This document shows positions 1 through 64,000 of a DNA stretch of 64,000 nt, in pieces (position 1 is the first letter of the stretch; every line of letters starts with the position of its first letter). The DNA comes from Escherichia phage vB_EcoM_IME392. The notes beneath the pieces were generated by a model. It made no database searches. It saw only the letters and a list, made by a program, of their open reading frames with translations, and was not told where the DNA came from. The translations under genes and the position numbers were made by a program. The stretch is from the sequence record MH719082.1. One strand, 5' to 3'.

Positions 1-931
1 TCACATCCAGAGTTGATCCTGGTTGGAACTCTCGACCAACATCTTCCATTACGTATTCTAGAATACTGTGATCGCTATTATAACGAGAAGCAGCATCTTC
101 AAGAGTAGCGATGTAATGCTGGAAGTAGGTACGGATCTTATACCAGGAATTAAGTGATCCGAGATCAATCGTAGTTACCGGAGCTTCATTAATGTCGTCA
201 ACATAAGCTCGGATATTACTTACCTGCTTCTTGATGTTCGACACTTCCGGATACCAGTGGAGATCATCCGTCATCACCACATAGTTGCCCATATCTACTT
301 TGAGCATAGTTGCGATGATTTCCTGGATGATCGTGAACTCCACCAGATTAACGTTAGTCAATCCCCAGATTAGATCATTACTACGGTTGAATACCGTGCA
401 GTCCAGACCACCATTACGGTACTTAAACGATAGAGCAATGTTGCAGATCATATCTGCGGTATTGATGCTGCCGATGCTGTTTACCAAACCTACATCAGAA
501 TCACGGCTGGGATCGTGAATAGTAGCCACGCACTTACGGTTACCCAGGTCAGAACGGAGGCGGTCTGTTACAGTCTGGAGTTGATCGTAGTTATACAGAC
601 GCTCACCGTAAGCACCACGCCAGGTAACCATATCATCGCTAAACATCTTAGCGCGAGGAACCATAATCGACATCCAGTTATCGATTGCATAGCCACCAGA
701 CAGTACCCACAATACTTCCCCCATAATTCCGAGGATATTGTCTTTACGTTCTGGATGAGCCATCCAACGATTAATCGGATTACTTAACTCAACTACAGCA
801 TGACCGATGGATACTACCGCCGAAGAGTTAACAGAAGTTCTGGACTTCTGCAACTCACCAGCCTTATCCATAGTATTGATGCTGTTAACCAGGATTTCAG
901 TATTACTGTTACCGCGAATTACCGAGATCAT
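1..931 (-). CDS. Thymidylate-synthase-superfamily enzyme, probable deoxypyrimidylate hydroxymethylase (C-terminus lies beyond window edge)
   Basis: Not in the ORF track because there is no stop in the window. My translation of the minus strand from ATG 931-929 stays open for 310 codons (MISVIRGNSNTEILV...). TS-fold motifs: WRGAYGERLY, NRKCVATIHDPSRD, Cys segment ADMICNIALSFKY (Cys codon 445-443), RSNDLIWGLTNVN, TDDLHWY. The start overlaps the kinase stop as ATGA (928-931). Confidence 0.75.
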   Translation of the reverse strand, partial: MISVIRGNSNTEILVNSINTMDKAGELQKSRTSVNSSAVVSIGHAVVELSNPINRWMAHPERKDNILGIMGEVLWVLSGGYAIDNWMSIMVPRAKMFSDDMVTWRGAYGERLYNYDQLQTVTDRLRSDLGNRKCVATIHDPSRDSDVGLVNSIGSINTADMICNIALSFKYRNGGLDCTVFNRSNDLIWGLTNVNLVEFTIIQEIIATMLKVDMGNYVVMTDDLHWYPEVSNIKKQVSNIRAYVDDINEAPVTTIDLGSLNSWYKIRTYFQHYIATLEDAASRYNSDHSILEYVMEDVGREFQPGSTLDV

Positions 932-1650
932 TTAGAGTCCTTACGCACTGAATCAATAGACTTAACTGCAGAGGACAGTAACTCCAGACGGGCCTCCTGA
1001 GGGATCATACCAGATGGCTCATTCAGGATCATAATACCTTTACCAGTATTAGTAAAACGAGCTGTGATTGATCCAGGATACACCGGATGATTCAGAGTTA
1101 CAGAATTACACAACGCAGCACCGAATCGCTCCTCGTAGGCACGCATAGTTACCTTAAGGAGAGTAGAACTGACTGCTACAGAGTATTCCGGATCAACAAC
1201 ACGGAAGTTATTGTCCTCAATACTCTTATCCTTCGTATTGAAGAACAGAGTCATGTTATAATAATCAATAGACTCGTTACTGAGACGTAATGCCTCATCA
1301 CGAGCTTCCTGGCTAGCAAACATACTGTTATGCAGCAGGAAGTAAACGTACGAATCGAATACCGCACGATCACTGACGATCAACTCGCCACGATTGTAGG
1401 CATCCTTGAACATCTGAGTTCGCTGACGAATAAGACGCAGCTGGAACTCTACCGCTTCCATAGGATCTTCCACAGCTAAGCGCAGAATATCCATATGGGA
1501 TGTTACTCCCAGAGGAAGATGGTCACGAGTCTGTACTGCACGGAAGGTACATTCGGTTGATTCTTCCCAGCCTTTAGCCAGAGTAGATTTACCGGTACCC
1601 TGCGCACCAGACATAATTACACTGTAGCCTGGGATACTATAGTCTCTCAT
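928..1650 (-). CDS. P-loop kinase of deoxynucleoside/dNMP-kinase type (candidate hm-dNMP kinase or 5-hmdU DNA kinase)
   Basis: Walker A SGAQGTGKSTLAKG. IVSDRAVFDSYVYF resembles the ERS..D..F motif of dNK/TMPK-type kinases. I prefer ATG at 1650 (GGAGAGAATA-ATG) over the TTG at 1662 used by the track. Confidence 0.6.
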   Translation of the reverse strand: MRDYSIPGYSVIMSGAQGTGKSTLAKGWEESTECTFRAVQTRDHLPLGVTSHMDILRLAVEDPMEAVEFQLRLIRQRTQMFKDAYNRGELIVSDRAVFDSYVYFLLHNSMFASQEARDEALRLSNESIDYYNMTLFFNTKDKSIEDNNFRVVDPEYSVAVSSTLLKVTMRAYEERFGAALCNSVTLNHPVYPGSITARFTNTGKGIMILNEPSGMIPQEARLELLSSAVKSIDSVRKDSK

Positions 1651-1682
1651 TATTCTCTCCAATTAAGAATCTTTCCCACATT

Positions 1683-1713
1683 TTAACAGCCTTTCAAGAC
1701 CCTAAAAGAGCGG
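1683..1713 (-). promoter_or_regulatory. Conserved early/middle promoter-like motif, copy 1 of 15
   Basis: Minus strand reads CCGCTCTTTTAGGGTCTTGAAAGGCTGTTAA followed by AAT (TGTTAAAAT, an extended -10-like element). It lies about 30 nt upstream of the kinase ATG. Confidence 0.6.
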
Positions 1714-1739
1714 ACTAAAAAGGCTGGTGTAAATGTGAA

Positions 1740-2711
1740 CTAGCTAAACTTATACCAGCGAGGTCTCATACGGATCTCGTGATTCAGTTTATGTAGTTTC
1801 GAGAATTCGCAGAATGAGTTGGTGAACATCTGACGAGTATAGAACCGCTCATCCTCCGGCATGAAGTGGAACCATTTCTCCGGCTCCCATGCATACCCGA
1901 AATGAGCACATATCTCTTTGATGTTCTGATACCACCATTCCACGAACATCTGGTAGCCGCAAGGAGGGTTCTGGTCATTAAGCATGTACCATACCCCATC
2001 CTGCGTCCCGGGTCCACATACGATAGCATCGTTATCTGTGTACGCAGTCTCTTTAGAGTAGGACATAGTTGCCCAGCATTGATATGCCATGAACGGACCT
2101 AATCCAGATACCTGTAACAGATGCTCGATGGCCTCGGTAGCGAACGGAGACTTCCATGCCAGTAAGATAGGATCACTGTAGGTCTTCACCAGATAGGCTC
2201 TGGCAGCTACACTGTACTTAATATCCTCTGGACATACTTCATTAGCCATCTTAACTGCTGTGCTAAGGAAGTAGGCATTTGATTGCTGTGGAGCAGTGAA
2301 CGGAGGACCATCCTCATAACGACGTAGCTCTTCACGACCCATGTTATGTATGTCGTCATAGCTCATCTCATAAAGAGGAAGGACTCTGCGGAAGCGATCC
2401 ATATATGAATCACCACGGTTTATCATCTGGAAGAGTACCACGTTAAGCGCCTTACTCTCCCAGCTTAGGGAATCGTTCTCCAGAATGTTCTTGATAGCCC
2501 ATACTGTTTCACGATCGTGCTTACGGAACACGTTAGTGAATTTAAACTTACTAATCCACTTATGTTCTGTCCACGGAGGAGGTAGCTTAAGTATCTCCTT
2601 CTTATAATAAACCTCAGTCCGCTCGCGGTTATACTCCACATACTCACGTAGCTCCTCGGGATTTATCATCCCGAGTAACCCGTCGAAGTGCAAACCTAAC
2701 GGTTTAGACAT
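1740..2711 (-). CDS. Conserved 323-aa protein; tentative aGPT-Pplase-like (alpha-glutamyl/putrescinyl thymine pyrophosphorylase family) DNA hypermodification enzyme
   Basis: Clean ORF with a TAATG overlap to the upstream gene (2709-2713). The segment PPPWTEHKWISKFKFTNVFRKHDRETVW matches what I recall of aGPT-Pplase-type proteins (memory only). It sits between a DNA-glucosyltransferase-like gene and a P-loop kinase plus TS-like pair. Confidence 0.4.
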   Translation of the reverse strand: MSKPLGLHFDGLLGMINPEELREYVEYNRERTEVYYKKEILKLPPPWTEHKWISKFKFTNVFRKHDRETVWAIKNILENDSLSWESKALNVVLFQMINRGDSYMDRFRRVLPLYEMSYDDIHNMGREELRRYEDGPPFTAPQQSNAYFLSTAVKMANEVCPEDIKYSVAARAYLVKTYSDPILLAWKSPFATEAIEHLLQVSGLGPFMAYQCWATMSYSKETAYTDNDAIVCGPGTQDGVWYMLNDQNPPCGYQMFVEWWYQNIKEICAHFGYAWEPEKWFHFMPEDERFYTRQMFTNSFCEFSKLHKLNHEIRMRPRWYKFS

Positions 2712-3790
2712 TAAAGAATACCTTCTTTGGTAAAGTAGTCTATTACTTCATCCTGAAGTTCTTGTGCGTAATCCTTGCGCAGATATAGATTCTCATACTG
2801 ATGTTTCAGCAGAGCATCACGATCTTTCAGTTTCTCTGCAATCTCCGCATTACTGGAGACGATCAGAGGAGCCAGTAGCTCTTCGGGGACGCCGCTCCGG
2901 ATTATTGTTCCAGCAGCATCTTTATCCACCAGCATCAGAGTACCAGAGCTCAGGTATTCGTAATAACGGTTAGGTGGGCTGGTATAGAACGAATTACTGG
3001 AGTTCCAGTCTTCGATAAGCAGTACCGCTGCATATTTAGCCACTTCATCCAGCATCTCTGACAGCTTAAACTTAGGCAGCCAGTTAATCGGAGCAGCAGG
3101 TCCCAGCCACTTACGTTCTTTAGGATCCAGCTCTTCCCAGTTTTCCTGCTCGTAGCCGTCAAATCCTGCAAGACCACCAGTATGTTTAGCGATGGACATC
3201 TGAGCTTTGTAGCTCGGCACCGACATAAACAGTTCCAGACCATCTTGCTGGGAGAAGTACTGAGTGAACTTATGGAAGCGGCCTTCACGAGCAGCACCGT
3301 AATACAGCAGGCTATTGTCCGGCTTATCTGACGATCCATAGCGAGGCTTACGACCAGGAACGTAGGTAAGACGGTTCCAGTTAATGTGATGATAGTTCTC
3401 TTCGCTAGGAGAATACTGATTACCCCAGGAAGTACGTTCAAATGCTGCTACAACTTTAAATACAGTAGCTGCGGTGATGTGTCTCCACTGCGGACCCTGG
3501 ATACGCATCTTAGACGAGTAATCCTGTCCAATCCAGTAGAACTTAGCTCCGACATCTGCCTGGTCTACCCAGAACTTATACATCTCGTCGCGGAACTTAC
3601 AGAAGGTAGGAACACCATTGATGGCGATAATCACGTCATATTTAGTGCCATCTTCCATAGCCTTAACGAACTTAGGAGTATCGTCCAACAGGTCAGCTTG
3701 AAGTCCGTAGGCTAACCAGGAAGCCAGAGTATTACTGGCAATGATGGATTTATCGCTGCATGGCGAAAAGTTAGTTACTGCAATCTTCAT
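2711..3790 (-). CDS. T4 beta-glucosyltransferase-like DNA glycosyltransferase (GT-B, GT63-like)
   Basis: 359 aa versus 351 aa for T4 BGT. Colinear matches to my recollection of T4 BGT: MKIAVTNFS / MKIAIINMG; YDVIIAINGVPTF / YDRLIVVNSSINF; LLYYGAAREGRFHKF / DVIYGGSFRSGQRESK; AAVLLIEDWNSSNSF...TLMLVDKD / IAALIIGDKNYNDNF...AVMLIDEE. Confidence 0.6.
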   Translation of the reverse strand: MKIAVTNFSPCSDKSIIASNTLASWLAYGLQADLLDDTPKFVKAMEDGTKYDVIIAINGVPTFCKFRDEMYKFWVDQADVGAKFYWIGQDYSSKMRIQGPQWRHITAATVFKVVAAFERTSWGNQYSPSEENYHHINWNRLTYVPGRKPRYGSSDKPDNSLLYYGAAREGRFHKFTQYFSQQDGLELFMSVPSYKAQMSIAKHTGGLAGFDGYEQENWEELDPKERKWLGPAAPINWLPKFKLSEMLDEVAKYAAVLLIEDWNSSNSFYTSPPNRYYEYLSSGTLMLVDKDAAGTIIRSGVPEELLAPLIVSSNAEIAEKLKDRDALLKHQYENLYLRKDYAQELQDEVIDYFTKEGIL

Positions 3791-3818
3791 GTTTAATTTC
3801 TCCGTAGGCTGTCACAAT

Positions 3819-3849
3819 TTAACAGCCTTTTAGCTCATCAAAGAAGCGA
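3819..3849 (-). promoter_or_regulatory. Conserved promoter-like motif, copy 2
   Basis: Minus strand reads TCGCTTCTTTGATGAGCTAAAAGGCTGTTAA followed by ATT. The upstream half overlaps the stop of the GT2 gene. It lies about 25 nt before ATG 3790. Confidence 0.55.
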
Positions 3850-4872
3850 GTTAGCTGATGCCCAGCTCAGCCAGTTATCGTTGAGATCGGTCAGGTAGGA
3901 GTAATCCTTATTCAGACCGAATACAGTACGGTTAGTTCCGTCGAACTTCATTATACCAGCGCCAGGAGCTCTGATGATTGCATCTTCCGTAGCCAGACAA
4001 TATTCTTTCAAGTATTCCTGGATGTTGGGACGAATACGACGGAAGGAACTATCTGCCGAGTCATAGTGGAACATATCTGCGCAGTGCCACTGTACGTAGG
4101 ATTTATCCGGACGGCTGAGTAGTTCATTACGGGTAACCATATCTTTAGGAGAATATCCCAGCTTAGCTACAGTGACTTCGTGAATACCTCCACCATTAGA
4201 CGAAGTATCCATCAGCCAGTTTTCGTCCCAGTAGAACGAAGTACCAGTACCAGTTACCTGTCCAACCTTCCAGCCCATCGCCATACCTTTAAACAACAGG
4301 TAGCAATCTTCTCCTACGGTCAACTGTTGGAAGGTTATATCGAACAGCCAGAACATCTTCTCACTGGTCTTGACCATGATACCGAGGTCAGTGGCCGGAG
4401 CAGTGTTATTATGTGACTGACGATCGCATAGTTCAACAATCTTGTAGTTACGATTCTTGAAGCTACGGACGAACGCCATCTCAAACTCAGATCCCTCGAA
4501 GTCTATAACGGAACGGTCCAGATGGAAAATATTATCTGCGAACCAGACATCATCATCCACGAAGTAGCAGATGTCTGGACACCAGTTCTGATCCTCCATT
4601 AAAATCCATGCCTTATCAAGAGCATGAGCTCGGATTCTTCCGATTACCGGATTATCGTACTTAGGACGATGCCAGAAATTAAACTGCTCGTCCCCACCGA
4701 ACTGCTCTTCCAGAACTGCCTTATCTTCTTCGGAGGCATCCTGCATAAAGTAGAAGAAACGATACTCGATAGAGTCGTCAGTCTTCTTAGCATCTTTGAA
4801 CGACTGAATCTGACGGAGTACCGACTTCATACGATGATAGGTTGGGATGATAAAAGCCACTTTGGTAGTCAT
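3838..4872 (-). CDS. Family-2-type (GT-A) glycosyltransferase
   Basis: N-terminal VAFIIPTYHRMKSV (the GT2 signature IPTYNR-like) and a DXD-like YFVDDDVWF. Only 6 nt separate it from the upstream deacetylase gene. Confidence 0.7.
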   Translation of the reverse strand: MTTKVAFIIPTYHRMKSVLRQIQSFKDAKKTDDSIEYRFFYFMQDASEEDKAVLEEQFGGDEQFNFWHRPKYDNPVIGRIRAHALDKAWILMEDQNWCPDICYFVDDDVWFADNIFHLDRSVIDFEGSEFEMAFVRSFKNRNYKIVELCDRQSHNNTAPATDLGIMVKTSEKMFWLFDITFQQLTVGEDCYLLFKGMAMGWKVGQVTGTGTSFYWDENWLMDTSSNGGGIHEVTVAKLGYSPKDMVTRNELLSRPDKSYVQWHCADMFHYDSADSSFRRIRPNIQEYLKEYCLATEDAIIRAPGAGIMKFDGTNRTVFGLNKDYSYLTDLNDNWLSWASANSLL

Positions 4873-4878
4873 ATTTAT

Positions 4879-5490
4879 TTATCCAATTTGACGAACTAAG
4901 CGAAACCCTTCGGCGTACGGCCACTGGGCAGAATATCCACGTAAGGTGGCTAGAGCTAAGATACTCTGGGTATCTCGGTCTGACTTAATCTGGGAGTCGA
5001 ATCGTCCCATAGCCTGGCACTTACACTCAATATCGTCCTTATTCAGACGCTCGAAGTAATTAGGTTCCATCTGACCGAACTGGGTCAGGGACTCGGCATA
5101 CTCATATTCCAGGATAAGCCAGTTATACGCTCGGAGAGCTACACGAGCAGCATGATTAACTAGTTGATGGTCCTGGTGTAGGCTACTGAACGGAATATAG
5201 ACTACATCCGGCCTGATTTTAGCAACATAGTCCGCAATATCCTTAGCCAATTGCGGAATATCCTTCTGAGTCATACCATCGCCTGTGGAGGCATCGTTAC
5301 GCTCCAGGCAATGTACTTCTTTGATATTCGGATAGACACCGAATGCTGCTTCGGCTTCACCACGACGGGTCTCGTCCGGAGCAGTTACTTCGAGGATGAA
5401 AAATTGGTCGTCGCGGAATTTGCTCATAATACCTCCGCAACCCAGAATCTCATCATCGTGATGTGGGCTGATAATCAATCGTGACTTCAT
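4879..5490 (-). CDS. PIG-L/LmbE-family N-acetylglucosaminyl deacetylase
   Basis: LIISPHHDDEILGCGG (PIG-L motif HPDDE) and a later HQDHQLV metal-binding-type motif. RBS GAGGA lies before ATG 5490. Confidence 0.8.
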   Translation of the reverse strand: MKSRLIISPHHDDEILGCGGIMSKFRDDQFFILEVTAPDETRRGEAEAAFGVYPNIKEVHCLERNDASTGDGMTQKDIPQLAKDIADYVAKIRPDVVYIPFSSLHQDHQLVNHAARVALRAYNWLILEYEYAESLTQFGQMEPNYFERLNKDDIECKCQAMGRFDSQIKSDRDTQSILALATLRGYSAQWPYAEGFRLVRQIG

Positions 5491-5505
5491 TATTAATCCT
5501 CGCTA

Positions 5506-5541
5506 CACAAAAATGGGGTTAGGCCGTAGAGACCTAACCCC
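5506..5541 (-). terminator. Rho-independent terminator-like hairpin
   Basis: 9-bp stem ggggttagg / cctaacccc (5515-5523 / 5533-5541), followed on the minus strand by TTTTT (plus-strand aaaaa 5509-5513). It shares the 17-nt string ctacacaaaaatggggt with the terminator at 13341-13357. Confidence 0.6.
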
Positions 5542-5557
5542 GTACGCCTCTGACACC

Positions 5558-5588
5558 TTAACAGCCTTTTAGGTCATCAAACAGGAGG
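5558..5588 (-). promoter_or_regulatory. Conserved promoter-like motif, copy 3
   Basis: Minus strand reads CCTCCTGTTTGATGACCTAAAAGGCTGTTAA followed by GGT. It overlaps the 3' end of the transporter gene and lies upstream of the 5515-5541 hairpin. Confidence 0.5.
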
Positions 5589-6959
5589 AGTTTCCTTAGC
5601 CAAGAATACTTTAGGTACAAAGATCTTGAGGAACCCGAATAGAATACACAATACCCCAATCAGTACCGGAACAGCCGATACAGCTACCAGAGTCTTCGTT
5701 ACAGTTACTACGTCACCACCTGCCCAGTTAAGTGCAGCAGCAACTACACCCATGCTTACAATCCAGAATACACGAGTTCTAGGAGCGGTCATGGACTCTA
5801 CCGTAATACCTGCTGAGTCATGACCTGTAATAAAGAACAGAATCACAGACACGAGGGTAATTACTGAGAATATCCATCCGCCTGGGAAATTAGCCAGAAG
5901 CTGGAAGATATCCTGAGCACCATGTTGCAAACCGGCTACACCGAATACGGTAAACCATACGTTACTGATAATGGTAGGGAACAGTACACATCCCAGGATC
6001 AGTTCGCGAATAGTACGGCCGTAAGAGATACGTGCCACAAACGCTCCGACGAATAATGCCCAACCTACCCAGGCTGCATAGTAAGCATAAGGCCAGCTAG
6101 CCAGCCATTGCTTCTCTTCAGCAGTACTGCCAATGTTTACCGACATAGGAATAATCTGGAGCAGATAGCTGCCAGAATAGGTGATGGTCTTCCAGAGGTA
6201 TTCAAAGAATGTACCACTTACAGCAACGAATGCCATAATAGATAGAGCTACGATTACATTATATCTGGATAACCACTTAACCCCACGATCGACACCAGTT
6301 ACGGCACTAAGTACAGTGCCCAGAGTCAGGAGTGCGATAATGGTGTAAGGACCAACATCCACACCAAGGAACTCTTTAAATCCAGAACTGATCGGGCCTA
6401 CTGCGTAGACGAACGACAGGGTTAAGCCTATGATGGTCGAGAAGAGTAAGCTTATCGTATTAAGGTTATTCAGAGTTCGGGACTTGAATAACTGATTAAG
6501 CGGACGGTCTTCACCACGTACATGCAGTAAGTACCCGAATGCCACCCCTACGACTGCATACACAGCCCATGCATTAAGTCCCCAGTCAAAGAAGGTAGTT
6601 ACCATATTCTGACGTTCGGACATACCCTCCTGATGATGGTACATAGGTTCGAGTACGCCATAATAAATCATGGATACACCCATACCGGTACTAAACATCA
6701 TAGAGTAATAGGTAAAGCGATTGTATTTCGGAGTACCTTTACCCAGCTTAATGTTACCATGTTTGCTGAATACAAAGAATGCCAGGAACGCCAGGAAGAT
6801 CAGCGAAGACCAGGTAAATATGAATCCATACTGAGATATAAATACAGACTTACTCCAGTCCATTACAGCACCAAACTGGGTGGGAGCAAACATAATGGCG
6901 AGTACAATACCCACCGTTACCAGCACCGTCCCCCAGGTAACTACCTTTGAATCGGACAT
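5577..6959 (-). CDS. BCCT-family (betaine/carnitine/choline-type) secondary transporter
   Basis: 460 aa, hydrophobic throughout with about 11-12 predicted helices by eye. FSKHGNIKLGKGTPKYNRFTYYSMMFSTGMGVSMIYYGVLEP matches the BCCT N-terminal block (RLG...F..SWFAMLFAAGMGIGL.FWGVAEP). WPYAYYAAWVGWALFVGAFVARISYGRTIRE matches the BCCT signature W.....W..W.PFVG.FIARIS.GRTIRE. Confidence 0.75.
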   Translation of the reverse strand: MSDSKVVTWGTVLVTVGIVLAIMFAPTQFGAVMDWSKSVFISQYGFIFTWSSLIFLAFLAFFVFSKHGNIKLGKGTPKYNRFTYYSMMFSTGMGVSMIYYGVLEPMYHHQEGMSERQNMVTTFFDWGLNAWAVYAVVGVAFGYLLHVRGEDRPLNQLFKSRTLNNLNTISLLFSTIIGLTLSFVYAVGPISSGFKEFLGVDVGPYTIIALLTLGTVLSAVTGVDRGVKWLSRYNVIVALSIMAFVAVSGTFFEYLWKTITYSGSYLLQIIPMSVNIGSTAEEKQWLASWPYAYYAAWVGWALFVGAFVARISYGRTIRELILGCVLFPTIISNVWFTVFGVAGLQHGAQDIFQLLANFPGGWIFSVITLVSVILFFITGHDSAGITVESMTAPRTRVFWIVSMGVVAAALNWAGGDVVTVTKTLVAVSAVPVLIGVLCILFGFLKIFVPKVFLAKETPPV

Positions 6960-6962
6960 TGA

Positions 6963-7871
6963 TTATTCCTCAATTACGCCCTTAGCGATTAACTGGCGAC
7001 GGACGTATGCGTAGCCAGCAGGTGAAGTAGCGAGGACGATGTCCGCACTACGGAAGTTGGTTTCGATATAGAAGCACTCCTGAAGATCCCGAGTACAGAA
7101 GAGCTCAGTACTCATCATACCCTCGCGTACGTTACATGCATCTGCAACGAATTGCGCAACATCTTCGAAGTGGTCTACCGAATGACTATAGCCGAATCCA
7201 CGGGCATCAGTAGATATAACGTAGTTAGGGCAGTACGGAGTGAAGTCAGTATCTTCGTAGGATTTACCCTGGATAGTGAAGATATCTGCATAGTCCTTGA
7301 ACCCGCTCGGGCTAACCAGAAGATCCCAGGCAACTACCATACCATCGATAACATCTGCCTGAAGTACCAGAGAGGTAGTATATTCGTCCGGTGCCTTATC
7401 GCAGACCAAAATTGGGGAGTCTCCCAGAAGGTCCGACATAGTGCCCGCACCCTTGCCCCCGTGAACACGATCACGGCGTACAAACGCCTCCTGAGGCCTC
7501 TGGTACAGTCTGAACGACGGTACAATCAGCGAATCAGGCAGAGTTCCCAGGTTAGCTTCGGAGCGAAGGCAGGATAATTGGTCAGCTTTAGACCACGTAC
7601 TTTCGATAGCGTGCAGATCGTTACCGATTTTGGTATAGATATAGCTTTCCGGATTACGGCACTTACCCTGATTCAACTCTTCGATAACCGAGTCGAAATA
7701 AGGAAGTCGTACTGATCCCTCACGAGGAGCAGTTAACGCTACTGAGCCATGCTTGGTATGATCCTGATCAACTACCATAACCTGGTCCAGACTTACACCC
7801 ATCTTAAGAATCTGGGATAATGTAGCTGCCGTGTGATTAGTGCAGCCAATCATCAAATCTAACTTCTTCAT
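6963..7871 (-). CDS. ATP-grasp-like ligase (tentative)
   Basis: 302 aa. Glycine-rich RRDRVHGGKGAGT and C-terminal FYIETNFRSAD (the E-x-N metal-binding motif of ATP-grasp enzymes). A 3-nt gap to the transporter gene implies co-transcription. Confidence 0.4.
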   Translation of the reverse strand: MKKLDLMIGCTNHTAATLSQILKMGVSLDQVMVVDQDHTKHGSVALTAPREGSVRLPYFDSVIEELNQGKCRNPESYIYTKIGNDLHAIESTWSKADQLSCLRSEANLGTLPDSLIVPSFRLYQRPQEAFVRRDRVHGGKGAGTMSDLLGDSPILVCDKAPDEYTTSLVLQADVIDGMVVAWDLLVSPSGFKDYADIFTIQGKSYEDTDFTPYCPNYVISTDARGFGYSHSVDHFEDVAQFVADACNVREGMMSTELFCTRDLQECFYIETNFRSADIVLATSPAGYAYVRRQLIAKGVIEE

Positions 7872-7899
7872 TTTAATTCCTCAGTTAACTTGTACAACC

Positions 7900-7930
7900 T
7901 AACAGCCTTTCGAACCCTAAAAAGAGCGAA
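7900..7930 (-). promoter_or_regulatory. Conserved promoter-like motif, copy 4 (variant CTAACAG)
   Basis: Minus strand reads TCGCTCTTTTTAGGGTTCGAAAGGCTGTTAG followed by GTT. It lies about 28 nt upstream of ATG 7871. Confidence 0.5.
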
Positions 7931-7965
7931 ATAATAGATATCTAGCCATCTCGTAAGATGGCTAT
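7931..7965 (-). terminator. Terminator-like hairpin after the methyltransferase gene
   Basis: 9-bp stem tagccatct / agatggcta (7944-7952 / 7957-7965) with a 4-nt loop. The minus-strand downstream tract is T-rich but interrupted (GATATCTATTATTT). Confidence 0.45.
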
Positions 7966-7972
7966 GTATATA

Positions 7973-8713
7973 TTACTTTAATTCGGAGAGATCTGCGATC
8001 TTCACCTTAGCTGATACATCCCAGATTCCTTCACCAAATCCGGTATCTTCCAGCAGCTTAGGCACTTCACGTTTCTGTACCTTAGATTGCTCGTACTTAA
8101 GCAGAGGAATATTACCGGTCTTATCTGATTGATCCCACAGATAAGTAGCAGCACCGATGTTATCGAACAGTGCGAGATCTGGATTAAACTGGGTAAGGAG
8201 TCGGCAGTCCCAGTGAGACTTATGTTCCTCGAAAGGATTAGTTTCCGTGCCACGCTGACGATACTCATAGTTAGGAGTACCGATCACGATTTTAGCCTTA
8301 GACTGGAATAGCTTAGACAACACCATAAGCCCGTCTTCGCTATCCAGATGCTCCAACACATCCAGCCAGATAATAGTGCCGAATTTATCCAGCTCTTCAA
8401 TAGGAAGATCTTTCAACAGTTCAACGATATTGCAGATATAGATATCGCTATATACATTTACACTGCCTTTGATGTAGTCTTCGCAGATGTCCAGACCTGT
8501 AATCTGACCATCGAATCCTGCGTTACGGAGAGCAAGACCAATTTCTCCACGACCTAATCCCATATCCAGGATTGGCCCGGAGATAATTTCGTTACGGAGC
8601 ATCCATTGGAGAAAGTGCTTCTGGACTAAGTAGGAGGTGCCTCCGTTGCCCAGTGAAGCCTTCGTGACCTTAGTACCAGGAACGAAATTACACTCGATAT
8701 GTTTACCAAACAT
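7973..8713 (-). CDS. Class I SAM-dependent methyltransferase
   Basis: Motif I ILDMGLGRGEIG, GLDICEDY, and the IIWLDVLEHL block typical of Methyltransf_11/23-type enzymes. Confidence 0.75.
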   Translation of the reverse strand: MFGKHIECNFVPGTKVTKASLGNGGTSYLVQKHFLQWMLRNEIISGPILDMGLGRGEIGLALRNAGFDGQITGLDICEDYIKGSVNVYSDIYICNIVELLKDLPIEELDKFGTIIWLDVLEHLDSEDGLMVLSKLFQSKAKIVIGTPNYEYRQRGTETNPFEEHKSHWDCRLLTQFNPDLALFDNIGAATYLWDQSDKTGNIPLLKYEQSKVQKREVPKLLEDTGFGEGIWDVSAKVKIADLSELK

Positions 8714-8739
8714 GTTCTGTCCTCATTAGTTTCGACACC

Positions 8740-8770
8740 TTAACAGCCTTTGGAGCCGTAAAAGAAGTGG
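8740..8770 (-). promoter_or_regulatory. Conserved promoter-like motif, copy 5
   Basis: Minus strand reads CCACTTCTTTTACGGCTCCAAAGGCTGTTAA followed by GGT. It sits between the 8785-8812 terminator and ATG 8713. Confidence 0.6.
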
Positions 8771-8784
8771 TATTGTACATATTC

Positions 8785-8812
8785 AAAAATTAGGGTGGCC
8801 GAAGCCACCCTA
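8785..8812 (-). terminator. Rho-independent terminator (UUCG loop)
   Basis: Stem tagggtggc / gccacccta (8791-8799 / 8804-8812). The loop cgaa is UUCG on the minus strand. A T5 run follows on the minus strand (plus-strand aaaaa 8785-8789). Confidence 0.75.
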
Positions 8813-8817
8813 GTTAG

Positions 8818-10065
8818 TTACAGTTTACCGATCATCTTCTGAATCATCTCGTCAGAAGTCTGATTCTCTACCTTAGCACGACGTTCTTGCAGATTAGCAA
8901 TGCGGTCGTCGTGATCTTTCTTACGTAGCATGCTGATGCTACGGCTAAGGCAGGAATTCAACACTTCCTGGGTAATACCGAGAGCTTTGATGATCTGAGC
9001 ATCAGACTTATCCTGCATAACCAGCTCGCCCACTTTAGGAAGAATCTGGTAAATCTCGATGTCTCGGTCAATCTTCTTAAGAGACTCAGTCTTATGGACG
9101 GAGAATGCCTGATTGTAGAGAGCCATCGTGACTGCAATCCAGTCGCGAATACCCATCGTCACCAGTTGACCATTGTAGGCTACCTGGATACGATGCGAGC
9201 GGTTCATGTAAGCAATATTCATGCATGCTTCGTGAACCTCGTCCATATCGATGGTCCTGATACGGGGAGCCTTCATTACTCGGATATAGATCTTATCCTT
9301 GGACATGTTCTTGACCAGGATCTTACCTTCTGATAACCACTTATTCAGGAACCCGATGCGAGGAGTAATTACCTCACCAGACCCGATGATGTCGATGGTG
9401 TCGGTATTGACGCGAGTTACCTTAAGGGTAAGGCCTAAGCGACCTACACCAGTTTCCCATAAGGACTTAAGGTCTGACTTACTCGGCACGATATCATACC
9501 CGTACTGAGCCTTAAGCAGATTATAATCGTCATGCTTGTAGGCTTCCAGCAGACTCTCGTAAGTGAATGCTGGGATACGGGACTGAATACCAGTAGCCCA
9601 TGAGAAGGTACCATACATCAGAGCATACGGAATAGGCACTGGAAGGTATGCGTATTCCATCTTCTCTTCACCTTCAACCTGCGGAACATAGTCCGCTAGA
9701 CCGAAGTAGTATTCTGCACGATCTTCGTTCAGGCCAACCTTCGTGTAACGAGGAGCAGCACCAGGAACTTCTTCCAGCAACTTAACGCCGAAAGATCCCT
9801 GACCATCAATAGCACCGATGCGAGCAAGACGGGAAATAGTCCCATCGATAGACTGGTCACCGAATGGGTGTAGCGACTGAGTTTCTGAGATAGCGCTCAG
9901 AGTCCCCACCAGCTTCCCACGAGCAATGCTATTCAGAGCCATGTAGATACGGCGCTGGGCAGGAATCAGGCCATCGATACCGGGAACTACACGATGAAGA
10001 GCACAATACACACTGTAGTCAGTGTAGTTCTTGGTGATGAATTCAGAAATCTTTACCTGTTCCAT
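8818..10065 (-). CDS. DNA topoisomerase II, DNA-cleavage subunit (T4 gp52-like / GyrA N-terminal-like)
   Basis: DGLIPAQRRIYMAL (GyrA/ParC motif DGLKPVQRR) and AAPRYTKVGL (active-site Tyr context). Adjacent to the ATPase/Toprim subunit. Confidence 0.85.
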   Translation of the reverse strand: MEQVKISEFITKNYTDYSVYCALHRVVPGIDGLIPAQRRIYMALNSIARGKLVGTLSAISETQSLHPFGDQSIDGTISRLARIGAIDGQGSFGVKLLEEVPGAAPRYTKVGLNEDRAEYYFGLADYVPQVEGEEKMEYAYLPVPIPYALMYGTFSWATGIQSRIPAFTYESLLEAYKHDDYNLLKAQYGYDIVPSKSDLKSLWETGVGRLGLTLKVTRVNTDTIDIIGSGEVITPRIGFLNKWLSEGKILVKNMSKDKIYIRVMKAPRIRTIDMDEVHEACMNIAYMNRSHRIQVAYNGQLVTMGIRDWIAVTMALYNQAFSVHKTESLKKIDRDIEIYQILPKVGELVMQDKSDAQIIKALGITQEVLNSCLSRSISMLRKKDHDDRIANLQERRAKVENQTSDEMIQKMIGKL

Positions 10066-10067
10066 AA

Positions 10068-12053
10068 TTACTCCTTAAACAGACCGTAGTCTTCTAACAG
10101 TTGGCGACGAGCACGAGATGAGTACAGCAACTTACGAGCGGCATCGAGATGCTCTTCATTATCATCGTAGGTTACCTGGATAAGACGGCGAGATTTCGAG
10201 TTAATGATGAATTGCTCAGTTTCTTCTTCGGTATATGACCCGAGTCCCTTACGACGTTCAACATAGCACTTATCGAAGTCGATCTTATCCTTCTCGTCAG
10301 CGTAGTAGAACTCGGTCTTCTTACCATTCTTAACTACATAGAACGGAGCTTCGAGTTTATACAGACGACCATCTTTAACCAGCTCTGGAGCATGGATAAG
10401 GAAGATTGAGCTAATGAGGTTACTGATGTGCTGACCATCAACATCAAGGTCGGTCATAATGATGATCTTACCGTAACGAGCCTTATCTATGTCAAACATC
10501 TGGCCCATACCACACCCGATAGTATTGATGATCGCCAGCAGCTCTGGGTTATTCACGAATTCCATGATATCCATGGAAGCCGAGTTACGCATCTTACCGC
10601 GAAGAGGAAGCACCGACTGATACTCATTACGCAACTTGATGATATTACCAGAAGCAGACGGACCCTCTGTGATGAACAGCTCACGAAGATCCCAGCGGTC
10701 GGACGGAGATTCGTAGATCTTCGCCATGTCACCATCCATAGCGGCCTTACGGTGATCATCACCCATCACCAGCTTAGACTTAATGAAGTCCATGTTGGAG
10801 AGTTTATTCAGGCTAGCTTTGTAAGCCAGGATCTTGGCAATCAGAGCATCAAAGAATTGCTTATTCTTCTCGTATACCAGGCTGAAGTAGAATGTGAGCT
10901 GACTCAGGCATTCTTTCTCGTAGAAGAAGTACTCGCCATAATAGTCGTAATCGTTGATTTGCTCATCATTCAGCATCAACTTATTCTTAGCCATGATTTC
11001 CCAGTCGCTCCAGGACATACCGAGGCCAGTTAACTTCTCCTTAGTCTGCGAGGAGAATGCTGTACGATAGCTGGAGAAGACGTTAGTGAACACGATCAAT
11101 CCCAGCTTAGCATCACCAACAGTGATAGCAGAGTTAACTTTATTCAGCATACCGCCGAGCGCTCTCGTGACCAGCTTCTCATGCAGACCACCATGCGGGT
11201 TATTGATCAAGTTGATCATGTCTACATGGGAGTAGGACATATTCTTATCAGAGTAGCCCAACTCACCAGAGAAGGTCAGACGATCGTTGAACGAGAACTC
11301 GTACTTGACTGTAGTATCGAGGAACAGCTTCTCATTCTCTGCAACATCACGACGAAAATCCCAGGTAGCCAGAGCTTCACCATTAACGGTGATAGTTGCA
11401 TCACGACCAATCAGGGAGATCTTCAGAGGAACAGTATCCACATCAGACCAGATGCTGCGGTACAGAGTCGCATCAGGCACCATGAAGACTGCTGTGGAGA
11501 AGTCGGTAGCCTTTAACGTCTCGAGCACTTCGTCTGGGAAGCCATCGTCGTGAAGATCATTCAGATCATTGATCACTCCATCGATTTCCATAACACCACG
11601 GCGGAATCCGAGGACATAGAACTGACCTGGCTCCATAGGGATGTGTGCCTTATCTCCCTGCATTACGCGACGGATTACAACGAATCGCTCGGACACTGCG
11701 TTAACAGCGGAGCTACCTACGCCATGGGTACCAGAGGTAATTTCACGGTTATCGCCCAGCTTAGAGCCAGCATGCAGATCTGTTACAGTAGAGAACAGAA
11801 TAGATTTAGACGGATCTTCCGGATCAGCGTAGATAGGAATACCACGTCCGTTATCGGTAACCAACTTGTAGGCTTCACGGTTAATGATCTGCACTAGGTT
11901 AGCATAACCATTAAGCAGCTCGTCCTCCGCATTATTGATTATTTCCTGGAGAGGATGAGTGTAGTTAATCGGGTCACCGAGATACATGGATACGTTCTGA
12001 CGAACGTTATCAGGGTAACGCAATCTTGTGATTTCAATAGCATGTTCTGACAT
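10068..12053 (-). CDS. DNA topoisomerase II, ATPase + Toprim subunit (T4 gp39-like / GyrB-like)
   Basis: NNAEDE, DNGRGIP, GTHGVGSSAVNAVS (GHKL ATPase blocks), ITEGPSASG and MTDLDVDGQHI (Toprim). Confidence 0.9.
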   Translation of the reverse strand: MSEHAIEITRLRYPDNVRQNVSMYLGDPINYTHPLQEIINNAEDELLNGYANLVQIINREAYKLVTDNGRGIPIYADPEDPSKSILFSTVTDLHAGSKLGDNREITSGTHGVGSSAVNAVSERFVVIRRVMQGDKAHIPMEPGQFYVLGFRRGVMEIDGVINDLNDLHDDGFPDEVLETLKATDFSTAVFMVPDATLYRSIWSDVDTVPLKISLIGRDATITVNGEALATWDFRRDVAENEKLFLDTTVKYEFSFNDRLTFSGELGYSDKNMSYSHVDMINLINNPHGGLHEKLVTRALGGMLNKVNSAITVGDAKLGLIVFTNVFSSYRTAFSSQTKEKLTGLGMSWSDWEIMAKNKLMLNDEQINDYDYYGEYFFYEKECLSQLTFYFSLVYEKNKQFFDALIAKILAYKASLNKLSNMDFIKSKLVMGDDHRKAAMDGDMAKIYESPSDRWDLRELFITEGPSASGNIIKLRNEYQSVLPLRGKMRNSASMDIMEFVNNPELLAIINTIGCGMGQMFDIDKARYGKIIIMTDLDVDGQHISNLISSIFLIHAPELVKDGRLYKLEAPFYVVKNGKKTEFYYADEKDKIDFDKCYVERRKGLGSYTEEETEQFIINSKSRRLIQVTYDDNEEHLDAARKLLYSSRARRQLLEDYGLFKE

Positions 12054-12089
12054 AATTTCTCCGGTCAGGTTTAAATAAGCTCACACAGT

Positions 12090-12120
12090 TTAACAGCCTT
12101 TGGAGGCCTCAAAGGAGCGG
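12090..12120 (-). promoter_or_regulatory. Conserved promoter-like motif, copy 6
   Basis: Minus strand reads CCGCTCCTTTGAGGCCTCCAAAGGCTGTTAA followed by ACT. It lies inside the last 10 codons of ORF 12090-12752 and about 35 nt before ATG 12053. Confidence 0.55.
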
Positions 12121-12752
12121 TTCACGAACAGGACTAAATCCTCTACTCTGGACTTATCTACCCACTCTGTTCTTCCTGGTAAGGACCTATTAGACTCGGA
12201 GAAGAAAGATAATCTCACTTTTGATTCTAAATCCACTCCCTCTTCTTTAGGCATCTCGATTAAGATTAGCGGGGTCATACCGATGCCTAATCCATCTAAT
12301 CTTCTTTCTATATTTGAAGTAATCCCATATTTAGCATTTCCAGATTGGTCCAATACGATATAAAAGACCACCTTACCTTCTGGAATGGTAGATATCGCTA
12401 GGTTCTTAATCACAGAGTTAGCGTATTCAGGATTCAACCATCGTTTATGATTTGAAGAGGATATCACTTTAGACATCTTCTTCTGGTAGTTCTCATCTTC
12501 CCACATTTTAATGTTGCGATTAGTCATGGAAACAGACCTAGCCCTGGTGGCGCATTCTGATCTTCCACATGTAGGACGATAGCCCTTAATCACGGATTTA
12601 AAGGAGCAGGGTTTTCCACATGAACATATTTTTACAGGAAAGAATTTTAAGTAATATTCATGCGGAGTTAAGCCATGAGATTTGGCATGGGAGGGAAATG
12701 CCTGGCCTCTTACTTCGGCAGAGCATATTCTACATTTATGATTCATAATCAT
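12090..12752 (-). CDS. Free-standing homing-endonuclease-like protein (N-terminal Zn-ribbon, DNA-binding repeats, C-terminal T5orf172/GIY-YIG-like domain)
   Basis: CRICSAEV...SHAKSHGLTPHEYY; repeats W.D.NY.KKMS / RWLNPEY; C-terminal VVFYIVLDQSGNAKYGITSNIERRL. Visibly more AT-rich than the flanking topoisomerase genes. Confidence 0.5.
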   Translation of the reverse strand: MIMNHKCRICSAEVRGQAFPSHAKSHGLTPHEYYLKFFPVKICSCGKPCSFKSVIKGYRPTCGRSECATRARSVSMTNRNIKMWEDENYQKKMSKVISSSNHKRWLNPEYANSVIKNLAISTIPEGKVVFYIVLDQSGNAKYGITSNIERRLDGLGIGMTPLILIEMPKEEGVDLESKVRLSFFSESNRSLPGRTEWVDKSRVEDLVLFVNRSFEASKGC

Positions 12753-12990
12753 ACCACTTAGTTAATTCAAGGAAGTCATCCATCGCGGAATTAAAGAAGG
12801 AGTCTATCTCCTTAGCCATTTCCTTGGCGAAGCGACCAGATTCGGTCGACATCACTACCTTAGCCTCGCCCATAGGGTGCTTGACCACTTCGTAGATTCC
12901 CAGATTTGGGTAATACACTATGCTGGATAGGAAGTTTACAGACTTAACCACCACAGTATTGAATTGAGTTACTTCCACCATCTTAATCAT
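12736..12990 (-). CDS. Hypothetical 84-aa protein (paralog of the next gene)
   Basis: ORF with overlapping junctions. Shares the pattern Y.P....Y.V ... DSF....D.FL with ORF 12987-13226. Confidence 0.5.
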   Translation of the reverse strand: MIKMVEVTQFNTVVVKSVNFLSSIVYYPNLGIYEVVKHPMGEAKVVMSTESGRFAKEMAKEIDSFFNSAMDDFLELTKWYDYES

Positions 12991-13226
12991 GCTTCACCTA
13001 CCATTTTCAGGAAGGTGTCTACCATAATCGGGTCGAAGCTATCGACATCGGCAGTATGCATCAGGGCGGAGAATAATGAGTTAGCCCAGTGCTCCGTAAC
13101 TCCGTCTTTACCTTCGAGAATTACGCAGTACTGATCTTTGGAAGGATGGTACTGAATCTTAGCAACATTGCGATTCGAGGTCAGGACCAAAATCTTGGTT
13201 CCCGAGATAGTGAAGATTCTAGACAT
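12987..13226 (-). CDS. Hypothetical 79-aa protein
   Basis: I place the start at ATG 13226 (MSRIFTISG). The track's longer start at 13301 would run into the terminator/promoter region. Confidence 0.45.
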   Translation of the reverse strand: MSRIFTISGTKILVLTSNRNVAKIQYHPSKDQYCVILEGKDGVTEHWANSLFSALMHTADVDSFDPIMVDTFLKMVGEA

Positions 13227-13345
13227 ATAATAATCCCAAATTAGAAGATCCGCAGCGGGAACGCCCCGCCACCCAAAAGAACGGGCTTTAGGAGGTCCCA
13301 TAAATCGTTTTATTTTTCATTATTTGAAAAATAAAATAATCTACA

Positions 13346-13370
13346 CAAAAATGGGGTCCGAAGACCCCAT
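13346..13370 (-). terminator. Rho-independent terminator (UUCG loop)
   Basis: Stem atggggtc / gaccccat (13351-13358 / 13363-13370), loop cgaa, then a T5 run on the minus strand. It lies 4 nt after the stop of the Mre11-Rad50 gene. Confidence 0.75.
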
Positions 13371-13373
13371 CAA

Positions 13374-16139
13374 CTACTCTTCCATAAACGTAGTTACGTT
13401 ATTGGAAAGGTAGGCACCAATTTTAGTGTTATATCTCTGGAAGGTAGGAACATGGGTAACCAGGATGATGTGGTTAACCGGAATGTCCTGAAGAGCATCA
13501 ATAGCTACGTCCAGAGTATTTACGTCCAGATTTCGCAGAGACTCATCCAGAATCAGACATCCTGCTCCCTTACTGAGGCTAATCAGCTTACCGATGAACA
13601 GTACGTCCACCAGGTTCTGTTGGCCACCAGACAGATCAGCATACGGAATTAACAGATCTCCAACTTTGTATTGAACATCGAAGTCAATCTTGATAGCTCC
13701 GTTAGCCTGTTCACGAACAGTAGAAATTACCATATCTCCACCAGTCATCATAGCAGCTACTTCTTTGAAGATAGAAGCAGTTACATCGCCGCTATTAGTG
13801 AACAGGCTCTGATACTCAACCAGTTTCTGATACTTAGGCTGGAGAATAGCCAACTGCGCATTAGCATCGTCGAGTTTCTTCTGAGCCTCGTCCATACGAG
13901 TCTTCAGACTACGAAGAGTAGCCATAGCGCCGATGGTAGAGTTGATCTCGATTAGCTCCTGCTCCAGCTTAGCCACTTCCTCTTCGAGAACCTGCACGGA
14001 AGGATAGGACTTAGTCTTACTCTTAAGCACTTCCACGTCGCTATTAACGGTATGGATCTTCTGACGAAGAGTAGCCACATCGTTCAGCAGACCGGACTTA
14101 CGTCTTAGTTCGGCTAATTCACTATTCTTAACGTTAAGCTTCTCTCTGAGTTCATCAGACTTAGGAGCCTTACTGATCTCAGCCTCGACAGCATCCAGCT
14201 TAGTAACAGATGCAGATCCTTGGGTTTCGAGATCATCCATCTTAGCTCTGATAGACTTCTCTACTTCTTTAATGTCCTCTTCCTTAAGGGACTGCTTACA
14301 GGTTGGGCACGTAGTAGGGATGTTGCGCATCTCGGTCTCGAGCTTAGTTAACTCCTTCTCTAAGCGAGTTAACTCATTAGTCAGAGATTCACTCTGATTA
14401 TGCAGTGACCGGATGTTACCTTCTACTTCAGATACCTCGGCATCCAGAGTAGTGATTTCGTCCCGGACCTTAGCGAGAGCGGAGTTAACCTCCTCTTCGT
14501 TAAAGTCAATCTTGAACGCAGCCAGAGAATCTTCCAGCATCTGGAGACTCTGTAGCTTACTGTCCAGATTACCCAGCTCACGGATCTTCTGACGAATATC
14601 ATCAATCTGTGGCAGGATTCGAGACTTATCTTCTTCCAGATTACTCACGTCCTTAAGTTTGGAGAAGTCGTGATCCTCCATGGTCTTAAGGACTTCTTCC
14701 TGAGCAGTTACCTGGGTCTGATAGTTACTGATCTCTACCTTACAGTTCTTAGCCGAGGCCTTTGCGACAGCTTCGTACTGGTTAATTACGGTAAGACCGA
14801 GCATCTTCGTGATCAGGTTAATACGTTCGTTGAATCCGAACTGGCTCAAGAACGGAGGACTATTCTGGGAACGATACAGAAGATCGAAGTGTTCGAGGAA
14901 TGGCAACATCTCCCAGAGCTTAGCTTCACGCTCTCGGATACTACCACCATCCATCTCATCACCATCAATCCAGACTCGGAAAGTCTGACCACCAGCCCAA
15001 TGGCGACTGATCAGGAATTCACGACCACCATACTCTAGCATCACTTCTACCAGAAGATGGTCTTGACCGCGTCTCACCACGTTACGAGGACTGTCGCTAC
15101 CAGTTAAGCAGTAGTTAAGAGCTCTCAGCAACGAGGATTTACCGTTACCAGTTTCGCCGTAGAGATAAGTAAGACCTCGCTTAAAGTTAAGCTCCAGCTT
15201 ATCAATACTGCGGAAGTTCTCTACCTTAATACTATTCAAGGTAAAGTTAAGGTCGAAGACCGACTCGGAACGATCAACGTGGGTAGACATCTCATCATGG
15301 ATATCTTTAAGACCCTTTGCCCGAACGACTTTGTCGATTACTTCTTCAACATCGATAGATTTAACTGAGATGCGTGAAGCATCCATCATCTGAGCTCTTT
15401 CACGAACTACCAGATGAGGGTAATTATCCATACCGGCAGGTACTTCATCTTCCCAGTACATCTTGAGGTATTTGTAGGAGTCAGACTCTACCGGAACCCG
15501 CTGCCAGGAAAGATCTTTAAGATCCAGCAGCACCAAGCTACCGTCCTGACAGTCACCCATCCCGTGAGGAATAGGTACGTTAACCGAGTGGGTATGACCG
15601 ATGCTGATAGGACGATGGATGTCACCAGCAAATCCCAGCTCATACTTAGTATCGTCGAACTCCTGACCAAACATAGAGGACAGAGTAATGTGGCCAATAA
15701 GGACATCTACTTTATCTTCGATAAAACTGAAGTCCTGGGTAGGACGCCAGTCGCTAAAGGCGACCTTACGGCCACCTAAGTTCAGGATTTTACCATCGAC
15801 ATATTCTGCCTTACCAGCGAGGATCGGCACCAGTGAGTTCTGGTAGTGATCAGCATCTACTGATTTGGAGTTAATGTCGTGGTTACCCAGAATATAATAA
15901 ATCTCGGTAAACTGCTCACCGAGGATCTCCATAAACTGGGATGTAGCGTGTGCAATTTTAGGCTCATGCTGAGCCTTATGCACTAAGTCGCCAGCGATAG
16001 ACAGACAGGTTACTTTATGTTCCCTGCCCATCTCCGCCATACGATGAGCTAAACCGATAAACTGCTTTAAGCGAAACCCTTCCGAGTTATGCTGCTGAAA
16101 TTCATGGATATGAATATCAGCTACGATCAACATTTTCAT
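13374..16139 (-). CDS. Fused Mre11/SbcD-like nuclease + Rad50/SbcC-like ATPase (T4 gp47+gp46 equivalents in one 921-aa chain)
   Basis: N-terminus has phosphoesterase motifs ADIHIH, AGDLVHK, LGNHD, GHITL, GDIHRP, GHTH. From about aa 300: Walker A YGETGNGKSSLL, long coiled coil, zinc hook CPTCKQ, signature LSGGQQ, Walker B CLILDE. Confidence 0.85.
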   Translation of the reverse strand: MKMLIVADIHIHEFQQHNSEGFRLKQFIGLAHRMAEMGREHKVTCLSIAGDLVHKAQHEPKIAHATSQFMEILGEQFTEIYYILGNHDINSKSVDADHYQNSLVPILAGKAEYVDGKILNLGGRKVAFSDWRPTQDFSFIEDKVDVLIGHITLSSMFGQEFDDTKYELGFAGDIHRPISIGHTHSVNVPIPHGMGDCQDGSLVLLDLKDLSWQRVPVESDSYKYLKMYWEDEVPAGMDNYPHLVVRERAQMMDASRISVKSIDVEEVIDKVVRAKGLKDIHDEMSTHVDRSESVFDLNFTLNSIKVENFRSIDKLELNFKRGLTYLYGETGNGKSSLLRALNYCLTGSDSPRNVVRRGQDHLLVEVMLEYGGREFLISRHWAGGQTFRVWIDGDEMDGGSIREREAKLWEMLPFLEHFDLLYRSQNSPPFLSQFGFNERINLITKMLGLTVINQYEAVAKASAKNCKVEISNYQTQVTAQEEVLKTMEDHDFSKLKDVSNLEEDKSRILPQIDDIRQKIRELGNLDSKLQSLQMLEDSLAAFKIDFNEEEVNSALAKVRDEITTLDAEVSEVEGNIRSLHNQSESLTNELTRLEKELTKLETEMRNIPTTCPTCKQSLKEEDIKEVEKSIRAKMDDLETQGSASVTKLDAVEAEISKAPKSDELREKLNVKNSELAELRRKSGLLNDVATLRQKIHTVNSDVEVLKSKTKSYPSVQVLEEEVAKLEQELIEINSTIGAMATLRSLKTRMDEAQKKLDDANAQLAILQPKYQKLVEYQSLFTNSGDVTASIFKEVAAMMTGGDMVISTVREQANGAIKIDFDVQYKVGDLLIPYADLSGGQQNLVDVLFIGKLISLSKGAGCLILDESLRNLDVNTLDVAIDALQDIPVNHIILVTHVPTFQRYNTKIGAYLSNNVTTFMEE

Positions 16140-16993
16140 GCCGACTCCAGTATCTTAGCCGTAACGGATCTGTTATATTTACCCAGTACACCATGGAAGT
16201 ACGGAGGGAATCTGAATCCTGGACAGAACTCTTCCAGAGTAGGTAGGATGCGCTGTTGCATCTGTACCTTAGACTCCTGTTCTTTAATGATGCTGTGGAC
16301 TTCTGTATCGGTTAGGATTCTGTCTAGACGCATCAGTTCCATATTAGAACGAATACGGAATTCAACCGATTGGCTTAAGCTACCATCTTTGTAGGCATTA
16401 ATCGCCTCCTTAACAGTGCTTAATCCAGTAGCCACTCCTGGAATGTTGTCGGAGCCGTCCCCGACGATGGCTTTGTAGATGAGATAATCCTTATGATCGT
16501 CCAGATCGTAGGTCTTCATTAACCAAGGAAGATCCACTAAACCATCGTCAGGATTTAAGACACAAGTATTCTCATTAATTGATAAGTACCAGTCACGGTC
16601 ACGAGAATGCAACATAACCGGACGTCCTGAATGAGCATAGTAGTAGCCTAAATCATCGGCTTCCACACCAGACACCTGGATACACTTAATACCCAATGCT
16701 GGGAAGATCTGCTCATGAAGTACATTCATAGCAGCCCACAATGCCTCAAAGCTCTCGTCATACTCACGATTAGCTTTATACTCCGGATTCTTATCTTTAG
16801 GCCTGTATCTCCACTTGCCTCGATCATATAGCATGATTAGCTCGGAGTTATATCCGTCTTCCTTAATCAACTTCGCTACACTACCAATAGTGGAGGAGAC
16901 CGTAGGACCTAAGTCCTGGGACTTACCGGCTGCGAACCAGTTACGAAGAGTCAGCCACTGACAATCGACTGGTATTAACGGGATGTCATTCAT
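16136..16993 (-). CDS. 5'-3' exonuclease / flap endonuclease (T4 RNase H-like)
   Basis: GVEADDLGYY and IVGDGSDNIPGV motifs of the FEN/Pol I 5'-nuclease family. ATGA-type overlap with the upstream gene. Confidence 0.85.
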   Translation of the reverse strand: MNDIPLIPVDCQWLTLRNWFAAGKSQDLGPTVSSTIGSVAKLIKEDGYNSELIMLYDRGKWRYRPKDKNPEYKANREYDESFEALWAAMNVLHEQIFPALGIKCIQVSGVEADDLGYYYAHSGRPVMLHSRDRDWYLSINENTCVLNPDDGLVDLPWLMKTYDLDDHKDYLIYKAIVGDGSDNIPGVATGLSTVKEAINAYKDGSLSQSVEFRIRSNMELMRLDRILTDTEVHSIIKEQESKVQMQQRILPTLEEFCPGFRFPPYFHGVLGKYNRSVTAKILESA

Positions 16994-17008
16994 AGTCTAC
17001 CTAGAGCG

Positions 17009-17038
17009 TCAAAAATAAAGGGACCGAAGTCCCTTTAT
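17009..17038 (-). terminator. Rho-independent terminator (UUCG loop)
   Basis: 10-bp stem ataaagggac / gtccctttat (17015-17024 / 17029-17038), loop cgaa, T-run on the minus strand (plus-strand aaaaa 17011-17015). Confidence 0.8.
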
Positions 17039-17045
17039 TAGTTAA

Positions 17046-18056
17046 TTAATTTTTACGGAACTTGGCGAAACGGGAAGCTGCACCACCTTCTTCCTGACCT
17101 TCGTCAGACTTATCTTCGCCGGCATCTTCGACTTTATCTTCAGACTTCTCTTCGGACTTAGTTTCAGATTTATCTTCACCAGCTTCGTCAGACTTAGCCT
17201 GATCTTCGGTAGGCTCGGACTTAGCGTCAGACTTAGTATCTTCAACTTTATCGTCTGATTTAGCTTCTTCAGCCTTAGCCTCTTCCTCAGCTTTGAGCTC
17301 TTCGAAGCCATCTTCACCAACTAACGGCAGACCCTTAGCCTTACGCTGGGAGCGAATTTCGTCCAGATCTTTACGGACACGCTTAACCAGACCTACGTAC
17401 TTATCTTTATCGAAACCTTCACGAATATAAGCCTGAGACAGAGGCTGGTAAGTCTGATCCACAACTACCGGATCAGCTTTGCTGAACAGCGGAGTGAAAG
17501 TTACAGATCCCTGGTTACCACGTACCACGGTAATTTTAACCGGAGATCCTTTGACGTCTTTATCCAGCATACCTTCCAGAACTTCTGGAGAGTCTTCCGC
17601 CAGCGCCGTAATGAAGTCGGTCAGTGCGTTAGCCACTTTACCGTTACCGATCACCGCATACAGAGTATTCGGCTTCCAGTTATCAGACGGAGTGTCGGTT
17701 TTCTGCAGGAAGAAGTAGAACAGGATGTTGTACTTCAGACCGTATTTCCAGTGATTGTACTCATTCAGCTCTTCGAGCATGTCATCCAGCTCGGCATAGT
17801 TGAAGTTCTCAGGAAGATCTTCACAGTCAGACGGAGTCTGAATACCATAACTGAAGTAACCGTGAGTACGGACTTCGCGATACAGGTTACCGACAGGGTC
17901 AGTGATGATACGACCCTGATGGCTACCTTCTGGTAAGAACGTAGCATTTGGGAAGTTACCGGTACCGCCGGACTTCTCTTTACGTTCTTTCATTTTACCT
18001 GCGAGGGCTTTGATACCGGCTACGTCTAACTTCTTAACTTGAGTTTGTTCAGTCAT
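17046..18056 (-). CDS. Putative ssDNA-binding protein (gp32-like organisation) with long acidic K/E/D/S tail
   Basis: N-terminus (AGIKALAGKMKE...ATFLPEG) loosely parallels T4 gp32 (AELAAQMAKLNG...IRFLPS). The C-terminal ~90 aa are low-complexity acidic (EEAKSDDKVEDTKSDAKSE...). Sits in the replication gene neighbourhood. Confidence 0.45.
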   Translation of the reverse strand: MTEQTQVKKLDVAGIKALAGKMKERKEKSGGTGNFPNATFLPEGSHQGRIITDPVGNLYREVRTHGYFSYGIQTPSDCEDLPENFNYAELDDMLEELNEYNHWKYGLKYNILFYFFLQKTDTPSDNWKPNTLYAVIGNGKVANALTDFITALAEDSPEVLEGMLDKDVKGSPVKITVVRGNQGSVTFTPLFSKADPVVVDQTYQPLSQAYIREGFDKDKYVGLVKRVRKDLDEIRSQRKAKGLPLVGEDGFEELKAEEEAKAEEAKSDDKVEDTKSDAKSEPTEDQAKSDEAGEDKSETKSEEKSEDKVEDAGEDKSDEGQEEGGAASRFAKFRKN

Positions 18057-18117
18057 CTTTGTGATCTCTATTTAAACAATGTTTCAACAATCATAATCAG
18101 AGTTGCCCTCTGACACC

Positions 18118-18148
18118 TTAACAGCCTTTCGACCCTCCAAAAGAGCGG
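18118..18148 (-). promoter_or_regulatory. Conserved promoter-like motif, copy 7
   Basis: Minus strand reads CCGCTCTTTTGGAGGGTCGAAAGGCTGTTAA followed by GGTGTCAGAGG, the same downstream string as copy 3. It lies about 60 nt before ATG 18056. Confidence 0.6.
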
Positions 18149-18152
18149 CGGA

Positions 18153-19193
18153 CTACACTTTACGCAATCGATCTATCATTTTAGCACGATGCTGCTCTTC
18201 TGTATTGATGATCGAGTACATACGAACCAACACTGACGGATCATTATCCACTCTGTTAGCCAACTTATCCAGAGCTCCTAAGTAGATACTGGTTTCTTCC
18301 TTGATTACCTTACGGACTGAGTCAGCGAAGGTAAATCCAATACTGTCTGGGTCGAACGTAATACCGTCCAGCATCACAGCCAGCATGACATTATCCTGGA
18401 AGATATCTGACTTAATGGAATCCAGCACGCTATTCTTGCGCACTGCTTCCAATATAGAAACTACCTTAGATACCTTCGGGAACCCTTTCCGGCCATTTAG
18501 TAATTCCAGGAAGGTAAAGAACTTGCCTATGTCTTTGATAGATGTGAGCAGCAGAAACAGTTCCGGATGGTGCTCTGCTAGGATCGACAGAAACATCATC
18601 TTCTCTGTATTCGTCTTAGGAATCAGATCCTGTATCGCTTTAATATCTACGTCGGTCACGATTGCTCCCATGTGTTCGAGTATGCGAGTCACGATGATCC
18701 TGTCTGTAAGATCAAGATGCTCGACCATAACCACTCCCCAGTCTAAATATAGCTGGATGATAGGTTTAAATCGTTTAGGGAGGAACTGATTCCAAAGATT
18801 AACATAGCGATGGACAGCTACCTCCTGTCGCACGCTGTAACTATTGCCTAACTCCAGAGCCTTGTAAAAATCTGAGTTCTCGGCTAATTCGGGTTCTAAC
18901 ATGTCGATCGATACTTGCTTTACTTCTTTCTTAATTATCGATTCTAGATGATCCCGAGTAACTTCTTCTGTAGTAGTTAACAGCATGTAGGTCAGGCTGG
19001 TTACTGCAGAAGATAATGCCTCTTCGGTCTGTCCTCTGAATTTATAATAAGTACACACCCGTCGGACGATCGCCAGGGATAGGGTGAATAGGGTACGAGA
19101 ATCCCTCTTCACTGAATTAATTTCCCTATTCACCAGTTCCACTAGCTTATCGACGGTAGCGTTCTCGAGGATCTCTACCATCTCTTTTATCAT
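18153..19193 (-). CDS. Hypothetical 346-aa protein
   Basis: Long ORF translationally coupled to the downstream genes. No motif recognised. Confidence 0.6.
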   Translation of the reverse strand: MIKEMVEILENATVDKLVELVNREINSVKRDSRTLFTLSLAIVRRVCTYYKFRGQTEEALSSAVTSLTYMLLTTTEEVTRDHLESIIKKEVKQVSIDMLEPELAENSDFYKALELGNSYSVRQEVAVHRYVNLWNQFLPKRFKPIIQLYLDWGVVMVEHLDLTDRIIVTRILEHMGAIVTDVDIKAIQDLIPKTNTEKMMFLSILAEHHPELFLLLTSIKDIGKFFTFLELLNGRKGFPKVSKVVSILEAVRKNSVLDSIKSDIFQDNVMLAVMLDGITFDPDSIGFTFADSVRKVIKEETSIYLGALDKLANRVDNDPSVLVRMYSIINTEEQHRAKMIDRLRKV

Positions 19194-19417
19194 TTAAATA
19201 TCTTCCTTAAGCCAGCATCTGGATCTCCTTCGTCAACCAGATCTTGCTTCATGCTAACAGCATCATTGATAGATATTTTGAACTCCTCGTCTGTTACACG
19301 AGTTATAGTTCCGTACTTACTTTCTATGGAATTACCTGGGCTGATGGAACTAAGCACCATGAATACCATAGCTTCGTTGGGCAGGGTACCTACGATATCG
19401 GACAGCTTTACACTCAT
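19190..19417 (-). CDS. Hypothetical 75-aa protein
   Basis: ORF in an operon context (4-nt overlap downstream). Confidence 0.5.
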   Translation of the reverse strand: MSVKLSDIVGTLPNEAMVFMVLSSISPGNSIESKYGTITRVTDEEFKISINDAVSMKQDLVDEGDPDAGLRKIFK

Positions 19418-19420
19418 ATA

Positions 19421-19870
19421 TTACCCCATACTTGATAAAGAGATAGACTTTTCGTCTAGTTCGCATACCTCCATGATTAAAATCAGGTATTCGTAATTAT
19501 CTTTATCGTTTATTAGTTTATCCATATTTAAGGTGATGGTGAACCGATCATCTATGCTAATAGCTTCCTTGACAGCATCTTCCACTGCTTTAATTAGGTT
19601 AGATACGTCACGAGTCCAGAATGACTGGCTAAACGAGAATATCATCCTAATATTCAGCATCACAGGCTTACCTTTATATACCAGGAAGTCTTCACGAGCT
19701 CCTTGCATATCTAGGGAGGATTTAACCCACTCTTTAAAGTCCTTGATGCTGGGGTCGAGATAGACCCATGATCTTCCTCCACGAGCCCTCCCGACTTTAT
19801 ACATCTCGTTTACGGAGGGGAAGTTCCCTCCGTATTGCAGCAGGTAGTTATGAGTTCCTAATACTTCCAT
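19421..19870 (-). CDS. RusA-family Holliday-junction resolvase
   Basis: PSVNEMYK (RusA P-S-x-N) and RDVSNLIKAVEDAVKEAISIDDRF (D-x-x-N..K...D......DD catalytic block). Confidence 0.7.
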   Translation of the reverse strand: MEVLGTHNYLLQYGGNFPSVNEMYKVGRARGGRSWVYLDPSIKDFKEWVKSSLDMQGAREDFLVYKGKPVMLNIRMIFSFSQSFWTRDVSNLIKAVEDAVKEAISIDDRFTITLNMDKLINDKDNYEYLILIMEVCELDEKSISLSSMG

Positions 19871-21129
19871 TAGTTCCTCCGGCCACCTCTGCCACCATAA
19901 GTCTGCATACGTGAGTATACATCACGACCGATCTGCTCGATTTCACCATGAGATCGCATAATCCATGGAGAACTAACTCCATCTTTACCACGACGGCATT
20001 TAGCTACTTTCAAGATCCCGCAGTGTTTCTCACTACGAGGACTCAGACCTACGGTTATCATCATATCCACGTTCTGCTGTTTACGAGCAGACTCACCAGC
20101 CGAGTCGATATTCAGTTCTTCCTCGCCCCAGTATTGAATCTTAGGCTGGGAAGCAACGAATACCAGACGAGCAGGTTCGTAGATAGGTTTAGCAATAGAT
20201 GTAAGTATGTCATAGATATGACCACCATCATCATACATGCTACCAGTTTCAGGACGCTTAAGGTTAGAGTCATAGTCGACTACCAGACAGTCATAGCGTT
20301 TCTTACCGCGGCAACTATCCAGATACTCTTCCAAATCTTCAGCACCTAAGCTACGAGACGGAACCGTAATCAGATCGATATAGTTCAGGATCTCACGAAC
20401 GTCGTCGGTGAGATGTTTATTAAGTTCGGCAACTACCTTGGCATAAGGAGTACCGGTGATCACTGCCGTAGCACGAGATAGGAAGTCATAGCGAGTTAAG
20501 TCTCCAAGAGCTACCCATAACGTGCGGCGACCCTGTGTAGCAAATCCGAGGACTTCCTGTAGCATGATAGCAGACTTACCACCACCAGGACGACCTACGA
20601 ACTGAATTACCTGACCAGGAATATAGCCATTGAATACTGATGCTTCAGTAACCACATCCAGAGTAGACTGGAATACGCCATCTAAACCACCGATGTCATG
20701 CTCCATTACAGTATCTACATCCAGACCACCCAGAGTATGTACCGGAATAGTTGAAGTAAGACTACGAGGAATCTCGCGAATCATATCAATCAACATTCCG
20801 GTATCTTCGGAGTTAGCCTTCATGATCTCGGTCAGTTTACGTTCCTGATAGAACTTGAAGAAGTTATTTACAATCTTCTCTATTTCTTTAGGATCCGTAA
20901 CCAGACGGAAGTTTTCAGCTAACTCCACAAAGTTAGATATGTCCTCGGCAGGACATATTTCACCAAGTATCGAATGAATTACAGCTGGGGTAGCATCCGG
21001 TAACTTAATACCGGACTCCACGAGGGCTCTTGCAATCTCAGTAGACCAGGGAAGATCATTAATAGTGAGTCCCATAGACTCTTTGATCTTAGGGTTAAAC
21101 AAACTTGCTACGTGTGTGATCTCTGACAT
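19870..21129 (-). CDS. DnaB-like / RecA-fold replicative helicase
   Basis: Walker A VGRPGGGKSAIMLQE, Walker B-like CLVVDYDS, N-terminal helical domain, replication neighbourhood. Confidence 0.65.
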   Translation of the reverse strand: MSEITHVASLFNPKIKESMGLTINDLPWSTEIARALVESGIKLPDATPAVIHSILGEICPAEDISNFVELAENFRLVTDPKEIEKIVNNFFKFYQERKLTEIMKANSEDTGMLIDMIREIPRSLTSTIPVHTLGGLDVDTVMEHDIGGLDGVFQSTLDVVTEASVFNGYIPGQVIQFVGRPGGGKSAIMLQEVLGFATQGRRTLWVALGDLTRYDFLSRATAVITGTPYAKVVAELNKHLTDDVREILNYIDLITVPSRSLGAEDLEEYLDSCRGKKRYDCLVVDYDSNLKRPETGSMYDDGGHIYDILTSIAKPIYEPARLVFVASQPKIQYWGEEELNIDSAGESARKQQNVDMMITVGLSPRSEKHCGILKVAKCRRGKDGVSSPWIMRSHGEIEQIGRDVYSRMQTYGGRGGRRN

Positions 21130-21138
21130 TTCTATGTC

Positions 21139-22779
21139 CTATTTGCGAAATGATACCTTAGCGTGACTGATTACTTTCAGTCTACTTTTAATAGTTTCCA
21201 TCTTGGACTTCATCTGCTTATTCAGCATATAGTTATGCTTATCGAAGAAGAGTCCTACCTTAACTGCATCACCACGAGCCGAACGACCGATCGTCTGAAT
21301 TACGCTCTTGTATGACTTACCAGTTAATGGTATAATAGAATCTAAGTTAGGGATGTCGATCCCTTCGGTACCTACGGATGTAGTAATCAGCACTTTGAAT
21401 GCTAAATCCTGAGCTAGTTCCTTGAGTTCATCAAGTCCCAACCCATCCGCTTCGCCTACAGGTGTCCAAACTACCGAACTCGAGAAGAATACAGTATCAA
21501 TTCCAATAGCATTCAGATTCTTAGCGATCTGAACACCATCCTCGACCTGCACCATCGGGATATAGGTTATTCCTTTACCACCGAATACTTCATTATAGGT
21601 TCGTTTAATAGCCTCAGCAGTCATCATGCTACCCATATGCAGGTACAAACTACCTAACATATACTCGGGTCGCTCTTTCTGATACTTGGCAATAACAGAT
21701 CTGTCTTCTGACATCTCAACCAGTATTTCTGTCAACTCTACCGGAACAGGTAGGTCGTGCTCAATAATGGATGGTCCGCAATATGCTAATACAGCCATCC
21801 CTTTACTTGATGCTCCGAACTTAAATCCTTCTACGAGTAAACTGACGCCTTCCAGAGAATCTCCGGTAGCCGTAGTTCCCCAGATATACTCGGGATCAAT
21901 TAGTTCGGTAAGTCTCTGCCAACCAGATGCAGAGAAGTGGTGAGCCTCGTCGGCTATAATACAGTTTACCTGTTTAAAGAACTCGGCATACTCACCTTTC
22001 TTGTATTTATTAGTTCTCTGGAGTCCAGCAGGATTAATAACGTTAATCGGGCTATTTACATCCAGATCCCACGGAATAGTTACCCCGTACTTCTCAGCAC
22101 GTAGAATAATCTCTTCCTTAACTCTGTTAGCGAAAGTATAGATTAGTACTTTCTCTGTCAGACCCGCTTCCAGTACAGATTCGGCAGTACCGATCAGCAG
22201 TTCTGTCTTACCAGCACCGGTATATAAGCCAATAATTCCGAACTTAGAGTGGCAGATAGCATCTGCTGCACTCATCTGAATTTTACCCTTCTCTGGCTTA
22301 GGGTGATTCTGATAGATATCTATCCATTTCTGGCTAAAGTTAAATGCTGGATCTTCCAGACTATTATCGAACTGGGTAGGATCATCAGCAGTAGCGAACG
22401 CTGTAGCTCCTGGAATTACATCAGCTCCAGAGTTAATCAGCTGATATAACATCTGACCGACGCCTAATTGGCAGTTAACCTCTCCAGAGAATAGACTCGT
22501 ATATTTAATTTCTTTACGAGTCGGTAACATTCTCTTCATCCGCCAATTGTATTCCATAACATCTTCGATGGCGGTAGCGAACATGTGAATCTGTTTCAGA
22601 GCTTCCTGATCGTCAGCCGTGATCTTGCACAGCATACGAGGCTCGCGAGTAAAATGTACATTGTACGTTTTACCTACAGACTCGTTCTTAATCTTGGCCA
22701 GTTCCATGCGGATAGCTTTAGACACATCCGGATTTACTTTAGCCTTCTTACCTACAAGATCCTCTAGCTTTACAGACAT
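21139..22779 (-). CDS. Superfamily-2 DEAH-box helicase (UvsW/ResIII-like)
   Basis: Motif I YTGAGKTE, motif II IIADEAHHF, motif III TTATGD, GTEGIDIPN, motif VI QTIGRSARG. Confidence 0.8.
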   Translation of the reverse strand: MSVKLEDLVGKKAKVNPDVSKAIRMELAKIKNESVGKTYNVHFTREPRMLCKITADDQEALKQIHMFATAIEDVMEYNWRMKRMLPTRKEIKYTSLFSGEVNCQLGVGQMLYQLINSGADVIPGATAFATADDPTQFDNSLEDPAFNFSQKWIDIYQNHPKPEKGKIQMSAADAICHSKFGIIGLYTGAGKTELLIGTAESVLEAGLTEKVLIYTFANRVKEEIILRAEKYGVTIPWDLDVNSPINVINPAGLQRTNKYKKGEYAEFFKQVNCIIADEAHHFSASGWQRLTELIDPEYIWGTTATGDSLEGVSLLVEGFKFGASSKGMAVLAYCGPSIIEHDLPVPVELTEILVEMSEDRSVIAKYQKERPEYMLGSLYLHMGSMMTAEAIKRTYNEVFGGKGITYIPMVQVEDGVQIAKNLNAIGIDTVFFSSSVVWTPVGEADGLGLDELKELAQDLAFKVLITTSVGTEGIDIPNLDSIIPLTGKSYKSVIQTIGRSARGDAVKVGLFFDKHNYMLNKQMKSKMETIKSRLKVISHAKVSFRK

Positions 22780-22781
22780 AA

Positions 22782-23300
22782 TTACTCCTCTTTACTCTGG
22801 TAAAGTAACTGGATATCTGCCGAGTTCTCGACATATTCCTGAGCTATTCGAATAGCTCTAACGACCATAGCCTTCTCTCCCCAGCTTAGGAATTCTGGGG
22901 TAGCAGCCATCTTAACTACTAACTCGCGAGAAAGATCTTCGATACACTTAATCTTGTTCGAGACCTTAGGGAACGCAAGTCTATTATTAATAGTTATACG
23001 ATCAGCAGGAATCTGGGTGAAGGTCTCGCTGAATAGTCTATCGAAATCTCCGATATTTAATTCAGTGAAATAACCCTTACCCTCTTCTGTATCGAATATA
23101 CCATGAACAACTACTTCTTGTCGAATAGATACATTTAGTAAGTACTTCGAGTTCAACAAGATAACGTAGATGCTCGAATAGCTCCGAAGATCTCGTTTCC
23201 ATGCTGATAGGGACTCAGTAGGTGATCCCTTGTATTCTACTCCCGAATTCAGAAGCATCTTACAAAATGGGTCTAGGCTGTTAATTACTACAGTACTCAT
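22782..23300 (-). CDS. Hypothetical 172-aa protein
   Basis: I place the start at ATG 23300 (GAGGAGAATACA-ATG). The track's GTG at 23321 would sit on the promoter -10 region. Confidence 0.55.
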   Translation of the reverse strand: MSTVVINSLDPFCKMLLNSGVEYKGSPTESLSAWKRDLRSYSSIYVILLNSKYLLNVSIRQEVVVHGIFDTEEGKGYFTELNIGDFDRLFSETFTQIPADRITINNRLAFPKVSNKIKCIEDLSRELVVKMAATPEFLSWGEKAMVVRAIRIAQEYVENSADIQLLYQSKEE

Positions 23301-23324
23301 TGTATTCTCCTCACGTGCCACAGT

Positions 23325-23355
23325 TTAACAGCCTTTCGACGCTAATTAAAGGTGG
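23325..23355 (-). promoter_or_regulatory. Conserved promoter-like motif, copy 8
   Basis: Minus strand reads CCACCTTTAATTAGCGTCGAAAGGCTGTTAA followed by ACT. It lies 24 nt before ATG 23300. Confidence 0.55.
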
Positions 23356-23657
23356 TCTTTAACAGTTCCCAGGATAGCTTCTCTGGTGTGGATTAGGCCA
23401 GATCGATTAATCTCTACTTTGGTGGTAGTCACCATTTCGAATACTTCCAGCTCAATACCAGGATGAGCCATGCATGTATGAATCAATACAGACAGAGCAT
23501 CATCATAGCTGGGATAACCAGTGGCATATTTATGATTGTCGTTCCACAGGCGGTCGGTTGCATGCCTGCGTTCGCTGATGTAAGATATCTTACCTTCTTT
23601 CATCCGGCCTACATAATACTTAGCTTCGGAATTATCCGAAATATGTAACGTTTCCAT
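23346..23657 (-). CDS. Hypothetical 103-aa protein
   Basis: Start placed at ATG 23657 (AGGAGAAATT-ATG, METLHISDN...). Confidence 0.5.
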   Translation of the reverse strand: METLHISDNSEAKYYVGRMKEGKISYISERRHATDRLWNDNHKYATGYPSYDDALSVLIHTCMAHPGIELEVFEMVTTTKVEINRSGLIHTREAILGTVKDHL

Positions 23658-23701
23658 AATTTCTCCTAATGGGGAGTTTTTACCTCCCCCGAGCAAAGGT
23701 A

Positions 23702-23947
23702 TTAGAATGGGCTATGACGAGATTCCGTTACTTGCAGACCGGAGAGGATCTGACCGATAAAGTCATAGCTTACACCATCTTCTACAGATGTAATCTTAAC
23801 TTCATTGGTATTTTCGATCTTCTGGCCAGTTGCCAGTAATCCGTTAGGGAGGACGACGCCTACGAATTCACGAGTATCGACTGGCTTACGAAAGTGCTTC
23901 TTAGCTGGTTTCTTATGTCTCATGAACGGATTGTTATTATAAGGCAT
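23702..23947 (-). CDS. Hypothetical 81-aa basic protein
   Basis: ORF in an operon; overlaps the upstream ORF by 11 nt. Confidence 0.45.
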   Translation of the reverse strand: MPYNNNPFMRHKKPAKKHFRKPVDTREFVGVVLPNGLLATGQKIENTNEVKITSVEDGVSYDFIGQILSGLQVTESRHSPF

Positions 23948-24254
23948 TGTCTGATTCCCCTTTTATAGTATGATCTTTGAAAACTCTTAAACTATACGGA
24001 TTCTCTATTTCTTCGAACTGTAGACCATCAAAGCCATGTATCATATTCACATAGTTCATACTATACATAGTAATTCTGATTTGCCAGATCGTCGAATTAG
24101 AGGACTTACGAAATACTCTACACGGCTCACTAACTACAGCACCCTTAATCTTCCCAAGTTCCCTGAGAATACCAGTTATGTCCTCGATCTCGCAGAACGA
24201 TTGAAAGATGCGGGATGGACATCGTCTTATGGGACTAACGTCTGAACCATACAT
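23937..24254 (-). CDS. Hypothetical 105-aa protein
   Basis: First ORF downstream of motif copy 9. Confidence 0.45.
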   Translation of the reverse strand: MYGSDVSPIRRCPSRIFQSFCEIEDITGILRELGKIKGAVVSEPCRVFRKSSNSTIWQIRITMYSMNYVNMIHGFDGLQFEEIENPYSLRVFKDHTIKGESDNAL

Positions 24255-24310
24255 AATTTTACATAATAGGTAAGTTGGACACAGAAGGACGCAGTCACGC
24301 CTCCACCGTT

Positions 24311-24341
24311 TTAACAGCCTTTTAGGTCATTAAAACGGCGG
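24311..24341 (-). promoter_or_regulatory. Conserved promoter-like motif, copy 9
   Basis: Minus strand reads CCGCCGTTTTAATGACCTAAAAGGCTGTTAA followed by AAC. Confidence 0.55.
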
Positions 24342-24348
24342 AGTTCAA

Positions 24349-25140
24349 TCAGTACCGAGGATCAGTATCCTGATAGTCGCGAATTAGGTCATAGACGAGC
24401 ACATCCAGACGAGTAGCATCTTCACGTTTCATGCGGGTAGGTCTGTACATATGGATACATACACAATGCTTAGACCAGACCTTAGCAGTCTGACGCTCCG
24501 TAAGTTCTTTACGGTCGATAATGTACTTCTCGAATGCGTGATAAGAGATAGGCTTTGATACTTCGACATGCTGGCACATATCGAGGAACTGCGGGTAGTC
24601 GTCAGTTAAGAAGCGACTGAATACGTCCTGGTAATAAGAGTAGTTAGGGAATTTACCACCCTGCTCCAGAGATAACGCATGAGTCTCGATCTCCTTCAAC
24701 ATCAGAGCCATAAATTCCTGATTATTGCTGGGAGAGGTCCACATGTTTATCTCGCAGTAATCTAACCGAGGGGAATAAACACGTACCTGAGTCTCGTGAG
24801 GAGTATACGTTTCGTGAGGGCTTCTGATAAAGAGAGTATCAGCATCTACATAGGAGTAACCACGAAGATCCATCATTACCTGAATCTTGAGTCGCAGATA
24901 GTCACATACAGAGGCCATCTTAGCCTTAGTTTTCAGGATATTATACGCCTTCTCCATAATAGGATCTCTGGCGAATAAATCCTGGATCATAACGCAACGG
25001 CAACCTTCGATAATATTCTCTTCGTTATCGATCACCAGTACATGATCATTAGGTCCGTATTTCTGTAAGGACTTAATGCATTCCCGAACATGGATAGGCA
25101 TTTTGGGTCCTACCCAAAGCTGGAAATAATTCTGACTCAT
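24349..25140 (-). CDS. GT32-like (DXD sugar-binding) glycosyltransferase
   Basis: FQLWVGPKMP (GT32 N-terminal IWIG..lP), ASVCDYLRLKI (SD.lRy block), YSYVDADTLF (DxD). RBS GAGGT lies before ATG 25140. Confidence 0.55.
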   Translation of the reverse strand: MSQNYFQLWVGPKMPIHVRECIKSLQKYGPNDHVLVIDNEENIIEGCRCVMIQDLFARDPIMEKAYNILKTKAKMASVCDYLRLKIQVMMDLRGYSYVDADTLFIRSPHETYTPHETQVRVYSPRLDYCEINMWTSPSNNQEFMALMLKEIETHALSLEQGGKFPNYSYYQDVFSRFLTDDYPQFLDMCQHVEVSKPISYHAFEKYIIDRKELTERQTAKVWSKHCVCIHMYRPTRMKREDATRLDVLVYDLIRDYQDTDPRY

Positions 25141-25775
25141 AGTTACCTCTATGTTATTTATTTTAAACTGGATAGGGACTAATAAAGTAAATAGTAATTA
25201 AATACTTATTAATCTTCCTCTTATCTAATGCTAAGGGAAGCGTACTCGAGGAGTACAGAAGCTTAGCGAAGAGCGGAGTAACCATTTGATTTAAACAGTC
25301 ACCGTAGAGAGCGAAGGAGTCGCGCCCGCTTGAGGCGGCGCGACCTCCGCTTCACCAATCCTACCGGATGGACGCCTGCGACCACCCGAGCCTACCCCTG
25401 CCTCACTCACTAAAGCCACTTCGGGCTTTACCTCGTTCCGCTACGCGATACGCAGGCAGATAGCTACACTAAGTCCCCTGGAGATGGCTAGTAAGTATCC
25501 GTTACCAGACCATGTCCAACCTAACATTGACGAAGCCAGGGACTAGGCACTCCTCGCCAATAAGCTACATTAGGATTTATGTCCGTATTTCGAAGATAGG
25601 CCGATCGGGGAGACTATGCATTCATCTCTGCTCAACCAGGAAGCACCGATTAGGGTAAATACCCAAACTATCTTCTTAATGTCACTCCTCCCAGACCGCT
25701 TCGGGACTTAGCTTAAGTCTTATCCGAATAATCTGGCATCTACGACGGACCGTAGTGTATGGAGCGTACTGCAAT
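25141..25775 (-). ncRNA. Candidate ~630-nt structured non-coding RNA or giant 5' leader
   Basis: Immediately downstream (minus strand) of motif copy 10. No ORF >=60 aa in any frame. Locally GC-rich: 43/60 GC at 25321-25380 versus 23/60 in the neighbouring coding line 25021-25080. Multiple hairpins and long-range complementarities (see findings). Confidence 0.35.
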
Positions 25776-25806
25776 TTAACAGCCTTTTGACTCATCAAAA
25801 GAGCGT
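25776..25806 (-). promoter_or_regulatory. Conserved promoter-like motif, copy 10
   Basis: Minus strand reads ACGCTCTTTTGATGAGTCAAAAGGCTGTTAA followed by ATT. It contains a perfect 7-bp dyad CTTTTGA/TCAAAAG. Confidence 0.55.
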
Positions 25807-25923
25807 AATTAGGGCCCGATTATTTCACTTAGCTTCCATCCGTTCGGGCCAACACGGATCGTACATGACGTTACCGTCGTTTCAAGTCACTCGGATTATT
25901 AGTTCCCGGTGCTCATATAAAGA

Positions 25924-25952
25924 TGGTGCCACGTAGGGAATCGAACCCTATA
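25924..25952 (-). pseudogene. tRNA-like 3' fragment (T-arm + acceptor 3' strand + CCA)
   Basis: Minus strand reads TAGGGTTCGATTCCCTACGTGGCACCA, a canonical T-arm. No matching 5' acceptor strand, D-arm or 7-nt anticodon loop could be folded from the upstream ~100 nt. Confidence 0.3.
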
Positions 25953-26065
25953 TCAGGTAAACGTCTAGCCGTAGACTGCTGAGTGCCCTCAGCTACCCTA
26001 TCACTTAACCGAACCATCGGCAAATCTTTCACAGATACTTACACGTGATTTTCTCTGATCGGATC

Positions 26066-26092
26066 TGGTGATTCCTCGGAGTCGAACCGAGG
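26066..26092 (-). pseudogene. tRNA-like 3' fragment (T-arm + ACCA-like end)
   Basis: Minus strand reads CCTCGGTTCGACTCCGAGGAATCACCA. It starts only about 12 nt after the CCA of tRNA-Met, so there is no room for a 5' half. Confidence 0.3.
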
Positions 26093-26104
26093 AGTGGCAT
26101 AATA

Positions 26105-26180
26105 TGGTGGTCCATACTGGTTTCGAACCAGTGACCAAGCGATTATGAGTCGCCTGCTCTCACCACTGAGCTAATGGACC
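26105..26180 (-). tRNA. tRNA with CAU anticodon (elongator Met, or Ile2 if lysidinylated)
   Basis: Hand-folded cloverleaf: GGTCCAT-TA-GCTC-AGTGGTGA-GAGC-A-GGCGA-CTCATAA-TCGCT-TGGTC-ACTGG-TTCGAAA-CCAGT-ATGGACC-A-CCA. All stems are perfect. G1-C72, so not an initiator. Confidence 0.9.
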
Positions 26181-26649
26181 GAACTAGATTGAGCGATAGG
26201 CTATGGAGTACCTTACCATCGGGCGTCTTTCGCTAAATAGCCCATCATGGGCTACCGCAGGGGCATGACACCTATCGCTCAAATTGGTCGGGATCGTGGC
26301 CCACGTCGGAGGATTTGCCAAACTCCCCATTATCATAGCCTAAGCTATCCAGACGGCCGTAACTACCCTGCTCCGGTACATGCGATAATGGGGACGTATC
26401 CAAAGATGTGGAGATCCCGTTAAAATATCTTAAGCTTCTCGCTATGTGTGTCCTACACTCTACCCTTGCGGGGTACCGGAGGATGAATCCGAACTTCCTG
26501 CGACCACACACGGAGGCCCTTGCAGACGTGCTTTATTGCGCTCATCCTGGCATAGCGAGAACTTAAGATATCTATTGATGCGCACCAGATAAGTATTTCC
26601 CAAGCCATGAACTTAATCTGGGATCTTGACCTATCCAGTGCGACTTATG
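26181..26649 (-). ncRNA. 469-nt structured inter-tRNA spacer (processing substrate or independent ncRNA)
   Basis: 12-bp perfect long-range helix 26189-26200 / 26271-26282. 21-bp helix with one bulged C, 26425-26446 / 26551-26571. Nested hairpins such as tagccca-tca-tgggcta at 26238-26254. Confidence 0.35.
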
Positions 26650-26725
26650 TGGTACTCCCTACTGGATTCGAACCAGTGACCGTCGGTTTAGAAGACCGAT
26701 GCTCTATCCTCTGAGCTAAGGGAGC
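26650..26725 (-). tRNA. tRNA-Arg (UCU)
   Basis: Hand-folded cloverleaf: GCTCCCT-TA-GCTC-AGAGGATA-GAGC-A-TCGGT-CTTCTAA-ACCGA-CGGTC-ACTGG-TTCGAAT-CCAGT-AGGGAGT-A-CCA. G1-U72 wobble, other stems perfect. Reads the rare AGA codon. Confidence 0.9.
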
Positions 26726-26735
26726 TTAACTTTAG

Positions 26736-26802
26736 GATGACCTCTTAGCTTACCATCGCGAAAGCTACATGGAGTGTAGTTAACGTGAACTAAGAGGTCA
26801 TC
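26736..26802 (-). other. 13-bp-stem hairpin immediately 5' of tRNA-Arg
   Basis: gatgacctcttag (26736-26748) pairs with ctaagaggtcatc (26790-26802). The loop holds two small hairpins and shares cttaccatcg and atggagt strings with the element 5' of tRNA-Met. Confidence 0.5.
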
Positions 26803-26812
26803 ATAAAATCAG

Positions 26813-26905
26813 TTACTGACGAATTATACTTTCCCAACCATCCACATATACTGCGTTGGCTATGTAAAGAATGCAGAACAAGCCAACGATTAAAGGATTA
26901 ATCAT
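26813..26905 (-). CDS. Possible 30-aa hydrophobic micro-protein
   Basis: Below the track cutoff. Minus strand reads GGAGAAGTACA-ATG ATT AAT CCT..., giving MINPLIVGLFCILYIANAVYVDGWESIIRQ*. Single TM-like segment with a good SD. Confidence 0.3.
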   Translation of the reverse strand: MINPLIVGLFCILYIANAVYVDGWESIIRQ

Positions 26906-27302
26906 TGTACTTCTCCATTTAATTAAGTTACCTGCTTACTGTTACAGGGACGCCGTTCGTCGCGCCAGATTACCAATTGGCGTATTAAGCCAATCTCGCC
27001 AACCGCGTAACGCCATTGGCTGGTATCACATAGGCTTGTAGCCCTCAGTCAACCTATCCTGAGGATGAAGATCAGATACTCTCTAACGGCGGGATTGATA
27101 GTCCCAGAGTACGATCTCTTTGCCATTCTCGTATGACCTAGGAGACGACTGCCCTGGTTAAGGAGACCAGACAGCTGATATGGTTTAGTTTATTTTTAAT
27201 TTGAGTCCCACTCATACCTTACAGACTCAAGCACTGCAGACCACCATGAAGCCGACTCGTACGCTAACAGTCGACACCACGGATCCATGAAACTCCAACA
27301 AT

Positions 27303-27333
27303 TTAACAGCCTTTCGACTCATCAAAAGAGTGT
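27303..27333 (-). promoter_or_regulatory. Conserved promoter-like motif, copy 11
   Basis: Minus strand reads ACACTCTTTTGATGAGTCGAAAGGCTGTTAA followed by ATT. No ORF follows for about 400 nt. Confidence 0.5.
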
Positions 27334-27485
27334 TAAATTGTCCGCTCCCTATCACCGAGCACTGTGATGATGGGAAAATAGGGAGCGAAGCGATTCCTAA
27401 GTTTTATCTCTTCTCTAAGTGATTAACCGTTACATACGATGTACCTTCTCGAAAGAATTAAGCCGGTATTGGCACTTCAGACACT

Positions 27486-27516
27486 TTAACAGCCTTTCGA
27501 CCGTACAAAAGAGCGG
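27486..27516 (-). promoter_or_regulatory. Conserved promoter-like motif, copy 12
   Basis: Minus strand reads CCGCTCTTTTGTACGGTCGAAAGGCTGTTAA followed by AGT. The 31-mer is identical to copy 15. Confidence 0.5.
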
Positions 27517-27521
27517 CGTAA

Positions 27522-28064
27522 TTAGACGCTCGCCTCAGGCACTTTAACAGCCTTTGGACGTGTAAAAAGAGCGGGATTATACCATTCTGGGGTACGATAG
27601 AAAGAGATCTTACGACCCTCTTTCTTCCAGAAGTAGAATTTATCGTTGAGGTAGTTACGGTACTTCTCGTAGACTGTCTCACCAGGAGCACCTGATACAC
27701 ATGCATACGGAGTCATATCGGTCTCTGGACCTACTACCAGATTTTTAGGTAGTGCCACAAGACGGGATAAAATTTCTTCGGTTGCATGGAGCCGTCCGGT
27801 ACGTTCAAAGAATAGCATGCATAAATAGCTTGCCAAGTCACGAACGAAGTTGTAGTTACCTGACGATTCACGAACCCACTTAGCACACGGATGATTAACA
27901 TGCGTCTGCTTATAAATACCCTCGATAGCGTTTTCGCCATCCAGAACATGATGAGCAGTAGATAATAACTGAGCACACTCAATAATCATTTTATTCTGGT
28001 GCATAGGCATACAGTGGTCCATAGCACATTCTAACGCATCTTCGTGAGTACGGAAAATATTCAC
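27522..28064 (-). CDS. Conserved hypothetical 180-aa protein (THVNHPCAKW motif)
   Basis: GTG start with AGGAGTAATTATT upstream. The KMIIECAQLLSTAHH...YKQTHVNHPCAKWVRES block is one I recall seeing in unrelated phages, function unknown. The last ~17 codons overlap motif copy 13. Confidence 0.55.
   Translation of the reverse strand: MNIFRTHEDALECAMDHCMPMHQNKMIIECAQLLSTAHHVLDGENAIEGIYKQTHVNHPCAKWVRESSGNYNFVRDLASYLCMLFFERTGRLHATEEILSRLVALPKNLVVGPETDMTPYACVSGAPGETVYEKYRNYLNDKFYFWKKEGRKISFYRTPEWYNPALFTRPKAVKVPEASV
27544..27574 (-). promoter_or_regulatory. Conserved promoter-like motif, copy 13
   Basis: Minus strand reads CCGCTCTTTTTACACGTCCAAAGGCTGTTAA followed by AGT. It lies 58 nt upstream of copy 12. 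Confidence 0.5.
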
Positions 28065-28148
28065 AATAATTACTCCTAACGTGGTTGCTTACTTTAAGTC
28101 TCTCGTGAAAGATTTAGAGTAAGCATCGGAGGAATTACCTCCGACACT

Positions 28149-28179
28149 TTAACAGCCTTTCGACGGCACAAAAGAGCGG
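28149..28179 (-). promoter_or_regulatory. Conserved promoter-like motif, copy 14
   Basis: Minus strand reads CCGCTCTTTTGTGCCGTCGAAAGGCTGTTAA followed by AGTGT, then the hairpin CGGAGG-TAATT-CCTCCG. Confidence 0.55.
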
Positions 28180-28181
28180 TT

Positions 28182-28343
28182 TTAAATTTTACATGCATCT
28201 CCGCAGTCGTCGTCACCAGGCTGGCTGATAACTTCGTCTACGTTAACCATGCGATCTTCTACACGACGAGATGCCTCGTCTAATTCTTCCTGAGATGGGA
28301 GATTGGAGAAATCCAATTCTTCACCAGATTTATTGCCTGACAT
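28182..28343 (-). CDS. Small acidic 53-aa protein
   Basis: Start placed at ATG 28343 (GGAGTGATT-ATG; MSGNKSGEELDF...DDDCGDACKI). The track start at 28388 lies inside the upstream gene. Confidence 0.45.
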   Translation of the reverse strand: MSGNKSGEELDFSNLPSQEELDEASRRVEDRMVNVDEVISQPGDDDCGDACKI

Positions 28344-28812
28344 AATCACTCCACACGTTAATAACTTCTTTACCACAGGATTTAGCATAGGCTACACAGT
28401 TACCTGTGCCACCCGAACTACCATCCCATAGGGCTAATCCCATCTGACTACGGTTAACCATGTATCGGTTACGCACCATCATCTTGAAGGAATCATACCC
28501 AGGCTCGGACACTATAATTGTGCGACGACTTTTTCTGCATAGCTCAGTCCATTTTTCTGTATCTGCAGATCGCCACATTTTGGGTTGGTCAATCATAGGG
28601 ATTGTTGCAAAGTATGGTATTCCGAGATTGGCACATGCCTGAGCACATGCCATATCCCATCCTAACGCCATACCTATAAACCAGCAGTCCACGCTATTCT
28701 TAGCTGTAAGCTCCTGGATGTGATGTTCGGCAAACTGGGTAAGATGATCATGGCTAAAGTTATCCCATCCACCCAGCTTATCTGGCCTATGACCAGTCAC
28801 GAACATAAACAT
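28330..28812 (-). CDS. SLOG-superfamily protein of the YpsA/DUF1273 type
   Basis: Colinear with my recollection of B. subtilis YpsA: VTGHRPDKLG / ITGYKPFELG; IGMALGWDMACAQAC / ISGQLGVELWAAEAA; TIPMIDQPKMW / ITPFYEQEKNW; GLALWDGSSGGTGNCV / LLLLYDPEKEGSPKYM. Confidence 0.65.
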   Translation of the reverse strand: MFMFVTGHRPDKLGGWDNFSHDHLTQFAEHHIQELTAKNSVDCWFIGMALGWDMACAQACANLGIPYFATIPMIDQPKMWRSADTEKWTELCRKSRRTIIVSEPGYDSFKMMVRNRYMVNRSQMGLALWDGSSGGTGNCVAYAKSCGKEVINVWSDYVRQ

Positions 28813-29153
28813 TACTTCTTGCCCATCTTAGCCTGCATAGCACGGACGGTATCCATGGCGCTGGCCAATTTGGCTGAAGTATCCTGCGGACCATCTTCTT
28901 CTAGCTGTTTCTTAAGGGACTCCATACGATCAGTAGTACCCTTAGTATCCATCTCGATTAATTCGTTGATGGTCGAACCACCCACGTTAGGTAACTTACC
29001 CAGCTGAGTAAGATCCTTAACTTCTGGGATTTTAACATGAAGTTGAATAGACTGGGATGCTCTCGCGAACGACCCAGCACGACGATTGTCTCCTACCTTA
29101 TTGTACAGGGAAGATAGGTTACCCAGGAACGTAATGATATCAGCAGTTTTCAT
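28812..29153 (-). CDS. Stand-alone DNA polymerase beta N-terminal (8-kDa, HhH, dRP-lyase-type) domain protein
   Basis: Start placed at ATG 29153 (GGAGGAATCAAAT-ATG). IITFLGNLSSLYNKVGDNRRAGSFARASQSIQ...LGKLPNVGGSTINELIEMDTKG parallels the Pol beta segment ITDMLTELANFEKNV...YNAYRKAASVIAK...[22 protein letters not shown]. Confidence 0.55.
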   Translation of the reverse strand: MKTADIITFLGNLSSLYNKVGDNRRAGSFARASQSIQLHVKIPEVKDLTQLGKLPNVGGSTINELIEMDTKGTTDRMESLKKQLEEDGPQDTSAKLASAMDTVRAMQAKMGKK

Positions 29154-29172
29154 ATTTGATTCCTCCAACAAG

Positions 29173-29203
29173 TTAACAGCCTTTCGACCGTACAAAAGAG
29201 CGG
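29173..29203 (-). promoter_or_regulatory. Conserved promoter-like motif, copy 15 (first of the leftward transcription arm)
   Basis: Minus strand reads CCGCTCTTTTGTACGGTCGAAAGGCTGTTAA followed by CTT. It lies 20 nt before ATG 29153. Confidence 0.6.
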
Positions 29204-29349
29204 TTTTTACTCAAAAAGACTCTTAAAATTATGTTTTCGAGCTTTACAGGACGCCCCTGCGGTCTAAAGATAGGCCTCAAAAGGGTGTTTTTGTGAAGGT
29301 TGTCCGAGGCCCGTCCGTGACGTCTTCAATTATAAACAGGAGAAATACA

Positions 29350-29823
29350 ATGGGCGAGTTAGCTAAGCAAAACTTAAGTACTATTCAAAAGGGTCTTTCC
29401 TTAGTTAATTCGGAGGGCTCTGAATCCGTAAACGTTAAAGCCCTACAAGGTAAAGAAATAGGCTTACAGATTCTTCAGTTAGGTCTGGCAGAATCCGAGG
29501 CTAACCGAGTAGCAAAGCTTAACGGGATTATAGAGATCCTGGAAAAGAAAATATTCGATCCTGAGCGATTAGATAGACTTACCGAGAAGGAGCAGATCGA
29601 GAGATATCAGCTGGCCTTAGCTAGCGCATCTCAATCGGCAGCATTCGTTAAATCGACCATCGGCTCGATTAACTGGACAGCTATCGAAGTTTCTCTCTTA
29701 AGTCTGGCATCCGCCATTGAGACAGCCAACGAAGGTCAGTCTCCTAAGGATCGTAAAGACATGTCTACTATTGCCAATAACTTGATTAAGCAGTTGGCAG
29801 AAGGCATTGGTCCTAAGGGGTAA
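29350..29823 (+). CDS. Putative terminase small subunit
   Basis: Position directly upstream of the large terminase. Start placed at ATG 29350 (AGGAGAAATACA-ATG) rather than the track's GTG at 29293. Confidence 0.4.
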   Translation: MGELAKQNLSTIQKGLSLVNSEGSESVNVKALQGKEIGLQILQLGLAESEANRVAKLNGIIEILEKKIFDPERLDRLTEKEQIERYQLALASASQSAAFVKSTIGSINWTAIEVSLLSLASAIETANEGQSPKDRKDMSTIANNLIKQLAEGIGPKG

Positions 29824-29826
29824 GCC

Positions 29827-31653
29827 ATGGCTGATGCATTAGATGAGTTTATTGAAGCATGTGGCTCTAGACTCGAAGCTATGCATCAGTTAGCATTGAT
29901 GAGTGGCTACGAGGAGCGGGTTCCAACGATCCAAGAGTTCGTAATGGATCCATACTACCTGGGTAAGTCCTTGGTAGATGCTGATGGTGTCTGCTCGGTC
30001 TATCCTATTTGGATGGATGCTCTGGCTAAGATTTATCCTACTCCGTACACTTCACCAGCCGTAGAGATTTATCTCACTGGTGGTATCGGTCTTGGTAAGT
30101 CTACTGCTGCTAAGATTATCACTCTCTATGACTTGTGCAAATTGCTATGTCTTAGAGATCCTCGTGCACATTTTAAACTTCTGCCATCCACAGTAATTCG
30201 CTGGATGCTGATGAACGCCACTAAAGGTCTGTCCTACGATGTACTCTATGCAGAGATCATCGAGTGGATAGAGAATAGCCCATTCTTCAAAGGTAAGATG
30301 ACTGGTGGTAAGAATCCTCGTACTCTGTTCATTAAGAACGTAGACTTAGGATTCGGTTCTCGTGGTCAAGATGCTCTGGGTCAGGCTACCGTAGGTGCCA
30401 TCTTCTCAGAGATAAACGACATGACCGTAGTTCACGGTCAAGCAGAAGATAACTTTGATACCATCTATACTCGTATGAACTCTCGTTTCGGGGGTAAAGG
30501 GGTAGAGATGATTGGCCACTTGATTCTGGACTCTTCGAATAAGGGAAACCGTTCCTTTATCGATGTTCGTCTAGAGGATAAGGCCAAGAAAGGAATTCAC
30601 GACTATCTGTTATTCAGATACGCTCACTGGGAAGCTAAATGGCACCTCGGCGGGTATTCTGGGGAAATGTTCTACGTCTATGCTGGTGACCAGTATCGAG
30701 ATCCGTTTATCTTCGATGAGAATACTCTCAAGATTAAAGACGGTCTGGAGCCATCTCGTATTATCTCTGTACCTGTTGAACATAGACAGGAATTCGAGAC
30801 TAACATTGTTAAGTCTCTTAGGGATCTTGCAGGTGTGTCCACATTCGGTACATGGTCGTTCATCTCGTCCTACGAGGTGCTTAACCGAGCTGCTGATCAC
30901 ATTAACCCTACTGAATCTAACGTGGTGGTTCTGGACTTCTTCGATAAGGAGCAGACTCTTCACCAGACTATAGATATTCCTAGACTTGCCTTCCTTAATA
31001 AGAAGGATAGGTTCATCCATATTGACTTGGGTCTTAAGAACGACTCAACTGGTATAGCCTGTTCCTATCTCGATGGTTATGTTGACCAAGAGACTTACGA
31101 TCCTCTAACCAGTACGCGCATGGTTACTCGTGAACCTAAGATCGTTACTGAGTGGGCGTTAGAAATTACCTGCCAGCCTGGTCAGGAAGTTCCTATCTAC
31201 AAGATTAAGAACTTCTTAATAGAAGCATCTCAGCAGGGTTACCCAATTAAAATGGTAACCACCGATGGATACCAATCCACTAACTTACGTCAGGATTTAA
31301 CTCTGGCTGGGTTCGAGACTGCTCTGCTATCTGTTGACCGGACTAAAGATCCATATAACTACTTAAGGAACTCGATTCTCGAAGGTCGCAGCACTATTCC
31401 AGCTGTACCTAAGTTGATCAAAGAACTTAAGGAGCTAGAGGAAGGCGAAGGTAAATTCGACCATCCACCAGATGGCTCTAAGGATATCGCGGATGCCGTA
31501 TGTGGATCCCAATGGTCTGTTAAGGAGAATATCCATAAGATCGGGTCTACTGCTACGGTTGAAGATCTTCAAGTTGCACTCCACGAACTTAATAAGTCTA
31601 GGGATGCGAAGGAGATGTTTCGGAACATTATTAAGCAACGAGTGGGTGGCTAA
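29827..31653 (+). CDS. Terminase large subunit
   Basis: Walker A LTGGIGLGKSTAAK. C-terminal RNase-H-like nuclease acidic residues (IHIDLGLKNDSTGIA, TTDGYQS, DHPPDGSKDIADAV). Confidence 0.85.
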   Translation: MADALDEFIEACGSRLEAMHQLALMSGYEERVPTIQEFVMDPYYLGKSLVDADGVCSVYPIWMDALAKIYPTPYTSPAVEIYLTGGIGLGKSTAAKIITLYDLCKLLCLRDPRAHFKLLPSTVIRWMLMNATKGLSYDVLYAEIIEWIENSPFFKGKMTGGKNPRTLFIKNVDLGFGSRGQDALGQATVGAIFSEINDMTVVHGQAEDNFDTIYTRMNSRFGGKGVEMIGHLILDSSNKGNRSFIDVRLEDKAKKGIHDYLLFRYAHWEAKWHLGGYSGEMFYVYAGDQYRDPFIFDENTLKIKDGLEPSRIISVPVEHRQEFETNIVKSLRDLAGVSTFGTWSFISSYEVLNRAADHINPTESNVVVLDFFDKEQTLHQTIDIPRLAFLNKKDRFIHIDLGLKNDSTGIACSYLDGYVDQETYDPLTSTRMVTREPKIVTEWALEITCQPGQEVPIYKIKNFLIEASQQGYPIKMVTTDGYQSTNLRQDLTLAGFETALLSVDRTKDPYNYLRNSILEGRSTIPAVPKLIKELKELEEGEGKFDHPPDGSKDIADAVCGSQWSVKENIHKIGSTATVEDLQVALHELNKSRDAKEMFRNIIKQRVGG

Positions 31654-33231
31654 ATGGCAGAAAACGAAGTGGTCTCTAAGCAAGACTTAGATGACAAACC
31701 TGGTTCTCGCCAGGAGGTCTTAGCAAAGTTGCTAGACGATACCATCACTATGAAGCATAGTGATGGATTGTTGGGCACGGTACAGGCTTACCTTACCGAT
31801 CGCCTTACCAATATGGTAACCACTCGTGAAAAGTATTTCAACGAGCTGGCGAGATTTCGCTATAACTATATCACAGCTGGTATCTATGATATCATCTGCA
31901 ATGACGTGCTCACCAATACGGATGATGGTGGATTCGTCATAGAGATTGAAGGTGATGAAGAACTGACTCAGGAGGCGAACGAGCTAATTAAGGCTCTGGC
32001 CATCCCGGACTTCCTCACCTCCATTTTGCCGGAGTTACTGCACTATGGATCATACCCCTTAAGACCGTCACTGGAAGATGGCGAGGGATTGATTGGGTTG
32101 GTGGATGATTTTGATCCGCGTGATGTTATCGCAGTAACTGATTCATCCGGCCTTCCTATTTTCTTCTTCGTGAATTACACGACTAAAGATGCTGGGTACA
32201 TAGACTATGAGTCTCGTCAGAAGATGGAGTATCTAGGTCCTCAAGAGGTATCTTACCTCTCTCTGGATCAGAACTTCATTAAGCTGCCGATTCCCGATAA
32301 AGTCACTGCCCAGATGAAGCGTAAAATTACGGAAGAGTTGGGTGAAGACGAACCTATGGCTAAGCTCATGGGTAAGTCGATTAAAATTCGTTCGTCCTTG
32401 TCATTCTTATGGGGATCTCTGGATAAGCTCAAGAATATCTTGATGCTGGATAAGGTTAACGTCTATAAGACGCTGGCTAACCTCCTGAGTCCGTCTGTAA
32501 TCGGTGTTCCTCTCCCGAATAATAACGACATTAAGCAGATGAAGTCTATAGTCAACGACTATGACCAAATCATTAACAGTACTAACCTGTTTGCTGCTGA
32601 TATGAGTAACCTCCAGTTTAACCTGCAGGATATTGTATCAGTTAAAGTCGTTCCTATCTCTGGAGATCGGTCTGTACCTCAGATCCTGGATACTGGTAAG
32701 TCGGATAACACTATCGATCCAGAGAAGATCAGATCCGAGTTAGAGGTTCTGTTACAGTCCTATGGTATTCCTCTGGAATTATTCCTCGGAAGCCTTTCCT
32801 CTAAGGATAACCTAAGGACGAATATTCGTTATGCTAAGAAGATCAAGCGCATCGGTAAGAGCCTGTGTAAATGGCTGCAATATCTGCTGCTGTTACACTT
32901 CGGCTTTAAATACGAGAATCTGGATCTCGAGTTATCTGAAATTAAGGTAACACTGAAGTCCTCTATTAACGTAGATGCTCTTGAGAATATGGAGACTCAA
33001 GATCTTCTTATCACAAGTATTAATGGTATGACTGGGATGCTGGATTCTCTGAAGAACGAGATCGAGAACTCCAATTATACTATTGATAACGATGCTCTGC
33101 TTAAGGTAGTCGCGGATACTCTCGCAGACATAGGCTCTCCGTTCCACGGAGTAATTAAGCTTAAGTCCGAGGTCCCTATAACCCAGCAGACTCCTCCTGC
33201 TCCCCCAGAAGATGGTGAAGAGAATGAATAA
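31654..33231 (+). CDS. Portal protein
   Basis: 525 aa, immediately after TerL (the TAA and ATG abut), acidic C-terminus. Assigned by position and size. Confidence 0.65.
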   Translation: MAENEVVSKQDLDDKPGSRQEVLAKLLDDTITMKHSDGLLGTVQAYLTDRLTNMVTTREKYFNELARFRYNYITAGIYDIICNDVLTNTDDGGFVIEIEGDEELTQEANELIKALAIPDFLTSILPELLHYGSYPLRPSLEDGEGLIGLVDDFDPRDVIAVTDSSGLPIFFFVNYTTKDAGYIDYESRQKMEYLGPQEVSYLSLDQNFIKLPIPDKVTAQMKRKITEELGEDEPMAKLMGKSIKIRSSLSFLWGSLDKLKNILMLDKVNVYKTLANLLSPSVIGVPLPNNNDIKQMKSIVNDYDQIINSTNLFAADMSNLQFNLQDIVSVKVVPISGDRSVPQILDTGKSDNTIDPEKIRSELEVLLQSYGIPLELFLGSLSSKDNLRTNIRYAKKIKRIGKSLCKWLQYLLLLHFGFKYENLDLELSEIKVTLKSSINVDALENMETQDLLITSINGMTGMLDSLKNEIENSNYTIDNDALLKVVADTLADIGSPFHGVIKLKSEVPITQQTPPAPPEDGEENE

Positions 33232-33478
33232 ATCTGAGCTGCTTATGCAAGCTGTTGATGAGTCTGCTGCTACTACGTACACGCTGACTCGCCTTGCAAA
33301 AGATAACAGCGATACCGTAAATGGTGTGCTGGATAACTTCCTCCGTGACGTGCAGATCCACGATGCTGGCGCTACTGCATCTACCGATGACAATGGCGAT
33401 CTCACAGTAACTACTCGCCTCGGCGATGGTCTGACTTATATCATGGAAAAGTACGGCTTCAGCTACACTAAGTCGTAA
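33212..33478 (+). CDS. Hypothetical small head-module protein
   Basis: ORF overlapping the portal 3' end. The real start could be the ATG at 33224. Confidence 0.45.
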   Translation: MVKRMNKSELLMQAVDESAATTYTLTRLAKDNSDTVNGVLDNFLRDVQIHDAGATASTDDNGDLTVTTRLGDGLTYIMEKYGFSYTKS

Positions 33479-33490
33479 TAAGGAACCGCT

Positions 33491-34927
33491 ATGGAAGTCG
33501 TAGACTCAGTCAATGCTGTTGACTTAGTTGAGGTATCCGAGGCAGTCCAATTCGACGTAGTTGAAAACGCATCCGAAGTTGATGGAAAATACGTCCTAGC
33601 GAAAGCTGTAGGTCCTGCGTTCTTTCCTGGTCAAACCTCTGGTAATAAAGTTTATTACCCCGAGGCGCTCTGGGAAAAAGTGCTGGCCGATGGGGACGTT
33701 AATTCCCGGCTGCAAAACCGTACCATGTTTGGTACGATTGGTCACGACATTGAGGATATCAATGACGAGGTCATCCGTCGAGGCGAACTGTCTCATATCG
33801 TAACTAAACTTTTTGTAGATGATGCTGGTGTAGGTCGAGCTGAGTATCTGGTGGTCAATACCCCGACTGGTCAGATTCTCAACACGCTACTCCGAGCAGG
33901 CTCTAAGCTGCGGGTGTCTACAAAGGCTAAGGGAGCGTTGTCCCATCCAGATGAGAATGGGGTCAAAACTCTCAGAAGCTACTATCTTAAAAGGATAGAC
34001 TTCGTACTTACCCCAGGATTCGAGCAGGCACTGCCCGAAGTAGCAGAGTCTCTGAACAAAATCCGTAACCAACTACCAGATCCCGTCGAGGAGAGTAAAA
34101 TGGAACAGAACGAATTCATTGAGCACCTTAAGACTGAGAACGCTCAGCTGAAGGCTCAGGTTGATGAATCCAAGCAGGCCAATACGGTCCTGAAAACTCA
34201 GCTGGATGAAGCGAAGACCCAACTGGCTACCGCTACCGCCCAGCTGGCTGAAGTTAACGAGTCCCTGGCTAAATACCAGACTCTGGGTACCTTCGAGCAG
34301 GTAGACGAAGCACTGACTAAAGGTGCGGAAACTATCACCACTCTGAAAGAGTCTCTGAACGAGGCTATCGAAGAGTCTGCTCACGACGTCCACGATCTGG
34401 AAGTCGTAGAAGAAGCTCTGGAGAAATACAAAGAGCTGGGTACTCCTGAAGAGATCTCCGAAGCTATCGCCACCCTGAATGGCTTGATCGAAGAGAAAGA
34501 GACCCAGGTCTGCGAATCTCTGGCCAAGAAATTCAAACGCAGCCCGAGCATGATTAAAACCATGCAGACTGCGCTGGGTGGCCTGGATAAAGTCGAAGAA
34601 GCTCTGGTAGCTGAAGCTGCCGAACTGGGCATCAAAATCGACGAATCCGACGATGGCGAAGATAAAGGCGACGGTAAAGACGATAAGGGTGATGACAAAT
34701 CCGACAAGAAAGATGGTGGGGATGACAAAGGCGACGATGCCGATGAATCCAAGAAAACTCCGTCTAAAGTCGAAGAGTCCCTGAATCGTGTAAATCGCCT
34801 GGGATCTCTGATGTCTACCAAACAGATCCGCACCAATCTGATTAATACCCAGAAAGTTGACGAGTCTGCTGGTAAAACTGCCGACGCGCCTCAATCTCGT
34901 GCCGGTAAACTGATGTCTCGTCGATAA
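33491..34927 (+). CDS. Prohead scaffolding protein, possibly protease-scaffold fusion
   Basis: Globular N-terminal ~190 aa, then long coiled-coil Q/E/A/L-rich region and a K/D/G-rich acidic tract. Lies between portal and capsid. Confidence 0.5.
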   Translation: MEVVDSVNAVDLVEVSEAVQFDVVENASEVDGKYVLAKAVGPAFFPGQTSGNKVYYPEALWEKVLADGDVNSRLQNRTMFGTIGHDIEDINDEVIRRGELSHIVTKLFVDDAGVGRAEYLVVNTPTGQILNTLLRAGSKLRVSTKAKGALSHPDENGVKTLRSYYLKRIDFVLTPGFEQALPEVAESLNKIRNQLPDPVEESKMEQNEFIEHLKTENAQLKAQVDESKQANTVLKTQLDEAKTQLATATAQLAEVNESLAKYQTLGTFEQVDEALTKGAETITTLKESLNEAIEESAHDVHDLEVVEEALEKYKELGTPEEISEAIATLNGLIEEKETQVCESLAKKFKRSPSMIKTMQTALGGLDKVEEALVAEAAELGIKIDESDDGEDKGDGKDDKGDDKSDKKDGGDDKGDDADESKKTPSKVEESLNRVNRLGSLMSTKQIRTNLINTQKVDESAGKTADAPQSRAGKLMSRR

Positions 34928-34982
34928 CAGACTCAGTATCCGTAAGTGTAATTTGACTTTCCATGATTAAGGACTAATTTTC

Positions 34983-36410
34983 ATGACTAAGCAGAATATC
35001 GTGCTGTCTAACGTCGACGAGGCCTCCGCAGATGTAATGGCTAACGCCTACTTCGACAAATACAGCGAGCAAATGGATGCATACGCATCTAACTCCATCC
35101 TGGCGCGTGTTAACGAAAGCCTGTCTCCGTTCGAAATGATCGCAGTCGGCCAGACTCTGGACCAGTACCAGGGTTACCAGAAGTACGTCAACGAATCCAT
35201 GAGTGGCCTGGCATCTATGGGTGCTATTCCGGCAATCGCTCTGGACGTTATTACCGCATCTGTCGGTAACTCAATCCTGCCTCTGATCTGCTCTATCCAG
35301 CCGATCCCTGAAGAGCATGGTATTGTTTACTACCGTCAGATCAAAGCATCCCAGACCTCCGGCGGTTACAACGCAGGCGACGTGATCCGTGATCCGCTGT
35401 CTCGTGATAATCCTGGCGAAGGTACCCTGGGTGCCCAGCGTCGTCAGCAGGTAATCGGCACCGGTAACGGCACCGAAACTAACTTCGCTGCTACTCTGGA
35501 ACTGTATCCTGTTCGTCCGAACATGGTCTTCGTCAACATCCCTGGTGTTGGTAATGGTCAGGACGACGGTAACGGTAAGATCCTGGGCTTCGGCTTCGAT
35601 GGTACCATCAACTACAAAACTGGCGCGATCACTATCGCAGCTAAAGCAGCTGTTCCTAACACTGCTCAGGTTGCTGTTCGCTTCGACGTTGATGTTGATC
35701 TGCTGGATAACCTGGATAAAATCCAGGCTGGTCTGATCTCCAAAGATATCCGTGCGGAAATCTGGACCCTGGCTGCTGATATCGGCACCTTCGCTAACTT
35801 CGCCTTCCAGAATCGCTTCGGCCGTTCTGCAGAAGACGAAGTCGCATCCGACCTGTCCAACGAAATCACTAACGTCCTGAACGTTCGTGCTATCAAACAG
35901 ATCGCTGCGATGGCTATCGGAGAAACTATCTGGGATCAGACTCCTCCGGCTGGTGTTTCCTACGCTGAGCACAAACTGACTCTGGTTGATACCTTTGCTC
36001 GTGCTGAATCCGTGTTGCACAACAACGCTGGTGTAGGCTCTGTGAACCGTATCATCTGCGGTCGCTCTGCTGCTGCGGTATTCCGTGGTATGCCTGAGTT
36101 CACCCCAGCAGGTCAGTCTGTCGGTACTTCCGTATCTCTGTACGGCTTCTACGACGGCGTGCCGGTAATTCGTGCAACTGGTGTTATCGAAGATAACGCT
36201 GCGTATCTGATCTGCAACCCGGACGGTTACTTCAACTGCCCGCTGGCATACTCTCCGTTCATGCCGCTGATCGTTACCGATACCATCCAGAACCCGAACA
36301 ACCCGTTCCGTGGTACTAAAGCTGCTGGCGTTTGGGCGGGTATGACCCAGCTGAACCCGAACCTGGTAACCAAACTGACCTTCAAACTGGCTAACTTCTC
36401 TGGTAGCTAA
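34983..36410 (+). CDS. Major capsid protein
   Basis: 475 aa following the scaffold. Strongly E. coli-optimal codons (ctg, cgt, ggt, aac), followed by a strong terminator. Confidence 0.7.
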   Translation: MTKQNIVLSNVDEASADVMANAYFDKYSEQMDAYASNSILARVNESLSPFEMIAVGQTLDQYQGYQKYVNESMSGLASMGAIPAIALDVITASVGNSILPLICSIQPIPEEHGIVYYRQIKASQTSGGYNAGDVIRDPLSRDNPGEGTLGAQRRQQVIGTGNGTETNFAATLELYPVRPNMVFVNIPGVGNGQDDGNGKILGFGFDGTINYKTGAITIAAKAAVPNTAQVAVRFDVDVDLLDNLDKIQAGLISKDIRAEIWTLAADIGTFANFAFQNRFGRSAEDEVASDLSNEITNVLNVRAIKQIAAMAIGETIWDQTPPAGVSYAEHKLTLVDTFARAESVLHNNAGVGSVNRIICGRSAAAVFRGMPEFTPAGQSVGTSVSLYGFYDGVPVIRATGVIEDNAAYLICNPDGYFNCPLAYSPFMPLIVTDTIQNPNNPFRGTKAAGVWAGMTQLNPNLVTKLTFKLANFSGS

Positions 36411-36436
36411 GATTTGATGCGTTAAGTTGGCATTAG

Positions 36437-36469
36437 CTACGGCCTCTTATTGAGGCCGTAGTTTTTCTT
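36437..36469 (+). terminator. Rho-independent terminator after the capsid gene
   Basis: 10-bp stem ctacggcctc / gaggccgtag (36437-36446 / 36452-36461), then ttttt 36462-36466. Confidence 0.8.
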
Positions 36470-36482
36470 GTTTTAATTTACT

Positions 36483-36512
36483 TTGACATATCTCGATTAG
36501 TCAAACTAAATT
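36483..36512 (+). promoter_or_regulatory. Sigma70-like promoter
   Basis: TTGACA (36483-36488), an 18-nt spacer, then TAAATT (36507-36512). It lies about 45 nt upstream of ATG 36560. Confidence 0.45.
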
Positions 36513-36559
36513 TAGTCAGGACGACACACTAGCACTAACCACCAACCAAAGAGGTAGAT

Positions 36560-37276
36560 ATGTATAAGGTAACTAATAAGTCCGAGTACACTGTTCAAGC
36601 TAACCTATCCGCAGACGGTCCGGTAAGCATCGCTCCTAAAGAGAGTCTGACCATTCGTAACCCGTCTCGCGATTTCGTTAAAGAGATCGGTCGCGTATCT
36701 AACCTGCTTTCCTATACGGAAGTAAGTGGTGATGCGTCTGGTGATCAGACCGATAAAGACGAAGTGGTCGTAGCTGAGCCAGAACATCCGAACTCGCTGG
36801 ACAAAGAGCCAGGTACTGTTATTCAGGGTACTGCTCTGACCAAAGAAGAAATTAACACTGCTGCTGAGCGCTCTGATCATAAGATCAATGACAAAGTGCC
36901 CGACACTGCGGTAGTTGGCGCTAACCAGGATGCTGCTGCACCTAAAACTGGTGGCGAGTCTAACGTCGCTCCTAAAGAAGTGACTGACGCAGAATTAAAT
37001 AACGCTGGCGCTGGCGCTGCTGCCGGTGGTGAAGATCAGGGTACTGGTAATGCGGAAGATGCTTCTGCAGATAAATCCGACTCTGGCATCCGTCAGTTTA
37101 CCGGTGAAGAACCTACCAAATCTGAAGATGACGGCGAAGGTGAGCAGTACACTCGCGAAGAGCTGGAATCTACTCACTGGGCTACCGTTAAGAGCATCGC
37201 GGAATCTAACGGTATTGACTACACCAACAAAGGTGAAGCGATCACCGCTATTCTGGATGCTAAAGTAACCAAGTAA
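36560..37276 (+). CDS. Acidic 238-aa protein with C-terminal HeH/Rho-N-like motif
   Basis: Own promoter-like element and the preceding terminator. Low-complexity acidic middle. C-terminal HWATVKSIAESNGIDYTNKGEAITAIL resembles HeH/SAP-type helix-extension-helix modules. Confidence 0.4.
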   Translation: MYKVTNKSEYTVQANLSADGPVSIAPKESLTIRNPSRDFVKEIGRVSNLLSYTEVSGDASGDQTDKDEVVVAEPEHPNSLDKEPGTVIQGTALTKEEINTAAERSDHKINDKVPDTAVVGANQDAAAPKTGGESNVAPKEVTDAELNNAGAGAAAGGEDQGTGNAEDASADKSDSGIRQFTGEEPTKSEDDGEGEQYTREELESTHWATVKSIAESNGIDYTNKGEAITAILDAKVTK

Positions 37277-37309
37277 TAGCTAAAATTCAACGAGCCTACG
37301 GAGCATAGT

Positions 37310-37846
37310 ATGGATATTCGCAGTTTAGTTCTCCAGGGAACAGATACTCTCAGGAAGAATCAATATCCTACTGGTAAAGTAGGCTCGTTCGATTTTAACT
37401 ATGTTATGAGAAATAAACAGCTCATCGTTAAATCTCAGGCACGCCCTTCCAGTGGTGAATCGTATTCGGCATATCAGTCCCAGATTGTATTCTCTGGAGT
37501 AGGTTATTCTGATGTTCCGTCTCCTGATTTCCCTCTGACGTACAATTCTCCTAACGGGAAGATTTATCTTCAGAAGCCTACCACTCGGAATACTGTCCAG
37601 ATCAGATGTTCTTGTAAGGACGATTATTTCATGTGGCAGTACCCTAATAAGTCTAAGGGTGCTCTCCTGGGTAGATTTAAGCCGTATGTACGTAAAACAA
37701 CGGATCGTCCTCCTAGAAACCCAGGCAACGTACCAGGAATGTGTAAACATGCTCTGGCTCTCGTGAAGAATCTGTTTTCTATGGGAGTTCTCCAGCCTGA
37801 TTCTCAGGTACAAGAGTACTTATCAAGACCAACTAGGAGTATATAA
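37310..37846 (+). CDS. SWIM zinc-finger protein
   Basis: CxC...CxH pattern: IRCSCKDDYFMW ... GMCKHALALV. Confidence 0.55.
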   Translation: MDIRSLVLQGTDTLRKNQYPTGKVGSFDFNYVMRNKQLIVKSQARPSSGESYSAYQSQIVFSGVGYSDVPSPDFPLTYNSPNGKIYLQKPTTRNTVQIRCSCKDDYFMWQYPNKSKGALLGRFKPYVRKTTDRPPRNPGNVPGMCKHALALVKNLFSMGVLQPDSQVQEYLSRPTRSI

Positions 37847-38133
37847 TGGTAACTGCAGCAGAAGTTCTTTCGTCTGTTGACGAAGCCACTTATACGATCA
37901 AGCGCATCAAACAGATTCGTGACGGTCGTCTGGTGATTCGTCAGAAGCGTCAGTACGCTGGTCCGGCACCTAAGCCAGGATTTAAGCGTAATCCTCAGAC
38001 TGGCAACATCGAGAAGATGACAGCTACTGAGCACCGTAAGCGTTCTAAAGCTGTCCGTAAGGTACAGCGTAAGGCCACGGTTAAGCTGAAACGCGCTAAA
38101 TCAATTCGTCGCAGAGAGGCTATGGGGTTATGA
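37846..38133 (+). CDS. Small basic protein
   Basis: 95 aa, K/R-rich C-terminus. ATGA-type overlaps on both sides. Confidence 0.45.
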   Translation: MVTAAEVLSSVDEATYTIKRIKQIRDGRLVIRQKRQYAGPAPKPGFKRNPQTGNIEKMTATEHRKRSKAVRKVQRKATVKLKRAKSIRRREAMGL

Positions 38134-38759
38134 GTCTGAGCTATGATGAACTCGTTGAATCGTTCCTGTTAGAATCAGGGCAATTTATTCTGGATAGTCT
38201 GGATGATACTGCTCTTACGCAGGACCGAGTGGAGCTTATCATAGCTAAAGAGCTAGCCACCTACTCCAGATATAAACCTAATCTGGTTACTGGAGCTTTG
38301 AATCTCTGGAATAACCGAAGATTTACTGGTAAGGATGAGCACGGTAATCCTGAGCCCATCCCTATCGTAATTCACCGACTATTCGTTAATGGTGGTTTTA
38401 CTCGCTTGATCACCAACAATAGATTCGGTACCATCTCCCAGAACTACTGGCGCTTCGATAACGGAGTGTTCAATATGTATATGGAAGATGGGCAGTACTT
38501 GTGTGAGTATGCAGTAGCGCACACCTATAATAAAGAAACTAAGTCAATCGACTCCTTAGACTTAACAGCAACTACGTTCATGAGTATGGTTCATGGTAAG
38601 ATGATGCAAGTCTTAGGCAGGTCCCGACGAGCCTTCCAGATCAGTGATAGTCCTATACTGATGGATGGTGATGCACTAATAGCGGACGGCCAACAGATGT
38701 ATGACCAGGCTATGGAAGATCTTAAAACCCAGAGCGATTACATGTTGGCTTCTATGTAA
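38130..38759 (+). CDS. Head completion / connector protein (by position only)
   Basis: ORF between the head and tail modules. Confidence 0.35.
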   Translation: MSLSYDELVESFLLESGQFILDSLDDTALTQDRVELIIAKELATYSRYKPNLVTGALNLWNNRRFTGKDEHGNPEPIPIVIHRLFVNGGFTRLITNNRFGTISQNYWRFDNGVFNMYMEDGQYLCEYAVAHTYNKETKSIDSLDLTATTFMSMVHGKMMQVLGRSRRAFQISDSPILMDGDALIADGQQMYDQAMEDLKTQSDYMLASM

Positions 38760-38768
38760 GAGGCTTTT

Positions 38769-39332
38769 ATGGAGAAGAGAACTCACCAGGATAGACTGGA
38801 GGAGGCTTCCCGCAAGTTCGCATTAGTTCAAATACCTTTAGCAGTGAAAACTGCTGGTATATATTGTCGGTTGTATCGTAAAGTCAACGACCTACGTGAT
38901 GAGGTCTACGGCAATTACGGAGGAGTCGACGAACTAATCCCCATTACAGCGAACTCGGTGTATTCTGGCATGGATAATGCAGTTGCATCGGCATCAGGTT
39001 CGTCGCTGGACTTATCCAGCTTGGGTACTTTAGAGGACGGTGCGCTAGCTCAGAACGAAATCGACGTCTCTTCGGGCTACGAAGTAGAAGACGAGTTCCG
39101 AGTGCTGCTTACCGCATCTCAATGGCGAATAGTAGCGGGCTATGAGGGAGGCTTCCTCGAGGATAGCGGGTATGCTTTTGCTCTTACCTCCAAGGACTTA
39201 AAGACAGGTGATGTCGTAGAGTTCGACAGGAAAGACGGAGCTCTCGCGAGATTCCGAGTAATTAAGCCGGTATCTCTTGGTCGAAAAGTGGATATCGTTA
39301 CCAGATTCCAATTATCAAACATAGGGGATTGA
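38769..39332 (+). CDS. Head-tail joining protein (by position only)
   Basis: ORF between the head and tail modules. Confidence 0.3.
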   Translation: MEKRTHQDRLEEASRKFALVQIPLAVKTAGIYCRLYRKVNDLRDEVYGNYGGVDELIPITANSVYSGMDNAVASASGSSLDLSSLGTLEDGALAQNEIDVSSGYEVEDEFRVLLTASQWRIVAGYEGGFLEDSGYAFALTSKDLKTGDVVEFDRKDGALARFRVIKPVSLGRKVDIVTRFQLSNIGD

Positions 39333-39333
39333 T

Positions 39334-39999
39334 ATGGCTAGTTTGGCGATCACTCCTGCTGATGTAATTGCTGCTCTTAATAAGTGGTTAGCTACTAACT
39401 ATAAGACTGTTAAGAGTATCGTGTTTGATCCTATGGCTGGTTATGAAACATCCATAGAGAATGTCAGAGCCACGAGTATTCAATTGAATAACTATCGTGA
39501 GGCTAAATCCACGATGCCGATTCTGTCGTGGAACCGGACGCCCTTCCGCAGAGGAGATATGGGTAAAACCATATCCCAGAAGATGAAAGGTGCCGATGGT
39601 AAATGGTACAACGTAACTGTAGCCATGATGAAGATGGACTACAGATTCGTATTCTTCGCCACGAATATGAAAGATGTTGAGCAGTTTGAGGTTGACTGGT
39701 TAACACAGCGTGGGTTAAACGGGATTACGAATGCTACAGTGAACATGGGGCAGTCGCTAGGTGAATTTACCTTCGCCTTAAACTGGGGCATGTCTCTGGA
39801 AGATATAACCTTTAATCTGGAGACTAATTACTACAAAGCCTTAACTGGCTCTGCGGAGATTAGTGGACCGGTTATATCAGCCACGGAACTGGGTGAGGAT
39901 GACCTCAATAACCTTATCGAGGTGGTTGAGTTCCAACTCCAGTCCTGTAATGGCGGAGTACTTCCGGATAAGTTTACAATTACAGATCTCGGAGATTAA
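39334..39999 (+). CDS. Tail completion / neck protein (by position only)
   Basis: ORF preceding the sheath gene cluster. Confidence 0.3.
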   Translation: MASLAITPADVIAALNKWLATNYKTVKSIVFDPMAGYETSIENVRATSIQLNNYREAKSTMPILSWNRTPFRRGDMGKTISQKMKGADGKWYNVTVAMMKMDYRFVFFATNMKDVEQFEVDWLTQRGLNGITNATVNMGQSLGEFTFALNWGMSLEDITFNLETNYYKALTGSAEISGPVISATELGEDDLNNLIEVVEFQLQSCNGGVLPDKFTITDLGD

Positions 40000-40000
40000 G

Positions 40001-40192
40001 ATGTCTGAACAAAATAAAACCGACGCCCCAGTTAGCGAAAAGGTTCGCCTGTTCTCTATTGTGGATTATGACGTCGAGATCACCATTAAAGGTGGTCAAA
40101 CTATCCTCGTTCCTCCGAAGGGCATCCTGAAAGATGTTCCTAAAGAGTGGCTGGAAGATGTCAAACTTCCTGCTGGCGTTAAGATGAAATAA
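40001..40192 (+). CDS. Hypothetical 63-aa protein
   Basis: Start placed at ATG 40001 (GGAGATTAAG-ATG). The track's 39863 start overlaps the previous gene. Confidence 0.45.
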   Translation: MSEQNKTDAPVSEKVRLFSIVDYDVEITIKGGQTILVPPKGILKDVPKEWLEDVKLPAGVKMK

Positions 40193-40202
40193 GGAGATTT
40201 AA

Positions 40203-42002
40203 ATGTCTGCACCACGCGTAAGCTATGCGGAGCGCGATCTGAGTGCGTACGTTCCTGCCACTGAGACTATTTATGCGGCTATCGTAGTTGATGCTGTTAA
40301 AGGTCCGGTAGAGAAACCGATCGTGCCTGGCAATGCTCCCAACTTCCTGAAAATCTTTACGCCAAATGAGCAAATCGACATCGGTATGTCTACTGCGCAC
40401 TTCTCTGCGCTAACCGTGTTGGAGAAATACTCCAGCGTGGTGGTAGTTCGTGCTGCTTCTGCTGATGCTCGCTATTCAGGCGCTCTGGTAAATAAAGACG
40501 GTACCGTCGTTACTGCCAGTGATATTAAAGATCCGTCTGCAGTGGATATGGACGACGAGTCCTTCCTGATCGCAGCAGCTAACCAGGGTCTTTGGGGTGA
40601 TGAACTCCGCTTCCAGGTACTCGGCTATAAAGCTACTGAGACTGTCGCCGTAACTGGTGGTATTCTTAAGTCTACCCAGAAATGGGGTGCTGGTTATCCG
40701 GTTAAACTGGCTGGCTCTAACCTGCCTGCTGAAGTAAATGATTACACCACTTACTTCGCAGTACCTGCTGCTGGTGGTATTAAGCTGGCAACCAGCCGAG
40801 CTAATGCTACCGCATCTACTCCTGTTACATTGACCGTGTCCGATGCTACTGGAGTTATCGTATCTCCAGCTGTGGAGTACACCAAGATCCCTAATACCTT
40901 CAATCTGCGGGTATTTAAAGCGGACGATCTGGTTAATCCAGTGCTGGACGTAATCGGTTCTAAGATCAATGGTCTTAAGGATCAGGACAATAAGTCTCTG
41001 TACATCGAAGATGTTACTGCCGACAATATCTACGCTCAGGTGTTTAATAACCCTCTGAACACTGATCCGGTTACTGACATCGTTATCCCAGCAGCATTGG
41101 GTGGTGGTTCTAACGGATCTCCTGTTACCGATGGAGACTGTATTCGTGCTCTGAATAAGCTCAACAACCCTCGTGAATTCGCTATTAAAGTGATCATGAA
41201 CGGTGGTCGTACTTCTCAGGCATACGGTTCAGCGATCATCGCACTGGCAGAGTCCCGTGCTGACTGCGTCGGTATTACCTCGGTTCCTCTGACTGCACAG
41301 GGTGGTGTATCTCCTGCCCAGTCTATGGTTAACTATCGTAAGCACGACACTAACTGGGATACCAGTTATGCTGCCATGTATGCGCCTCACGTTAAGATCT
41401 ACGATCGTTACAACGACCGTAATCTGTGGGTATCTCCGGACGGCGTTGCGACGAAGGCTATCTTCGATACCGCATCTAACTTCGAGATCTGGTACCCAGT
41501 GGGTGGTAACAAGCGTGGCGTGGTTAACGTGCTGGATACGTACGTACACCTGCTAGACTCTGACCAGGATCTTCTGTATGATGCGGGTATTAACCCTATC
41601 GTATTCGAAGAAGGAGAAGGTATCAAGATCTGGGGTCAGAAGACTCTTCAGTATGCCAGCTCTATGCTGGATCGTCTGAATGTCCGACTCCTGCTGGTTA
41701 CCATCGGTCCGGCTATCCGTAAACTGCTGGCGAACTTCCTGTTCGAATTCAACGATGCGGATACTCGTGCGCTGGCTAAAGGTATGGTCGATACCTATAT
41801 GGATTCGATCATGGCTCGTCGCGGTGTTACTAAGTATGTCACTATCTGTGATGATACCAACAACACTGCAAGCGATGTGGATAACCATATCCTGCGAGTA
41901 AGCCTGCTGGTTTGCCCGAATAACTCGACCGAATACATCCCTCTGACTATTGGTATTACCAATAACAGTGTGGACTTCGATCTGGCCGCGGAAGCACTGT
42001 AA
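40203..42002 (+). CDS. Tail sheath protein
   Basis: 599 aa. C-terminal AGINPIVFEEGEGIKIWGQKTL matches the sheath-family block G.NpI....G..vWG.rT. Followed by the tube gene. Confidence 0.8.
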   Translation: MSAPRVSYAERDLSAYVPATETIYAAIVVDAVKGPVEKPIVPGNAPNFLKIFTPNEQIDIGMSTAHFSALTVLEKYSSVVVVRAASADARYSGALVNKDGTVVTASDIKDPSAVDMDDESFLIAAANQGLWGDELRFQVLGYKATETVAVTGGILKSTQKWGAGYPVKLAGSNLPAEVNDYTTYFAVPAAGGIKLATSRANATASTPVTLTVSDATGVIVSPAVEYTKIPNTFNLRVFKADDLVNPVLDVIGSKINGLKDQDNKSLYIEDVTADNIYAQVFNNPLNTDPVTDIVIPAALGGGSNGSPVTDGDCIRALNKLNNPREFAIKVIMNGGRTSQAYGSAIIALAESRADCVGITSVPLTAQGGVSPAQSMVNYRKHDTNWDTSYAAMYAPHVKIYDRYNDRNLWVSPDGVATKAIFDTASNFEIWYPVGGNKRGVVNVLDTYVHLLDSDQDLLYDAGINPIVFEEGEGIKIWGQKTLQYASSMLDRLNVRLLLVTIGPAIRKLLANFLFEFNDADTRALAKGMVDTYMDSIMARRGVTKYVTICDDTNNTASDVDNHILRVSLLVCPNNSTEYIPLTIGITNNSVDFDLAAEAL

Positions 42003-42012
42003 GGAGATCAGG

Positions 42013-42537
42013 ATGCCGCCTATTACTTTGGATCAAGTCCGCAATCTGGGAGACTTCGCCACGATCGTCGACTGGGAATTACAGTTCATCACTGTACCTT
42101 CCGGCCTGAATAATCTGTCGGATGCAGTCTTCCTGCGTTGCGAATCTTCGGATATTCCGAAAAAGACTGGTACTTCCACATCTATCCAGATTCGTGGTCT
42201 GGTGCCAGTTAAACAGCCTGGGATTTACGCTCCTCCTCAGACTCTTACACTAACCTGTAACGAAACTGTGGATAACGCAATCGCTCAGCAGATTGCTAAC
42301 TGGCGTGAAATGTGCTACCAGACTGGTACTGGTGTTGCTGGTCGTACTCAGGATGTTAAGGCGAAACTGCGTCTTAAACGTCTGAATCGTCAGAAAGTCG
42401 GTATCTGGTATTATGATCTCGAAGGTGTATTCCTGGAAGATTATGATGCTGGTGGCCAGCTGGGCTCTACTTCGGCTGACGTACTGAAACCAGTCCTGAC
42501 GTTGTCCTACGACGACTTCAAGGAAGGAGCTCTTTAA
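42013..42537 (+). CDS. Tail tube protein
   Basis: Start placed at ATG 42013 (AAGGAGATCAGG-ATG). 174 aa directly after the sheath. Confidence 0.6.
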   Translation: MPPITLDQVRNLGDFATIVDWELQFITVPSGLNNLSDAVFLRCESSDIPKKTGTSTSIQIRGLVPVKQPGIYAPPQTLTLTCNETVDNAIAQQIANWREMCYQTGTGVAGRTQDVKAKLRLKRLNRQKVGIWYYDLEGVFLEDYDAGGQLGSTSADVLKPVLTLSYDDFKEGAL

Positions 42538-42551
42538 TAGAGAGGTAGACC

Positions 42552-43028
42552 GTGTTTTTGAATAATGTTCAACAAGTACGGTCTATCGAATGGGGACAAA
42601 TGCACTTGTGGGATGTAAGATTCCCTGATGCTCCGTCCCCATTCTCCGACTGGTTTCCTGCTACGGATTATCAGTTGAACTCAGTAACTGGGTTAGCTAT
42701 GTCTCAGCAGTTTTACATGCGAGATTTTAAGTTCCCCCAGAGTAAAGGATCTCCGGATTTAACATTCCAGGTATTGGACGATGAGAAGATGACACTCCAT
42801 GAGTGGTATCAGCATTGGTTCGATGAAATATACCAGGAATCTTCCGGAGTACTTACTTTAGCTGAGTGTGTTAGACCAGTTATAGTAGCTACCTTAAATC
42901 GTCAGAGACAGAGAGTGTTGTTAGAGACATTCTATGTATTCCCAGACGGTGCGGTAAACAGAAGTGGCTCGTCCAATTCGGATCAAGTCAACTTCACAAT
43001 GAACTTCATCATAGCAGGTAAGAACTAA
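42552..43028 (+). CDS. Tail protein (tube-associated or assembly chaperone; by position only)
   Basis: GTG-start ORF between the tube and tape-measure genes. Confidence 0.35.
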   Translation: MFLNNVQQVRSIEWGQMHLWDVRFPDAPSPFSDWFPATDYQLNSVTGLAMSQQFYMRDFKFPQSKGSPDLTFQVLDDEKMTLHEWYQHWFDEIYQESSGVLTLAECVRPVIVATLNRQRQRVLLETFYVFPDGAVNRSGSSNSDQVNFTMNFIIAGKN

Positions 43029-43034
43029 GGATCA

Positions 43035-43865
43035 ATGATGGAAACTGTATCTCGTGAAGAATTAGCGTCCCAGAAGGCTTCCGAGGAAGTCGTTGCTGCG
43101 ACTCCTGTAGTCGATCCGGCTACGTCAGACTCTACTGGTATTCTGATTACCGCGGAACAGCTTCCGTCTCGGTTCTTAGCTTACCCTGCTGGTACCACTA
43201 TTTCGTATAAGCCCTACAGCTTCGGCGAAGTAGAGAGATGGTCCCACGGTAAGATGACTCTTGAGCAGAAGATCGAACTAACCTTCGCCAACATCGAAAC
43301 TCGCGGTATAACTAAGGGACAGATCGTATTCGAAGATCTCCTCCTTATTATGGTACTCCGTAAGTTAACCACGTTCTCTAAGAACGAGTGGCGTCTTTCC
43401 TACACATGCCCAGGTTGCCAGGAATATATCTCCTCTAGCCGTAGCTTAAGCGAGATTATCTTCCAGGACTTAACCGAAATAGAAGAATTGCCTATTATCC
43501 TCGATCTTCCTAATGGGGATACTCTGGAATTCACCCCGTTTACGGTTGATGATATGATGGTGTGCCGTCGTATCTCTCCCGAGCGCTCTGCGGAAGTAGA
43601 GTTGCCTAAGATGGTCCGTAATAAGACCTACGAAGAAGCCAAGAAGATTATCCTCGAGAATAAAGACTCTGATATAATTCAGGCTCTTCAGATGATCGAC
43701 GAGATTCTTGACTTTGGTCGCCAGTATATTGAATGTGCTTGCCCTAAGTGTGGACATAAGGCCGAAGTAACGGTCAAGGGGGTAAGCCAACTGGCGGAAC
43801 CGTTTCGTAGAGATGAAGTCTCTATTAAACATCTCATCTCTTTTGGCAAGAAGAAACATGGTTGA
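43035..43865 (+). CDS. Tail assembly chaperone-like protein with two CxxC pairs
   Basis: Immediately upstream of the tape measure. CPGC ... CPKC zinc-ribbon-like pairs. Confidence 0.35.
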   Translation: MMETVSREELASQKASEEVVAATPVVDPATSDSTGILITAEQLPSRFLAYPAGTTISYKPYSFGEVERWSHGKMTLEQKIELTFANIETRGITKGQIVFEDLLLIMVLRKLTTFSKNEWRLSYTCPGCQEYISSSRSLSEIIFQDLTEIEELPIILDLPNGDTLEFTPFTVDDMMVCRRISPERSAEVELPKMVRNKTYEEAKKIILENKDSDIIQALQMIDEILDFGRQYIECACPKCGHKAEVTVKGVSQLAEPFRRDEVSIKHLISFGKKKHG

Positions 43866-43943
43866 TCTTTACCACGTGAAAAGGATGGACTTTTCCGAGG
43901 CATTCCACCATTATCAAGAAATAGTTGCTGCGGAGAGTAAATA

Positions 43944-46802
43944 ATGGTTAGCATAGTTAGAGGCATATCTGGGATTGCTCGTACAGAAGCTACCGATCCG
44001 ATTAAGGATGCCTCTGATTACGAGCATGCCAGGTCTAAATTGGAAGAAGATCTTATCGGGATCCGTTCTACGGTTAAGATACTCTCCAGCAACGATGTAG
44101 ATGTAGGTCTTAGCTCCGATGAAGTTAAGACCCTGAATACACTGATGGGTAAGTTTTACGGCAGGGCTAAGTTCTCTACCCAGGAAGCTGAGCAGCTGAT
44201 CTCCTTAAGAGATAAAGTCGGCCAGGTTGCGGATATGTACGCTACTGCCGAGGATCAAAAGGCCATCGCTGCGGAATCTTTACTCGACACCTATCAGTCA
44301 ATATTAAATGACTCTAGACTTACTCGTGGCGTCCGTATGACTGCTATGAGAGAACTGAGTGGGTTACTTCGGGTACTTAACGTATCCAATTCCTCACTTA
44401 GTACTATCAATATGCGGAAGAATAACCGCATCATTGAGCAAGCTAGAGCTGAGTTAGCCAATCAGAACGTAAAGATTAAATATTCTGATACGGTAAAGGT
44501 TGCTAACTTAACGAACAGGAGTAAGGATGAGAGGGATACTCTTGACAGATTTAACATACGTCAAACTGGCCGTAATTTAAGGGATTCGTTCCTTAATACC
44601 CCATCGCAGTTTTCCGTAGGTTCTGTCCGCAAGGAAGCACTCTCATCAGGTCTAGGTGCCTTAGGTTTAGGGGACCTGGATAGTGTATTCGGTATATCTG
44701 ATAAATTGGATGGTGCCATATCATCCATGTTCCGTAAAAGGAAAGATGAACCGGATACTACTGACGAAGAATTAAAGGCCATATCTCGAGAGATTCTTAA
44801 ATCAGAAAATAAACCCGATGGAGAATCTTCCACTGAGGCCTCTGCTAAAGTCGACGGTAAAGAGGCTAAGGTCGAGATTACTACTCCAGATGCTACTGTA
44901 AATCCAAAACCCAGTTTCGGACCTACTCCAGAAGAGGAGCAGAATCAGAAGCTGGACGAGATTAACAACAGCATTCGAGAGTTAATTAATGAGACTAGGT
45001 CTGGCCAGGACGAACTGTCCCGTAAGCAGACTCAGTTAATTAATGGTCAGTCTACTTTGGTGGATATCGATGAGCAACTGGTATCGGTAACCAGAGCTAA
45101 TGGAAGAGCTAACCATGAAGAAATTGATCCTTTCGCTAACGAACAGAAGCAGGGTGCTGCTGATTCTATCTTTGATGATCTTATCGGTGGTGGCGATGAG
45201 CGTGGCCGCAGAGGTAGAAGAGGTAGGGGAAGAAGAGGCAGGACTCGTCTCGGTCGTGGACTCAGCAGGTTCGGTAGACTCGGCAGGATGGCAGGCAGAG
45301 CAGTCGACGCAGCTGCCACCGGAGGACTTGCGAGAGGTGCTGCTCGTGGAGGTGGTGCGCTTCTGAGAGCTGGCCTTAAGGGAGCTAAGTTCATCCCAGG
45401 AATCGGGTTAGCCGTAACTGCTGGTATGGGAGTTTATGATGCTGTCTCTGGATGGGATGGAGATAAGGCTAAGGAACTATTCGGTAGTGACGATAACTGG
45501 GCTAAGGCTGGCTCATCTGCAGCCTCACTATCCTCTGGGTTAACTTTAGGGTTAGCATCTCCAGAGGATGTAGTGAATGTCGCTAAGTCTGCTGTAGATA
45601 CTGTACAGAAGACATACGAAGGTGCGGTTAATATTGCAAATAACCTAACGGCGTCATTCTCAGGGATGTATAAGAATGCGTCCGACTGGCTTTCCAAGTC
45701 CGTCTCCGATACATCTAAGTGGTTCTCCGATAGTTACGACTCAGTAACCAAGTCCATAACCGGAGAAATCAGTGAATTATCTAACTTGGTTACAGAATTT
45801 ATAAATGATCCTATGAAGTCTATAGGTGAAGGTATTGGTGGCCTATTTGATTGGCTATCAGACCTACCGGTAGTCGGTGACTTCTTTAAAGGACTTAAGA
45901 AAGGAGCTGTTGCGGTATCCAATGGGATTATCGGAGCAGGTGCCTCCATAGTTAATGGCGCAAGAGCTGTTGGTGGAATAATATCCAATGGTTATGACAG
46001 TGCTGTTGATGCCGGTGGTAGTATCCTACAGTCCGCTATGCAGAATGCCTCTCGATACCTCCCAAGCTCTAAGGAGCAGACGGAGCGTAAGAACAATCTG
46101 GCAGAGTATGCTAAGCAGCAGGGAATCGACGATAAAGAATTGGCTCTATTCATGGGCCAGGTTCAGCATGAATCTGGTAACTTCCGTTATAATAAAGAAC
46201 TAGCCTCTGGTAAAGCGTACGAGGGTCGTAAAGACCTGGGTAACGTAAATCCTGGGGACGGGGTTCGTTATAAGGGTCGTGGCTGGATACAGCTTACTGG
46301 TAGGGCTAATTACCAGAAATATGGTAAGATGCTGGGTATAGATCTCGAAAATAATCCGGAGATGGCTGAAGATCCTGAAATCGCCAATAAGTTGGCGGTT
46401 GCATATTGGAAAGATCGTGTGCGACCACAGCTGGAGAAGAAAGGATCTACTGTTGAAGTGGCAACTAAGGCAGTCAATGGTGGGTATAATGGGTTAGCAG
46501 ACCGTGCTGCATATACTGCAGAATGGATGAAGAATGGTTCTGATGCTGAGGCATCTAAGTCAGGAGCTACCCAGGTTGCTCAGAACGTACCTCTCGAGGT
46601 CCCTAAAGCTCCTACCCCTACAGACGATGTTAATAAACAACGTCAAGATCAGAATAATCAATTGGCTGCTATGGCTGCTGGTTCCACCAGAAATCAGGAT
46701 CCTGCTGCTATAACTCCTAACGTACCTTCAGTGGTTACGGATAAGAGTGACACTATTGATGACTATGGTCTGGCGTTCTTCAACAAGATGGTGTTCTCAT
46801 AA
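43944..46802 (+). CDS. Tape measure protein with C-terminal GH19-type (chitinase-like) peptidoglycan hydrolase domain
   Basis: 952 aa, helical N-terminus, Arg/Gly tract GRRGRRGRGRRGRTRLGRGLSRFGRLGR, glycine-rich hydrophobic segment. GH19 block: QVQHESGNFRYNKE...YEGRKDLGNVNPGDGVRYKGRGWIQLTGRANY. Confidence 0.8.
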   Translation: MVSIVRGISGIARTEATDPIKDASDYEHARSKLEEDLIGIRSTVKILSSNDVDVGLSSDEVKTLNTLMGKFYGRAKFSTQEAEQLISLRDKVGQVADMYATAEDQKAIAAESLLDTYQSILNDSRLTRGVRMTAMRELSGLLRVLNVSNSSLSTINMRKNNRIIEQARAELANQNVKIKYSDTVKVANLTNRSKDERDTLDRFNIRQTGRNLRDSFLNTPSQFSVGSVRKEALSSGLGALGLGDLDSVFGISDKLDGAISSMFRKRKDEPDTTDEELKAISREILKSENKPDGESSTEASAKVDGKEAKVEITTPDATVNPKPSFGPTPEEEQNQKLDEINNSIRELINETRSGQDELSRKQTQLINGQSTLVDIDEQLVSVTRANGRANHEEIDPFANEQKQGAADSIFDDLIGGGDERGRRGRRGRGRRGRTRLGRGLSRFGRLGRMAGRAVDAAATGGLARGAARGGGALLRAGLKGAKFIPGIGLAVTAGMGVYDAVSGWDGDKAKELFGSDDNWAKAGSSAASLSSGLTLGLASPEDVVNVAKSAVDTVQKTYEGAVNIANNLTASFSGMYKNASDWLSKSVSDTSKWFSDSYDSVTKSITGEISELSNLVTEFINDPMKSIGEGIGGLFDWLSDLPVVGDFFKGLKKGAVAVSNGIIGAGASIVNGARAVGGIISNGYDSAVDAGGSILQSAMQNASRYLPSSKEQTERKNNLAEYAKQQGIDDKELALFMGQVQHESGNFRYNKELASGKAYEGRKDLGNVNPGDGVRYKGRGWIQLTGRANYQKYGKMLGIDLENNPEMAEDPEIANKLAVAYWKDRVRPQLEKKGSTVEVATKAVNGGYNGLADRAAYTAEWMKNGSDAEASKSGATQVAQNVPLEVPKAPTPTDDVNKQRQDQNNQLAAMAAGSTRNQDPAAITPNVPSVVTDKSDTIDDYGLAFFNKMVFS

Positions 46803-47437
46803 TGGCAGTATTAGACATCGAGAAGCTATACGCGAATCCAGATGCTAGAATTGTCTTAGTCCATCCTGGTAACAAGTCCCGTACTGTAGGTCTTATAGAG
46901 ACGGATTTCGGATTCGATATTTCGTCTCTGTTTGAATCTGGTGAAAACTTGATGGCTGGTACCTTAACGCGAGGTGCTAACGCGGTAGCTAATACCGTGG
47001 GTATGGATCAGATGGTTATACGAAATATTCGTGAAACTATCGCTCAGTGGCGAGGAAGTACCAAACCAGTATTTCCAGTGCCTCTGACAATTATCTCATA
47101 CAATCCATCCATCAGACCTTTGGACATAGTTAAAGAGTTCCTGGCTGGGGTAACATACACTACCAAGAACGGACTTATGTTCGGAGCTCCTAATGGGTAC
47201 TCTGTAACCAAGGCGACTGGTAATTTCAATCCGGATACCGCTATAACAGGTACATGGACTCTGCAGATCGGCCAGTGGTTCAGGGCAACTAGCCTTATAC
47301 TCGTGAACGTGTCGACTCAGTACAGCAAGGAAATAGCTCGCTCTACTGGTCAGCCGTTATGGGCTAAGGTGCAACTGTCCTTCACCCCAGCATATCTGCC
47401 GGATGAGGATCATGTAAGATCCTGGTTTATTAAATAG
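46802..47437 (+). CDS. Baseplate/tail protein (unassigned)
   Basis: ATGA-type overlap with the tape measure (the TAA and ATG share 46802). Confidence 0.35.
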   Translation: MAVLDIEKLYANPDARIVLVHPGNKSRTVGLIETDFGFDISSLFESGENLMAGTLTRGANAVANTVGMDQMVIRNIRETIAQWRGSTKPVFPVPLTIISYNPSIRPLDIVKEFLAGVTYTTKNGLMFGAPNGYSVTKATGNFNPDTAITGTWTLQIGQWFRATSLILVNVSTQYSKEIARSTGQPLWAKVQLSFTPAYLPDEDHVRSWFIK

Positions 47438-47444
47438 GTGACTT

Positions 47445-47822
47445 ATGTTCAAGATAGACTCAGACAAATTGGCTCAGAGGTATGATATCTCTAAATTCAT
47501 GTCTAATGAGAATGGGTCTATCTTGGACTCTGTTGATTCTGAATTTATGTACAAACTGAAGAATCTTTCTCGGTATGGTACATATACAGTGATCTCAGAA
47601 GTGGGTAGACCCGACCTACTCTCAGAACGAATCTATGGTGCTGGATTGACTCAGTACTGGTGGATTCTTATGATGGTGAATGAGTTGCGGTTCCCATGGG
47701 ACTTAACCATGAACTTAGTTCTGAGATATCCACTGATTGACGATCTGGAAGATATTTACTTCTCGCTGACTCCAGATGTGTCATCTGTCTCCGCTACTGC
47801 TAAAGTGGAGAGCTTATCATGA
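47445..47822 (+). CDS. LysM-like tail protein X (P2 gpX-like)
   Basis: RPDLLSERIYGAGLTQYWWILMMVNEL...LRYP parallels the P2 gpX / LysM pattern. Assignment also rests on position. Confidence 0.4.
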   Translation: MFKIDSDKLAQRYDISKFMSNENGSILDSVDSEFMYKLKNLSRYGTYTVISEVGRPDLLSERIYGAGLTQYWWILMMVNELRFPWDLTMNLVLRYPLIDDLEDIYFSLTPDVSSVSATAKVESLS

Positions 47823-48943
47823 TAGGTGTAAAAGGTCAATATGTTGCCATGTTTAAGATTGGCGACTTTAAAGACTTCATCGGCCCTAGAGATCTTATCC
47901 AGTTTAAGATCATCGAAGAGGCTGGTAACGTTATGCCTACTTATGAGCTAGTTTTCGAGTGCCGAGATGAGCAAATAGTCTCAGTACTCAAGGAAGGCAA
48001 TTTCATTTATGCCAGTTTCGGTCGTAACGAAGCTAGCATGATTAACGTTAAGTTAGCCATCCTAAAACGTCAGAAAACTAATTTCGGAGTAGGGTCTCAA
48101 ATCCTCAGAGTACTGGGAGTCTTCGGAGCTGTTCCGTACAGAATAGATTCCCAGGCAGCAAGTCATACTGGTACCTCAATAGAGGTGATGAAGTCTATAG
48201 TCTCTAAGTATTTTAAGGCAGACTTCAATTGCCCAGCATCTGATAACAAGATGAACTGGCTGCAGAATAACATTAACGATCGAGATTTCGTTAACCAGTT
48301 ATGGCTTCACAGTAATTTAAACTCCGATACTCCATTGGTAGGTATTACTACTGATGGTTTGTTTAGGGTCCGGTCTATCTCTACAGCAGTGGACAGGAAT
48401 AATCCTAACTGGAAGTTAACTTCCCTAGAGACCAAAGATGCCGGTGCTATTTATTACGATAAGCCACCTAACATCTATAGCGATTCAGGAGCAGTAAATG
48501 CTCTTGGTGGCTATGCCAAATCCAGGATTGTTCACAATCAGAGCGACAATCAGTCGTTCTACTCCACTCCTCAGGGATCCCCTATCCTATCAGTATCGAG
48601 TAATCAGGAAGTCTCGGATACGGGACGGCGTCTGGGAGGAGTGTCCATCCTTAATGAGAATGTACATTCTTCCTACCATTCGTCCTTCGATTACAACATC
48701 CGAAACCTCCTCCGATTATCCATGATGAAAGCCAAGGTCGAGATTACTGGGTATTATTTCAATATCAGAGTTCTCGATTCTGTGTTACTTAAAGAAGACT
48801 CTGATGCTCGTCGTAAGGAAGCCAATATGGATTCGTCAGGTCTTTGGCTAACCCAGAAGGTGTGCAGGATCTTCACTAACAAAGACTTATGTACCGTCCT
48901 TACGTTATGCAGAGATGGGATGAATAATTCCAGAGAGGTTTAA
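47819..48943 (+). CDS. Baseplate hub protein (P2 gpD / Mu gp44-like; by position and size)
   Basis: 374 aa between the gpX-like and spike genes. Confidence 0.4.
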   Translation: MIGVKGQYVAMFKIGDFKDFIGPRDLIQFKIIEEAGNVMPTYELVFECRDEQIVSVLKEGNFIYASFGRNEASMINVKLAILKRQKTNFGVGSQILRVLGVFGAVPYRIDSQAASHTGTSIEVMKSIVSKYFKADFNCPASDNKMNWLQNNINDRDFVNQLWLHSNLNSDTPLVGITTDGLFRVRSISTAVDRNNPNWKLTSLETKDAGAIYYDKPPNIYSDSGAVNALGGYAKSRIVHNQSDNQSFYSTPQGSPILSVSSNQEVSDTGRRLGGVSILNENVHSSYHSSFDYNIRNLLRLSMMKAKVEITGYYFNIRVLDSVLLKEDSDARRKEANMDSSGLWLTQKVCRIFTNKDLCTVLTLCRDGMNNSREV

Positions 48944-48945
48944 GT

Positions 48946-49605
48946 ATGATAAATATTATAGACCTCATGCGTAATGGTCAGGATCCTCTGAAGGCCATCC
49001 ATAAGGGAGTAGTCGTTGATAATAACGACCCTGCCCAAAAATGCAGAGTAAAGGTTAGGGTTCCTGGGGTACTCGATGGTGATGGTATCCCATGGGCCAT
49101 TCCTATTGCATCTGCATTCCTGGGGGATGGGGAATCTGACCGTGTGGAAATACCAGAAGTAGGTACCGAGGTATCTGTCTCGTTCCCCACAGGAGATCAG
49201 CATTTCCCATTCTACACTGGGAGATGGCACTCTAAGGAAGTCCCGGAAGAGTTTAAAGAGAATTATCCCAATAGGTACGGATTTAAGGATTCTACCGGCA
49301 CTGTATTCTATATAGATAAAGTGTCTAAGGAAGTTCATTTTAAGCACTGTTCTGGATTTCAGTTCGATATTGACCAAGAGGCTAATTTTACTCTCACCAC
49401 CCCAGGAGGAGGTAAGGTCGATATCGCTAAAGCTCTGGAGATAATCGCCAAAGAGCATATCAAACTGGATACTCCTCTTGTCGATGGAACAGGAGAGATC
49501 AAGGACAAGGTTCGCAAGATGTCGGAAGATCGCGCTATCTACAACGGTCACGATCATGTTGGCGATAGTGGTGGTAGTACATCTCCGCCTAACTCTAAAC
49601 AGTAG
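48946..49605 (+). CDS. Baseplate central spike (gpV / gp5 OB-fold family)
   Basis: GVVVDNNDPAQKCRVKVRVPGVLDGDGIPWAIP matches the gpV/VgrG N-terminal OB-fold block. Confidence 0.65.
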   Translation: MINIIDLMRNGQDPLKAIHKGVVVDNNDPAQKCRVKVRVPGVLDGDGIPWAIPIASAFLGDGESDRVEIPEVGTEVSVSFPTGDQHFPFYTGRWHSKEVPEEFKENYPNRYGFKDSTGTVFYIDKVSKEVHFKHCSGFQFDIDQEANFTLTTPGGGKVDIAKALEIIAKEHIKLDTPLVDGTGEIKDKVRKMSEDRAIYNGHDHVGDSGGSTSPPNSKQ

Positions 49606-49609
49606 GTTC

Positions 49610-49981
49610 ATGATGGTTCAGCCAATTTATCGAGATATAGACCAGACCCTTAAGCGTAACTCGCTTAAGGATGGTGATGCAGTATTTCAGGCCATAGTTA
49701 ATGTACTGAAGACTCGCAAAGGTACCAGAATGTTTAATATGGAGTTTGGTTCTAATCTCGAAGATATCATCATGGAACCATGCGACGATATCACTGGTCT
49801 GCAAGTTTATGCAGAGGTGGTCGACGCTGTTACGAGATGGGAGCCAAGAGCCCTGTTAGACCGAGGTAAAACTAAGGTTACTCCTGATCCGGATAATCAC
49901 ATATTCTGGGTAGACTTATGGTTCTCTGTCAAAGGAATCGATGGTCAAGAATTTAACTACGAGGTGGGTCTGAAACGATGA
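49610..49981 (+). CDS. Baseplate wedge protein, gp25/GPW family
   Basis: LKTRKGTRMFNMEFGSNLEDIIMEP ... VTRWEPRA match GPW_gp25 blocks. Start placed at ATG 49610. Confidence 0.7.
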   Translation: MMVQPIYRDIDQTLKRNSLKDGDAVFQAIVNVLKTRKGTRMFNMEFGSNLEDIIMEPCDDITGLQVYAEVVDAVTRWEPRALLDRGKTKVTPDPDNHIFWVDLWFSVKGIDGQEFNYEVGLKR

Positions 49982-51351
49982 ACATAATTCAAGATTCCTC
50001 TCTATCCTTCGACCAGATCAGAACGGATTTAGAGAACTATATTAAGTCTCTTCCAGATTATGAGACTAAGTGGAAGGACTTCTACGAGGCTGGTGCTGGC
50101 GAAACAGTACTTAATACTGGTGCTGGTATCACTGCATTCTTAGCTTACGCTGCCTACATGAACCGCCGAGATTCGTTACTGGATTTCGGCAATATGACCT
50201 CGACCATCGTGTCTATTGGGTCTGCATTAGGTTACGTGTATAATCGTAAATCTGCTCCTCTTCTCCAGATTACGTTTACATCCACTGAGCAAGTTTACTG
50301 GGATAAGGAAGATCCTATCGGTAACTACATGGGTCGTTCTCTGGTTCTCACCAACTCCACCCAAATAGAAGTTGGCGTGAACACCATTGTGGTTGCTATA
50401 GGTGATTGGGTCTCTCAGGAGATAACCATCACTGATGCTAAGGATTTTAAAGGTATCAACGTACCTATTCAGCCTGATAATAATCTGGTTAACCTGTATA
50501 TCGATGGAGAGAAGATCTCCTACACCACAGCTGCGGAAGATATGGATTCGGACAATGTCCTAATTCGTTCTTACTTCTCGGGAATATTCATTATCTTCGG
50601 GAACGGGTCACTGGGCAGGAAGGCTGCTGTTAACCAGGTACTTAAGATAGAGTACGTTGCTCCCGCTGATAAACTAGATGGGTTAACTCTGGATCCTACC
50701 AAGATTCAGTTATACGTTGAAAATACGAGTAACTCATCTGAAGTTAAATACCCTGGGTCAGACCCTGATAGTCCTGAGAAGATCGTTGCTATTGCTCCTG
50801 GTTATTATTCAGCCAAGAGACGTCTGGTTACTCTGGACGATTACGCTTCGATAGGTGCTTCTTATCAGGGTGTGGTAAGTGCTAACGCTGCTCTTCCGAC
50901 TACTTCTTGCTGCTCGGTTAACGTCTCGTACCTACGAGCCGATGAATTAACCATGAATGATGCTATGAAGGCAGATTTCGAGAAGTATATGCTGCAGTAC
51001 GCCATGCTGGGTTCTAACATAAATGTTATAGACCCTATCAGGATCATGGTCGATGTTAAGATGCGAGTGGTTATTGACTCCGGAGCTGATACGGATGCCA
51101 TTACCAAGAAGATTCGTGAAACCATAAATAAAAAGTGCATGACTAACGGTGCATTCTTTACGGTTAACGATATGACTCTGCCAGAGTCTCTTCGCGTTAG
51201 ACGTATCTACATTAAGCAGCCTATTCTTGACCGACAGGCTAAGTACAATGAGTACTATAAGCTCCGCAAACTGGAGATCAGTTATACGGAAGATCGGACT
51301 CTGGTAGATTCCGGAGGCACAGATAAGAATGCGGGGTATGAGTATGGCTAA
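49978..51351 (+). CDS. Baseplate J-like protein (gp6/gpJ)
   Basis: 457 aa directly after the gp25-like gene with a 4-nt overlap, the canonical W-J order. Confidence 0.55.
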   Translation: MNIIQDSSLSFDQIRTDLENYIKSLPDYETKWKDFYEAGAGETVLNTGAGITAFLAYAAYMNRRDSLLDFGNMTSTIVSIGSALGYVYNRKSAPLLQITFTSTEQVYWDKEDPIGNYMGRSLVLTNSTQIEVGVNTIVVAIGDWVSQEITITDAKDFKGINVPIQPDNNLVNLYIDGEKISYTTAAEDMDSDNVLIRSYFSGIFIIFGNGSLGRKAAVNQVLKIEYVAPADKLDGLTLDPTKIQLYVENTSNSSEVKYPGSDPDSPEKIVAIAPGYYSAKRRLVTLDDYASIGASYQGVVSANAALPTTSCCSVNVSYLRADELTMNDAMKADFEKYMLQYAMLGSNINVIDPIRIMVDVKMRVVIDSGADTDAITKKIRETINKKCMTNGAFFTVNDMTLPESLRVRRIYIKQPILDRQAKYNEYYKLRKLEISYTEDRTLVDSGGTDKNAGYEYG

Positions 51352-52822
51352 GTTCAACACTCTAGATTACTTCTCTCCTAACCTTAGAGGGAACGAGTTA
51401 TATAAGTTCTTCTCGCAGGTGCTGGATCATGGTCTAGAGACTGTTGTCTTTCCGGAGATGGATAAAAATACGGCGATTTATGATCCTAGTAAACCGTCTT
51501 ATGATCCGATTTATATCCTGGAGCTACTGGGTCAACCAGACTTAGCAGATCTCATAACTACCGAGGTAGACCAGAACTCAGTATCTGTACTCCTCCCAAG
51601 TATCCTTGATAACAAGGGTATGAAGGATGGGGTTGATCTTATCTTTAAGCTGATAAATGTAGAGATAGAAGAGATATTGTATCAGAAGACTCCGGAAGGC
51701 TGCTCACTGGCAACCATCCTGCTTCCTAAGAACGTGATCTTGTCTACTCGGCAGATTAAGCTAATTGATCGTCTGTCGCGTAAGGTATTTCCGATATGCG
51801 TAAGACTTACCGGTATCGCTAACTGTCTTCCAGATGGCGTTGAATCTCTCGGAAGCGCCTCCTTGGACACCAGTTGGTTGCTAGACACATCAATCCTGGA
51901 TGGTTCAGTAGGTATACGAGTCCCAGATATTTCGGATACTCTATGGCTGCGATTCTGTCTCGATATTATGTCGGAGATGGAAGTACCTCTTGAAGTGTTG
52001 ATTGATCGCTTCTCGGATCGTCTGATGAACTCTTATCTGACTGTATTCGATAGGAGAACTATCAAGCTAGATAATGGTCTTATTCTGGATATGGGTACAT
52101 ACTTAGATCTCCAGAATACCGACACTGCTCACAGCAGACTCTATAGCTCATTGGCTAAGTTTAATGTAGATTTAAGCGCCGATTCCAGAACTACTGAGAT
52201 TGAGTCCTTACTGGACTTATCAGACTTGGTAGCTGGGTTGGAGTTTAAGTCCTCTATGCTGCGTGAGATCTTCCTGTTCTTGGATATCGACCTCTCAGAG
52301 TTCGGATTCCAGAATTACATGGATAGGAAGATAGAGCACTTATCCAAGGGGATAGAGCAAGTAAATTATGGATATGAGGGTGGTAATTACGCTGATGGTT
52401 ACGATTTAACTAACTATCAGGGTTTCGAATACGAGAACTTATACGTAATCCAATCTCATCGTGATGGCCAAACTCAGCGTAGCGGGACGGCTTATTACGG
52501 ATTGCCGGAAATAGACTGGCTACACTTCGAAGGTATGGACTTCATTAATGGGTCTTACCTGCTGGATGGTACTCGTTATCTTCACCAGGAGTTCATTAAA
52601 AAGATCAAAGTGTACGATTGGTATACTCATTGGTCTAGCTACCGAGAAGCTATGTTCCTAACCACTCATAAGACCGAAAGACTCTTAGAGAAACGGGATG
52701 GGACTATTCTCCATGACGGAACTTATAATCGCGGTGAGAAAGTAACTCGTTACGGATTCGAACCTCTGTACAACGACGTTATTAGTCACGATGATACTTA
52801 CTATCGCGATGCCAATCTATAG
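51329..52822 (+). CDS. Baseplate/fiber-attachment protein (gpI-like position)
   Basis: Follows the J-like gene. An alternative start is ATG 51344. Confidence 0.35.
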   Translation: MRGMSMAKFNTLDYFSPNLRGNELYKFFSQVLDHGLETVVFPEMDKNTAIYDPSKPSYDPIYILELLGQPDLADLITTEVDQNSVSVLLPSILDNKGMKDGVDLIFKLINVEIEEILYQKTPEGCSLATILLPKNVILSTRQIKLIDRLSRKVFPICVRLTGIANCLPDGVESLGSASLDTSWLLDTSILDGSVGIRVPDISDTLWLRFCLDIMSEMEVPLEVLIDRFSDRLMNSYLTVFDRRTIKLDNGLILDMGTYLDLQNTDTAHSRLYSSLAKFNVDLSADSRTTEIESLLDLSDLVAGLEFKSSMLREIFLFLDIDLSEFGFQNYMDRKIEHLSKGIEQVNYGYEGGNYADGYDLTNYQGFEYENLYVIQSHRDGQTQRSGTAYYGLPEIDWLHFEGMDFINGSYLLDGTRYLHQEFIKKIKVYDWYTHWSSYREAMFLTTHKTERLLEKRDGTILHDGTYNRGEKVTRYGFEPLYNDVISHDDTYYRDANL

Positions 52823-52830
52823 GTGATTAG

Positions 52831-53598
52831 ATGAGCAATTATACTGGGGCATTTAACTTTCATGCTCAGGTGTACCAATTTGAAGAAAGTGATGTGGTTA
52901 AAGGTGGCCCGGACGGCATTGATAACGTGCCTCTTACCCAGCTGTCAGATCGTACGTTTTATCTTAAGGCTCTTGCTGACTTTACATTCCTTAAGCTATT
53001 CAATCTTAATCCTCTCGGCTCGTTCAAACAAGGATTCCAGATTAACGTGGCTGGGTATGCGGTCTTCGACGAGGCCTCCGGTAAGTGGTTTAAGTGGACA
53101 GGATCTCTACCTAAAGTAGTGGTTAAGTCTTCTAAGCCAGAAACTACTGGAGGTATCTATGATCCAACCACCAATCCGAGCGGTAAGTGGGTGGCTATTG
53201 ACTTCAGTGTTCTAGACCTTGGCGCTGGGGTTAAGATCCCTACAGCAGCTGCTCCTGGTAATCTGTATAGCGGTAAGTACAATCCAGCCTTCGTTAAGAT
53301 TGAGAATGTCTCCAATCTAGACATAGCAGAAGCCATATATACCAGACTAGGGAATGTGGTTACTGTTAATGGCAAGATCACTGCTTCTGCTACCGATGCC
53401 GGAGAAGTAATGAAAATAGGAATTGGCTTACCTATTAACGCTACCTTCTCAGATGACTCAAGCCTCTCAGGAGTTGGCGTTGGTATAGTAGCTGGTCAGA
53501 TTTATGCCGATGTGGACAGTAGTGTGGCTGTTCTTGAGATTAATCAGGGTAGTACAGACGAGCTGTCTCTGAGATACACGTTCTCTTACACTATATAA
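52831..53598 (+). CDS. Receptor-binding protein 1 (short fiber/spike with shared N-terminal adaptor)
   Basis: N-terminal GGPDGIDNVPLTQLSDRTFYLK and GKWFKWTGSLPKVVVKSSKPETTGG adaptor motifs, shared with ORFs 53611, 59505 and 62616. Confidence 0.6.
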   Translation: MSNYTGAFNFHAQVYQFEESDVVKGGPDGIDNVPLTQLSDRTFYLKALADFTFLKLFNLNPLGSFKQGFQINVAGYAVFDEASGKWFKWTGSLPKVVVKSSKPETTGGIYDPTTNPSGKWVAIDFSVLDLGAGVKIPTAAAPGNLYSGKYNPAFVKIENVSNLDIAEAIYTRLGNVVTVNGKITASATDAGEVMKIGIGLPINATFSDDSSLSGVGVGIVAGQIYADVDSSVAVLEINQGSTDELSLRYTFSYTI

Positions 53599-53610
53599 TA
53601 GGATATCGAA

Positions 53611-54528
53611 ATGGGTACTTATCAGGGTAAAAATCAGTACGTAGAGGACATCTATACCTTCGAACGTACTGACAAAGTGTCGGGTGGTGATGACGGTATT
53701 GATAACGTACCCATTAAGAATCTTACCGACAGAACTACATATCTCCGTAGTCTAGCATTGAATTCATTCCTGGATATCTATGGGATTAACCCAGTAGGTA
53801 CTTTCGGGATAGGATTTGATCTCCAGGACTCTGGGGATGGTGTGTATGACGAGGTGTCTGGCAAGTGGTATTACTGGCTAGGCTCCTTCCCCAAATCTGT
53901 TGCCGAGAATTCTTCTCCGGAAGATACTGGTGGTATCTTCGACCCAGAAAGTAATCCAGATGGATTATGGACTGAGGTAATTCCGGTAAACCAGCGTCAG
54001 GTAGATATGGCTGCTCGGGCATTCCGAGTTAAGACCGAAGAAGTCCAGTTCATGAAAGTAGGTCGTCCTCTCGACGGCTTTCGTGTATTGTATGACTTAG
54101 CTTCCCAGGAAGCTTATCGTTTACCTATGGATATCCCTGAAGGATCAACTATTGTTAGCTTAACAGACGGAGGGTGGCTAGAGCATAGCAATGGCAGGGT
54201 AAACTTATCTGCTTACGCCGTCGAATTAGAAGAGTATAAGTACTTTACCGGAGGCGACTTCAGTACCGGCTTTACTCTACGTCAGAACCACTGCATAGTT
54301 ATGCATGATGGTGTTCTGTATCGCTGGGATGGCGATTTTCCGAAGACCGTAAATGCTAACAGTACTCCAGAATCAGACGGTATTGGTGATGGTAAATGGG
54401 TTCCTGTTAAGACTGGTGCCCTGTATCGCTATGCTACTGTTGCCCAGTTAGATAGTGTTGAGAATGCTCTAACTACTCGCATAAACGAAGTAGAGAGCGC
54501 CGCTTTTGTTAACGCATTACTGTTCTAA
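53611..54528 (+). CDS. Receptor-binding protein 2 (paralogous N-terminus)
   Basis: GGDDGIDNVPIKNLTDRTTYLR and GKWYYWLGSFPKSVAENSSPEDTGG. A second copy of the W..G.FPK motif occurs near the C-terminus (YRWDGDFPKTVNANSTPESDG). Confidence 0.6.
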   Translation: MGTYQGKNQYVEDIYTFERTDKVSGGDDGIDNVPIKNLTDRTTYLRSLALNSFLDIYGINPVGTFGIGFDLQDSGDGVYDEVSGKWYYWLGSFPKSVAENSSPEDTGGIFDPESNPDGLWTEVIPVNQRQVDMAARAFRVKTEEVQFMKVGRPLDGFRVLYDLASQEAYRLPMDIPEGSTIVSLTDGGWLEHSNGRVNLSAYAVELEEYKYFTGGDFSTGFTLRQNHCIVMHDGVLYRWDGDFPKTVNANSTPESDGIGDGKWVPVKTGALYRYATVAQLDSVENALTTRINEVESAAFVNALLF

Positions 54529-54537
54529 GGAATACCC

Positions 54538-54879
54538 ATGGCAGCTAAATTTAAACGAGCTAGCGCTACGCTAACTAAATCTGAATCTACCATTTATACT
54601 ACTCCGGCTACTGGTGCTATAATCGTTGGAATCCTGGCAGCCCATAATGGTGTTACAGATGCTGCAGCTCAGTTTCAGCTTAAGATTAAACCTGCATCTG
54701 GAAATGATGTATACCTGCTAGGTAAAGACACTAATCTTCCTCAGAAGTCGGCATTGAATATCGATTCTGCTAAGGTAATTCTCATGGATGGTGATCAGGT
54801 AGTAGCTTCAGCATCTGCTGTAGATACTTCTAATAACTCGAACATGGTAGACCTGACTCTTTCCATTGTGGAGAACTAA
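54538..54879 (+). CDS. Hypothetical 113-aa protein in the fiber locus
   Basis: ORF with tight spacing in the fiber locus. Confidence 0.4.
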   Translation: MAAKFKRASATLTKSESTIYTTPATGAIIVGILAAHNGVTDAAAQFQLKIKPASGNDVYLLGKDTNLPQKSALNIDSAKVILMDGDQVVASASAVDTSNNSNMVDLTLSIVEN

Positions 54880-54880
54880 T

Positions 54881-56227
54881 ATGGGTGGTTATATTGGTTT
54901 CAATCCATCTGATGGTGCTGGTGAACTTCGTAATGAATTGACTCCTAAGATCAAGAACAACCAGGATAACATCATCGAGTTGTGGGCGAATGACTTAGCC
55001 GATTGTGGTTACAATCTGGCAGCTACTTTCGAGTTCGGTGGTATCTTATCTAACCGATTCGATCTGGTAGTATCTCTTGATCGTCAGCGTGCATATTCAT
55101 GGAAGGGTAACTTTCCAGTAGATATTGCAAACGCACCTATCACCCATTCTAATTGGGTACCTTGGTCGATCGACCAAATGGGTGCTGGTAACTTATTGGA
55201 AGTTAAGTGGGTATCCTCTCGTAAGTTATTAGGGTCACCATTATGGGGTGGATTCGTAGCAGCTGATGGTGGTATCTTCTCACGTATCTTGTATCCTGAT
55301 ACTTGGGCAGCAGTCAATGCTGGACTAGTACAAGTATGTCCTGAAGCTGACTGGGTAGCTGATCCTACTAAGCGCCACTGCTATACTACTGGTGATGGTA
55401 CTACTACCTTCCGAGTACCTGACTTAAATGGTGCGTACCGTCATCCTAGTGACTCCTCTAAGAACTCCATTCCAGGATTATTCTTACGTGGTGATAATGG
55501 TAGTGACTACGGATACGTCCAGCGTAATGCTGCACCTAATATTACTGGTATTATACAAGGTCGTACTTCTGGTACTTATGGTCGACTATTCAGTCAATCT
55601 ACTATTAATAGTGGAGCATTACAAACTAGTGATGAGAATGGTGGTGAATTCGCTACTGGTACAGTAACTGCATCGACTCCATCTGATCGTATGAGTAAGT
55701 TACTATTTGATGCATCAAAATCACTTACACCAGGTGCTGAGGCTTACGGTCGTGCTGAACCTAATGGTGCACCTGCTGATGAAGTCCGACCTAACAGTGC
55801 AGTAGGTTGTTACGCTATCCGTCTACAAGGTCGAGTTGTGAATCCCGGTACGGTGGATCTGTTATCATTAGTTGATACAGTTGCAGGTATGACTATAGGT
55901 AATACACCTAGCAGTAATCAGATTCCTAACATGAAGCATTGGACTCGTGGAGGGTCAGGTCGTGCATGGTGGAGGAAAGAACCTGATGGATTCATTAGAC
56001 AGGGAGGATTCTTTACTGCTAATGTTAGACCTGGTTCAGGTACTAAAGTGTACGTTGATGTAACATGGGCTATACCATTCCCTAATGAATGTAACTCAGT
56101 AACCGTAGGTGATGCTGGATTCGGTGATGGTAATATGTGGGGCGCCACTAATATCACCAGGACTGGAGCTCGTTTATGGTGTAGCGCAGTAGGCGAGGGT
56201 GGTTACTACTTGGCTGAGGGCTACTAA
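54881..56227 (+). CDS. Tail fiber protein with tail-collar-type domain
   Basis: Start placed at ATG 54881 (GGAGAACTAAT-ATG). TFRVPDLNG motif. 141-nt segment 55292-55432 is paralogous to 57033-57173. Confidence 0.65.
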   Translation: MGGYIGFNPSDGAGELRNELTPKIKNNQDNIIELWANDLADCGYNLAATFEFGGILSNRFDLVVSLDRQRAYSWKGNFPVDIANAPITHSNWVPWSIDQMGAGNLLEVKWVSSRKLLGSPLWGGFVAADGGIFSRILYPDTWAAVNAGLVQVCPEADWVADPTKRHCYTTGDGTTTFRVPDLNGAYRHPSDSSKNSIPGLFLRGDNGSDYGYVQRNAAPNITGIIQGRTSGTYGRLFSQSTINSGALQTSDENGGEFATGTVTASTPSDRMSKLLFDASKSLTPGAEAYGRAEPNGAPADEVRPNSAVGCYAIRLQGRVVNPGTVDLLSLVDTVAGMTIGNTPSSNQIPNMKHWTRGGSGRAWWRKEPDGFIRQGGFFTANVRPGSGTKVYVDVTWAIPFPNECNSVTVGDAGFGDGNMWGATNITRTGARLWCSAVGEGGYYLAEGY

Positions 56228-56655
56228 TGGCTAATTATCTATATAGCAATTCTCGTAAATCGTTCTATCCAGTATCGTTAATAGAAAATTATCAAAATAG
56301 CATAAACGGATTACCTGAAGATTTAGTAGAAGTCAGTGATTCTGACTTTAATGAATTTTCTCAGAGTCGTACTAATGAGTGCTGTAATTTAACTGAATCA
56401 GGATTCGAGTGGATTCCTAAAGGTCCTGAACCAGTATCAGTCGAAGATGCTCATCGTATCAAGAGTATCTTGATAAATAGTGCTAATAAGACTATTAGTA
56501 CCTGGCAGACTAAGTTGATGCTTAATAGACTATCTGACGAAGATAAAGTCAAACTGAATGCTTGGTTGGACTACATCGATGAGCTGGAAGCTATCAATCC
56601 TGACTCAGTAGAAGATACATCAGCTATCCCGTGGCCTACTGCTCCTGAAGCATAA
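56227..56655 (+). CDS. Tail fiber assembly chaperone (Tfa/gpG-like)
   Basis: C-terminal LSDEDKVKLNAWLDYIDELEAINPD...IPWPTAPEA is the typical Tfa ending. ATGA-type junction with the fiber gene. Confidence 0.7.
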   Translation: MANYLYSNSRKSFYPVSLIENYQNSINGLPEDLVEVSDSDFNEFSQSRTNECCNLTESGFEWIPKGPEPVSVEDAHRIKSILINSANKTISTWQTKLMLNRLSDEDKVKLNAWLDYIDELEAINPDSVEDTSAIPWPTAPEA

Positions 56656-56666
56656 AGAGGTATAAA

Positions 56667-58118
56667 ATGTCAAATGGATATATTGGTACCTACCCTAAAT
56701 TCGCTATTTATTCTCCTGAGAAATTGGCGAAAGGTACCACCACTAAGACTCTGCAGTATGCTCCAGGATCAGCTTATGCAATTCTGGTAGTAGTAGGCGG
56801 GGCGATTCAGGAACCTAACGTAGCCTATACTGTAGCAGGTAATGTCATTACTTTCACGGAGACGCTCCCGTACGATGGATGGGTTCAGTACCGTGGACTT
56901 GAAGGTAAGGATGCTACTGACTTTATCGCAGCTGCAGGTGATCCAGTACTATCAGCACGTTGGGCATTCTCACGTGATCATATCTGGGATGGATTCGTTC
57001 CACTAGATGGTCAGGAATTATCTCGTGCTATGTACCCGTCAGCATGGGAGGCTATCAATGCTGGATTAGTACCAGTCGAGGATGATGCTGCATGGTTGGC
57101 TGATCCCAAGAAACGTGCATCGTTTACTAAGGGTGATGGTACTTCAACATTCCGAGTACCTGACCTTAATGGTAAGTTGGGTGATTCTATAAAGGGACTG
57201 CACATCCGTGGAGATAATGGTGATTCAGCTCGTACCGGTAAAGTACTCCAGAATGGCGCTCCGAATATTACAGGATACACTAATTTATTAGGGTATAACA
57301 CATGGGCAAATAATGCCGGAGCGGCCAACGGTGCATTAAACTTAAGCCAGGGTTTAGCATTCTCCAACGGTACCGATTTAGTTGTAAACTCTTCTTACAG
57401 AGAATTAAGAGCTAATTTAGATGCATCTAAATCTAATGCATCTTATGGTCGTGACGGCACTGATGAAGTGCGTCCTAATGCAGCTATTGGATGCTGGGTA
57501 GTCAAGTTATTCGCAGGTATCGCTAATGCTGGTGTAGCTGATCTGCAGCAAGTGCTAGTCACGTTAGCTGGTAAGATGGATAAGACCAAGTACGAATTCG
57601 GTGTACCAATGATTGGCGTACCATTCTACTGGCCATCGGATAAGATGCCTGATGAAGTATATCCTGAGCTGAAAGGTATGCACTTCATCCAAGCTCGTGG
57701 TGATAACTTCGATGCTGAACTGTATCCTAAGTTAGCTACTGTTTATCCTAATAATAAGTTACCAGATTTACGTGGTGAATTCATCCGTGGTTGGGATGAC
57801 GGACGTGAAGTGGATACTGGACGAGCTCTGCTATCGCGTCAATCACATTCAATTATTGAACACTCACACTATATGGAGTTGTGGACAGGTGACGTACTTC
57901 ATTCTGGGGATGCTAGAGATGGGGTAAATGCAGGAGTACTGGCTACCTATGGTGATGGTGGGTCAATTAAATCTGACGAATCAGGTAATCATGTACCCTC
58001 CTTAGTACGAGCTATTAATACTCGTAATATTAATCGTTACAACGTAAATAGCGAAAATATAAGCACAGAAAACCGTCCACGTAACGTAGCATATAACATC
58101 ATTGTAAGGGCATTATAA
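56667..58118 (+). CDS. Tail fiber protein with two collar-type domains
   Basis: TFRVPDLNG and LPDLRGEFIRGWDDGR motifs. Paralogous to ORFs 54881 and 58802. Confidence 0.65.
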   Translation: MSNGYIGTYPKFAIYSPEKLAKGTTTKTLQYAPGSAYAILVVVGGAIQEPNVAYTVAGNVITFTETLPYDGWVQYRGLEGKDATDFIAAAGDPVLSARWAFSRDHIWDGFVPLDGQELSRAMYPSAWEAINAGLVPVEDDAAWLADPKKRASFTKGDGTSTFRVPDLNGKLGDSIKGLHIRGDNGDSARTGKVLQNGAPNITGYTNLLGYNTWANNAGAANGALNLSQGLAFSNGTDLVVNSSYRELRANLDASKSNASYGRDGTDEVRPNAAIGCWVVKLFAGIANAGVADLQQVLVTLAGKMDKTKYEFGVPMIGVPFYWPSDKMPDEVYPELKGMHFIQARGDNFDAELYPKLATVYPNNKLPDLRGEFIRGWDDGREVDTGRALLSRQSHSIIEHSHYMELWTGDVLHSGDARDGVNAGVLATYGDGGSIKSDESGNHVPSLVRAINTRNINRYNVNSENISTENRPRNVAYNIIVRAL

Positions 58119-58726
58119 TGAGCATTGAATTTAACGATCAAGGTTTTGCCACCACTTCTGGTAAAGTGATGGTTTATAACTACAATGAAGATACTCGTGA
58201 ATTCACATTTAATCGTGAAGAGTTTATCTACGTAGGTGTATCGGTACCAGCTCACTCCACAATCGTTCCAGTGCCTGCAGAACGTGAAGGATATGCTCGA
58301 GTGTATCATGAAGATACCAAGAAGTGGGAATATGTAGAAGATCACCGTGGAGTAGAAGTTTACTCAAAAGCTGATCAAACTAAAGTAACTATCCAGGAAC
58401 TCGGACCTATCGACGATATCTACACTACGATTGCTCCTACTTCAATCCATGATAATTGGGATGAAGATACTGGTGCATGGGTACTAGATGAAGTTGCTGA
58501 GCACGAAGCTAAGGTGGTTGCGGCTGATGCCAAGAAAGTAACATTGATTGAGGATGCTAATGCTTATATCAATAGTAAGCAGTGGCCATCCAAACTGGCA
58601 ATGGGCCGACTGAGCGATGCTGATAAAGTCAAGTTCAATTTGTGGCTAGATTATCAGGAGGAAGTAGAAGCTATTGAAACTACTGATCCTGATACTATCG
58701 TATGGCCAGAAGCACCTGCTAAGTAA
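58118..58726 (+). CDS. Tail fiber assembly chaperone (Tfa/gpG-like), second copy
   Basis: C-terminal LSDADKVKFNLWLDYQEEVEAIETTDPDTIVWPEAPAK. 1-nt overlap with the fiber stop. Confidence 0.7.
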   Translation: MSIEFNDQGFATTSGKVMVYNYNEDTREFTFNREEFIYVGVSVPAHSTIVPVPAEREGYARVYHEDTKKWEYVEDHRGVEVYSKADQTKVTIQELGPIDDIYTTIAPTSIHDNWDEDTGAWVLDEVAEHEAKVVAADAKKVTLIEDANAYINSKQWPSKLAMGRLSDADKVKFNLWLDYQEEVEAIETTDPDTIVWPEAPAK

Positions 58727-58801
58727 TATTTATTAAGGGGTAGTTATGTCAATTAATTACATGACTCCAGATAGTATCGTGATTGTAAGTGAGGTGTCAA
58801 T

Positions 58802-59425
58802 ATGAGCCTCACCCGTCTTAAGTATTTAATGAACGAAGGTACAGATGCTGAAGTTGAAGCGTATCTACGCCAGCTGGGTATCGGTAATGGAGCTCCATTA
58901 ATAGGAGTACCGTTCCCGTGGGTTCATCCTACCAAGATGCCTGATGAGATATTTACTTCAATGAAGGGTATGCGATTTCTGAAGATGAATGGTCAGACAT
59001 TCGATCCAGAAACATACCCAGAACTGGCTAAGCTATGGACAACTAATCAGTTACAAGATCTACGTGCACAATTTATCCGTGGATGGGATGACGGTCGAGG
59101 CATGGATGCAGGACGAACGATCAATACTGGTCAGTCAGATTCTGCCCCAGAAATATCTGGTTGGTTCAGGACTGTTAATACTGAGAATGCATCAATCTGG
59201 GAAAGCATAACATCAGGATTTGGTTCTGGAGCTCTCTACGGTACTAATACTAAAGGTCAGTATTATAGATTAGCGGGACTTCCAATGGATATTAACGCTA
59301 CCTATAAGTATCCTACAGTAATTAACTTCTTGGCATCACGATCATCTTCAGTATATGGACGAAACGGCACCAATGAAATTGTACCTAAAAACGTAGCATT
59401 TCTGTACATCGTTCGAGCTAAATAA
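58802..59425 (+). CDS. Short tail-fiber tip protein (collar-domain only)
   Basis: GVPFPWVHPTKMPDE...LQDLRAQFIRGWDDGR is homologous to the C-terminal half of ORF 56667 (nt 58904-59098 versus 57615-57806). Confidence 0.55.
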   Translation: MSLTRLKYLMNEGTDAEVEAYLRQLGIGNGAPLIGVPFPWVHPTKMPDEIFTSMKGMRFLKMNGQTFDPETYPELAKLWTTNQLQDLRAQFIRGWDDGRGMDAGRTINTGQSDSAPEISGWFRTVNTENASIWESITSGFGSGALYGTNTKGQYYRLAGLPMDINATYKYPTVINFLASRSSSVYGRNGTNEIVPKNVAFLYIVRAK

Positions 59426-59504
59426 ATAAATAGCTACAATAGCAGGTGCAACTTGTACATGGGTTATGATAAACGAAGTGTTGACAATATCATAGGGTGA
59501 TTAA

Positions 59505-62492
59505 ATGTCTTATAATCCAATTGTAGAAGGGTCAACTTGGCCCGAGACTATTCGCCGCTTAGAAAAGACGGATAGGGCAGAAGGCGGTCAACTAGTTACT
59601 AATTCTAAGGATGAACCAGTATCCGGACATATTAATCATCCAATAACCCAATTAGCTACTAGAACCTCCATTTTAAAAAAGTCTAATTTATCGATAATTA
59701 ATAATACTAAAGAACAGTGGAAGTTATTACTCGGTGACTTAGGACTAACTCTTGTTGGCACTTTTGAAGAAGGTGCTACAGTAAACAGTAAAAAGGATGC
59801 TGTCTGGCATATTGATGGTGGCCAGTGCTACGTGTGGGGTGGCGTGCTCCCTAAGACTGTATATGCTAACTCCTCACCGCTAACTACTGGTGGTGTCTCT
59901 TCTGATGCTTGGGTTAGTATTGGTGATACCGCACTGCGAGGGCAAATATCAGACCCGGATGGTGCAACAAAATACCCCGAATTGCAGATTGCTCGATGGC
60001 GTGACATTTTCGACCCTCGTGGTTGGGGAGCTAAAGGTGATGGATTAGTCGATGATACTGTGGCTCTTAATAATCTGTTAAGCGCTGCTCCAGTAGGTCA
60101 GAAAATTAATGGTAACGGCAGAACCTATAAAGTATCCGCACTTCCAGATATTAGCAGATTCGTTAACACTCGTTTCGTTTATGAGCGTATTCCTGGCCAG
60201 CCGCTTTATTATGTATCTGACGAGTTTGTTCAGGGTGAGTTAATTAAAATAACCGATACCCCTTATTACAATGCTTGGCCTCAGGATAAAGCGTTCGTTT
60301 ACGACGATGTTATTTACTGTCCGTTCATGGCTAGCGATCGGCACGGGGTTAGCAGGCTTCATGTATCCTGGGTTCGCTCAGGTGATGACGGACAGACCTG
60401 GACGACCCCGGAGTGGCTAACTGACCTACACCCTAATTACCCAACAGTTAACTACCACTGTATGAGTATGGGGGTGATGCGTAATCGTCTCTTTGCGATG
60501 ATTGAGACCCGTACTTTAGCAGCTAACGCATTAGTGACCTGTGAGTTGTGGGATCGCCCCATGTCCCGTAACTACCATCTGACAGGTGGTATAACAAAAG
60601 CTGCCAACCAGCCTGTGGCTGTAATTACCATCCCTGAACACGGTCTTTTTGCTGGGGATTTTGTTAACTTCTCGAACTCTGGGGTGACTGGCGTTTCTGG
60701 GAATATGACTGTAACTTCAGTTATTGACCGCAACACGTTTACAGTTACCACGCCAAATCAACAAGCATTCGACCAAAATAACTCTACCAGCCGCTGGCAT
60801 ATGGGGACATCGTTCCATCAGTCACCATGGCGTAAAACCAGCCTTGGATTGATCCCTATGGTTACCGAGGTTCACAGTTTTACCGCCATCAATAACGATT
60901 CATTCATGATGGGGTACCATCAGGGTGATGTTGCTCCGCGTGAAGTAGGTATGTTGTATTTCCCTGATGCATTTAACAATCCTGGGCATTATATAAAACG
61001 ACGTATCCCTGCTGAATATGAGCCGGATGCGGCAGAACCCTGTGTTAAATATTTTGACGGTGTTCTTTATGTTGTAACCCGTGGAACTCGGTCGGACCGT
61101 CTGGGTAGTTCGCTTCATCGTAGTAATGATTTGGGTATAACCTGGCAATCATTGAGGTTCCCGAATAATGTCCACCACTCCACCCTGCCATTCGCTAAGG
61201 TAGGAAACGAACTGATTCTTTTCGGCACTGAACGCGCCGACAACGAGTGGGAAGCAAACGCACCCGACCAGCGATATTTTAGTTCTTACCCACGAACGTT
61301 TTACACGCGAGTGAACCTCGACACCTGGAACCTGGATAATACTCAGTGGGTGAATATCACTGACCAGATTTATCAGGGTGGTATTGTTAACTCTGGCGTC
61401 GGTGTCGGATCGGTCGTCGTGAAAGATAGTTATATCTATTACATGTTCGGTGGGGAAGACCATCTGAACCCATGGACATATGGAGATAACTTAGAGAAAG
61501 ACCCATTCAAATCAGACGGTCATCCCTCAGATTTGTATTGTTACAAAATGCAGATCGGTCCAGACAATCGTGTTTCTCGTGATTTCAGGTACGGTGCTGT
61601 ACCTGACAGAGCGGTTCCAGTGTTTTTTGATACGAATGGAGTTCGCACTGTTCCTGCTCCAATGGAATTTACAGGGGATTTGGGTTTAGGTCATGTGACC
61701 ATTAGAGCCAGCACCAGTAGTAACATTCGCTCTGAAGTTTTAATGGAAGGTGAGTATGGGTTTATCGGGAAATCTGTACCGACTAATAACCCTGCAGGTC
61801 AGCGCATCATATTTTGCGGAGGCGACGGTACCAGTTCTTCTACTGGTGCACAGATTACGCTTTACGGTGCGAGTAACACAGCTTCTCGCAGGATAGTTTA
61901 CAACGGAGATGAGCATCTGTTTCGGAGTGCTGATGTTAAGCCTTATAACGATAACGTCATTGCGCTTGGTGGGCCTAGCAACCGTTTCACCACTGCATAC
62001 CTCGGAAGCAACCCTATTGTTACTTCTAACGGAGAGAAGAAAACAGAGCCGGTAGTTTTTGATGATGCTTTTTTAGATGCTTGGGGCGATGTTCATTACA
62101 TCATGTATCAGTGGTTGGATTCTGTACACCTGAAAGGAAATGACGCTAGAATCCATTTTGGCGTAATTGCTCAGCAGATCCGCGATGTATTCATTGCTCA
62201 CGGTCTGATGGATGAGAACAGCACGGATTGCCGCTATGCTGTTCTGTGTTACGACAAATATCCTCGCATGACAGACATGGTGTTCTCTCACTATGAAATA
62301 GTTGAACACACTGACGAGGAGGGTAATGTCACTACCACGGAAGAACCTGTATACACCGAGGTGGTTATTCACGAAGAGGGTGAGGAGTGGGGTGTGAGGC
62401 CTGATGGAATTTTCTTTGCTGAGGCAGCATTCCAGAGAAGAAGACTGGAAAGAATCGAAGCCAGACTTTCCGATCTTGAAAAGAAGCAGTAA
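59505..62492 (+). CDS. Endosialidase tailspike (endo-N-acetylneuraminidase, GH58) with C-terminal intramolecular chaperone domain
   Basis: Asp-boxes SGDDGQTW and SNDLGITW. Long colinear stretches match my recollection of coliphage K1F endoNF (GWGAKGDG..., QKINGNGRTYKV, ITDTPYYNAWPQDKAFVY, GDVAPREVG, GHPSDLYCYKM...). The C-terminal S74-type chaperone domain has a Ser-Lys dyad in VTS-NGEKK (Ser codon 62025-62027, residue 841; Lys 846). Confidence 0.85.
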   Translation: MSYNPIVEGSTWPETIRRLEKTDRAEGGQLVTNSKDEPVSGHINHPITQLATRTSILKKSNLSIINNTKEQWKLLLGDLGLTLVGTFEEGATVNSKKDAVWHIDGGQCYVWGGVLPKTVYANSSPLTTGGVSSDAWVSIGDTALRGQISDPDGATKYPELQIARWRDIFDPRGWGAKGDGLVDDTVALNNLLSAAPVGQKINGNGRTYKVSALPDISRFVNTRFVYERIPGQPLYYVSDEFVQGELIKITDTPYYNAWPQDKAFVYDDVIYCPFMASDRHGVSRLHVSWVRSGDDGQTWTTPEWLTDLHPNYPTVNYHCMSMGVMRNRLFAMIETRTLAANALVTCELWDRPMSRNYHLTGGITKAANQPVAVITIPEHGLFAGDFVNFSNSGVTGVSGNMTVTSVIDRNTFTVTTPNQQAFDQNNSTSRWHMGTSFHQSPWRKTSLGLIPMVTEVHSFTAINNDSFMMGYHQGDVAPREVGMLYFPDAFNNPGHYIKRRIPAEYEPDAAEPCVKYFDGVLYVVTRGTRSDRLGSSLHRSNDLGITWQSLRFPNNVHHSTLPFAKVGNELILFGTERADNEWEANAPDQRYFSSYPRTFYTRVNLDTWNLDNTQWVNITDQIYQGGIVNSGVGVGSVVVKDSYIYYMFGGEDHLNPWTYGDNLEKDPFKSDGHPSDLYCYKMQIGPDNRVSRDFRYGAVPDRAVPVFFDTNGVRTVPAPMEFTGDLGLGHVTIRASTSSNIRSEVLMEGEYGFIGKSVPTNNPAGQRIIFCGGDGTSSSTGAQITLYGASNTASRRIVYNGDEHLFRSADVKPYNDNVIALGGPSNRFTTAYLGSNPIVTSNGEKKTEPVVFDDAFLDAWGDVHYIMYQWLDSVHLKGNDARIHFGVIAQQIRDVFIAHGLMDENSTDCRYAVLCYDKYPRMTDMVFSHYEIVEHTDEEGNVTTTEEPVYTEVVIHEEGEEWGVRPDGIFFAEAAFQRRRLERIEARLSDLEKKQ

Positions 62493-62615
62493 ATAAAGAC
62501 TTTTACCGTAGGTAGGAGAAGGTAGAGGCTTCAATTTAAGATTTAACTTAAACTAATCACCACTCTAAAGTTACTAAGTGTTTGTACATCATGTAATATT
62601 TTATGGAGATCACCA

Positions 62616-64000
62616 ATGGGCGGTCGTTCTAAGTTATTTAGCGAACTGGGCGGAGCTCCTCTTAATACTTATCAGCATGATAACCAGACTCTCGATATTC
62701 GCGAGTTAGAAAATCAGCAGAAAGTATTAGACGAGACTCTTGCCGAAACAATAGGCAACGTTAACGAGTTGCAACAGACTGCTGGTCAGTCTATGTATAT
62801 CCTCGGTAACTATGCCTCCGGAATGGTGATCGAGAACGACCGCCAGTACGTCAGATATGATAATCTGCTGTACTATTGGACTGGTCCTGTACCGTTCACT
62901 ACCACCGGCAACTTCTACGAAGAATCCTACTGGACTGGTGGGGTACAGAGCGGTATCGAGTGGAGTTACGAGGTACAGGAAGATGGGGAATTCGAGTTTA
63001 ATATTCCTTACTCCTTTACCAACGTACGTCTATTCGTAGGTGGTGTCCGCCTTACTCGCGTAGAAGATTACACTATCGATGTGATTAATCGCAAGATCAC
63101 TCTGACTAAGGTTAAGCTGTCGAAGGGTGTCCTGGTGACTGCCGAGCTGAACTCTCGTGATGCTCTTAGCGTTACCCAGGATCGCATCGATAGCCTTACC
63201 AGAGAGATCTCAGAGAAAGTAGGTTTCGTTAATTACAAACTTACTGATCTGTCTGAAGGTCAGAGCCTGACTCTCACTACCAGAGTCCAGACTGTAAGCT
63301 TCTCAGTAAATGGGGAGTATTATAAATGGGATGGCGTTCTTCCTAAAGTTGTTAATTATGGAGATCCGGAGCCATCTCAATCTGAACAGGGGACTGGTAA
63401 GTGGATTCCTGTAGGTTCTGGTGCTCTTAAGTCAGAGCTCATGACTGCTGGCGAAACTACTGGTGCTGCTATTGTCTATCTGAGATATGGTGGCACGGTG
63501 GCTGATGGTATTCGATACATCACCCCAGAAATGGCTCGAGCTAAAGGCGACGGTACTACGGACGATACAGCAGCTCTTCGCTCTGCTGTTACCCTGGCTA
63601 AGACTTATGGTCTTAAGCTTATGGGTATGGGTACTTACAAGATCTCTAACCAATCGGTGGATATTTCCGGGGTAGTGATCGAGAACCTAACCATAGTTGG
63701 TACCGGTGCTAGTTCACAGCTGCTGGTTAATGGCGATACGGACATAACTAAGCTGAACCTTAGCAAATGCGGTATTCGTCACATCAACGGTATCTTTAAA
63801 CTCGACCAGTTCGAAATTAATGACTGTTCTGCGACTGCTGCTCTGCTGTGTCAGCAATTAGCAGCTAATAGCCAACTGTTCGTCACTAATGGTATTATGC
63901 GTCGCTGTAACTATGGTTACCTCCGTCAGGGTAGTCCTGCATCTTCCAAGCCGCTCACTGCGACTCTGCTACAGAACTTACAGTTCTTCGACATGAAGAG
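62616..64000 (+). CDS. Tailspike with right-handed beta-helix (pectate-lyase-like) depolymerase domain, 3'-truncated by window
   Basis: Not in the track because there is no stop in the window. My translation from ATG 62616 (GGAGATCACCA-ATG) is open to 64000: MGGRSKLFSELGG... It has the adaptor motif YYKWDGVLPKVVNYGDPEPSQSEQGTGKW, then ARAKGDGTTDDTAALRSA, typical of beta-helix tailspikes. Confidence 0.7.
   Translation, partial: MGGRSKLFSELGGAPLNTYQHDNQTLDIRELENQQKVLDETLAETIGNVNELQQTAGQSMYILGNYASGMVIENDRQYVRYDNLLYYWTGPVPFTTTGNFYEESYWTGGVQSGIEWSYEVQEDGEFEFNIPYSFTNVRLFVGGVRLTRVEDYTIDVINRKITLTKVKLSKGVLVTAELNSRDALSVTQDRIDSLTREISEKVGFVNYKLTDLSEGQSLTLTTRVQTVSFSVNGEYYKWDGVLPKVVNYGDPEPSQSEQGTGKWIPVGSGALKSELMTAGETTGAAIVYLRYGGTVADGIRYITPEMARAKGDGTTDDTAALRSAVTLAKTYGLKLMGMGTYKISNQSVDISGVVIENLTIVGTGASSQLLVNGDTDITKLNLSKCGIRHINGIFKLDQFEINDCSATAALLCQQLAANSQLFVTNGIMRRCNYGYLRQGSPASSKPLTATLLQNLQFFDMK

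Follow-up and report, generated by a model that had tools for sequence, protein, structure and literature searches.

The 64-kb stretch of the myovirus vB_EcoM_IME392 analyzed here (the window) encodes a 302-residue protein, designated X, for which structure prediction gives an ATP-grasp fold with an intact ATP/Mg2+ site, and which is predicted to act as an ATP-dependent carboxylate-amine ligase. Its gene forms a single transcription unit with that of a BCCT-family transporter. Both X and an adjacent methyltransferase are encoded in what appears, from its genes, to be a thymidine-hypermodification cluster. The X-transporter operon suggests that the phage decorates its DNA with a small molecule brought in from the medium. 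For X, the BCCT protein and the methyltransferase, whatever goes beyond fold, motifs and synteny we infer.

The genes of X (6963..7871) and the methyltransferase (7973..8713; 246 residues) are read from the minus strand, and each has an ATG start with a GAGGA ribosome-binding site 7-8 nt on its 5' side. Their products are identical to AXY86084.1 and AXY86085.1, respectively, both annotated as hypothetical. The BCCT gene (5577..6959, minus strand; 460 residues, AXY86083.1) follows that of X, and measurement upheld the 3-nt spacing originally claimed for the two: exactly three nucleotides (tca) separate the TAA stop codon of X (6965-6963) from the BCCT ATG (6959). Neither a promoter motif nor a hairpin was found at this junction, and the two genes are probably translationally coupled.

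A promoter-like motif of about 40 bp, CGCTCTTTT-N9-10-AAAGGCTGTTAAnnTGT, occurs in 14 copies in the window, versus a chance expectation of 0.03, and all 14 copies are located on the minus strand, immediately 5' of a gene. One copy (7894..7934, core 7910-7894) precedes the X-BCCT unit, while another (CTTCTTTT...AAAGGCTGTTAAGGTGT; 8735..8775, core 8751-8735) precedes the methyltransferase gene. On the 5' side of the latter, an intrinsic-terminator hairpin with a U-run (8791..8812, minus strand; -17.8 kcal/mol, z = -4.9) terminates the topoisomerase operon. A second hairpin (7943..7964, minus strand; -13.5 kcal/mol, z = -4.3) is located between the methyltransferase and X genes; it is a weak terminator that lacks a contiguous U-run, so that read-through from the methyltransferase into the ligase gene is possible. 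The methyltransferase had been described as a unit of its own, and the promoter motif and flanking hairpins agree with this, the 3' hairpin being the one without a clean U-run. Beyond the BCCT gene, a promoter-like motif (5569-5553) and a terminator-like hairpin (5541-5515, -21.5 kcal/mol), together spanning 5515..5569 on the minus strand, set it apart from the PIG-L gene.

The original prediction had placed X among the ATP-grasp enzymes and had staked this assignment on the fold. Sequence-profile and structure searches gave opposite answers. No ATP-grasp match was obtained in Pfam at E <= 1, either with the single sequence or with any of 10 family members as the query, the 10-sequence profile returned zero ATP-grasp matches in the PDB at E <= 10, and such matches were likewise absent from PHROGs and NCBIfam. 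The structure model (AF2, from the 10-sequence alignment) is of medium-to-good confidence (pLDDT 74.9, pTM 0.80), and all of its top 50 Foldseek matches in the PDB are ATP-grasp proteins (E down to 1e-6), the best of them carboxylate ligases throughout. The identical protein has an independent model in BFVD, which superposes on this one at a TM-score of 0.91, and the remaining top viral matches in BFVD are ATP-grasp proteins as well. The model agrees with the three-domain alpha/beta fold of the superfamily, in which the central and C-terminal domains hold ATP between them. The assignment is thus sustained by the predicted fold and by a family-wide pattern of catalytic residues.

This pattern corresponds to the Mg2+-ligand triad (D/E ... 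E-x-N) that the superfamily carries on its C-domain sheet, together with a basic residue and a glycine-rich loop that serve the phosphates. E256 occurs within the sequence STELF and E270, N272 and R274 within IETNFR, while the motif FVRrDRvHGGKgAG, which holds R132, G138 and K140, may be read as the lysine/arginine strand plus the glycine-rich lid. Among the 10 family members, which share 25-98% identity, there is no variation at E256, E270, R274, R132, G138 or K140, and nine have N272. Predicted strands 248-260 and 266-272 and the flexible 123-156 loop carry these residues, whose roles were assigned from motif position and predicted secondary structure rather than from residue-level structural alignment. 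The E-x-N-x-R form is known from biotin carboxylase, CPS, PurK and the L-amino-acid ligases. Model confidence is low in the lid region (residues 123-156, including K140), which is also unusually short.

The identity of X to D-Ala-D-Ala ligase/VanA, PylC, BacD/RizA/BL00235, LysX/ArgX/RimK, PurK/PurT and the CPS-like 2pn1 is only 8-15%. Unlike the ATP-grasp carboxylate-amine ligases, X has a very short lid (about 25 residues from R132 to the hinge strand) and carries an invariant SPSxFKxYxD motif of its own; its family is tiny and restricted to phages, and in all lineages its gene lies beside that of a transporter. Although invisible to sequence profiles, the family has a fold and active site that can still be recovered, which renders a family definition possible.

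The transporter itself was readily classified. It matches Pfam PF02028 over residues 7-446 (E = 1e-92) and thus contains the full-length domain, with the glycine-rich TM3 motif and the TM8 tryptophan motif; among solved structures it is closest to BetP (E = 3e-48), and it falls below the NCBIfam subfamily cut-offs (244 versus 650). It retains the GMGV motif and the BetP aromatic-box residues W189, W194, Y197, W374 and W377. BetP W373, however, is replaced in all BCCT proteins linked to X by Ala (as in the window copy) or Asn, and the position of G153 is occupied by Ser. In view of these replacements, the substrate may be something other than a classical betaine.

The remainder of the cluster is also encoded on the minus strand. 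At the window edge, which cuts off its 3' end, lies the gene of a thymidylate-synthase homologue (1..932), presumably a dUMP hydroxymethylase, whose orthologues in lineages L002, L007 and L009 carry the Pfam domain Thymidylat_synt. This is followed by a P-loop kinase of the AAA_28/dTMP-kinase-like type (928..1662), either a 5-hmdU DNA kinase or an hmdUMP kinase, and by an HMUDK_hel protein of aGPT-Pplase clade 1 (1740..2711; Pfam PF18723, E = 3e-35), a marker of 5-hmdU-based hypermodification with relatives in 252 phage records by tblastn, including RP13 and Ackermannviridae. The co-occurrence of these three genes is the hallmark by which the cluster was recognized. Two putative glycosyltransferases are next in line: a GT-B-like protein (2711..3790), with a weak Glyco_trans_1_2 match (E = 0.023) and a copy of 75% identity in L002, and a GT-A protein (3838..4872), proposed on the basis of its IIPTYHR N-terminus and DDD motif, for which profile searches gave no match and which has a paralogue of 26% identity in L002. 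A PIG-L/LmbE-family de-N-acetylase (4879..5490; Pfam PIG-L, E = 7e-14), with the PHHDDE and HQDH metal-site motifs preserved, precedes the BCCT gene in coordinate order. Outside the cluster, a DXD glycosyltransferase (24349..25140, minus strand; Gly_transf_sug-like, Pfam E = 5.5e-4) shares homology with the cassette glycosyltransferase found in L002 and L003 and with the glycosyltransferase encoded directly 5' of X in L004 (E = 9e-20). In all, two to three glycosyltransferases are attributed to the cluster. The cluster is situated in the early/replication region, and part of the signal that X is embedded among hypermodification genes may therefore reflect shared timing only.

The gene for X is directly followed by a BCCT gene in seven lineages (the IME392 window, EP_H11, L002, L003, L004, L007 and L009), with spacings that range from +3 nt to a 35-nt overlap (-35). 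The X proteins of L004, L007 and L009 are 37%, 30% and 30% identical to the window copy. In an eighth lineage, L005, in which X shows 28% identity over the aligned region, an MFS transporter (Sugar_tr) begins 1 nt past X. The functional coupling of ligase and transporter, originally argued from their spacing, is strongly supported by this conserved gene pair, kept down to 30% identity, rather than by the 3 nt alone. PIG-L is located directly 3' of the BCCT gene in all long contigs but one (the window, EP_H11, L002, L003 and L007), and in L007 the X, BCCT and PIG-L genes overlap. The exception is L009, in which PIG-L is not found beside the pair; in L004, a DXD glycosyltransferase lies immediately 5' of X. 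Overall, a PIG-L or glycosyltransferase gene is the direct neighbor of the pair in six of the seven lineages with sufficient sequence.

Every long contig with X also encodes a thymidylate-synthase homologue and an AAA_28 kinase. As in the window, HMUDK_hel completes the set in L002 and L009 (the L007 contig shows the first two), and L009 additionally carries ADDT and HMUD2, as well as CTP_transf_like and inositol-1-phosphate-synthase-like proteins near the pair. In L007, topoisomerase genes lie between the pair and the thymidylate-synthase and kinase genes. Apart from these cases, bona fide phage genomes almost never contain BCCT genes. A pattern scan of IMG/VR, JGI metagenome contigs and 185,579 species genomes did not find the X-BCCT pair, which was missing from all but about 10 clusters among 15 billion proteins, and no relative of X was found in the other GenBank phages, in a collection from which IME392 itself was absent.

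In the pathways of phages ViI, M6, PaMx11, PhiW-14 and SP10, free amino acids or polyamines from the host pool are attached, and tailoring is performed by PLP, radical-SAM, flavin and acetyltransferase enzymes (PMC5889632, PMC8989533). The IME392 cluster resembles these in its succession of hydroxymethylase, P-loop kinase, aGPT-Pplase-family protein and tailoring enzymes, but its aGPT-Pplase protein is of clade 1 (HMUDK_hel), whereas the characterized transferases are of clade 2. Moreover, an ATP-grasp enzyme, a membrane transporter and a PIG-L deacetylase are each encoded in the IME392 cluster and absent from the characterized thymidine pathways; in the text of PMC8989533, neither "ATP-grasp" nor "transporter" occurs. 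IME392 and EP_H11 have been placed, by DNA polymerase and thymidylate-synthase-like genes, in an SP-15/YerA41/Carin-5/RP13-like group (PMC12686479), and are considered probably T-modified from their aGPT-Pplase gene (bioRxiv 10.1101/2025.03.26.645540). The T-hypermodifications of the SP-15/YerA41/RP13-like phages carry oligosaccharides (both sources), and the modification block of Carin-5 likewise includes glycosyltransferases and an N-deacetylase. These two sources make no mention of X, the BCCT protein, the methyltransferase or the chemistry of the IME392 adduct.

A related arrangement is found in Vibrio phage 1.031.O, in which a cytidylyltransferase/choline-kinase fusion, a BCCT and LicD are encoded in that order. 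On this analogy, a phage BCCT between an activating enzyme and a transferase is a recurrent design. The Lic phosphocholine pathway consists of the LicB transporter, LicA choline kinase, LicC cytidylyltransferase and LicD transferase. Its logic, and that of 1.031.O, is the same as proposed for IME392: an importer of quaternary ammonium compounds is placed beside an activating enzyme and an enzyme acting on a glycan acceptor. In IME392, in contrast, activation would be performed by the ATP-grasp protein, and choline kinase, cytidylyltransferase and LicD were not found among window ORFs 928-8713. The transporters differ as well, in that the 1.031.O BCCT has the full Trp prism of BetP (AWWFLW), in contrast to the Ala or Asn at W373 in those linked to X.

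The product of ORF 7973-8713 is probably a class I SAM-dependent methyltransferase. It contains the GxGxG motif I (LDMGLGRGE) and the sequence GLD, and matches Pfam Methyltransf_25, _23, _31 and _11 at E = 4e-5 to 1e-3 (all under the gathering scores) and, in the PDB, 3dli (E = 2e-4) and Hen1 chains (E = 0.005-0.09). The lack of DPPY/NPPY, originally noted by eye, held true: the 246-residue translation has no (D/N/S)PP(Y/F/W) and no PP or PC dipeptide, and DNA-methyltransferase families are absent from its Pfam, NCBIfam and PHROG matches. With motif IV and PC both missing, identity as a DNA amino- or C5-methyltransferase was rejected. Its best-scoring characterized relatives are UbiG (24.5 versus a cut-off of 103) and Hen1 (TIGR04074; 15.1 bits versus 340), with BchM also far below the cut-off. 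The protein thus joins no characterized family at trusted cut-offs, and on this ground neither a tailoring role nor an unrelated one is favored. The D/E-x-x-E-H, TPN-x-E-Y/F and downstream His-containing motifs recall Hen1/HENMT1, and D-x-x-E-H...TPNyEY...EHKsHW aligns with human HENMT1 and C. thermocellum Hen1 (E = 0.005-0.5) at the site of their metal ligands. The E-x-x-E-H and TPN motifs are also present in UbiG-type enzymes. Bacterial Hen1 has an N-terminal ligase-activating domain and the partner Pnkp; the IME392 protein has no such domain and Pnkp was not seen in the window, so the likeness is a resemblance only. In a search of 5.8 billion proteins, no homologue of less than 97% identity was found; the only ones are copies of 98% identity from the same phage species. 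The protein also has a unique C-terminal extension of 70 residues.

The following scheme would unite these components. During infection, the BCCT protein would import a quaternary-ammonium-type solute from the medium, the likeliest being those that carry a carboxylate (glycine betaine, carnitine or gamma-butyrobetaine). On the glycan that 5-hmdU bears in the DNA, PIG-L would free the amine of an N-acetylhexosamine, and X would activate the imported carboxylate as an acyl-phosphate and link the acyl group to that sugar amine by an amide bond. The methyltransferase would methylate, most likely, a hydroxyl or the amine of the sugar adduct, a step for which sister phages would have swapped in a different tailoring cassette. 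The hypermodified thymidine made in this way would be bulky and would carry a permanent positive charge. The PIG-L-derived sugar amine and the BCCT-imported solute, both named in the original prediction as partners of the ligase, are consistent with synteny. The scheme as a whole, including methyltransferase tailoring, is tentative, with a chance of being right that falls a little short of even; that the virion DNA carries specifically a betaine-like cationic glycan adduct, made via X from an environmental quaternary ammonium compound imported by the phage, we consider rather unlikely. The absence of PIG-L beside the pair in L009 and the sugar-porter-type MFS transporter of L005 fit poorly with a story limited to betaine.

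In the known thymidine-hypermodification pathways, the building blocks (amino acids, polyamines and nucleotide sugars) are drawn from host pools. Were the scheme correct, the transporter-plus-ligase module would provide a new route to diverse DNA chemistry, with environmental solutes as donors, and adduct formation would depend on supply from the medium or gut. It would be the first DNA modification with a building block supplied through a virus-encoded membrane transporter, and ATP-grasp enzymes would enter the DNA-modification toolbox as a new class, the first in a DNA-hypermodification pathway. The hypothesis lends itself to direct testing, since both vB_EcoM_IME392 and EP_H11 are E. coli phages available in culture. 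The identity of the adduct bears on the reported difficulty of sequencing phages of this group, on restriction and CRISPR resistance, and on possible enzymatic DNA-labeling tools.

Other functions of X were weighed against amide-bond formation. As a kinase of ATP-grasp fold, X would phosphorylate imported choline or another alcohol or polyol, and the resulting phospho-compound would be passed on to the glycan or linker of the hypermodified thymidine. The Lic pathway and the phosphate-bearing adducts of the SP-15, YerA41 and Carin-5 type offer an analogy, phosphate being present in the T-adducts of related phages (PMC12686479). The joining of BCCT to choline kinase, cytidylyltransferase and LicD in 1.031.O, the CTP_transf_like and inositol-1-phosphate-synthase-like genes near the pair in L009, and the sugar-porter-type partner of X in L005 point the same way. 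However, the best fold matches of X are all carboxylate ligases, and its E...E-x-N-x-R pattern is that of acyl-phosphate-forming enzymes, whereas the ATP-grasp inositol-phosphate kinases exhibit D...D-x-N. Furthermore, X has no relationship to the kinase fusion of 1.031.O (hhalign probability 0.4%), the window cluster ORFs include no homologue of the three Lic-type enzymes, and an amine acceptor better accounts for the PIG-L synteny; a kinase is thus improbable. About equally improbable is a module for auxiliary metabolism or osmoprotection that has no connection with DNA, although BCCTs are classical osmolyte importers and BetP is the nearest solved relative. Here the solute would be loaded and converted or trapped by X, or a small peptide-like solute made, such that the infected cell stays productive, and proximity to modification genes would reflect early expression only, as might be gathered from the early/middle promoter motif shared with topoisomerase and other replication genes and from the intervening topoisomerase genes in L007. 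Yet the pair is confined to phages with 5-hmdU hypermodification genes and all but missing from the genome, metagenome and protein collections searched, its neighbor is usually PIG-L or a glycosyltransferase, and osmoprotection requires no trapping enzyme. Least probable by some way is a protein modifier of the RimK, tubulin-tyrosine-ligase or RiPP-macrocyclase type, through which a phage or host protein would gain residues or be cross-linked, with an indirect link to the transporter. The conserved neighbor of X is the transporter, no conserved precursor-peptide or carrier-protein gene lies beside it, and its E-x-N-x-R differs from the motif forms of RimK and TTL. Amide ligation by X thus remains the preferred reading.

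For the methyltransferase, the original prediction had left a choice between adduct tailoring and ordinary nucleic-acid methylation; class I SAM membership is probable, an ordinary DNA methyltransferase was rejected, and tailoring is favored by association only. The enzyme is plausibly an optional, lineage-specific tailoring enzyme of uncertain target, given the association of its cassette with glycan and amino-acid tailoring genes. There is an appreciable, if minority, chance that it acts outside the DNA pathway, as an independent moron encoding a Hen1-/UbiG-like O-methyltransferase for RNA 3' ends (e.g., in the protection of repaired tRNA) or for a small metabolite. Its own promoter motif and flanking hairpins would suit a moron, as would its weak nearest relatives (Hen1, HENMT1, UbiG and BchM) and its restriction to the IME392/EP_H11 species, the gene being missing from the otherwise syntenic L002 and L003. 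On the other hand, the Hen1 score is far below its cut-off, the Hen1 N-terminal domain is missing, and the 64-kb window shows neither Pnkp nor an RNA ligase. In the sister phages L002 and L003, moreover, the same slot holds glycan and amino-acid tailoring genes, namely two glycosyltransferases, a PS-decarboxylase-like protein, a weak ATP-grasp and a CxxCxxCC protein, and the promoter motif of the methyltransferase is of the same class as that of the other cluster genes.

The 302-residue product of ORF 6963-7871, termed X here, had been named an ATP-grasp-like ligase in the original prediction, a claim which the structure search supported and the sequence profile search did not. X matched no entry in Pfam, PHROGs, NCBIfam or PADLOC, and the profile of its family found no ATP-grasp entry in Pfam or the PDB. 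A phmmer search of the PDB with X gave a single match, to an NAD-oxidoreductase (E = 0.018), which was judged spurious. An AF2 model built from five close sequences had a pLDDT of 39.5 and was discarded, while an input of ten sequences (the same five, together with five distant relatives from the HMMER scan) yielded a model with a pLDDT of 74.9 and a pTM of 0.80. The only poorly modelled parts were residues 38-44 and the 123-156 loop, the latter of which carries a glycine-rich segment. In a Foldseek search with this model, all of the top 50 matches were ATP-grasp proteins, with E-values down to 1.1e-6. An independent model of the identical protein (A0A385IRG1) in a viral structure library superposed on ours with a TM of 0.91, and the matches that followed in this library were ATP-grasp proteins of phages and giant viruses. 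The fold prediction thus came out for ATP-grasp, and we consider this fold very probable for X.

Relatives of X were few. A word-indexed search of 5.8 billion clusters returned four, and 1.84 billion representatives, scanned exhaustively with an HMMER profile, yielded seven; a third search with a wider profile added none, and scanning by pattern likewise gave none in IMG/VR, in JGI metagenome contigs or in 185,579 species genomes (GTDB). P0011 and P0012, both long and repetitive proteins, matched the glycine-rich segment only (E about 1e-4 to 1e-3) and were disregarded, and a second ATP-grasp-like ORF on the contig of a sister phage (L002) was ruled out as a relative (hhalign probability 0.2%). 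In the alignment of ten sequences (25-98% identity to X), the invariant residues were Q20, D35, G42, F59, D60, K95, Q98, F130, R132, G138, K140, S187, Y194, G251, E256, F258, E270, R274 and D277, and the nearly invariant ones N272, H137, S189, F191, K192 and D196. Three segments, FVRrDRvHGGKgAG, STELF and (F/Y)IE(T/S)NFRxxD, agree in form and order with the ATP-grasp signature, and the first may be read as a strand-borne basic residue followed by a glycine-rich phosphate loop. The E-x-N-x-R version of the last segment occurs in biotin carboxylase, CPS, PurK/PurT and L-amino-acid ligases, the comparison being one of motif likeness, drawn from knowledge of these families rather than from a residue-level alignment. 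In the model, E256 is located on strand 248-260, and E270 and N272 at the end of strand 266-272, positions which we take to be the site of the metal ligands in ATP-grasp enzymes; on the strength of this modelled placement, X is probably an active enzyme. Its lid is very short, with about 25 residues from R132 to the hinge strand.

The gene 3' of X was read on the contig of each relative, and in 8 of 10 contexts a solute transporter followed directly. In the window and in Escherichia phage EP_H11, which has the same locus, the next gene encodes a BCCT transporter; the gap of exactly 3 nt between the X stop codon and the BCCT start codon, from which functional coupling had been proposed, was confirmed. 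The BCCT gene also followed in the two sister phages, L002 (X 71% identical, gap of 3 nt) and L003 (72%, 2 nt), and in the more distant loci L004 (37%, 8-nt overlap; transporter confirmed as BCCT by BLASTP, E = 9e-20), L007 (30%, 35-nt overlap) and L009 (30%, 1-nt overlap). In L005 (28% over the part that aligns) the gene that starts 1 nt after X encodes a Sugar_tr-family MFS transporter (E = 3e-37). The neighbor of X was a PylC-like-N (ATP-grasp) fragment in L006 and an uninformative 85-residue fragment in L008. BCCT genes are nearly missing elsewhere among genuine phage genomes. X and BCCT diverge in parallel: identity of the transporter to that of the window was 89% in L002, 43% in L007 and 44% in L009, loci in which X itself shows 71%, 30% and 30%.

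The BCCT protein of the window (5577-6959; Pfam BCCT, E = 1e-92) aligned to BetP across the whole core (E = 3e-48), and the aromatic-box residues W189, W194, Y197, W374 and W377 of BetP are kept. Its substrate is likely to be cationic and probably of the trimethylammonium type. In all of the X-linked transporters, two other BetP positions are replaced, W373 by Ala (Asn in L007) and G153 by Ser. W373 belongs to the substrate-binding tryptophan prism of BetP, and the BCCT protein of a Vibrio phage, which is linked to Lic-type genes, retains the AWWxxW sequence; this position separates the X-linked from the Lic-linked transporters, while G153, at which the residues are Ser versus Gly, was rejected as a separator. 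A BetP mutant with Asp at this position (G153D) transports choline. The X-linked transporters are minimal proteins of about 460 residues, without regulatory termini.

The X-BCCT pair is embedded in a thymidine-hypermodification cluster of the 5-hmdU type. On its 3' side in the window are a PIG-L de-N-acetylase (E = 7e-14; PHHDDE and HQDH motifs intact), a GT-A-like protein with a DDD motif, a weak GT-B-like protein, an HMUDK_hel protein of aGPT-Pplase clade 1 (E = 3e-35) and a thymidylate-synthase homologue, truncated by the window edge. The latter is adjoined by a P-loop kinase (AAA_28/dTMP-kinase-like; 928-1662, minus strand), which is a candidate for the 5-hmdU DNA kinase or for an hmdUMP kinase. 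A published remark that the 5-hmdU DNA kinase is not detectable concerns phage RP13, with EP_H11 and IME392 named one clause earlier (bioRxiv 10.1101/2025.03.26.645540). A further DXD glycosyltransferase is encoded at 24349-25140. IME392 and EP_H11 have been placed in the SP-15/YerA41/RP13-like group by their DNA polymerase, thymidylate-synthase-like and aGPT-Pplase genes, and the T-hypermodifications of this group carry a linker, a phosphate and oligosaccharides (PMC12686479; bioRxiv 10.1101/2025.03.26.645540). Neither of these two papers mentions X, the BCCT gene or the methyltransferase gene.

The same kind of gene set was present on every long contig that carries X. L002 is fully syntenic with the window. 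In L007, X, BCCT and PIG-L form three overlapping genes, followed by topoisomerase II, a kinase, a thymidylate-synthase homologue and an HD phosphatase. An intein with an HNH endonuclease (Intein_splicing and HNH_3) lies in the topoisomerase II subunit A gene of this contig (9312-11708). In L009, the order is kinase, thymidylate-synthase homologue, HD phosphatase, a primase-like gene and X-BCCT, after which come GT-B-like, GT4, cupin, cytidylyltransferase-like, ADDT (of the aGPT-Pplase-2-type transferase family), inositol-1-phosphate-synthase-like, HMUD2 and HMUDK_hel genes. Within this stretch (7009-14536), the cupin is of the mannose-phosphate-isomerase type and the cytidylyltransferase is small. 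The gene set of L009 hints at a thymidine modification derived from a cyclitol or a CDP-alcohol. In L004, a DXD glycosyltransferase homologous to that at 24349-25140 of the window is located directly 5' of X. X-BCCT keeps a deacetylase or a glycosyltransferase as neighbor while its other neighbors reshuffle between lineages, a pattern to be expected if the pair is functionally tied to the glycan portion of the modification.

Transcription signals were consistent with X and BCCT forming one unit. A sigma-70 consensus scan was discarded, since its 16 sites compare with 17 expected in shuffled sequence, and a phage-specific motif was used instead. This conserved motif of roughly 40 bp, CGCTCTTTT-N9-10-AAAGGCTGTTAA(A/G)nTGT, includes an extended -10-like TGnTAAAnT and is often followed by a small leader hairpin. 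Its 14 copies (0.03 expected by chance) lie between 1678 and 29184, without exception on the minus strand, each about 15-100 nt 5' of the start of an early or replication gene; examples are 1694-1678, 3830-3814, 5569-5553, 7910-7894 (ahead of X), 8751-8735 (the core of the copy before the methyltransferase ORF), 12101-12085, 18129-18113 and 29184-29168. The AAAGGCTGTTAAnnTGT motif probably represents a putative early/middle promoter class of the phage, and it would divide the cluster into five units, in which the methyltransferase stands alone, X is grouped with BCCT, PIG-L with the GT-A-like gene, the GT-B-like gene with HMUDK_hel, and the kinase probably with the thymidylate-synthase-like gene. 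At 5515-5569 (minus strand) the promoter-like motif precedes, rather than follows, a strong terminator-like hairpin (GGGGTTAGGTC...GGCCTAACCCC with a U-run, -21.5 kcal/mol), so that transcripts begun at the 5569-5553 copy would run into a terminator in their own leader, 5' of PIG-L. This arrangement may serve as an attenuator, or else the terminator of X-BCCT may overlap with the promoter that follows.

With its predicted ATP-grasp fold and conserved catalytic pattern, X is encoded in an obligatory operon with an importer, within 5-hmdU hypermodification clusters and beside PIG-L and glycosyltransferases. On balance, we favor the view that it acts on the transported solute inside the hypermodification pathway. 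The importer would take in a solute that the host supplies insufficiently, and X would activate a carboxylate as an acyl-phosphate and then condense it with an amine. The most economical pair would be an imported betaine-type acid (glycine betaine, carnitine or gamma-butyrobetaine) and the hexosamine amine exposed by PIG-L, the hexosamine being part of a glycan attached to 5-hmdU. The product would bear a fixed positive charge and would in this respect match the known T-hypermodifications that are cationic, namely putrescinyl, aminoethyl, aminoethoxymethyl and diaminopropyl. This specific chemistry is a tentative suggestion, and in its details a rather doubtful one.

Three rival explanations were considered. 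X may be an ATP-grasp kinase supplying a phospho-transfer, a role compatible with the phosphate found in the modifications of this phage group; the E-x-N-x-R segment is shared with ligases such as the L-amino-acid ligases. It may also be a protein-modifying ligase, against which stands the transporter that follows X in most of the contexts. Finally, X-BCCT may be an osmolyte or auxiliary-metabolism module without a link to DNA; the recurrent deacetylase or glycosyltransferase neighbor argues for the link to the modification.

A parallel to an importer-ligase module acting on a transported solute was found in Vibrio phage 1.031.O (MG592415.1), in which successive overlapping ORFs at 5824-8822 encode a cytidylyltransferase/choline-kinase fusion, a divergent BCCT and a LicD-family protein. 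By gene content, the phosphocholine pathway of the Lic type is complete in this module, and the importer gene lies between those for the activating and the transferring enzymes. Its layout resembles that of the window, whereas the activation chemistry in the window differs. The gene 5' of BCCT in the Vibrio phage was ruled out as a relative of X (hhalign probability 0.4%), and a search of 64 kb of its genome brought up no genes for thymidine hypermodification. Candidate receivers of phosphocholine in this phage are a DNA glycan, the phage particle or the host surface.

The second proposed tailoring enzyme is the 246-residue product of ORF 7973-8713, the METHYLTRANSFERASE, in which motif I (LDMGLGRGE) and the acidic strand-2 residue (GLD) are present. 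Like the X ORF, it was confirmed as a minus-strand ORF with an ATG start and a GAGGA Shine-Dalgarno sequence. The proteins of both ORFs are identical to IME392 database entries annotated as hypothetical (AXY86084.1 for X, AXY86085.1 for the methyltransferase), and the BCCT protein to AXY86083.1, annotated as a putative BCCT family transporter. The description of the methyltransferase gene as its own promoter-plus-terminator unit held: besides the motif copy, a canonical hairpin with a U-run at the end of the topoisomerase operon (8812-8791, minus strand, -17.8 kcal/mol) precedes it, and a weaker hairpin without a clean U-run (7964-7943, minus strand, -13.5 kcal/mol) follows. Pfam matches were to Methyltransf_25, _23, _31 and _11 (E = 4e-5 to 1e-3), all under gathering scores, and scores against the UbiG, BchM and Hen1 NCBIfam models were far under the cut-offs. 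The best solved relative was 3dli, an uncharacterised archaeal methyltransferase (E = 2e-4), followed by bacterial Hen1 methyltransferase domains (E = 0.005-0.09) and other small class I enzymes. The motifs (D/N/S)PP(Y/F), PC and ENV are all absent, as the original prediction had noted by eye for the first, and the protein is therefore not a DNA amino- or C5-methyltransferase. The C-terminal half, searched alone, had human HENMT1 as its sole match, with LDVLEHLD/IELIEHLD, GTPNYEY/STPNSEF and EEHKSHW/DSDHKFEW as aligned pairs, a likeness that falls short of Hen1 membership, given the weak E-values and the frequent occurrence of the first two motifs in UbiG-like enzymes. These segments presumably carry the four metal ligands in Hen1 enzymes, which points to a possible metal-dependent O-methyltransferase with a sugar diol as its substrate.

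Homologues of the methyltransferase were limited to copies at least 98% identical within the IME392/EP_H11 species, and a pattern scan of IMG/VR gave no relatives. In the sister phages, the interval between the topoisomerase subunit A gene and X (L002 3674-7578, L003 1808-5712) contains five other genes and no methyltransferase: their products are a DXD glycosyltransferase, a paralogue of the GT-A-like protein, a protein resembling phosphatidylserine decarboxylase (E = 2e-7), a weak match to ATP-grasp_3 and a protein with a CxxCxxCC cysteine cluster. Such a cassette suggests that the adduct in these phages is more elaborate or different. In view of the variable tailoring slot and the cluster-type promoter of the methyltransferase, a tailoring role is our best guess, at about even chances. 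An unrelated RNA or metabolite methyltransferase, gained as a moron, is a serious rival with an appreciable if lesser probability; the restriction of the gene to one species would suit such an origin, and the promoter shared with the cluster favors the tailoring role.

The superfamily fold of X and the 5-hmdU type of the cluster were already known. New are an ATP-grasp family that is invisible to sequence profiles and confined to very few lineages of phages, its invariant pairing in an operon with a BCCT importer (once MFS), and the presence of such a module, plus a PIG-L deacetylase, inside a DNA-hypermodification cluster. A full-text literature search found no link between ATP-grasp enzymes or BCCT transporters and phage DNA hypermodification, and neither is mentioned in the reference pathway paper (PMC8989533) or in the phage DNA-glycosyltransferase preprint. 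Both IME392 and EP_H11 have been cultured, and the module is thus directly testable.

The genome of IME392 comprises 116,460 bp. Its nearest record in the phage BLAST collection, in which IME392 itself is not included, was EP_H11, with 93% nucleotide identity across 500-9000 and a fully syntenic gene order. Minus-strand early and replication genes, among them those for topoisomerase II subunits, an SbcCD-like nuclease, an RNase H/FEN-like protein, a helicase and RusA, extend from position 1 to ~29,200, and plus-strand myovirus structural genes (gp23-like capsid protein, tail sheath, endosialidase tailspike) occupy the remainder of the window. The product of an early-region ORF at 28330-28812 (minus strand) belongs to the YpsA/SLOG family (E = 8e-7), the members of which are predicted binders of nucleotides or nucleotide-derived ligands. 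The tailspike (59505-62492, plus strand) has the full endosialidase architecture of End_N_terminal, beta-propeller (E = 2e-205), beta-barrel, tail-spike domain and S74 chaperone, which by its domain content implies that the phage would target polysialic-acid (K1-type) capsules.

Follow-up and report, generated by a model that had tools for sequence, protein, structure and literature searches.

A nearly invariant 330-nt block upstream of a glycosyltransferase-like gene in an Escherichia phage is probably part of a new regulatory or non-coding RNA

Stable RNAs C and D of phage T4 (species 1 and 2) are non-coding RNAs of ~120-140 nt that are encoded in the T4 tRNA cluster and undergo tRNA-like maturation. 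RNase III processing hairpins of the T7 type lie between early genes. GOLLD and ROOL are phage RNAs that are often located near tRNA islands, one GOLLD RNA being found downstream of a tRNA-Met gene, and one half of GOLLD is well conserved while the other is poorly conserved (PMC12286853). The Vibrio phage ICP1 produces an abundant RNA of ~800 nt from an ORF-less gap (PMC7567579). We analysed an ORF-poor segment of ~630 nt (25141-25775, minus strand) within a 64-kb stretch of Escherichia phage DNA, hereafter called the window. The first ~330 bases of this segment are nearly unchanged among the genomes that carry it, and it is therefore probably a new regulatory or non-coding RNA.

The initial annotation had stated that nothing equivalent occurs in coliphages, which overlooks T4 RNAs C and D. 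Those are coliphage non-coding RNAs that lie in or adjoin a tRNA cluster, are co-transcribed with it and have no known function, all of which may also apply here; compared by description, the present element differs in its size of 330-630 nt, in having a predicted promoter copy of its own and in lacking a tRNA-like end. With GOLLD and ROOL, which are 500-800 nt long, it shares a large size, the lack of ORFs, a phage origin and a position next to tRNA genes (here a tRNA-Met/Arg cluster). It differs from them in its enterobacterial host, in being continuous with an mRNA (no terminator) and, among the ~5 distinct sequences compared, in showing no ornate structure supported by covariation; the conserved half is the 5′ half here and the 3′ half in GOLLD. 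The likeness to the ICP1 RNA, again by description, is that of a large RNA without a known role from an ORF-less gap (~1 kb in ICP1) in a lytic phage of a gamma-proteobacterium, although ICP1 has no tRNA genes and expression was shown there, whereas the present element is known from its sequence. The succession of predicted promoter, conserved 5′ domain, candidate alternative helices in a variable region, GC hairpin and ribosome-binding site of the gene also resembles leaders of the riboswitch, T-box and trpL types, but the conserved domain of ~330 nt is much above known aptamers and no U tract is present. As might be expected of a leader-peptide attenuator, one putative small ORF (ORF-B) stops within these candidate helices; unlike in those systems, the other small ORF (ORF-A) has no canonical start. 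Lastly, a bulged stem of ~20 bp upstream of a gene, with a conserved stem and a free tip, recalls the T7 RNase III hairpins, from which it differs in being GC-rich and in lying within a much longer conserved leader, cleavage here being putative.

The segment is bounded, as in the initial annotation, upstream by a promoter-like motif (25775-25803) and downstream by a glycosyltransferase-like gene (24349-25140); all are on the minus strand. No ORF of at least 60 aa is present in any of the six frames, as had also been reported; the longest is 48 aa on the plus strand (25512-25658). Direct reading of the sequence recovered all five pairings that had been seen by eye, which in plus-strand coordinates are ggagtcgcgcc (25316-25326) with ggcgcgacctcc (25337-25348), aaagcc with ggcttt (25412-25429), gcctgcg (25374-25380) with cgcaggc (25451-25457), agtcccctgg (25472-25481) with ccagggact (25536-25544), and gactta-gct-taagtc (25705-25719). 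The claimed GC peak (43 of 60 nt at 25321-25380) is likewise real. The adjacent coding DNA is 43.9% GC (45.3% for the window) rather than the 38% given originally, and the description of the segment as GC-rich is true of 25300-25459 (64% over 160 nt) but not of the whole (47.9%). The GC-rich part gives a G-rich RNA strand in the transcribed sense (62 G versus 41 C) and is followed by an AT-rich stretch of 33% GC. No internal repeats, paralogues or iterons were found in the segment, nor was an antisense promoter detected, and antisense complementarity to the rest of the window extended over at most 14 nt, which was judged to be at chance level.

The motif at 25775-25803 reads CTCTTTT-N6-TC-N-AAAGGCTGTTAAA followed by TTG, and holds a covarying hairpin (CUUUUG/CRAAAG) and an extended -10-like element (TGTTAAAKT). 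Eleven copies with at most three mismatches are present in the window, where none is expected; all 11 are on the minus strand and gene-oriented, lying 18-90 nt upstream of start codons, and one directly follows an intrinsic terminator (8812-8791). We set aside a boxA/nut-like reading of the motif's CGCTCTTTT, as its spacing to start codons (18-35 nt) is promoter-like. Thus, the segment does lie downstream of a genuine, over-represented and gene-oriented promoter-like motif, as had been proposed, and we infer that this copy acts as a promoter with transcription starting at ~25766-25769. It is the only copy after which no canonical start occurs for more than 600 nt, the longest ordinary leader after a motif being 84 nt (at 28176); the next copy downstream of the segment is at 18145. 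A terminator scan of the minus strand between 24900 and 27800 identified no terminator-like site, although canonical U-tract terminators are used by the phage elsewhere. As no terminator precedes the gene, the predicted RNA would be, at least initially, an mRNA 5′ leader rather than a discrete 0.6-kb non-coding RNA.

The downstream gene has its own Shine-Dalgarno sequence and ATG and encodes a 263-aa protein that is weakly glycosyltransferase-like (Pfam PF04488, E = 5.5e-4 and 21 bits, which is under the 23-bit cut-off). Homologues among 5.8 billion proteins were confined to the same phage lineage, where they form their own 90% cluster. This is the first canonical gene of a unit that runs on to a helicase and other replication genes. 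Upstream of the segment, ARAGORN at default settings identified tRNA-Met (26105-26180) and tRNA-Arg (26650-26725), both on the minus strand and the only two tRNAs called. Relatives carry cassettes of Met, Arg and Gly tRNA genes just upstream of the segment, and these cassettes are reshuffled; in relatives L005 and L012, tRNA-Met lies ~160 nt upstream of the promoter motif, and where the window has a pseudo-tRNA upstream of the segment, other genomes have a genuine tRNA-Met. Over the surrounding 2.4 kb, tRNA genes, pseudo-tRNAs and hairpin modules are gained and lost between genomes, which gives a mosaic. The leader is linked to the glycosyltransferase-like gene in 7/7 genomes, which is uninformative because all of these genomes are close relatives.

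Infernal searches with the 4227 families of Rfam 15 gave no match in 25141-25775 at the gathering threshold, nor at E<=10 over 2.7 kb. With the laxest filters over 701 nt the best matches were unrelated sRNA and miRNA models (E = 0.8-5), and scans of the loci of four relatives at the gathering threshold revealed no known family. The GOLLD and ROOL covariance models did not match the segment even at E<=10, and no known aptamer class was matched in Rfam. The proposal of a candidate novel RNA is therefore upheld with respect to known families, though not with respect to its status as a discrete non-coding RNA. A group I intron was rejected, as there was no Rfam match and the element runs from the promoter-like motif to an intact gene with its own translation signals. 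We also rejected a tmRNA or decayed tRNA, since the segment has no tRNA-like T-arm and gave noise-level ARAGORN calls only, at relaxed thresholds; the 'permuted tmRNA' that those thresholds produced at 25925-26301 is not part of the segment; it includes the genuine tRNA-Met, and its tag is atypical.

Megablast and blastn searches of 50,697 phage records identified EP_H11 as the only match, and no homologue was present in E. coli complete genomes. IMG/VR contained no match for the peptide patterns, the promoter motif or two core 20-mers. In GTDB genomes, one core 20-mer was unmatched and another had two chance matches without flanking similarity. A metagenome motif scan yielded one 1.2-kb fragment that is 96% identical to another part of the genome, and metagenome contigs L002 and L004, which matched the motif, have no similarity to the window. 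Additional haplotypes were obtained solely through exact-protein look-ups of cluster members; two more lacked the upstream region. In the part of a related Acinetobacter phage that was inspected, between the divergent gene junction and the helicase, there is no large ORF-free gap. In the collections searched, the element is confined to ~7 near-identical genomes representing a rare group of E. coli phages. These genomes form two shallow clades with ~5 distinct sequences, and constituted our comparison set.

Between the two clades, the ~330 nt extending from 25768 to 25441 (47% GC) are 97.5-98.4% identical, and 50-nt windows from 25790 to 25441 contain 48-50 identical positions. Four-fold sites of the neighbouring genes diverge by 11-15%, which is 6-9 times the divergence of the core (1.6-1.9% in this site-class comparison; Fisher p = 1e-7 to 1e-11), and the core value equals that of codon positions 1+2 of the same genes (1.4-2.4%). 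Conservation is uniform over the ~330 nt, third positions of every frame included, and constraint extends to those parts of the core that lie beyond the small ORFs (3-4 differences in 130 nt, p = 8e-5 to 3e-3). Judged by these substitution rates, the block is the constrained part of the segment and is under strong purifying selection. Another leader of the same phage, 83 nt long, is also 97.6% conserved.

Low divergence might instead reflect recent recombination between lineages in a functionless relic of a decayed tRNA or mobile element, and the come-and-go tRNA, pseudo-tRNA and hairpin modules of the surrounding 2.4 kb fit this account, as does the mosaic sharing of core variants across clades: EP_H11, L005 and L012 share TC at 25729-25728, which L009 lacks. 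We consider this account very unlikely. Flanking non-coding DNA diverges by 13-26% between clades, at or above the neutral level on both immediate sides, and other non-coding DNA of the same cluster has diverged by ~10% with indels. A very recent sweep is also unlikely as there are three fixed differences between the two clades within the core, and the absence of a T-arm and the noise-level ARAGORN calls speak against tRNA descent.

Two small ORFs that share a frame lie within the core on the minus strand and are intact in 7/7 genomes. ORF-A (25570-25680; 36 codons) would start at ATT, 6 nt downstream of GGAGG (25691-25687), and continues with AAG AAG; its putative product, (M/I)KKIVWVFTLIGASWLSRDECIVSPIGLSSKYGHKS, has a signal-peptide-like N-terminus. 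The ORF-A peptide is identical in 7/7 genomes, and its three variable sites are all synonymous third positions (GGT/GGC, TCC/TCA, CTA/CTG). ORF-B (25441-25527; 28 aa) has an ATG start without a Shine-Dalgarno sequence, and varies at two sites, one of them synonymous (CTG>CTA) and the other replacing Ile by Leu. On its 3′ side, the conserved block ends at the ORF-B stop codon (25443-25441). The initial annotation had itself named translated small ORFs as an alternative that would count against its proposal. Two canonical small ORFs in the 3′ half (42 aa with GTG and 40 aa with ATG) were discarded, as they have indels or lose their start codon in the other clade.

If the block were conserved for ORF-A and possibly ORF-B, the remaining 300 nt would be a variable spacer with hairpins. 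That four of the five substitutions within the two ORFs are synonymous, the fifth being the conservative change Ile>Leu, is consistent with micro-proteins; with ~25% estimated to be synonymous by chance, the nominal p is ~0.016, or ~0.05 when corrected for the few open frames that could have been chosen. The well-placed GGAGG, the AAG AAG codons, the end of conservation exactly at the ORF-B stop and a motif-to-ORF-A distance of 95 nt, which is near the longest ordinary leader, point the same way. Nevertheless, ORF-A lacks ATG, GTG or TTG, and initiation at ATT is very rare; ORF-B lacks a Shine-Dalgarno sequence; and the 88-nt 5′ UTR before ORF-A matches the ORFs in conservation (0-2 differences, p = 1e-4 to 6e-3 versus four-fold sites). 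A rough Poisson comparison by hand gave a likelihood ratio of ~1.4 between coding and uniform RNA-level constraint, so that rates do not separate the two. Moreover, neither peptide has a homologue encoded in the 50,697 phage records or in PHROGs, the strand is rich in G+U, which alone yields hydrophobic open frames, and two other small ORFs of the cluster, each with a Shine-Dalgarno sequence, are not conserved as ORFs. Micro-proteins are an unlikely explanation of the block.

The description of the segment as highly structured is weakly borne out by the minus-strand minimum free energy (MFE; z = -3.8 to -3.9), but a control of the same length from the helicase mRNA gave -3.7, and we rejected the MFE z-score as evidence since the coding control matches it. 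The conserved core has z = -1.5 and the GC-rich part -1.35. The GC richness and visible hairpins on which the initial annotation was based fall mostly in the neutrally evolving part. We also rejected the single-sequence MFE as a structure model, as many of its high-probability pairs are broken in other haplotypes. The alignment fold predicts a multi-domain structure closed by a 12-bp long-range helix; its 200 pairs are formed in 99.8% of cells, a fit that is partly by construction. Four pairs are changed on both sides, which was matched by 204 of 500 shuffles in this set of ~5 distinct sequences that are >=83% identical. A predicted 5′ hairpin domain (25681-25746, minus strand), which includes GACUUA-AGC-UAAGUC (25705-25719) and the stem CCAGAUU/GGUCUGG, was recovered by all three approaches (single-sequence MFE, centroid and alignment fold). 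At 25729-25728, AT>TC converts U.G to a C-G pair in the alignment-fold register, although support for this domain is weak because few sites vary.

Beyond the core, constraint relaxes, as it does in riboswitch or attenuator leaders between a conserved sensor domain and a less conserved expression platform: the next 160 nt are 83-88% identical between clades and the last 160 nt 85-86%. The platform (25364-25460, minus strand) evolves at a roughly neutral rate, is of ordinary stability (z = -0.5 to -1.2) and contains several predicted helices. These are a local hairpin (25437-25460), an invariant hairpin UAAAGCC-CGAAGU-GGCUUUA (25411-25430), a G-rich stretch, a hairpin with a hypervariable loop (25364-25389) and a long-range helix GCCUGCG/CGCAGGC (25457-25451 / 25380-25374). 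In the three haplotypes compared, GCCUGCG can pair either locally or with CGCAGGC 70 nt downstream. In L005, L009 and L012 the helix reads GCCUACG(UC)/(GG)CGUAGGC, in which one pair is fully compensated (G-C>A-U) and two pairs are gained; the competing local hairpin is likewise compatible with the substitutions (G.U>A-U, U.G>U-A). The last codons of ORF-B hold the 5′ strand of the compensated helix, and the ORF ends within the local hairpin. Hairpins of the segment are conserved, with a few compensated changes.

The platform is followed by a bulged GC-rich hairpin of ~20 bp (25307-25353, minus strand; GAAGCGGAGGUCGCGCC...GGCGCGACUCCUUCGCUCUC), which is the only individually significant structure, with -28.4, -32.4 and -33.3 kcal/mol in three haplotypes (z = -3.4 to -3.9). 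Its stem is invariant and its tip varies by compensated substitutions and an indel of 2-3 nt. The UUCGCU 'tail' pairs into the stem and thus leaves no free U tract, and the terminator scan made no call here; its form suggests an RNase III-type processing site or a stabiliser. The remaining AT-rich spacer (25141-25306, minus strand; 33% GC) ends in the Shine-Dalgarno sequence GAGG of the glycosyltransferase-like gene, has several 1-nt indels between clades, and forms a local hairpin in the window sequence that is not kept in the other clade.

A G-rich transcript (25300-25459) followed by a 33% GC stretch, with a promoter motif upstream and helicase and other replication genes downstream, would also suit an R-loop replication origin of the ColE1 RNA II or T4 oriF type heading the operon. 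However, the G-rich and AT-rich parts that such a DNA element requires evolve neutrally with indels, whereas conservation is found in the core, at 47% GC, and neither iterons or repeats nor an antisense promoter were found. We regard an origin as highly improbable.

An enzyme such as RNase III might alternatively cut the primary transcript at or near the 20-bp GC hairpin and so release a free-standing, stable, trans-acting RNA of ~330-470 nt, which would be a functional analogue of GOLLD, ROOL, the ICP1 RNA and the T4 stable RNAs. The place of the element directly downstream of a variable tRNA cluster is like the setting of GOLLD and ROOL, and the ICP1 RNA sets a precedent for an abundant RNA from an ORF-less gap; uniform conservation in every frame and a predicted multi-domain fold with a 12-bp closing helix would fit such an RNA; the bulged hairpin is of a size for RNase III and could form a protective 3′ end; and the RNA would have its own promoter copy besides read-through from tRNA promoters. 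Set against this are the failure of GOLLD, ROOL or any other Rfam model to match at E<=10 with lax filters, the lack of a terminator in the segment, the unexceptional folding energy of the core and the lack of homologues outside one narrow lineage. Release of such an RNA appears unlikely, and that the core founds a hitherto undescribed class of large non-coding RNAs in phages, freed at the GC hairpin and acting in trans, for example on translation, tRNA use or host defence, is slightly more doubtful.

The explanation that we prefer, although tentatively, is that the segment is a new structured 5′ leader of ~630 nt that acts in cis on the glycosyltransferase-helicase operon. Transcription would begin at the phage-specific motif (25775-25803), and polymerase, encountering no terminator, would read through into the gene. 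The core RNA domain (25768-25441) would bind a factor or the ribosome in cis and thereby set the level of transcript or translation that reaches the operon. The next ~140 nt would provide a fast-evolving platform of alternative helices together with the GC hairpin, which may be a processing site or stability element, and the AT-rich end would supply the ribosome-binding site of the gene. It is plausible that translation of the small ORFs, whose end overlaps a strand of the compensated helix, decides the downstream fold, as in attenuation of the leader-peptide type.

Several features argue for the cis leader. The order of conserved 5′ domain, variable hairpin region and gene resembles known cis-regulatory leaders, and no terminator lies between 25775 and 25141, the GC hairpin having no free U tract. 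The core is constrained, its non-ORF part included, between diverged flanks, and the segment stays with the gene in 7/7 genomes while the upstream tRNA cassettes reshuffle. Pairing points in the same direction: the second clade keeps GCCUGCG/CGCAGGC through compensation, its local competitor remaining compatible, the GC hairpin combines an invariant stem with a compensated tip, and the ORF-B stop falls within the candidate alternative helices, where the conserved block ends. On the other hand, a 330-nt sensor domain far exceeds known leaders, and the segment lacks the terminator that a classical attenuator would have. Folding of the core is of ordinary stability (z = -1.5), many single-sequence pairs are broken in other haplotypes, and leader conservation may be general in this phage, given its 83-nt leader at 97.6%.

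Should the core prove to function as RNA, an E. coli phage amenable to genetics would offer a large structured RNA or leader that belongs to no known family; the functions of GOLLD, ROOL and the ICP1 RNA are not known, and their hosts are mostly harder to work with. Translation of ORF-A, if it occurs, would mean that a phage makes a micro-protein from an ATT start, which is rare, and a trans-acting large RNA, if true, would be the first enterobacterial-phage counterpart of GOLLD/ROOL-type RNAs. Hypermodified thymidine has been predicted for this phage group (PMC12686479; bioRxiv 10.1101/2025.03.26.645540). Given this prediction and the genes of the operon, the element could control the timing of DNA modification and replication.

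Every gene from 1 to ~29200 lies on the minus strand, and the ORF-free segment at 25141-25775 must therefore be read on that strand. It is bounded by a copy of a promoter-like motif (25775-25803) and by the start codon, at 25140, of a 263-aa gene, and it closes a 2.4-kb stretch poor in ORFs (25141-27521), in which tRNA-Arg(UCU), tRNA-Met and pseudo-tRNA pieces are also located. The 'GT32-like' label of the 263-aa product (24349-25140, minus strand) is weak (Pfam PF04488, E = 5.5e-4, 21 bits against a 23-bit cut-off), and no homologue beyond this phage lineage was found among 5.8 billion proteins. Directly upstream of this stretch, the gene at 27522-28064 (minus strand) matched PHROG 624, 'DNA binding protein' (E = 7e-42), with no match in Pfam.

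The motif, CTCTTTT-N6-TC-N-AAAGGCTGTTAAA, occurs in 11 copies in the window at ≤3 mismatches versus 0 expected, always on the minus strand. The longer form, CCG-CTCTTTT-N6-TC-N-AAAGGCTGTTAAA-KTG, has 11 sites within 1682-29200, including 8739-8767, 18117-18145, 27302-27330, 27485-27513, 27543-27571 and 28148-28176. The motif ends 18-35 nt, and up to ~90 nt, upstream of a start codon, its 3' half seems to resemble an extended -10 element (TGTTAAAKT), and one copy directly follows a canonical intrinsic terminator (8812-8791). The motif halves form a covarying hairpin (CUUUUGA/UCAAAAG, CUUUUG/CGAAAG, CCUUUG/CAAAGG) with the variable N6 as the loop. We infer that the motif is a phage-specific promoter and accept it as such here. 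Its 5' part is boxA-like (CGCTCTTTT), a 270-nt span preceding the tRNA cluster contains three tandem copies, and the repeated motifs are break points of several Logan contigs. At most 6 nt beyond a weak copy (5581-5547, minus strand) comes a strong intrinsic terminator (5541-5515), which is odd for a promoter. The copy at 25775-25803 is the sole one with >600 nt downstream that lack a canonical ribosome-binding site and start codon. A terminator scan between this motif and the gene found none, and the RNA therefore starts out, at least, as the 5' leader of an operon running to the helicase gene; the next motif copy is at 18145. Canonical U-tract terminators are present elsewhere in the phage.

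The initial annotation described the segment as a GC-rich, highly structured large ncRNA. All of its hairpins and long-range pairings were found at the coordinates given, as were the GC content of 43/60 at 25321-25380 and the lack of any ORF of ≥60 aa (the longest, 48 aa, is on the antisense strand). The figure of ~38% GC for adjacent coding DNA was wrong, as the adjacent gene has 43.9% and the window 45.3%. The segment overall is 47.9% GC, the GC-rich part being only 25300-25459 (64%), followed by a 33% GC stretch. Minus-strand folding gave z = -3.9 (20 shuffles) and -3.84 (60 shuffles), and plus-strand folding gave z = -2.5 to -2.8. The minus strand thus folds better than shuffled sequence, but among same-length controls the helicase mRNA reached z = -3.74 (glycosyltransferase-like mRNA, -1.13), so the z-score of the segment is not distinctive in this genome. 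Neither the conserved core defined below (z = -1.48) nor the GC-rich part (z = -1.35) was individually significant. Of the sub-parts, only the GC hairpin (25307-25353) was significant by itself (-28 to -33 kcal/mol, z = -3.4 to -3.9).

The window belongs to a rare lineage of E. coli phages of ~112-116 kb, with Escherichia phage EP_H11 as the sole close relative among 50,697 phage records; hypermodified thymidine has been predicted for EP_H11 and IME392 by other authors (PMC12686479; bioRxiv 10.1101/2025.03.26.645540). By helicase, Ralstonia phage RP13 and Acinetobacter phage Ab1-TPeters come next, with identities of just 34-36%. In the part of Ab1-TPeters inspected, the 5 kb from its divergent gene junction to its helicase, no comparable ORF-free gap was found. 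A 1.2-kb JGI metagenome contig (Ga0079226_10235719) is 96% identical to 27906-29060; the lineage therefore occurs in environmental data, but as short fragments only. The 90% cluster of the neighbouring protein also led to vB_EcoM_IME392 as well as to a few assemblies from Logan and ENA, and exact-protein look-ups of its members yielded six more loci with the whole segment. The resulting alignment of seven sequences, including EP_H11 and the window, holds ~5 distinct sequences in two shallow clades.

Divergence was strikingly uneven along the locus. The spacer upstream of the motif was ~74% identical between clades, the block at 25790-25441 97.5-98.4%, 25459-25300 83-88%, and 25299-25141 85-86% with several 1-3-nt indels. 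At 1.6-1.9%, the core diverges as little as codon positions 1+2 in neighbouring genes (1.4-2.4%) and 6-9 times less than their four-fold degenerate sites (11-15%; Fisher p = 1e-7 to 1e-11; 9-12% for the adjacent gene by itself). Non-coding DNA elsewhere in the cluster (27300-26931) diverged by ~10%, with indels. From this pattern of substitution we conclude that the true signal is a constrained block of ~330 nt and ordinary base composition. The GC-rich hairpin region on which the initial annotation focused changes at about the neutral rate, and the evidence it cited was mostly not the relevant evidence. An R-loop-type origin is very improbable, because the G-rich and AT-rich parts that it needs are the unconstrained ones. 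It is also improbable that the segment is a functionless relic whose similarity is maintained by recombination; the core retains three differences fixed between clades, which argue against a very recent sweep.

The alignment fold predicted for the core from these seven sequences in two shallow clades comprises four hairpin domains and a short hairpin of 3 bp; a long-range helix of 12 bp (25759-25747 with 25476-25465) closes them. Nearly all substitutions fit this fold (U.G>C-G, U-A>U.G, G.U>A-U, G-C>G.U), which was itself derived from the same sequences. Only four of its pairs change on both sides, a number reached by 204/500 shuffles. Pairs predicted from the window sequence alone are often broken in other haplotypes. 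The variable part appears to offer better structural evidence than the core. The helix GCCUGCG (25457-25451)/CGCAGGC (25380-25374), proposed in the initial annotation, becomes GCCUACG(UC)/(GG)CGUAGGC in the second clade, with one fully compensated and two gained pairs, and it is present in the MFE structure of that haplotype. The substitutions are also compatible with a local hairpin (25460-25437) that cannot form together with this helix. In the GC hairpin the stem is invariant and the tip varies through compensated substitutions and a 2-3-nt indel; UUCGCU, its apparent tail, pairs within the stem and leaves no free U tract.

Canonical small ORFs of the 3' half were rejected, as in the other clade they are disrupted by indels or have lost the start codon. 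Two minus-strand ORFs are open stretches of one frame inside the core: ORF-A (25680-25570; 36 codons, ATT start, GGAGG 6 nt upstream, Lys-Lys-hydrophobic N-terminus) and ORF-B (25527-25441; 28 aa, ATG start, no Shine-Dalgarno sequence). All three variable sites of ORF-A are synonymous third positions, and the changes in ORF-B are a synonymous one and an Ile>Leu replacement (estimated nominal p ~0.016, or ~0.05 allowing for the few frames available). The conserved block ends at the ORF-B stop, and the compensated helix has its 5' strand in the last ORF-B codons. Several points count against micro-protein genes: ORF-A has no canonical start, conservation of the 88-nt 5' UTR matches that of the ORFs, an ordinary 83-nt leader of this phage is likewise 97.6% conserved, and searches of the phage collection and PHROGs gave no homologous peptide. 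By a rough hand calculation, uniform RNA-level constraint and coding fit the rates about equally well (likelihood ratio ~1.4). Weighing the synonymous pattern against these points, we consider micro-protein genes unlikely, and treat the micro-ORFs as a rival to be taken seriously or as one element of a leader mechanism.

The suggested Rfam scan (Rfam 15, 4227 models) gave no match in the segment, either at the gathering threshold or at E ≤ 10, and this includes a scan of 701 nt with the laxest filters. Recognisable GOLLD, ROOL, group I or II introns, RNase P, tmRNA, riboswitches and small ribozymes are thereby excluded. The 'permuted tmRNA' that ARAGORN calls at relaxed thresholds is located upstream of the segment; its tag is atypical, and the true tRNA-Met lies inside it. 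Within the window the segment has no paralogue or repeat and no notable antisense complementarity.

The upstream tRNA cassettes vary among near-identical phages (4981-5827, 3123-3199 and 1309-1464 in L001, L005 and L012): EP_H11 carries Met, Arg and Gly along with a further Rfam tRNA match, L005 Met only, and L012 directly adjacent Arg and Met and, in addition, a 210-aa ORF without a Pfam match. The tRNA-Arg/tRNA-Met spacer (26181-26649, minus strand) folds into four long hairpin modules, among them 26573-26423 (~150 nt, closed by ~24 bp) and 26283-26196 (closed by 13 bp), with a z (-4.95) more extreme than that of the segment. Module 26430-26575 belongs to a ~500-nt stretch (26430-26931) absent or replaced in EP_H11 and L005, which suggests mobile or cassette-like structured elements. 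A pseudo-tRNA (25925-26003, minus strand; paralogous fragment at 27041-27058) has a good T-arm and acceptor 3' strand but no proper anticodon loop; L005 and L012 have a real tRNA-Met at this position. An orphan T-arm and ACCA minihelix (26066-26100, minus strand) immediately follows tRNA-Met. Two minus-strand 30-aa ORFs with Shine-Dalgarno sequences (26813-26905 and 27196-27288; one strongly hydrophobic, MINPLIVGLFCILYIANAVYVDGWESIIRQ) are not kept in the other clade, one being frameshifted and one inside a clade-specific insertion. Just upstream of the promoter motif, a hairpin (GGCCCGA...UCGGGCC, 25812-25849, minus strand) has the same stem but a different loop in the other clade, and may serve in processing or terminating the upstream tRNA transcript.

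The initial annotation is partly supported: a promoter-proximal, selected element that is not canonically coding and matches no known family stands, and its status as a discrete, highly structured 0.6-kb ncRNA stays hypothetical. A stand-alone large ncRNA freed by processing, a functional analogue beside tRNA genes of GOLLD, ROOL or the ICP1 RNA, is rather doubtful. The element is real, conserved, lineage-restricted and non-coding or micro-coding; as it has no known family, its mechanism stays inferred. The best-supported reading, a tentative one, is a new, unusually long structured 5' leader. Such a leader would combine the constrained domain of ~330 nt with a platform of alternative helices that evolves fast, the 20-bp GC hairpin (possibly a processing or stability element) and the ribosome-binding region of the gene, and translation of the small ORFs may be coupled to downstream folding.

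Follow-up and report, generated by a model that had tools for sequence, protein, structure and literature searches.

The window analysed here is a 64,000-nucleotide stretch of Escherichia phage vB_EcoM_IME392 (MH719082.1). It contains two tRNA genes on the minus strand, tRNA-Arg (anticodon TCT, 26650-26725) and tRNA-Met (anticodon CAT, 26105-26180), both called by ARAGORN and scoring 71.3 and 70.3 bits, respectively, with the Rfam tRNA model. They are separated by a spacer of 469 nt, and since both are on the minus strand, the spacer RNA is read from 26649 to 26181. No further tRNA is found by ARAGORN or by Rfam RF00005, even at E <= 10. The left 29 kb of the window is tiled by ORFs of at least 100 aa, all on the minus strand, and no ORF of this size exists between 25141 and 27521, so that both tRNAs sit in a 2.4-kb block without long ORFs. 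Besides the two tRNAs, this block includes a large tRNA-like element, here called M5, and other structured elements. A repeat search identified a 35-nt repeat with the consensus CCGCUCUUUUGnnnnGUCGAAAGGCUGUUAAAgUGU that is present in 14 copies in the window, only on the minus strand and each time upstream of a minus-strand gene, whereas 0.05 copies of its core would be expected by chance. One copy lies upstream of the RNA block (27302-27336, minus strand), and a further one is found at 25775-25809 on the same strand. We infer that the repeat is a putative phage-specific promoter, and that the copy at 27302-27336 would mark the start of the module transcript; an RNA hairpin and a processing signal are alternative readings of the repeat. 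No intrinsic terminator (a G+C-rich hairpin followed by a U run) is predicted in 25000-27700.

In the phage collection searched, the only close relative is Escherichia phage EP_H11 (OP688485.1, 111 kb, unclassified), which is 93.9% identical to the window over 12 kb around the spacer. Searching with the outer blocks of the region (25141-25928 and 26726-27300) by blastn recovered EP_H11 and one weak 45-nt match only, and scans of IMG/VR with the flanking 263-aa and 180-aa proteins and the promoter-like repeat yielded no close relatives. The neighbouring 263-aa ORF belongs to a protein cluster (90% identity) that led to seven further contigs. At gathering score, Rfam 15 matches only the tRNAs in the whole window and leaves the spacer modules D1 to D4, described below, unmatched; at E <= 10, the region 25100-27600 gives the two tRNAs and chance matches only.

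The initial annotation described two long-range helices in the spacer, and all of the pairings that it described are found, at the coordinates given here. In the 12-bp helix, TTGAGCGATAGG (26189-26200) pairs with CCTATCGCTCAA (26271-26282) at 12 of 12 positions. The 21-bp helix has two parts, ATATCTTAAG (26425-26434) with CTTAAGATAT (26562-26571) and TTCTCGCTATG (26436-26446) with CATAGCGAGAA (26551-26561), with one bulged C at 26435 between them. A third perfect helix of 11 bp (26324-26334 with 26384-26394) had been missed. Among 300 dinucleotide-shuffled versions of the spacer, perfect inverted repeats reach at most 11 bp (mode of the longest, 7-8) and never 12. The 12-bp and 21-bp helices are real and beyond chance. 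Folding of the 469-nt spacer gives z = -4.95 for the minus strand and z = -4.64 for the plus strand. On the tRNA-sense strand, the MFE fold consists of four independent domains in the order D1-D2-D3-D4, and the modules folded singly have z values from -2.2 to -5.0. Two strings had also been noted as common to the elements directly 5' of each tRNA, and this is correct: CTTACCATCG has exactly two occurrences in the 64-kb window, at 26212 and 26749, one in each element, and ATGGAGT is found in both. An earlier suggestion that the spacer might be an independent structured RNA turns out to be half right. It holds for the 12-bp helix, which is the covarying stem P1 of module D4, but not for the spacer taken as one RNA: the spacer is four modules with independent histories.

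The best supported of these modules is D4, a three-way-junction motif of ~94 nt (26189-26282, minus strand) defined by alignment A1 and model R1. The 12-bp helix forms its closing stem P1, which is followed by the junction strand J1/2 (GUCAUGCCYCUGCG), a variable hairpin P2, the segment UUAGCGAAAGAC and then P3, a 4-bp stem (NNGG/CCNN) with a 9-nt loop, UAAGGUACU. Alignment A1 contains 10 D4 sequences with 39 invariant columns, and the structure tested on it comprises 12 bp in P1, 6 bp in P2 and 4 bp in P3. In this structure 92.9% of cells are paired, compared to 29-44% in slid controls, and both sides have changed in 17 of the 22 pairs; none of the shuffles of A1 attains these values. Conservation or compensation in relatives had been set beforehand as the test for the 12-bp helix, and the helix survives it, with compensatory changes in 11 of its 12 pairs. 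Between lineages the sequence of P1 is unrelated while its pairing is kept, and even among the EP_H11-like phages a compensatory U-A to C-G change is seen in this helix. The stem measures 12 bp in the window and contig L034, 13-14 bp in Erwinia phage phiEaP8 and contig L032, 19 bp in contig L033 and 27 bp in Pseudomonas phage nickie (with 89% complementarity). The invariant nucleotides are located in the junctions and not in the helix, and one P2 pair is variable (C-G, U-U or C-A). Wobble G-U pairs occur on the tRNA-sense strand only, which identifies this strand as the RNA strand. Comparative analysis thus demonstrates D4 as a predicted conserved RNA motif with the 12-bp helix as its closing stem. 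D4 has no CCA tail and its flanking neighbour is not constant, so the way in which its ends are formed is a guess.

D4 is found in phages that are otherwise very different. A blastn search of the spacer against 50,697 phage records matched 26292-26188 to phiEaP8 (Schitoviridae, N4-like), where D4 lies directly after tRNA-Tyr, and a second round found it in nickie, ~10 nt upstream of tRNA-Arg. The pattern GTCATGCCYCTGCG-N(4-32)-TAGCGAAAGAC added three metagenome contigs, with D4 directly after tRNA-Asn in L032, directly after tRNA-Ile in L034 and ~180 nt upstream of tRNA-Met in L033; in IMG/VR, the same pattern returned the same two isolates. Model R1 scores the D4 of the window at 116.3 bits (E = 3.6e-25) and the seven other loci at 76-114 bits. 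The motif is carried by the EP_H11-like E. coli phages, the N4-like Erwinia phage, Pseudomonas phage nickie and metagenomic phages. All eight D4 loci are on the tRNA strand, within a phage tRNA cluster or next to one, and the strict pattern has no match in 185,579 bacterial and archaeal genomes. A relaxed pattern gave five matches in bacterial genomes, which are chance matches and are all rejected by R1. Across the genomes searched, D4 is evidently restricted to phage tRNA clusters. Its invariant single-stranded junctions suggest a conserved host or phage partner, probably with a link to tRNA or translation. A full-text literature search with the invariant D4 strings returned unrelated papers only, and nothing describing these motifs was found in the literature on RNAs of phage tRNA clusters.

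Two more of the modules recur outside this group of phages. D3 is a rod-shaped RNA of ~135 nt (26286-26421, minus strand), supported by its homologues, RNAalifold and model R2. It ends in a 7-bp acceptor-like stem (CGGGAUC/GAUCCCG) followed by ACCA, and the perfect 11-bp helix lies within it. Homologues are present in EP_H11 and contig L010, in the T4-like Yersinia phage JC221 (L019:1976-2121, after tRNA-Gly) and in Salmonella phage SenALZ1 (L036:2477-2619, between tRNAs). In JC221 the terminal stem is followed by GUACA instead of ACCA. The RNAalifold consensus has 43 pairs, with compensatory changes in 17 of them, the acceptor-like stem included, and among the EP_H11-like phages a compensatory U-A to C-G change is found at the end of the 11-bp helix. 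Model R2 scores the D3 of the window at 161 bits. Short exact D3 patterns gave only chance matches inside coding regions in IMG/VR. D1 (26575-26649, minus strand; MFE z = -4.0) is a 14-bp hairpin that starts 5 nt after the CCA of tRNA-Arg. Its apical part of ~30 nt is conserved (GUCAAGAnYCCCAGAUUnAGkUCAUGGCUUG), and in Vi01-like Ackermannviridae a homologue immediately follows tRNA-Tyr (L020:2001-2076), while L034 has one after tRNA-Asn. Its helix P1 is 89.7% paired, compared to 24-53% in slid controls, with both-side changes in five pairs. The alignments accordingly describe D1 and D3 as two further recurrent families, predicted to be structured from their covariation and present in other phage families. 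None of the three recurring families (D1, D3 and D4) is catalogued in Rfam.

Outside the spacer, two other elements deserve mention. M5, recognised from its sequence and MFE fold, is a tRNA-like RNA of ~175 nt directly after tRNA-Met (25924-26099, minus strand). ACCA follows its closing stem (GCCAC/GUGGC), and UUCGACU and UUCGAUU form the loops of two T-arm-like hairpins. Neither ARAGORN nor Rfam calls it as a tRNA. What D3 and M5 share with tRNAs is only the acceptor-like stem plus ACCA, with the T-arm-like hairpins in addition in M5. M5 is conserved in EP_H11 and absent from contigs L010, L011 and L017. Upstream of tRNA-Arg, element B (26733-26805, minus strand; found as an inverted repeat, MFE z = -6.8) is a hairpin with a 13-bp closing stem, the 3' arm of which is replaced in EP_H11. 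It contains both halves of the P3 element of D4 (ACUCCAU and GAUGGUAAG) in reversed order; as a member of the D4 family it was rejected, having no match to model R1.

The close relatives show how these pieces have been rearranged. Contigs L013, L014 and L016 have the same architecture as the window, at 98% identity. EP_H11 keeps D3 and D4, has a small hairpin in place of D1 and D2, and carries extra tRNAs. In L010 and L011, 26931 is joined directly to 26430, and element B, tRNA-Arg, D1, D2 and M5 are missing. In L017, tRNA-Arg and tRNA-Met are 4 nt apart and the spacer is wholly absent. This pattern of presence and absence indicates that the modules behave as cassettes, evidently gained and lost as such among close relatives. 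On a larger scale, the tRNAs are in the variable middle of the 2.4-kb block, whose outer parts (27515-26931 and 25928-25141) are conserved.

The same comparisons bear on the possibility that the region is protein-coding, with translation of the 79-aa ORF listed in the initial annotation (26272-26511, minus strand) or of other short ORFs. This ORF does exist, but it is not conserved: its first ~27 codons are in D2 and are missing from EP_H11 and L010. Within the rest of it, EP_H11 has indels of +1 and +2, which correspond to both partners of a compensated helix pair, and L010 has a G run of +13; these shift the frame. It starts with GTG without a purine-rich Shine-Dalgarno sequence upstream, and no ORF is annotated at its position in EP_H11. 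Translation of these ORFs as the explanation for the region is extremely improbable.

A mosaic with sharp indel junctions is also what one would see if the modules were decayed tRNA genes or non-functional remnants of recombination, and the tRNA-like ends kept in D3 and M5 would fit this as well. Against such decay, phages of different families retain the invariant junctions and show compensatory substitutions, and among the EP_H11-like phages D3 and D4 show few base differences while the adjacent tRNA-Met differs much more. A variant of this explanation is that the 21-bp helix represents the terminal inverted repeats of a MITE, for which the ATAT found on both sides of D2 could be cited. ATAT is its own reverse complement, though, and is thus no evidence for a target-site duplication; moreover, the D2 arm occurs just once in the window, searching E. 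coli genomes with the spacer gave no match, and no homologue of D2 turned up among the 50,697 phage records. Decay or a mobile element is very unlikely as an account of the modules.

D2 itself (26425-26571, minus strand; inverted repeats, MFE z = -5.0) consists of the 21-bp basal helix with its one bulged C around a branched domain of 105 nt. Apart from the window, only L013, L014 and L016 carry it; L013 and L014 are identical in D2 and L016 has one base different, so covariation neither supports nor refutes the 21-bp helix. D2 is absent from EP_H11, L010/L011 and L017. By these comparisons, it is a lineage-specific orphan.

This is the module for which RNase III has to be considered. The initial annotation saw both helices as possible RNase III sites in a tRNA precursor, and a general form of this idea is that the long helices are processing stalks that separate the tRNAs and free the RNA that they enclose, in the manner of rRNA operons or T7 mRNAs. 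D2 resembles known RNase III hairpins (T7 R1.1-type, or the stalks of rRNA operons) in having a long-range helix of ~21 bp that encloses structured RNA, and in its setting in a polycistronic precursor. Its 21 bp with one bulge, about two turns, compare with the helix of ~20 bp or more (two turns) expected of an RNase III substrate, whereas P1 of D4, with 12 bp in this phage, falls short of it; no terminator follows the D2 helix. The closing helix of D4 is also long in L033 and nickie. In addition, T4 species 1 RNA has reportedly been found to be a substrate of RNase III in vitro. For the 12-bp helix, however, RNase III is a poor fit. The window, EP_H11, phiEaP8, L032 and L034 have a helix of just 12-14 bp, and a spread of 12-27 bp among the members is no pointer to a conserved signal; unlike in RNase III hairpins, the helix is too short and too variable in length, and what is conserved is in the junctions. 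D2, in turn, is missing from close relatives that retain both tRNAs, so the maturation of the tRNAs is independent of it. RNase III stalks as the general explanation are therefore rather doubtful. At the predicted D2 helix cleavage by RNase III is possible, and it would be confined to this module.

A better explanation, and in our view a probable one, is that D1 to D4 are passenger small RNAs that are co-transcribed and co-processed with the tRNAs, like RNAC and RNAD of phage T4. These two RNAs (species 1 and 2) are structured non-tRNA RNAs of ~120-140 nt, encoded on the tRNA strand directly after tRNA-Arg and parted from the tRNA by a few A/U-rich bases after the CCA. The 3' terminus of RNAD is CACCA, and a T-arm-like hairpin is found close to that of RNAC. 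Ends of this tRNA-like kind are seen in D3 and M5 of the window, whereas D4 and D1 have no tRNA-like end. The number of modules differs as well, with at least five in the window as compared to two in T4. At the sequence level there is no connection: models R1 and R2 have no match in the T4 tRNA region (L021), and blastn gives no link to T4 rnaC or rnaD. The roles of RNAC and RNAD are still unknown (PMC3014915).

On this passenger model, the block would be transcribed as one or two polycistronic precursors, read through from the phage-specific promoter-like repeat, and the tRNA-processing nucleases of the host would excise the modules from the poly-tRNA precursor. RNase P would generate the 5' ends of the downstream tRNAs and would probably also cut D3 and M5, at their acceptor-like stem plus ACCA. 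Cuts of the RNase E type would occur in the short A/U-rich linkers after CCA. The proposed roles of RNase P and RNase E are based on the anatomy of the region together with the established maturation of tRNAs in E. coli. Linkers of the CCA-AAUU type are found between modules in all clusters examined (T4, JC221, Vi01, SenALZ1, phiEaP8 and nickie). The long closing helices would let each module fold alone and protect its ends, and the released modules may persist as small stable RNAs that act in trans, as the T4 RNAs do. It is worth noting that each of the recurring families comprises just 3 to 7 independent lineages, and part of their conservation could be due to recent horizontal transfer rather than to long purifying selection.

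The modules might also act in cis, as leaders or trailers that help the adjacent tRNAs to fold, to be processed or to remain stable. Every module adjoins a tRNA or another module, and D4 is 8 nt upstream of tRNA-Met here, a position similar to the one that it has in nickie. A cis-acting role is nevertheless unlikely, because the neighbours of D4 differ from lineage to lineage (Tyr, Asn, Ile, Met or Arg, or another module on either side), and because L017 has its two tRNAs in close succession with no module between them. Furthermore, 39 invariant bases exceed what a generic spacer would need.

Another possibility is suggested by GOLLD and ROOL, phage and prophage RNAs of unknown function that are typically found beside tRNA islands; the linker of GOLLD sometimes holds tRNAs (PMC12286853). 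By analogy, the modules could belong to one large ornate RNA in which tRNAs are embedded. The 2.4 kb without long ORFs, with conserved outer parts and a variable middle that bears the tRNAs, are in line with this. Several conserved loops contain palindromes of 4-6 nt (CAUG, GUAC) that could mediate contacts in an oligomer, and in nickie and L033 the palindromes UCCGGA or UCUAGA replace P2. GOLLD and ROOL, however, each consist of a single RNA of 600-800 nt that assembles into homo-oligomeric cages, while the units in the window are 70-150 nt long and independent in other phages, where they occur singly or in different combinations. The Rfam models for GOLLD and ROOL match nothing in 25100-27600 even with the cutoff relaxed to E <= 10, and nothing in the window as a whole at gathering score, and the copy of the promoter-like repeat at 25775-25809 divides the block. 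Taken together, one large RNA is quite improbable here.

A comparison to Y RNAs is suggested by the tRNA-like ends of M5 and D3, as these RNAs are tRNA mimics. Y RNAs of the YrlA type are non-coding, have tRNA-like domains that are substrates of RNase P and of CCA addition, and some are encoded by phages (PMC4201824). Their gene adjoins the gene for Ro60, a TROVE-domain protein. Identity with Y RNAs was rejected, with no TROVE domain in the 20 proteins scanned and no Rfam match.

Non-tRNA RNAs in phage tRNA clusters are a known kind of RNA, and the three families D1, D3 and D4 appear to be undescribed. A more far-reaching proposal, which we put forward only tentatively and which may well be wrong, is that D4 is a phage-specific class of functional RNA with a defined biochemical activity, a cassette that moves between the tRNA islands of unrelated phages, with D1 and D3 as further classes of this type. 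Candidate activities for D4 could be binding of a conserved host factor or a small molecule, acting as a decoy against defences that target tRNAs, self-cleavage, or self-assembly via the palindromic loops as in ROOL and GOLLD.

Phage tRNA clusters are usually annotated as tRNAs and spacers, and in this case the spacers are conserved, covarying RNA families that are common to phages without other nucleotide similarity. The role of non-tRNA RNAs in phage tRNA operons has been open since the 1970s, when it concerned RNAC and RNAD of T4, and it now seems to be a general question. D4 is a compact and tractable entry point to it, with its invariant bases packed in a 94-nt fold and with cultivable phages of E. 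coli, Erwinia and Pseudomonas that carry it. On a more practical level, the modules account for contig breaks in the block, as in L011 and L012, and for spurious calls of short ORFs in such regions.

Most minus-strand genes of the window are preceded, on their upstream side, by a 35-nt repeat, CCGCTCTTTTGnnnnGTCGAAAGGCTGTTAAAgTGT, which is found on the minus strand at 14 sites within 1682-29184 (e.g. 27302-27336, 27485-27519 and 25775-25809), against a chance expectation of 0.05 copies for its core. The repeat is probably a phage-specific promoter, but it could alternatively act as a hairpin, in which the conserved halves CUCUUUU and GAAAGG pair around a variable loop. A promoter-like repeat and a 263-aa glycosyltransferase-like ORF bound a conserved, ORF-free and in part G+C-rich sequence of about 630 nt (25141-25770, minus strand). 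Just upstream of this promoter-like repeat, a 45-nt stretch (25812-25856) shows weak similarity (E = 0.02-0.8) to intergenic sequence in myoviruses of Klebsiella and Proteus.

Within the RNA block, both halves of the P3 hairpin of the structured RNA module D4 (26189-26282, minus strand), ACUCCAU and GAUGGUAAG, are also found in element B, the hairpin upstream of tRNA-Arg (26733-26805, minus strand), but in reversed order. This order could represent permutation or a pseudoknotted variant. The invariant GCGAAAG of D4 is exactly complementary to CUUUCGC of element B, and in the closely related phage EP_H11 the 3' arm of element B is replaced. In all D4 members, the invariant J1/2 junction (26260-26270 in the window, minus strand) can be read as the codons AUG CCY CUG CGN, with the sole variable base at a synonymous third position; in the window, phiEaP8 and the metagenome contig L032 a stop codon follows directly, giving MPLR*. 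This frame is probably a coincidence, because no Shine-Dalgarno sequence is conserved with it among the D4 members. In the neighbouring module D3, the G run in the 3' arm of the 11-bp helix is 4 G long in the window, 6 in EP_H11 and 17 in the relative L010 (about 4955-4975); either the homopolymer is hypervariable or the differences are artefacts of assembly.

Immediately after tRNA-Met lies M5 (25924-26099, minus strand), an RNA some 175 nt long that resembles a tRNA, with a terminal stem GCCAC/GUGGC followed by ACCA and two T-arm-like hairpins; it is called by neither ARAGORN nor Rfam, and is missing from the relatives L010, L011 and L017. Another odd tRNA-like gene, also without an ARAGORN call, is conserved in EP_H11 (L001, about 4662-4746, minus) and Vi01 (L020:2168-2255, plus), with normal acceptor, D and T arms and an anticodon region enlarged to GGAAAGYUUCGAGAGAACAAGG. 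Other D4-carrying phage tRNA clusters hold more unannotated modules, closed by 12-19-bp helices (L032:4505-4594, plus; L032:5037-5370; L018:1612-1709; L033:9900-9985), and in L032 ARAGORN also reports a tRNA-like gene with a 4-base anticodon (gtac).

The block also contains a 30-aa hydrophobic ORF, MINPLIVGLFCILYIANAVYVDGWESIIRQ (26813-26905, minus strand), with a GGAG Shine-Dalgarno sequence. Since a 9-nt insertion close to its 3' end in the relative L016 is in frame, the sequence suggests a genuine gene for a small membrane protein. One relative, L017, has a 210-aa ORF (691-1323, plus strand) between element B and tRNA-Arg, overlapping the first bases of the latter. It gave no Pfam match and may be a mobile gene like those of the tRNA regions in T4 (segB) and T5. 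Elsewhere in the window, a full-length BCCT betaine/carnitine/choline transporter gene (5577-6959, minus strand; Pfam E = 1e-92) is an unusual auxiliary gene for a phage genome.
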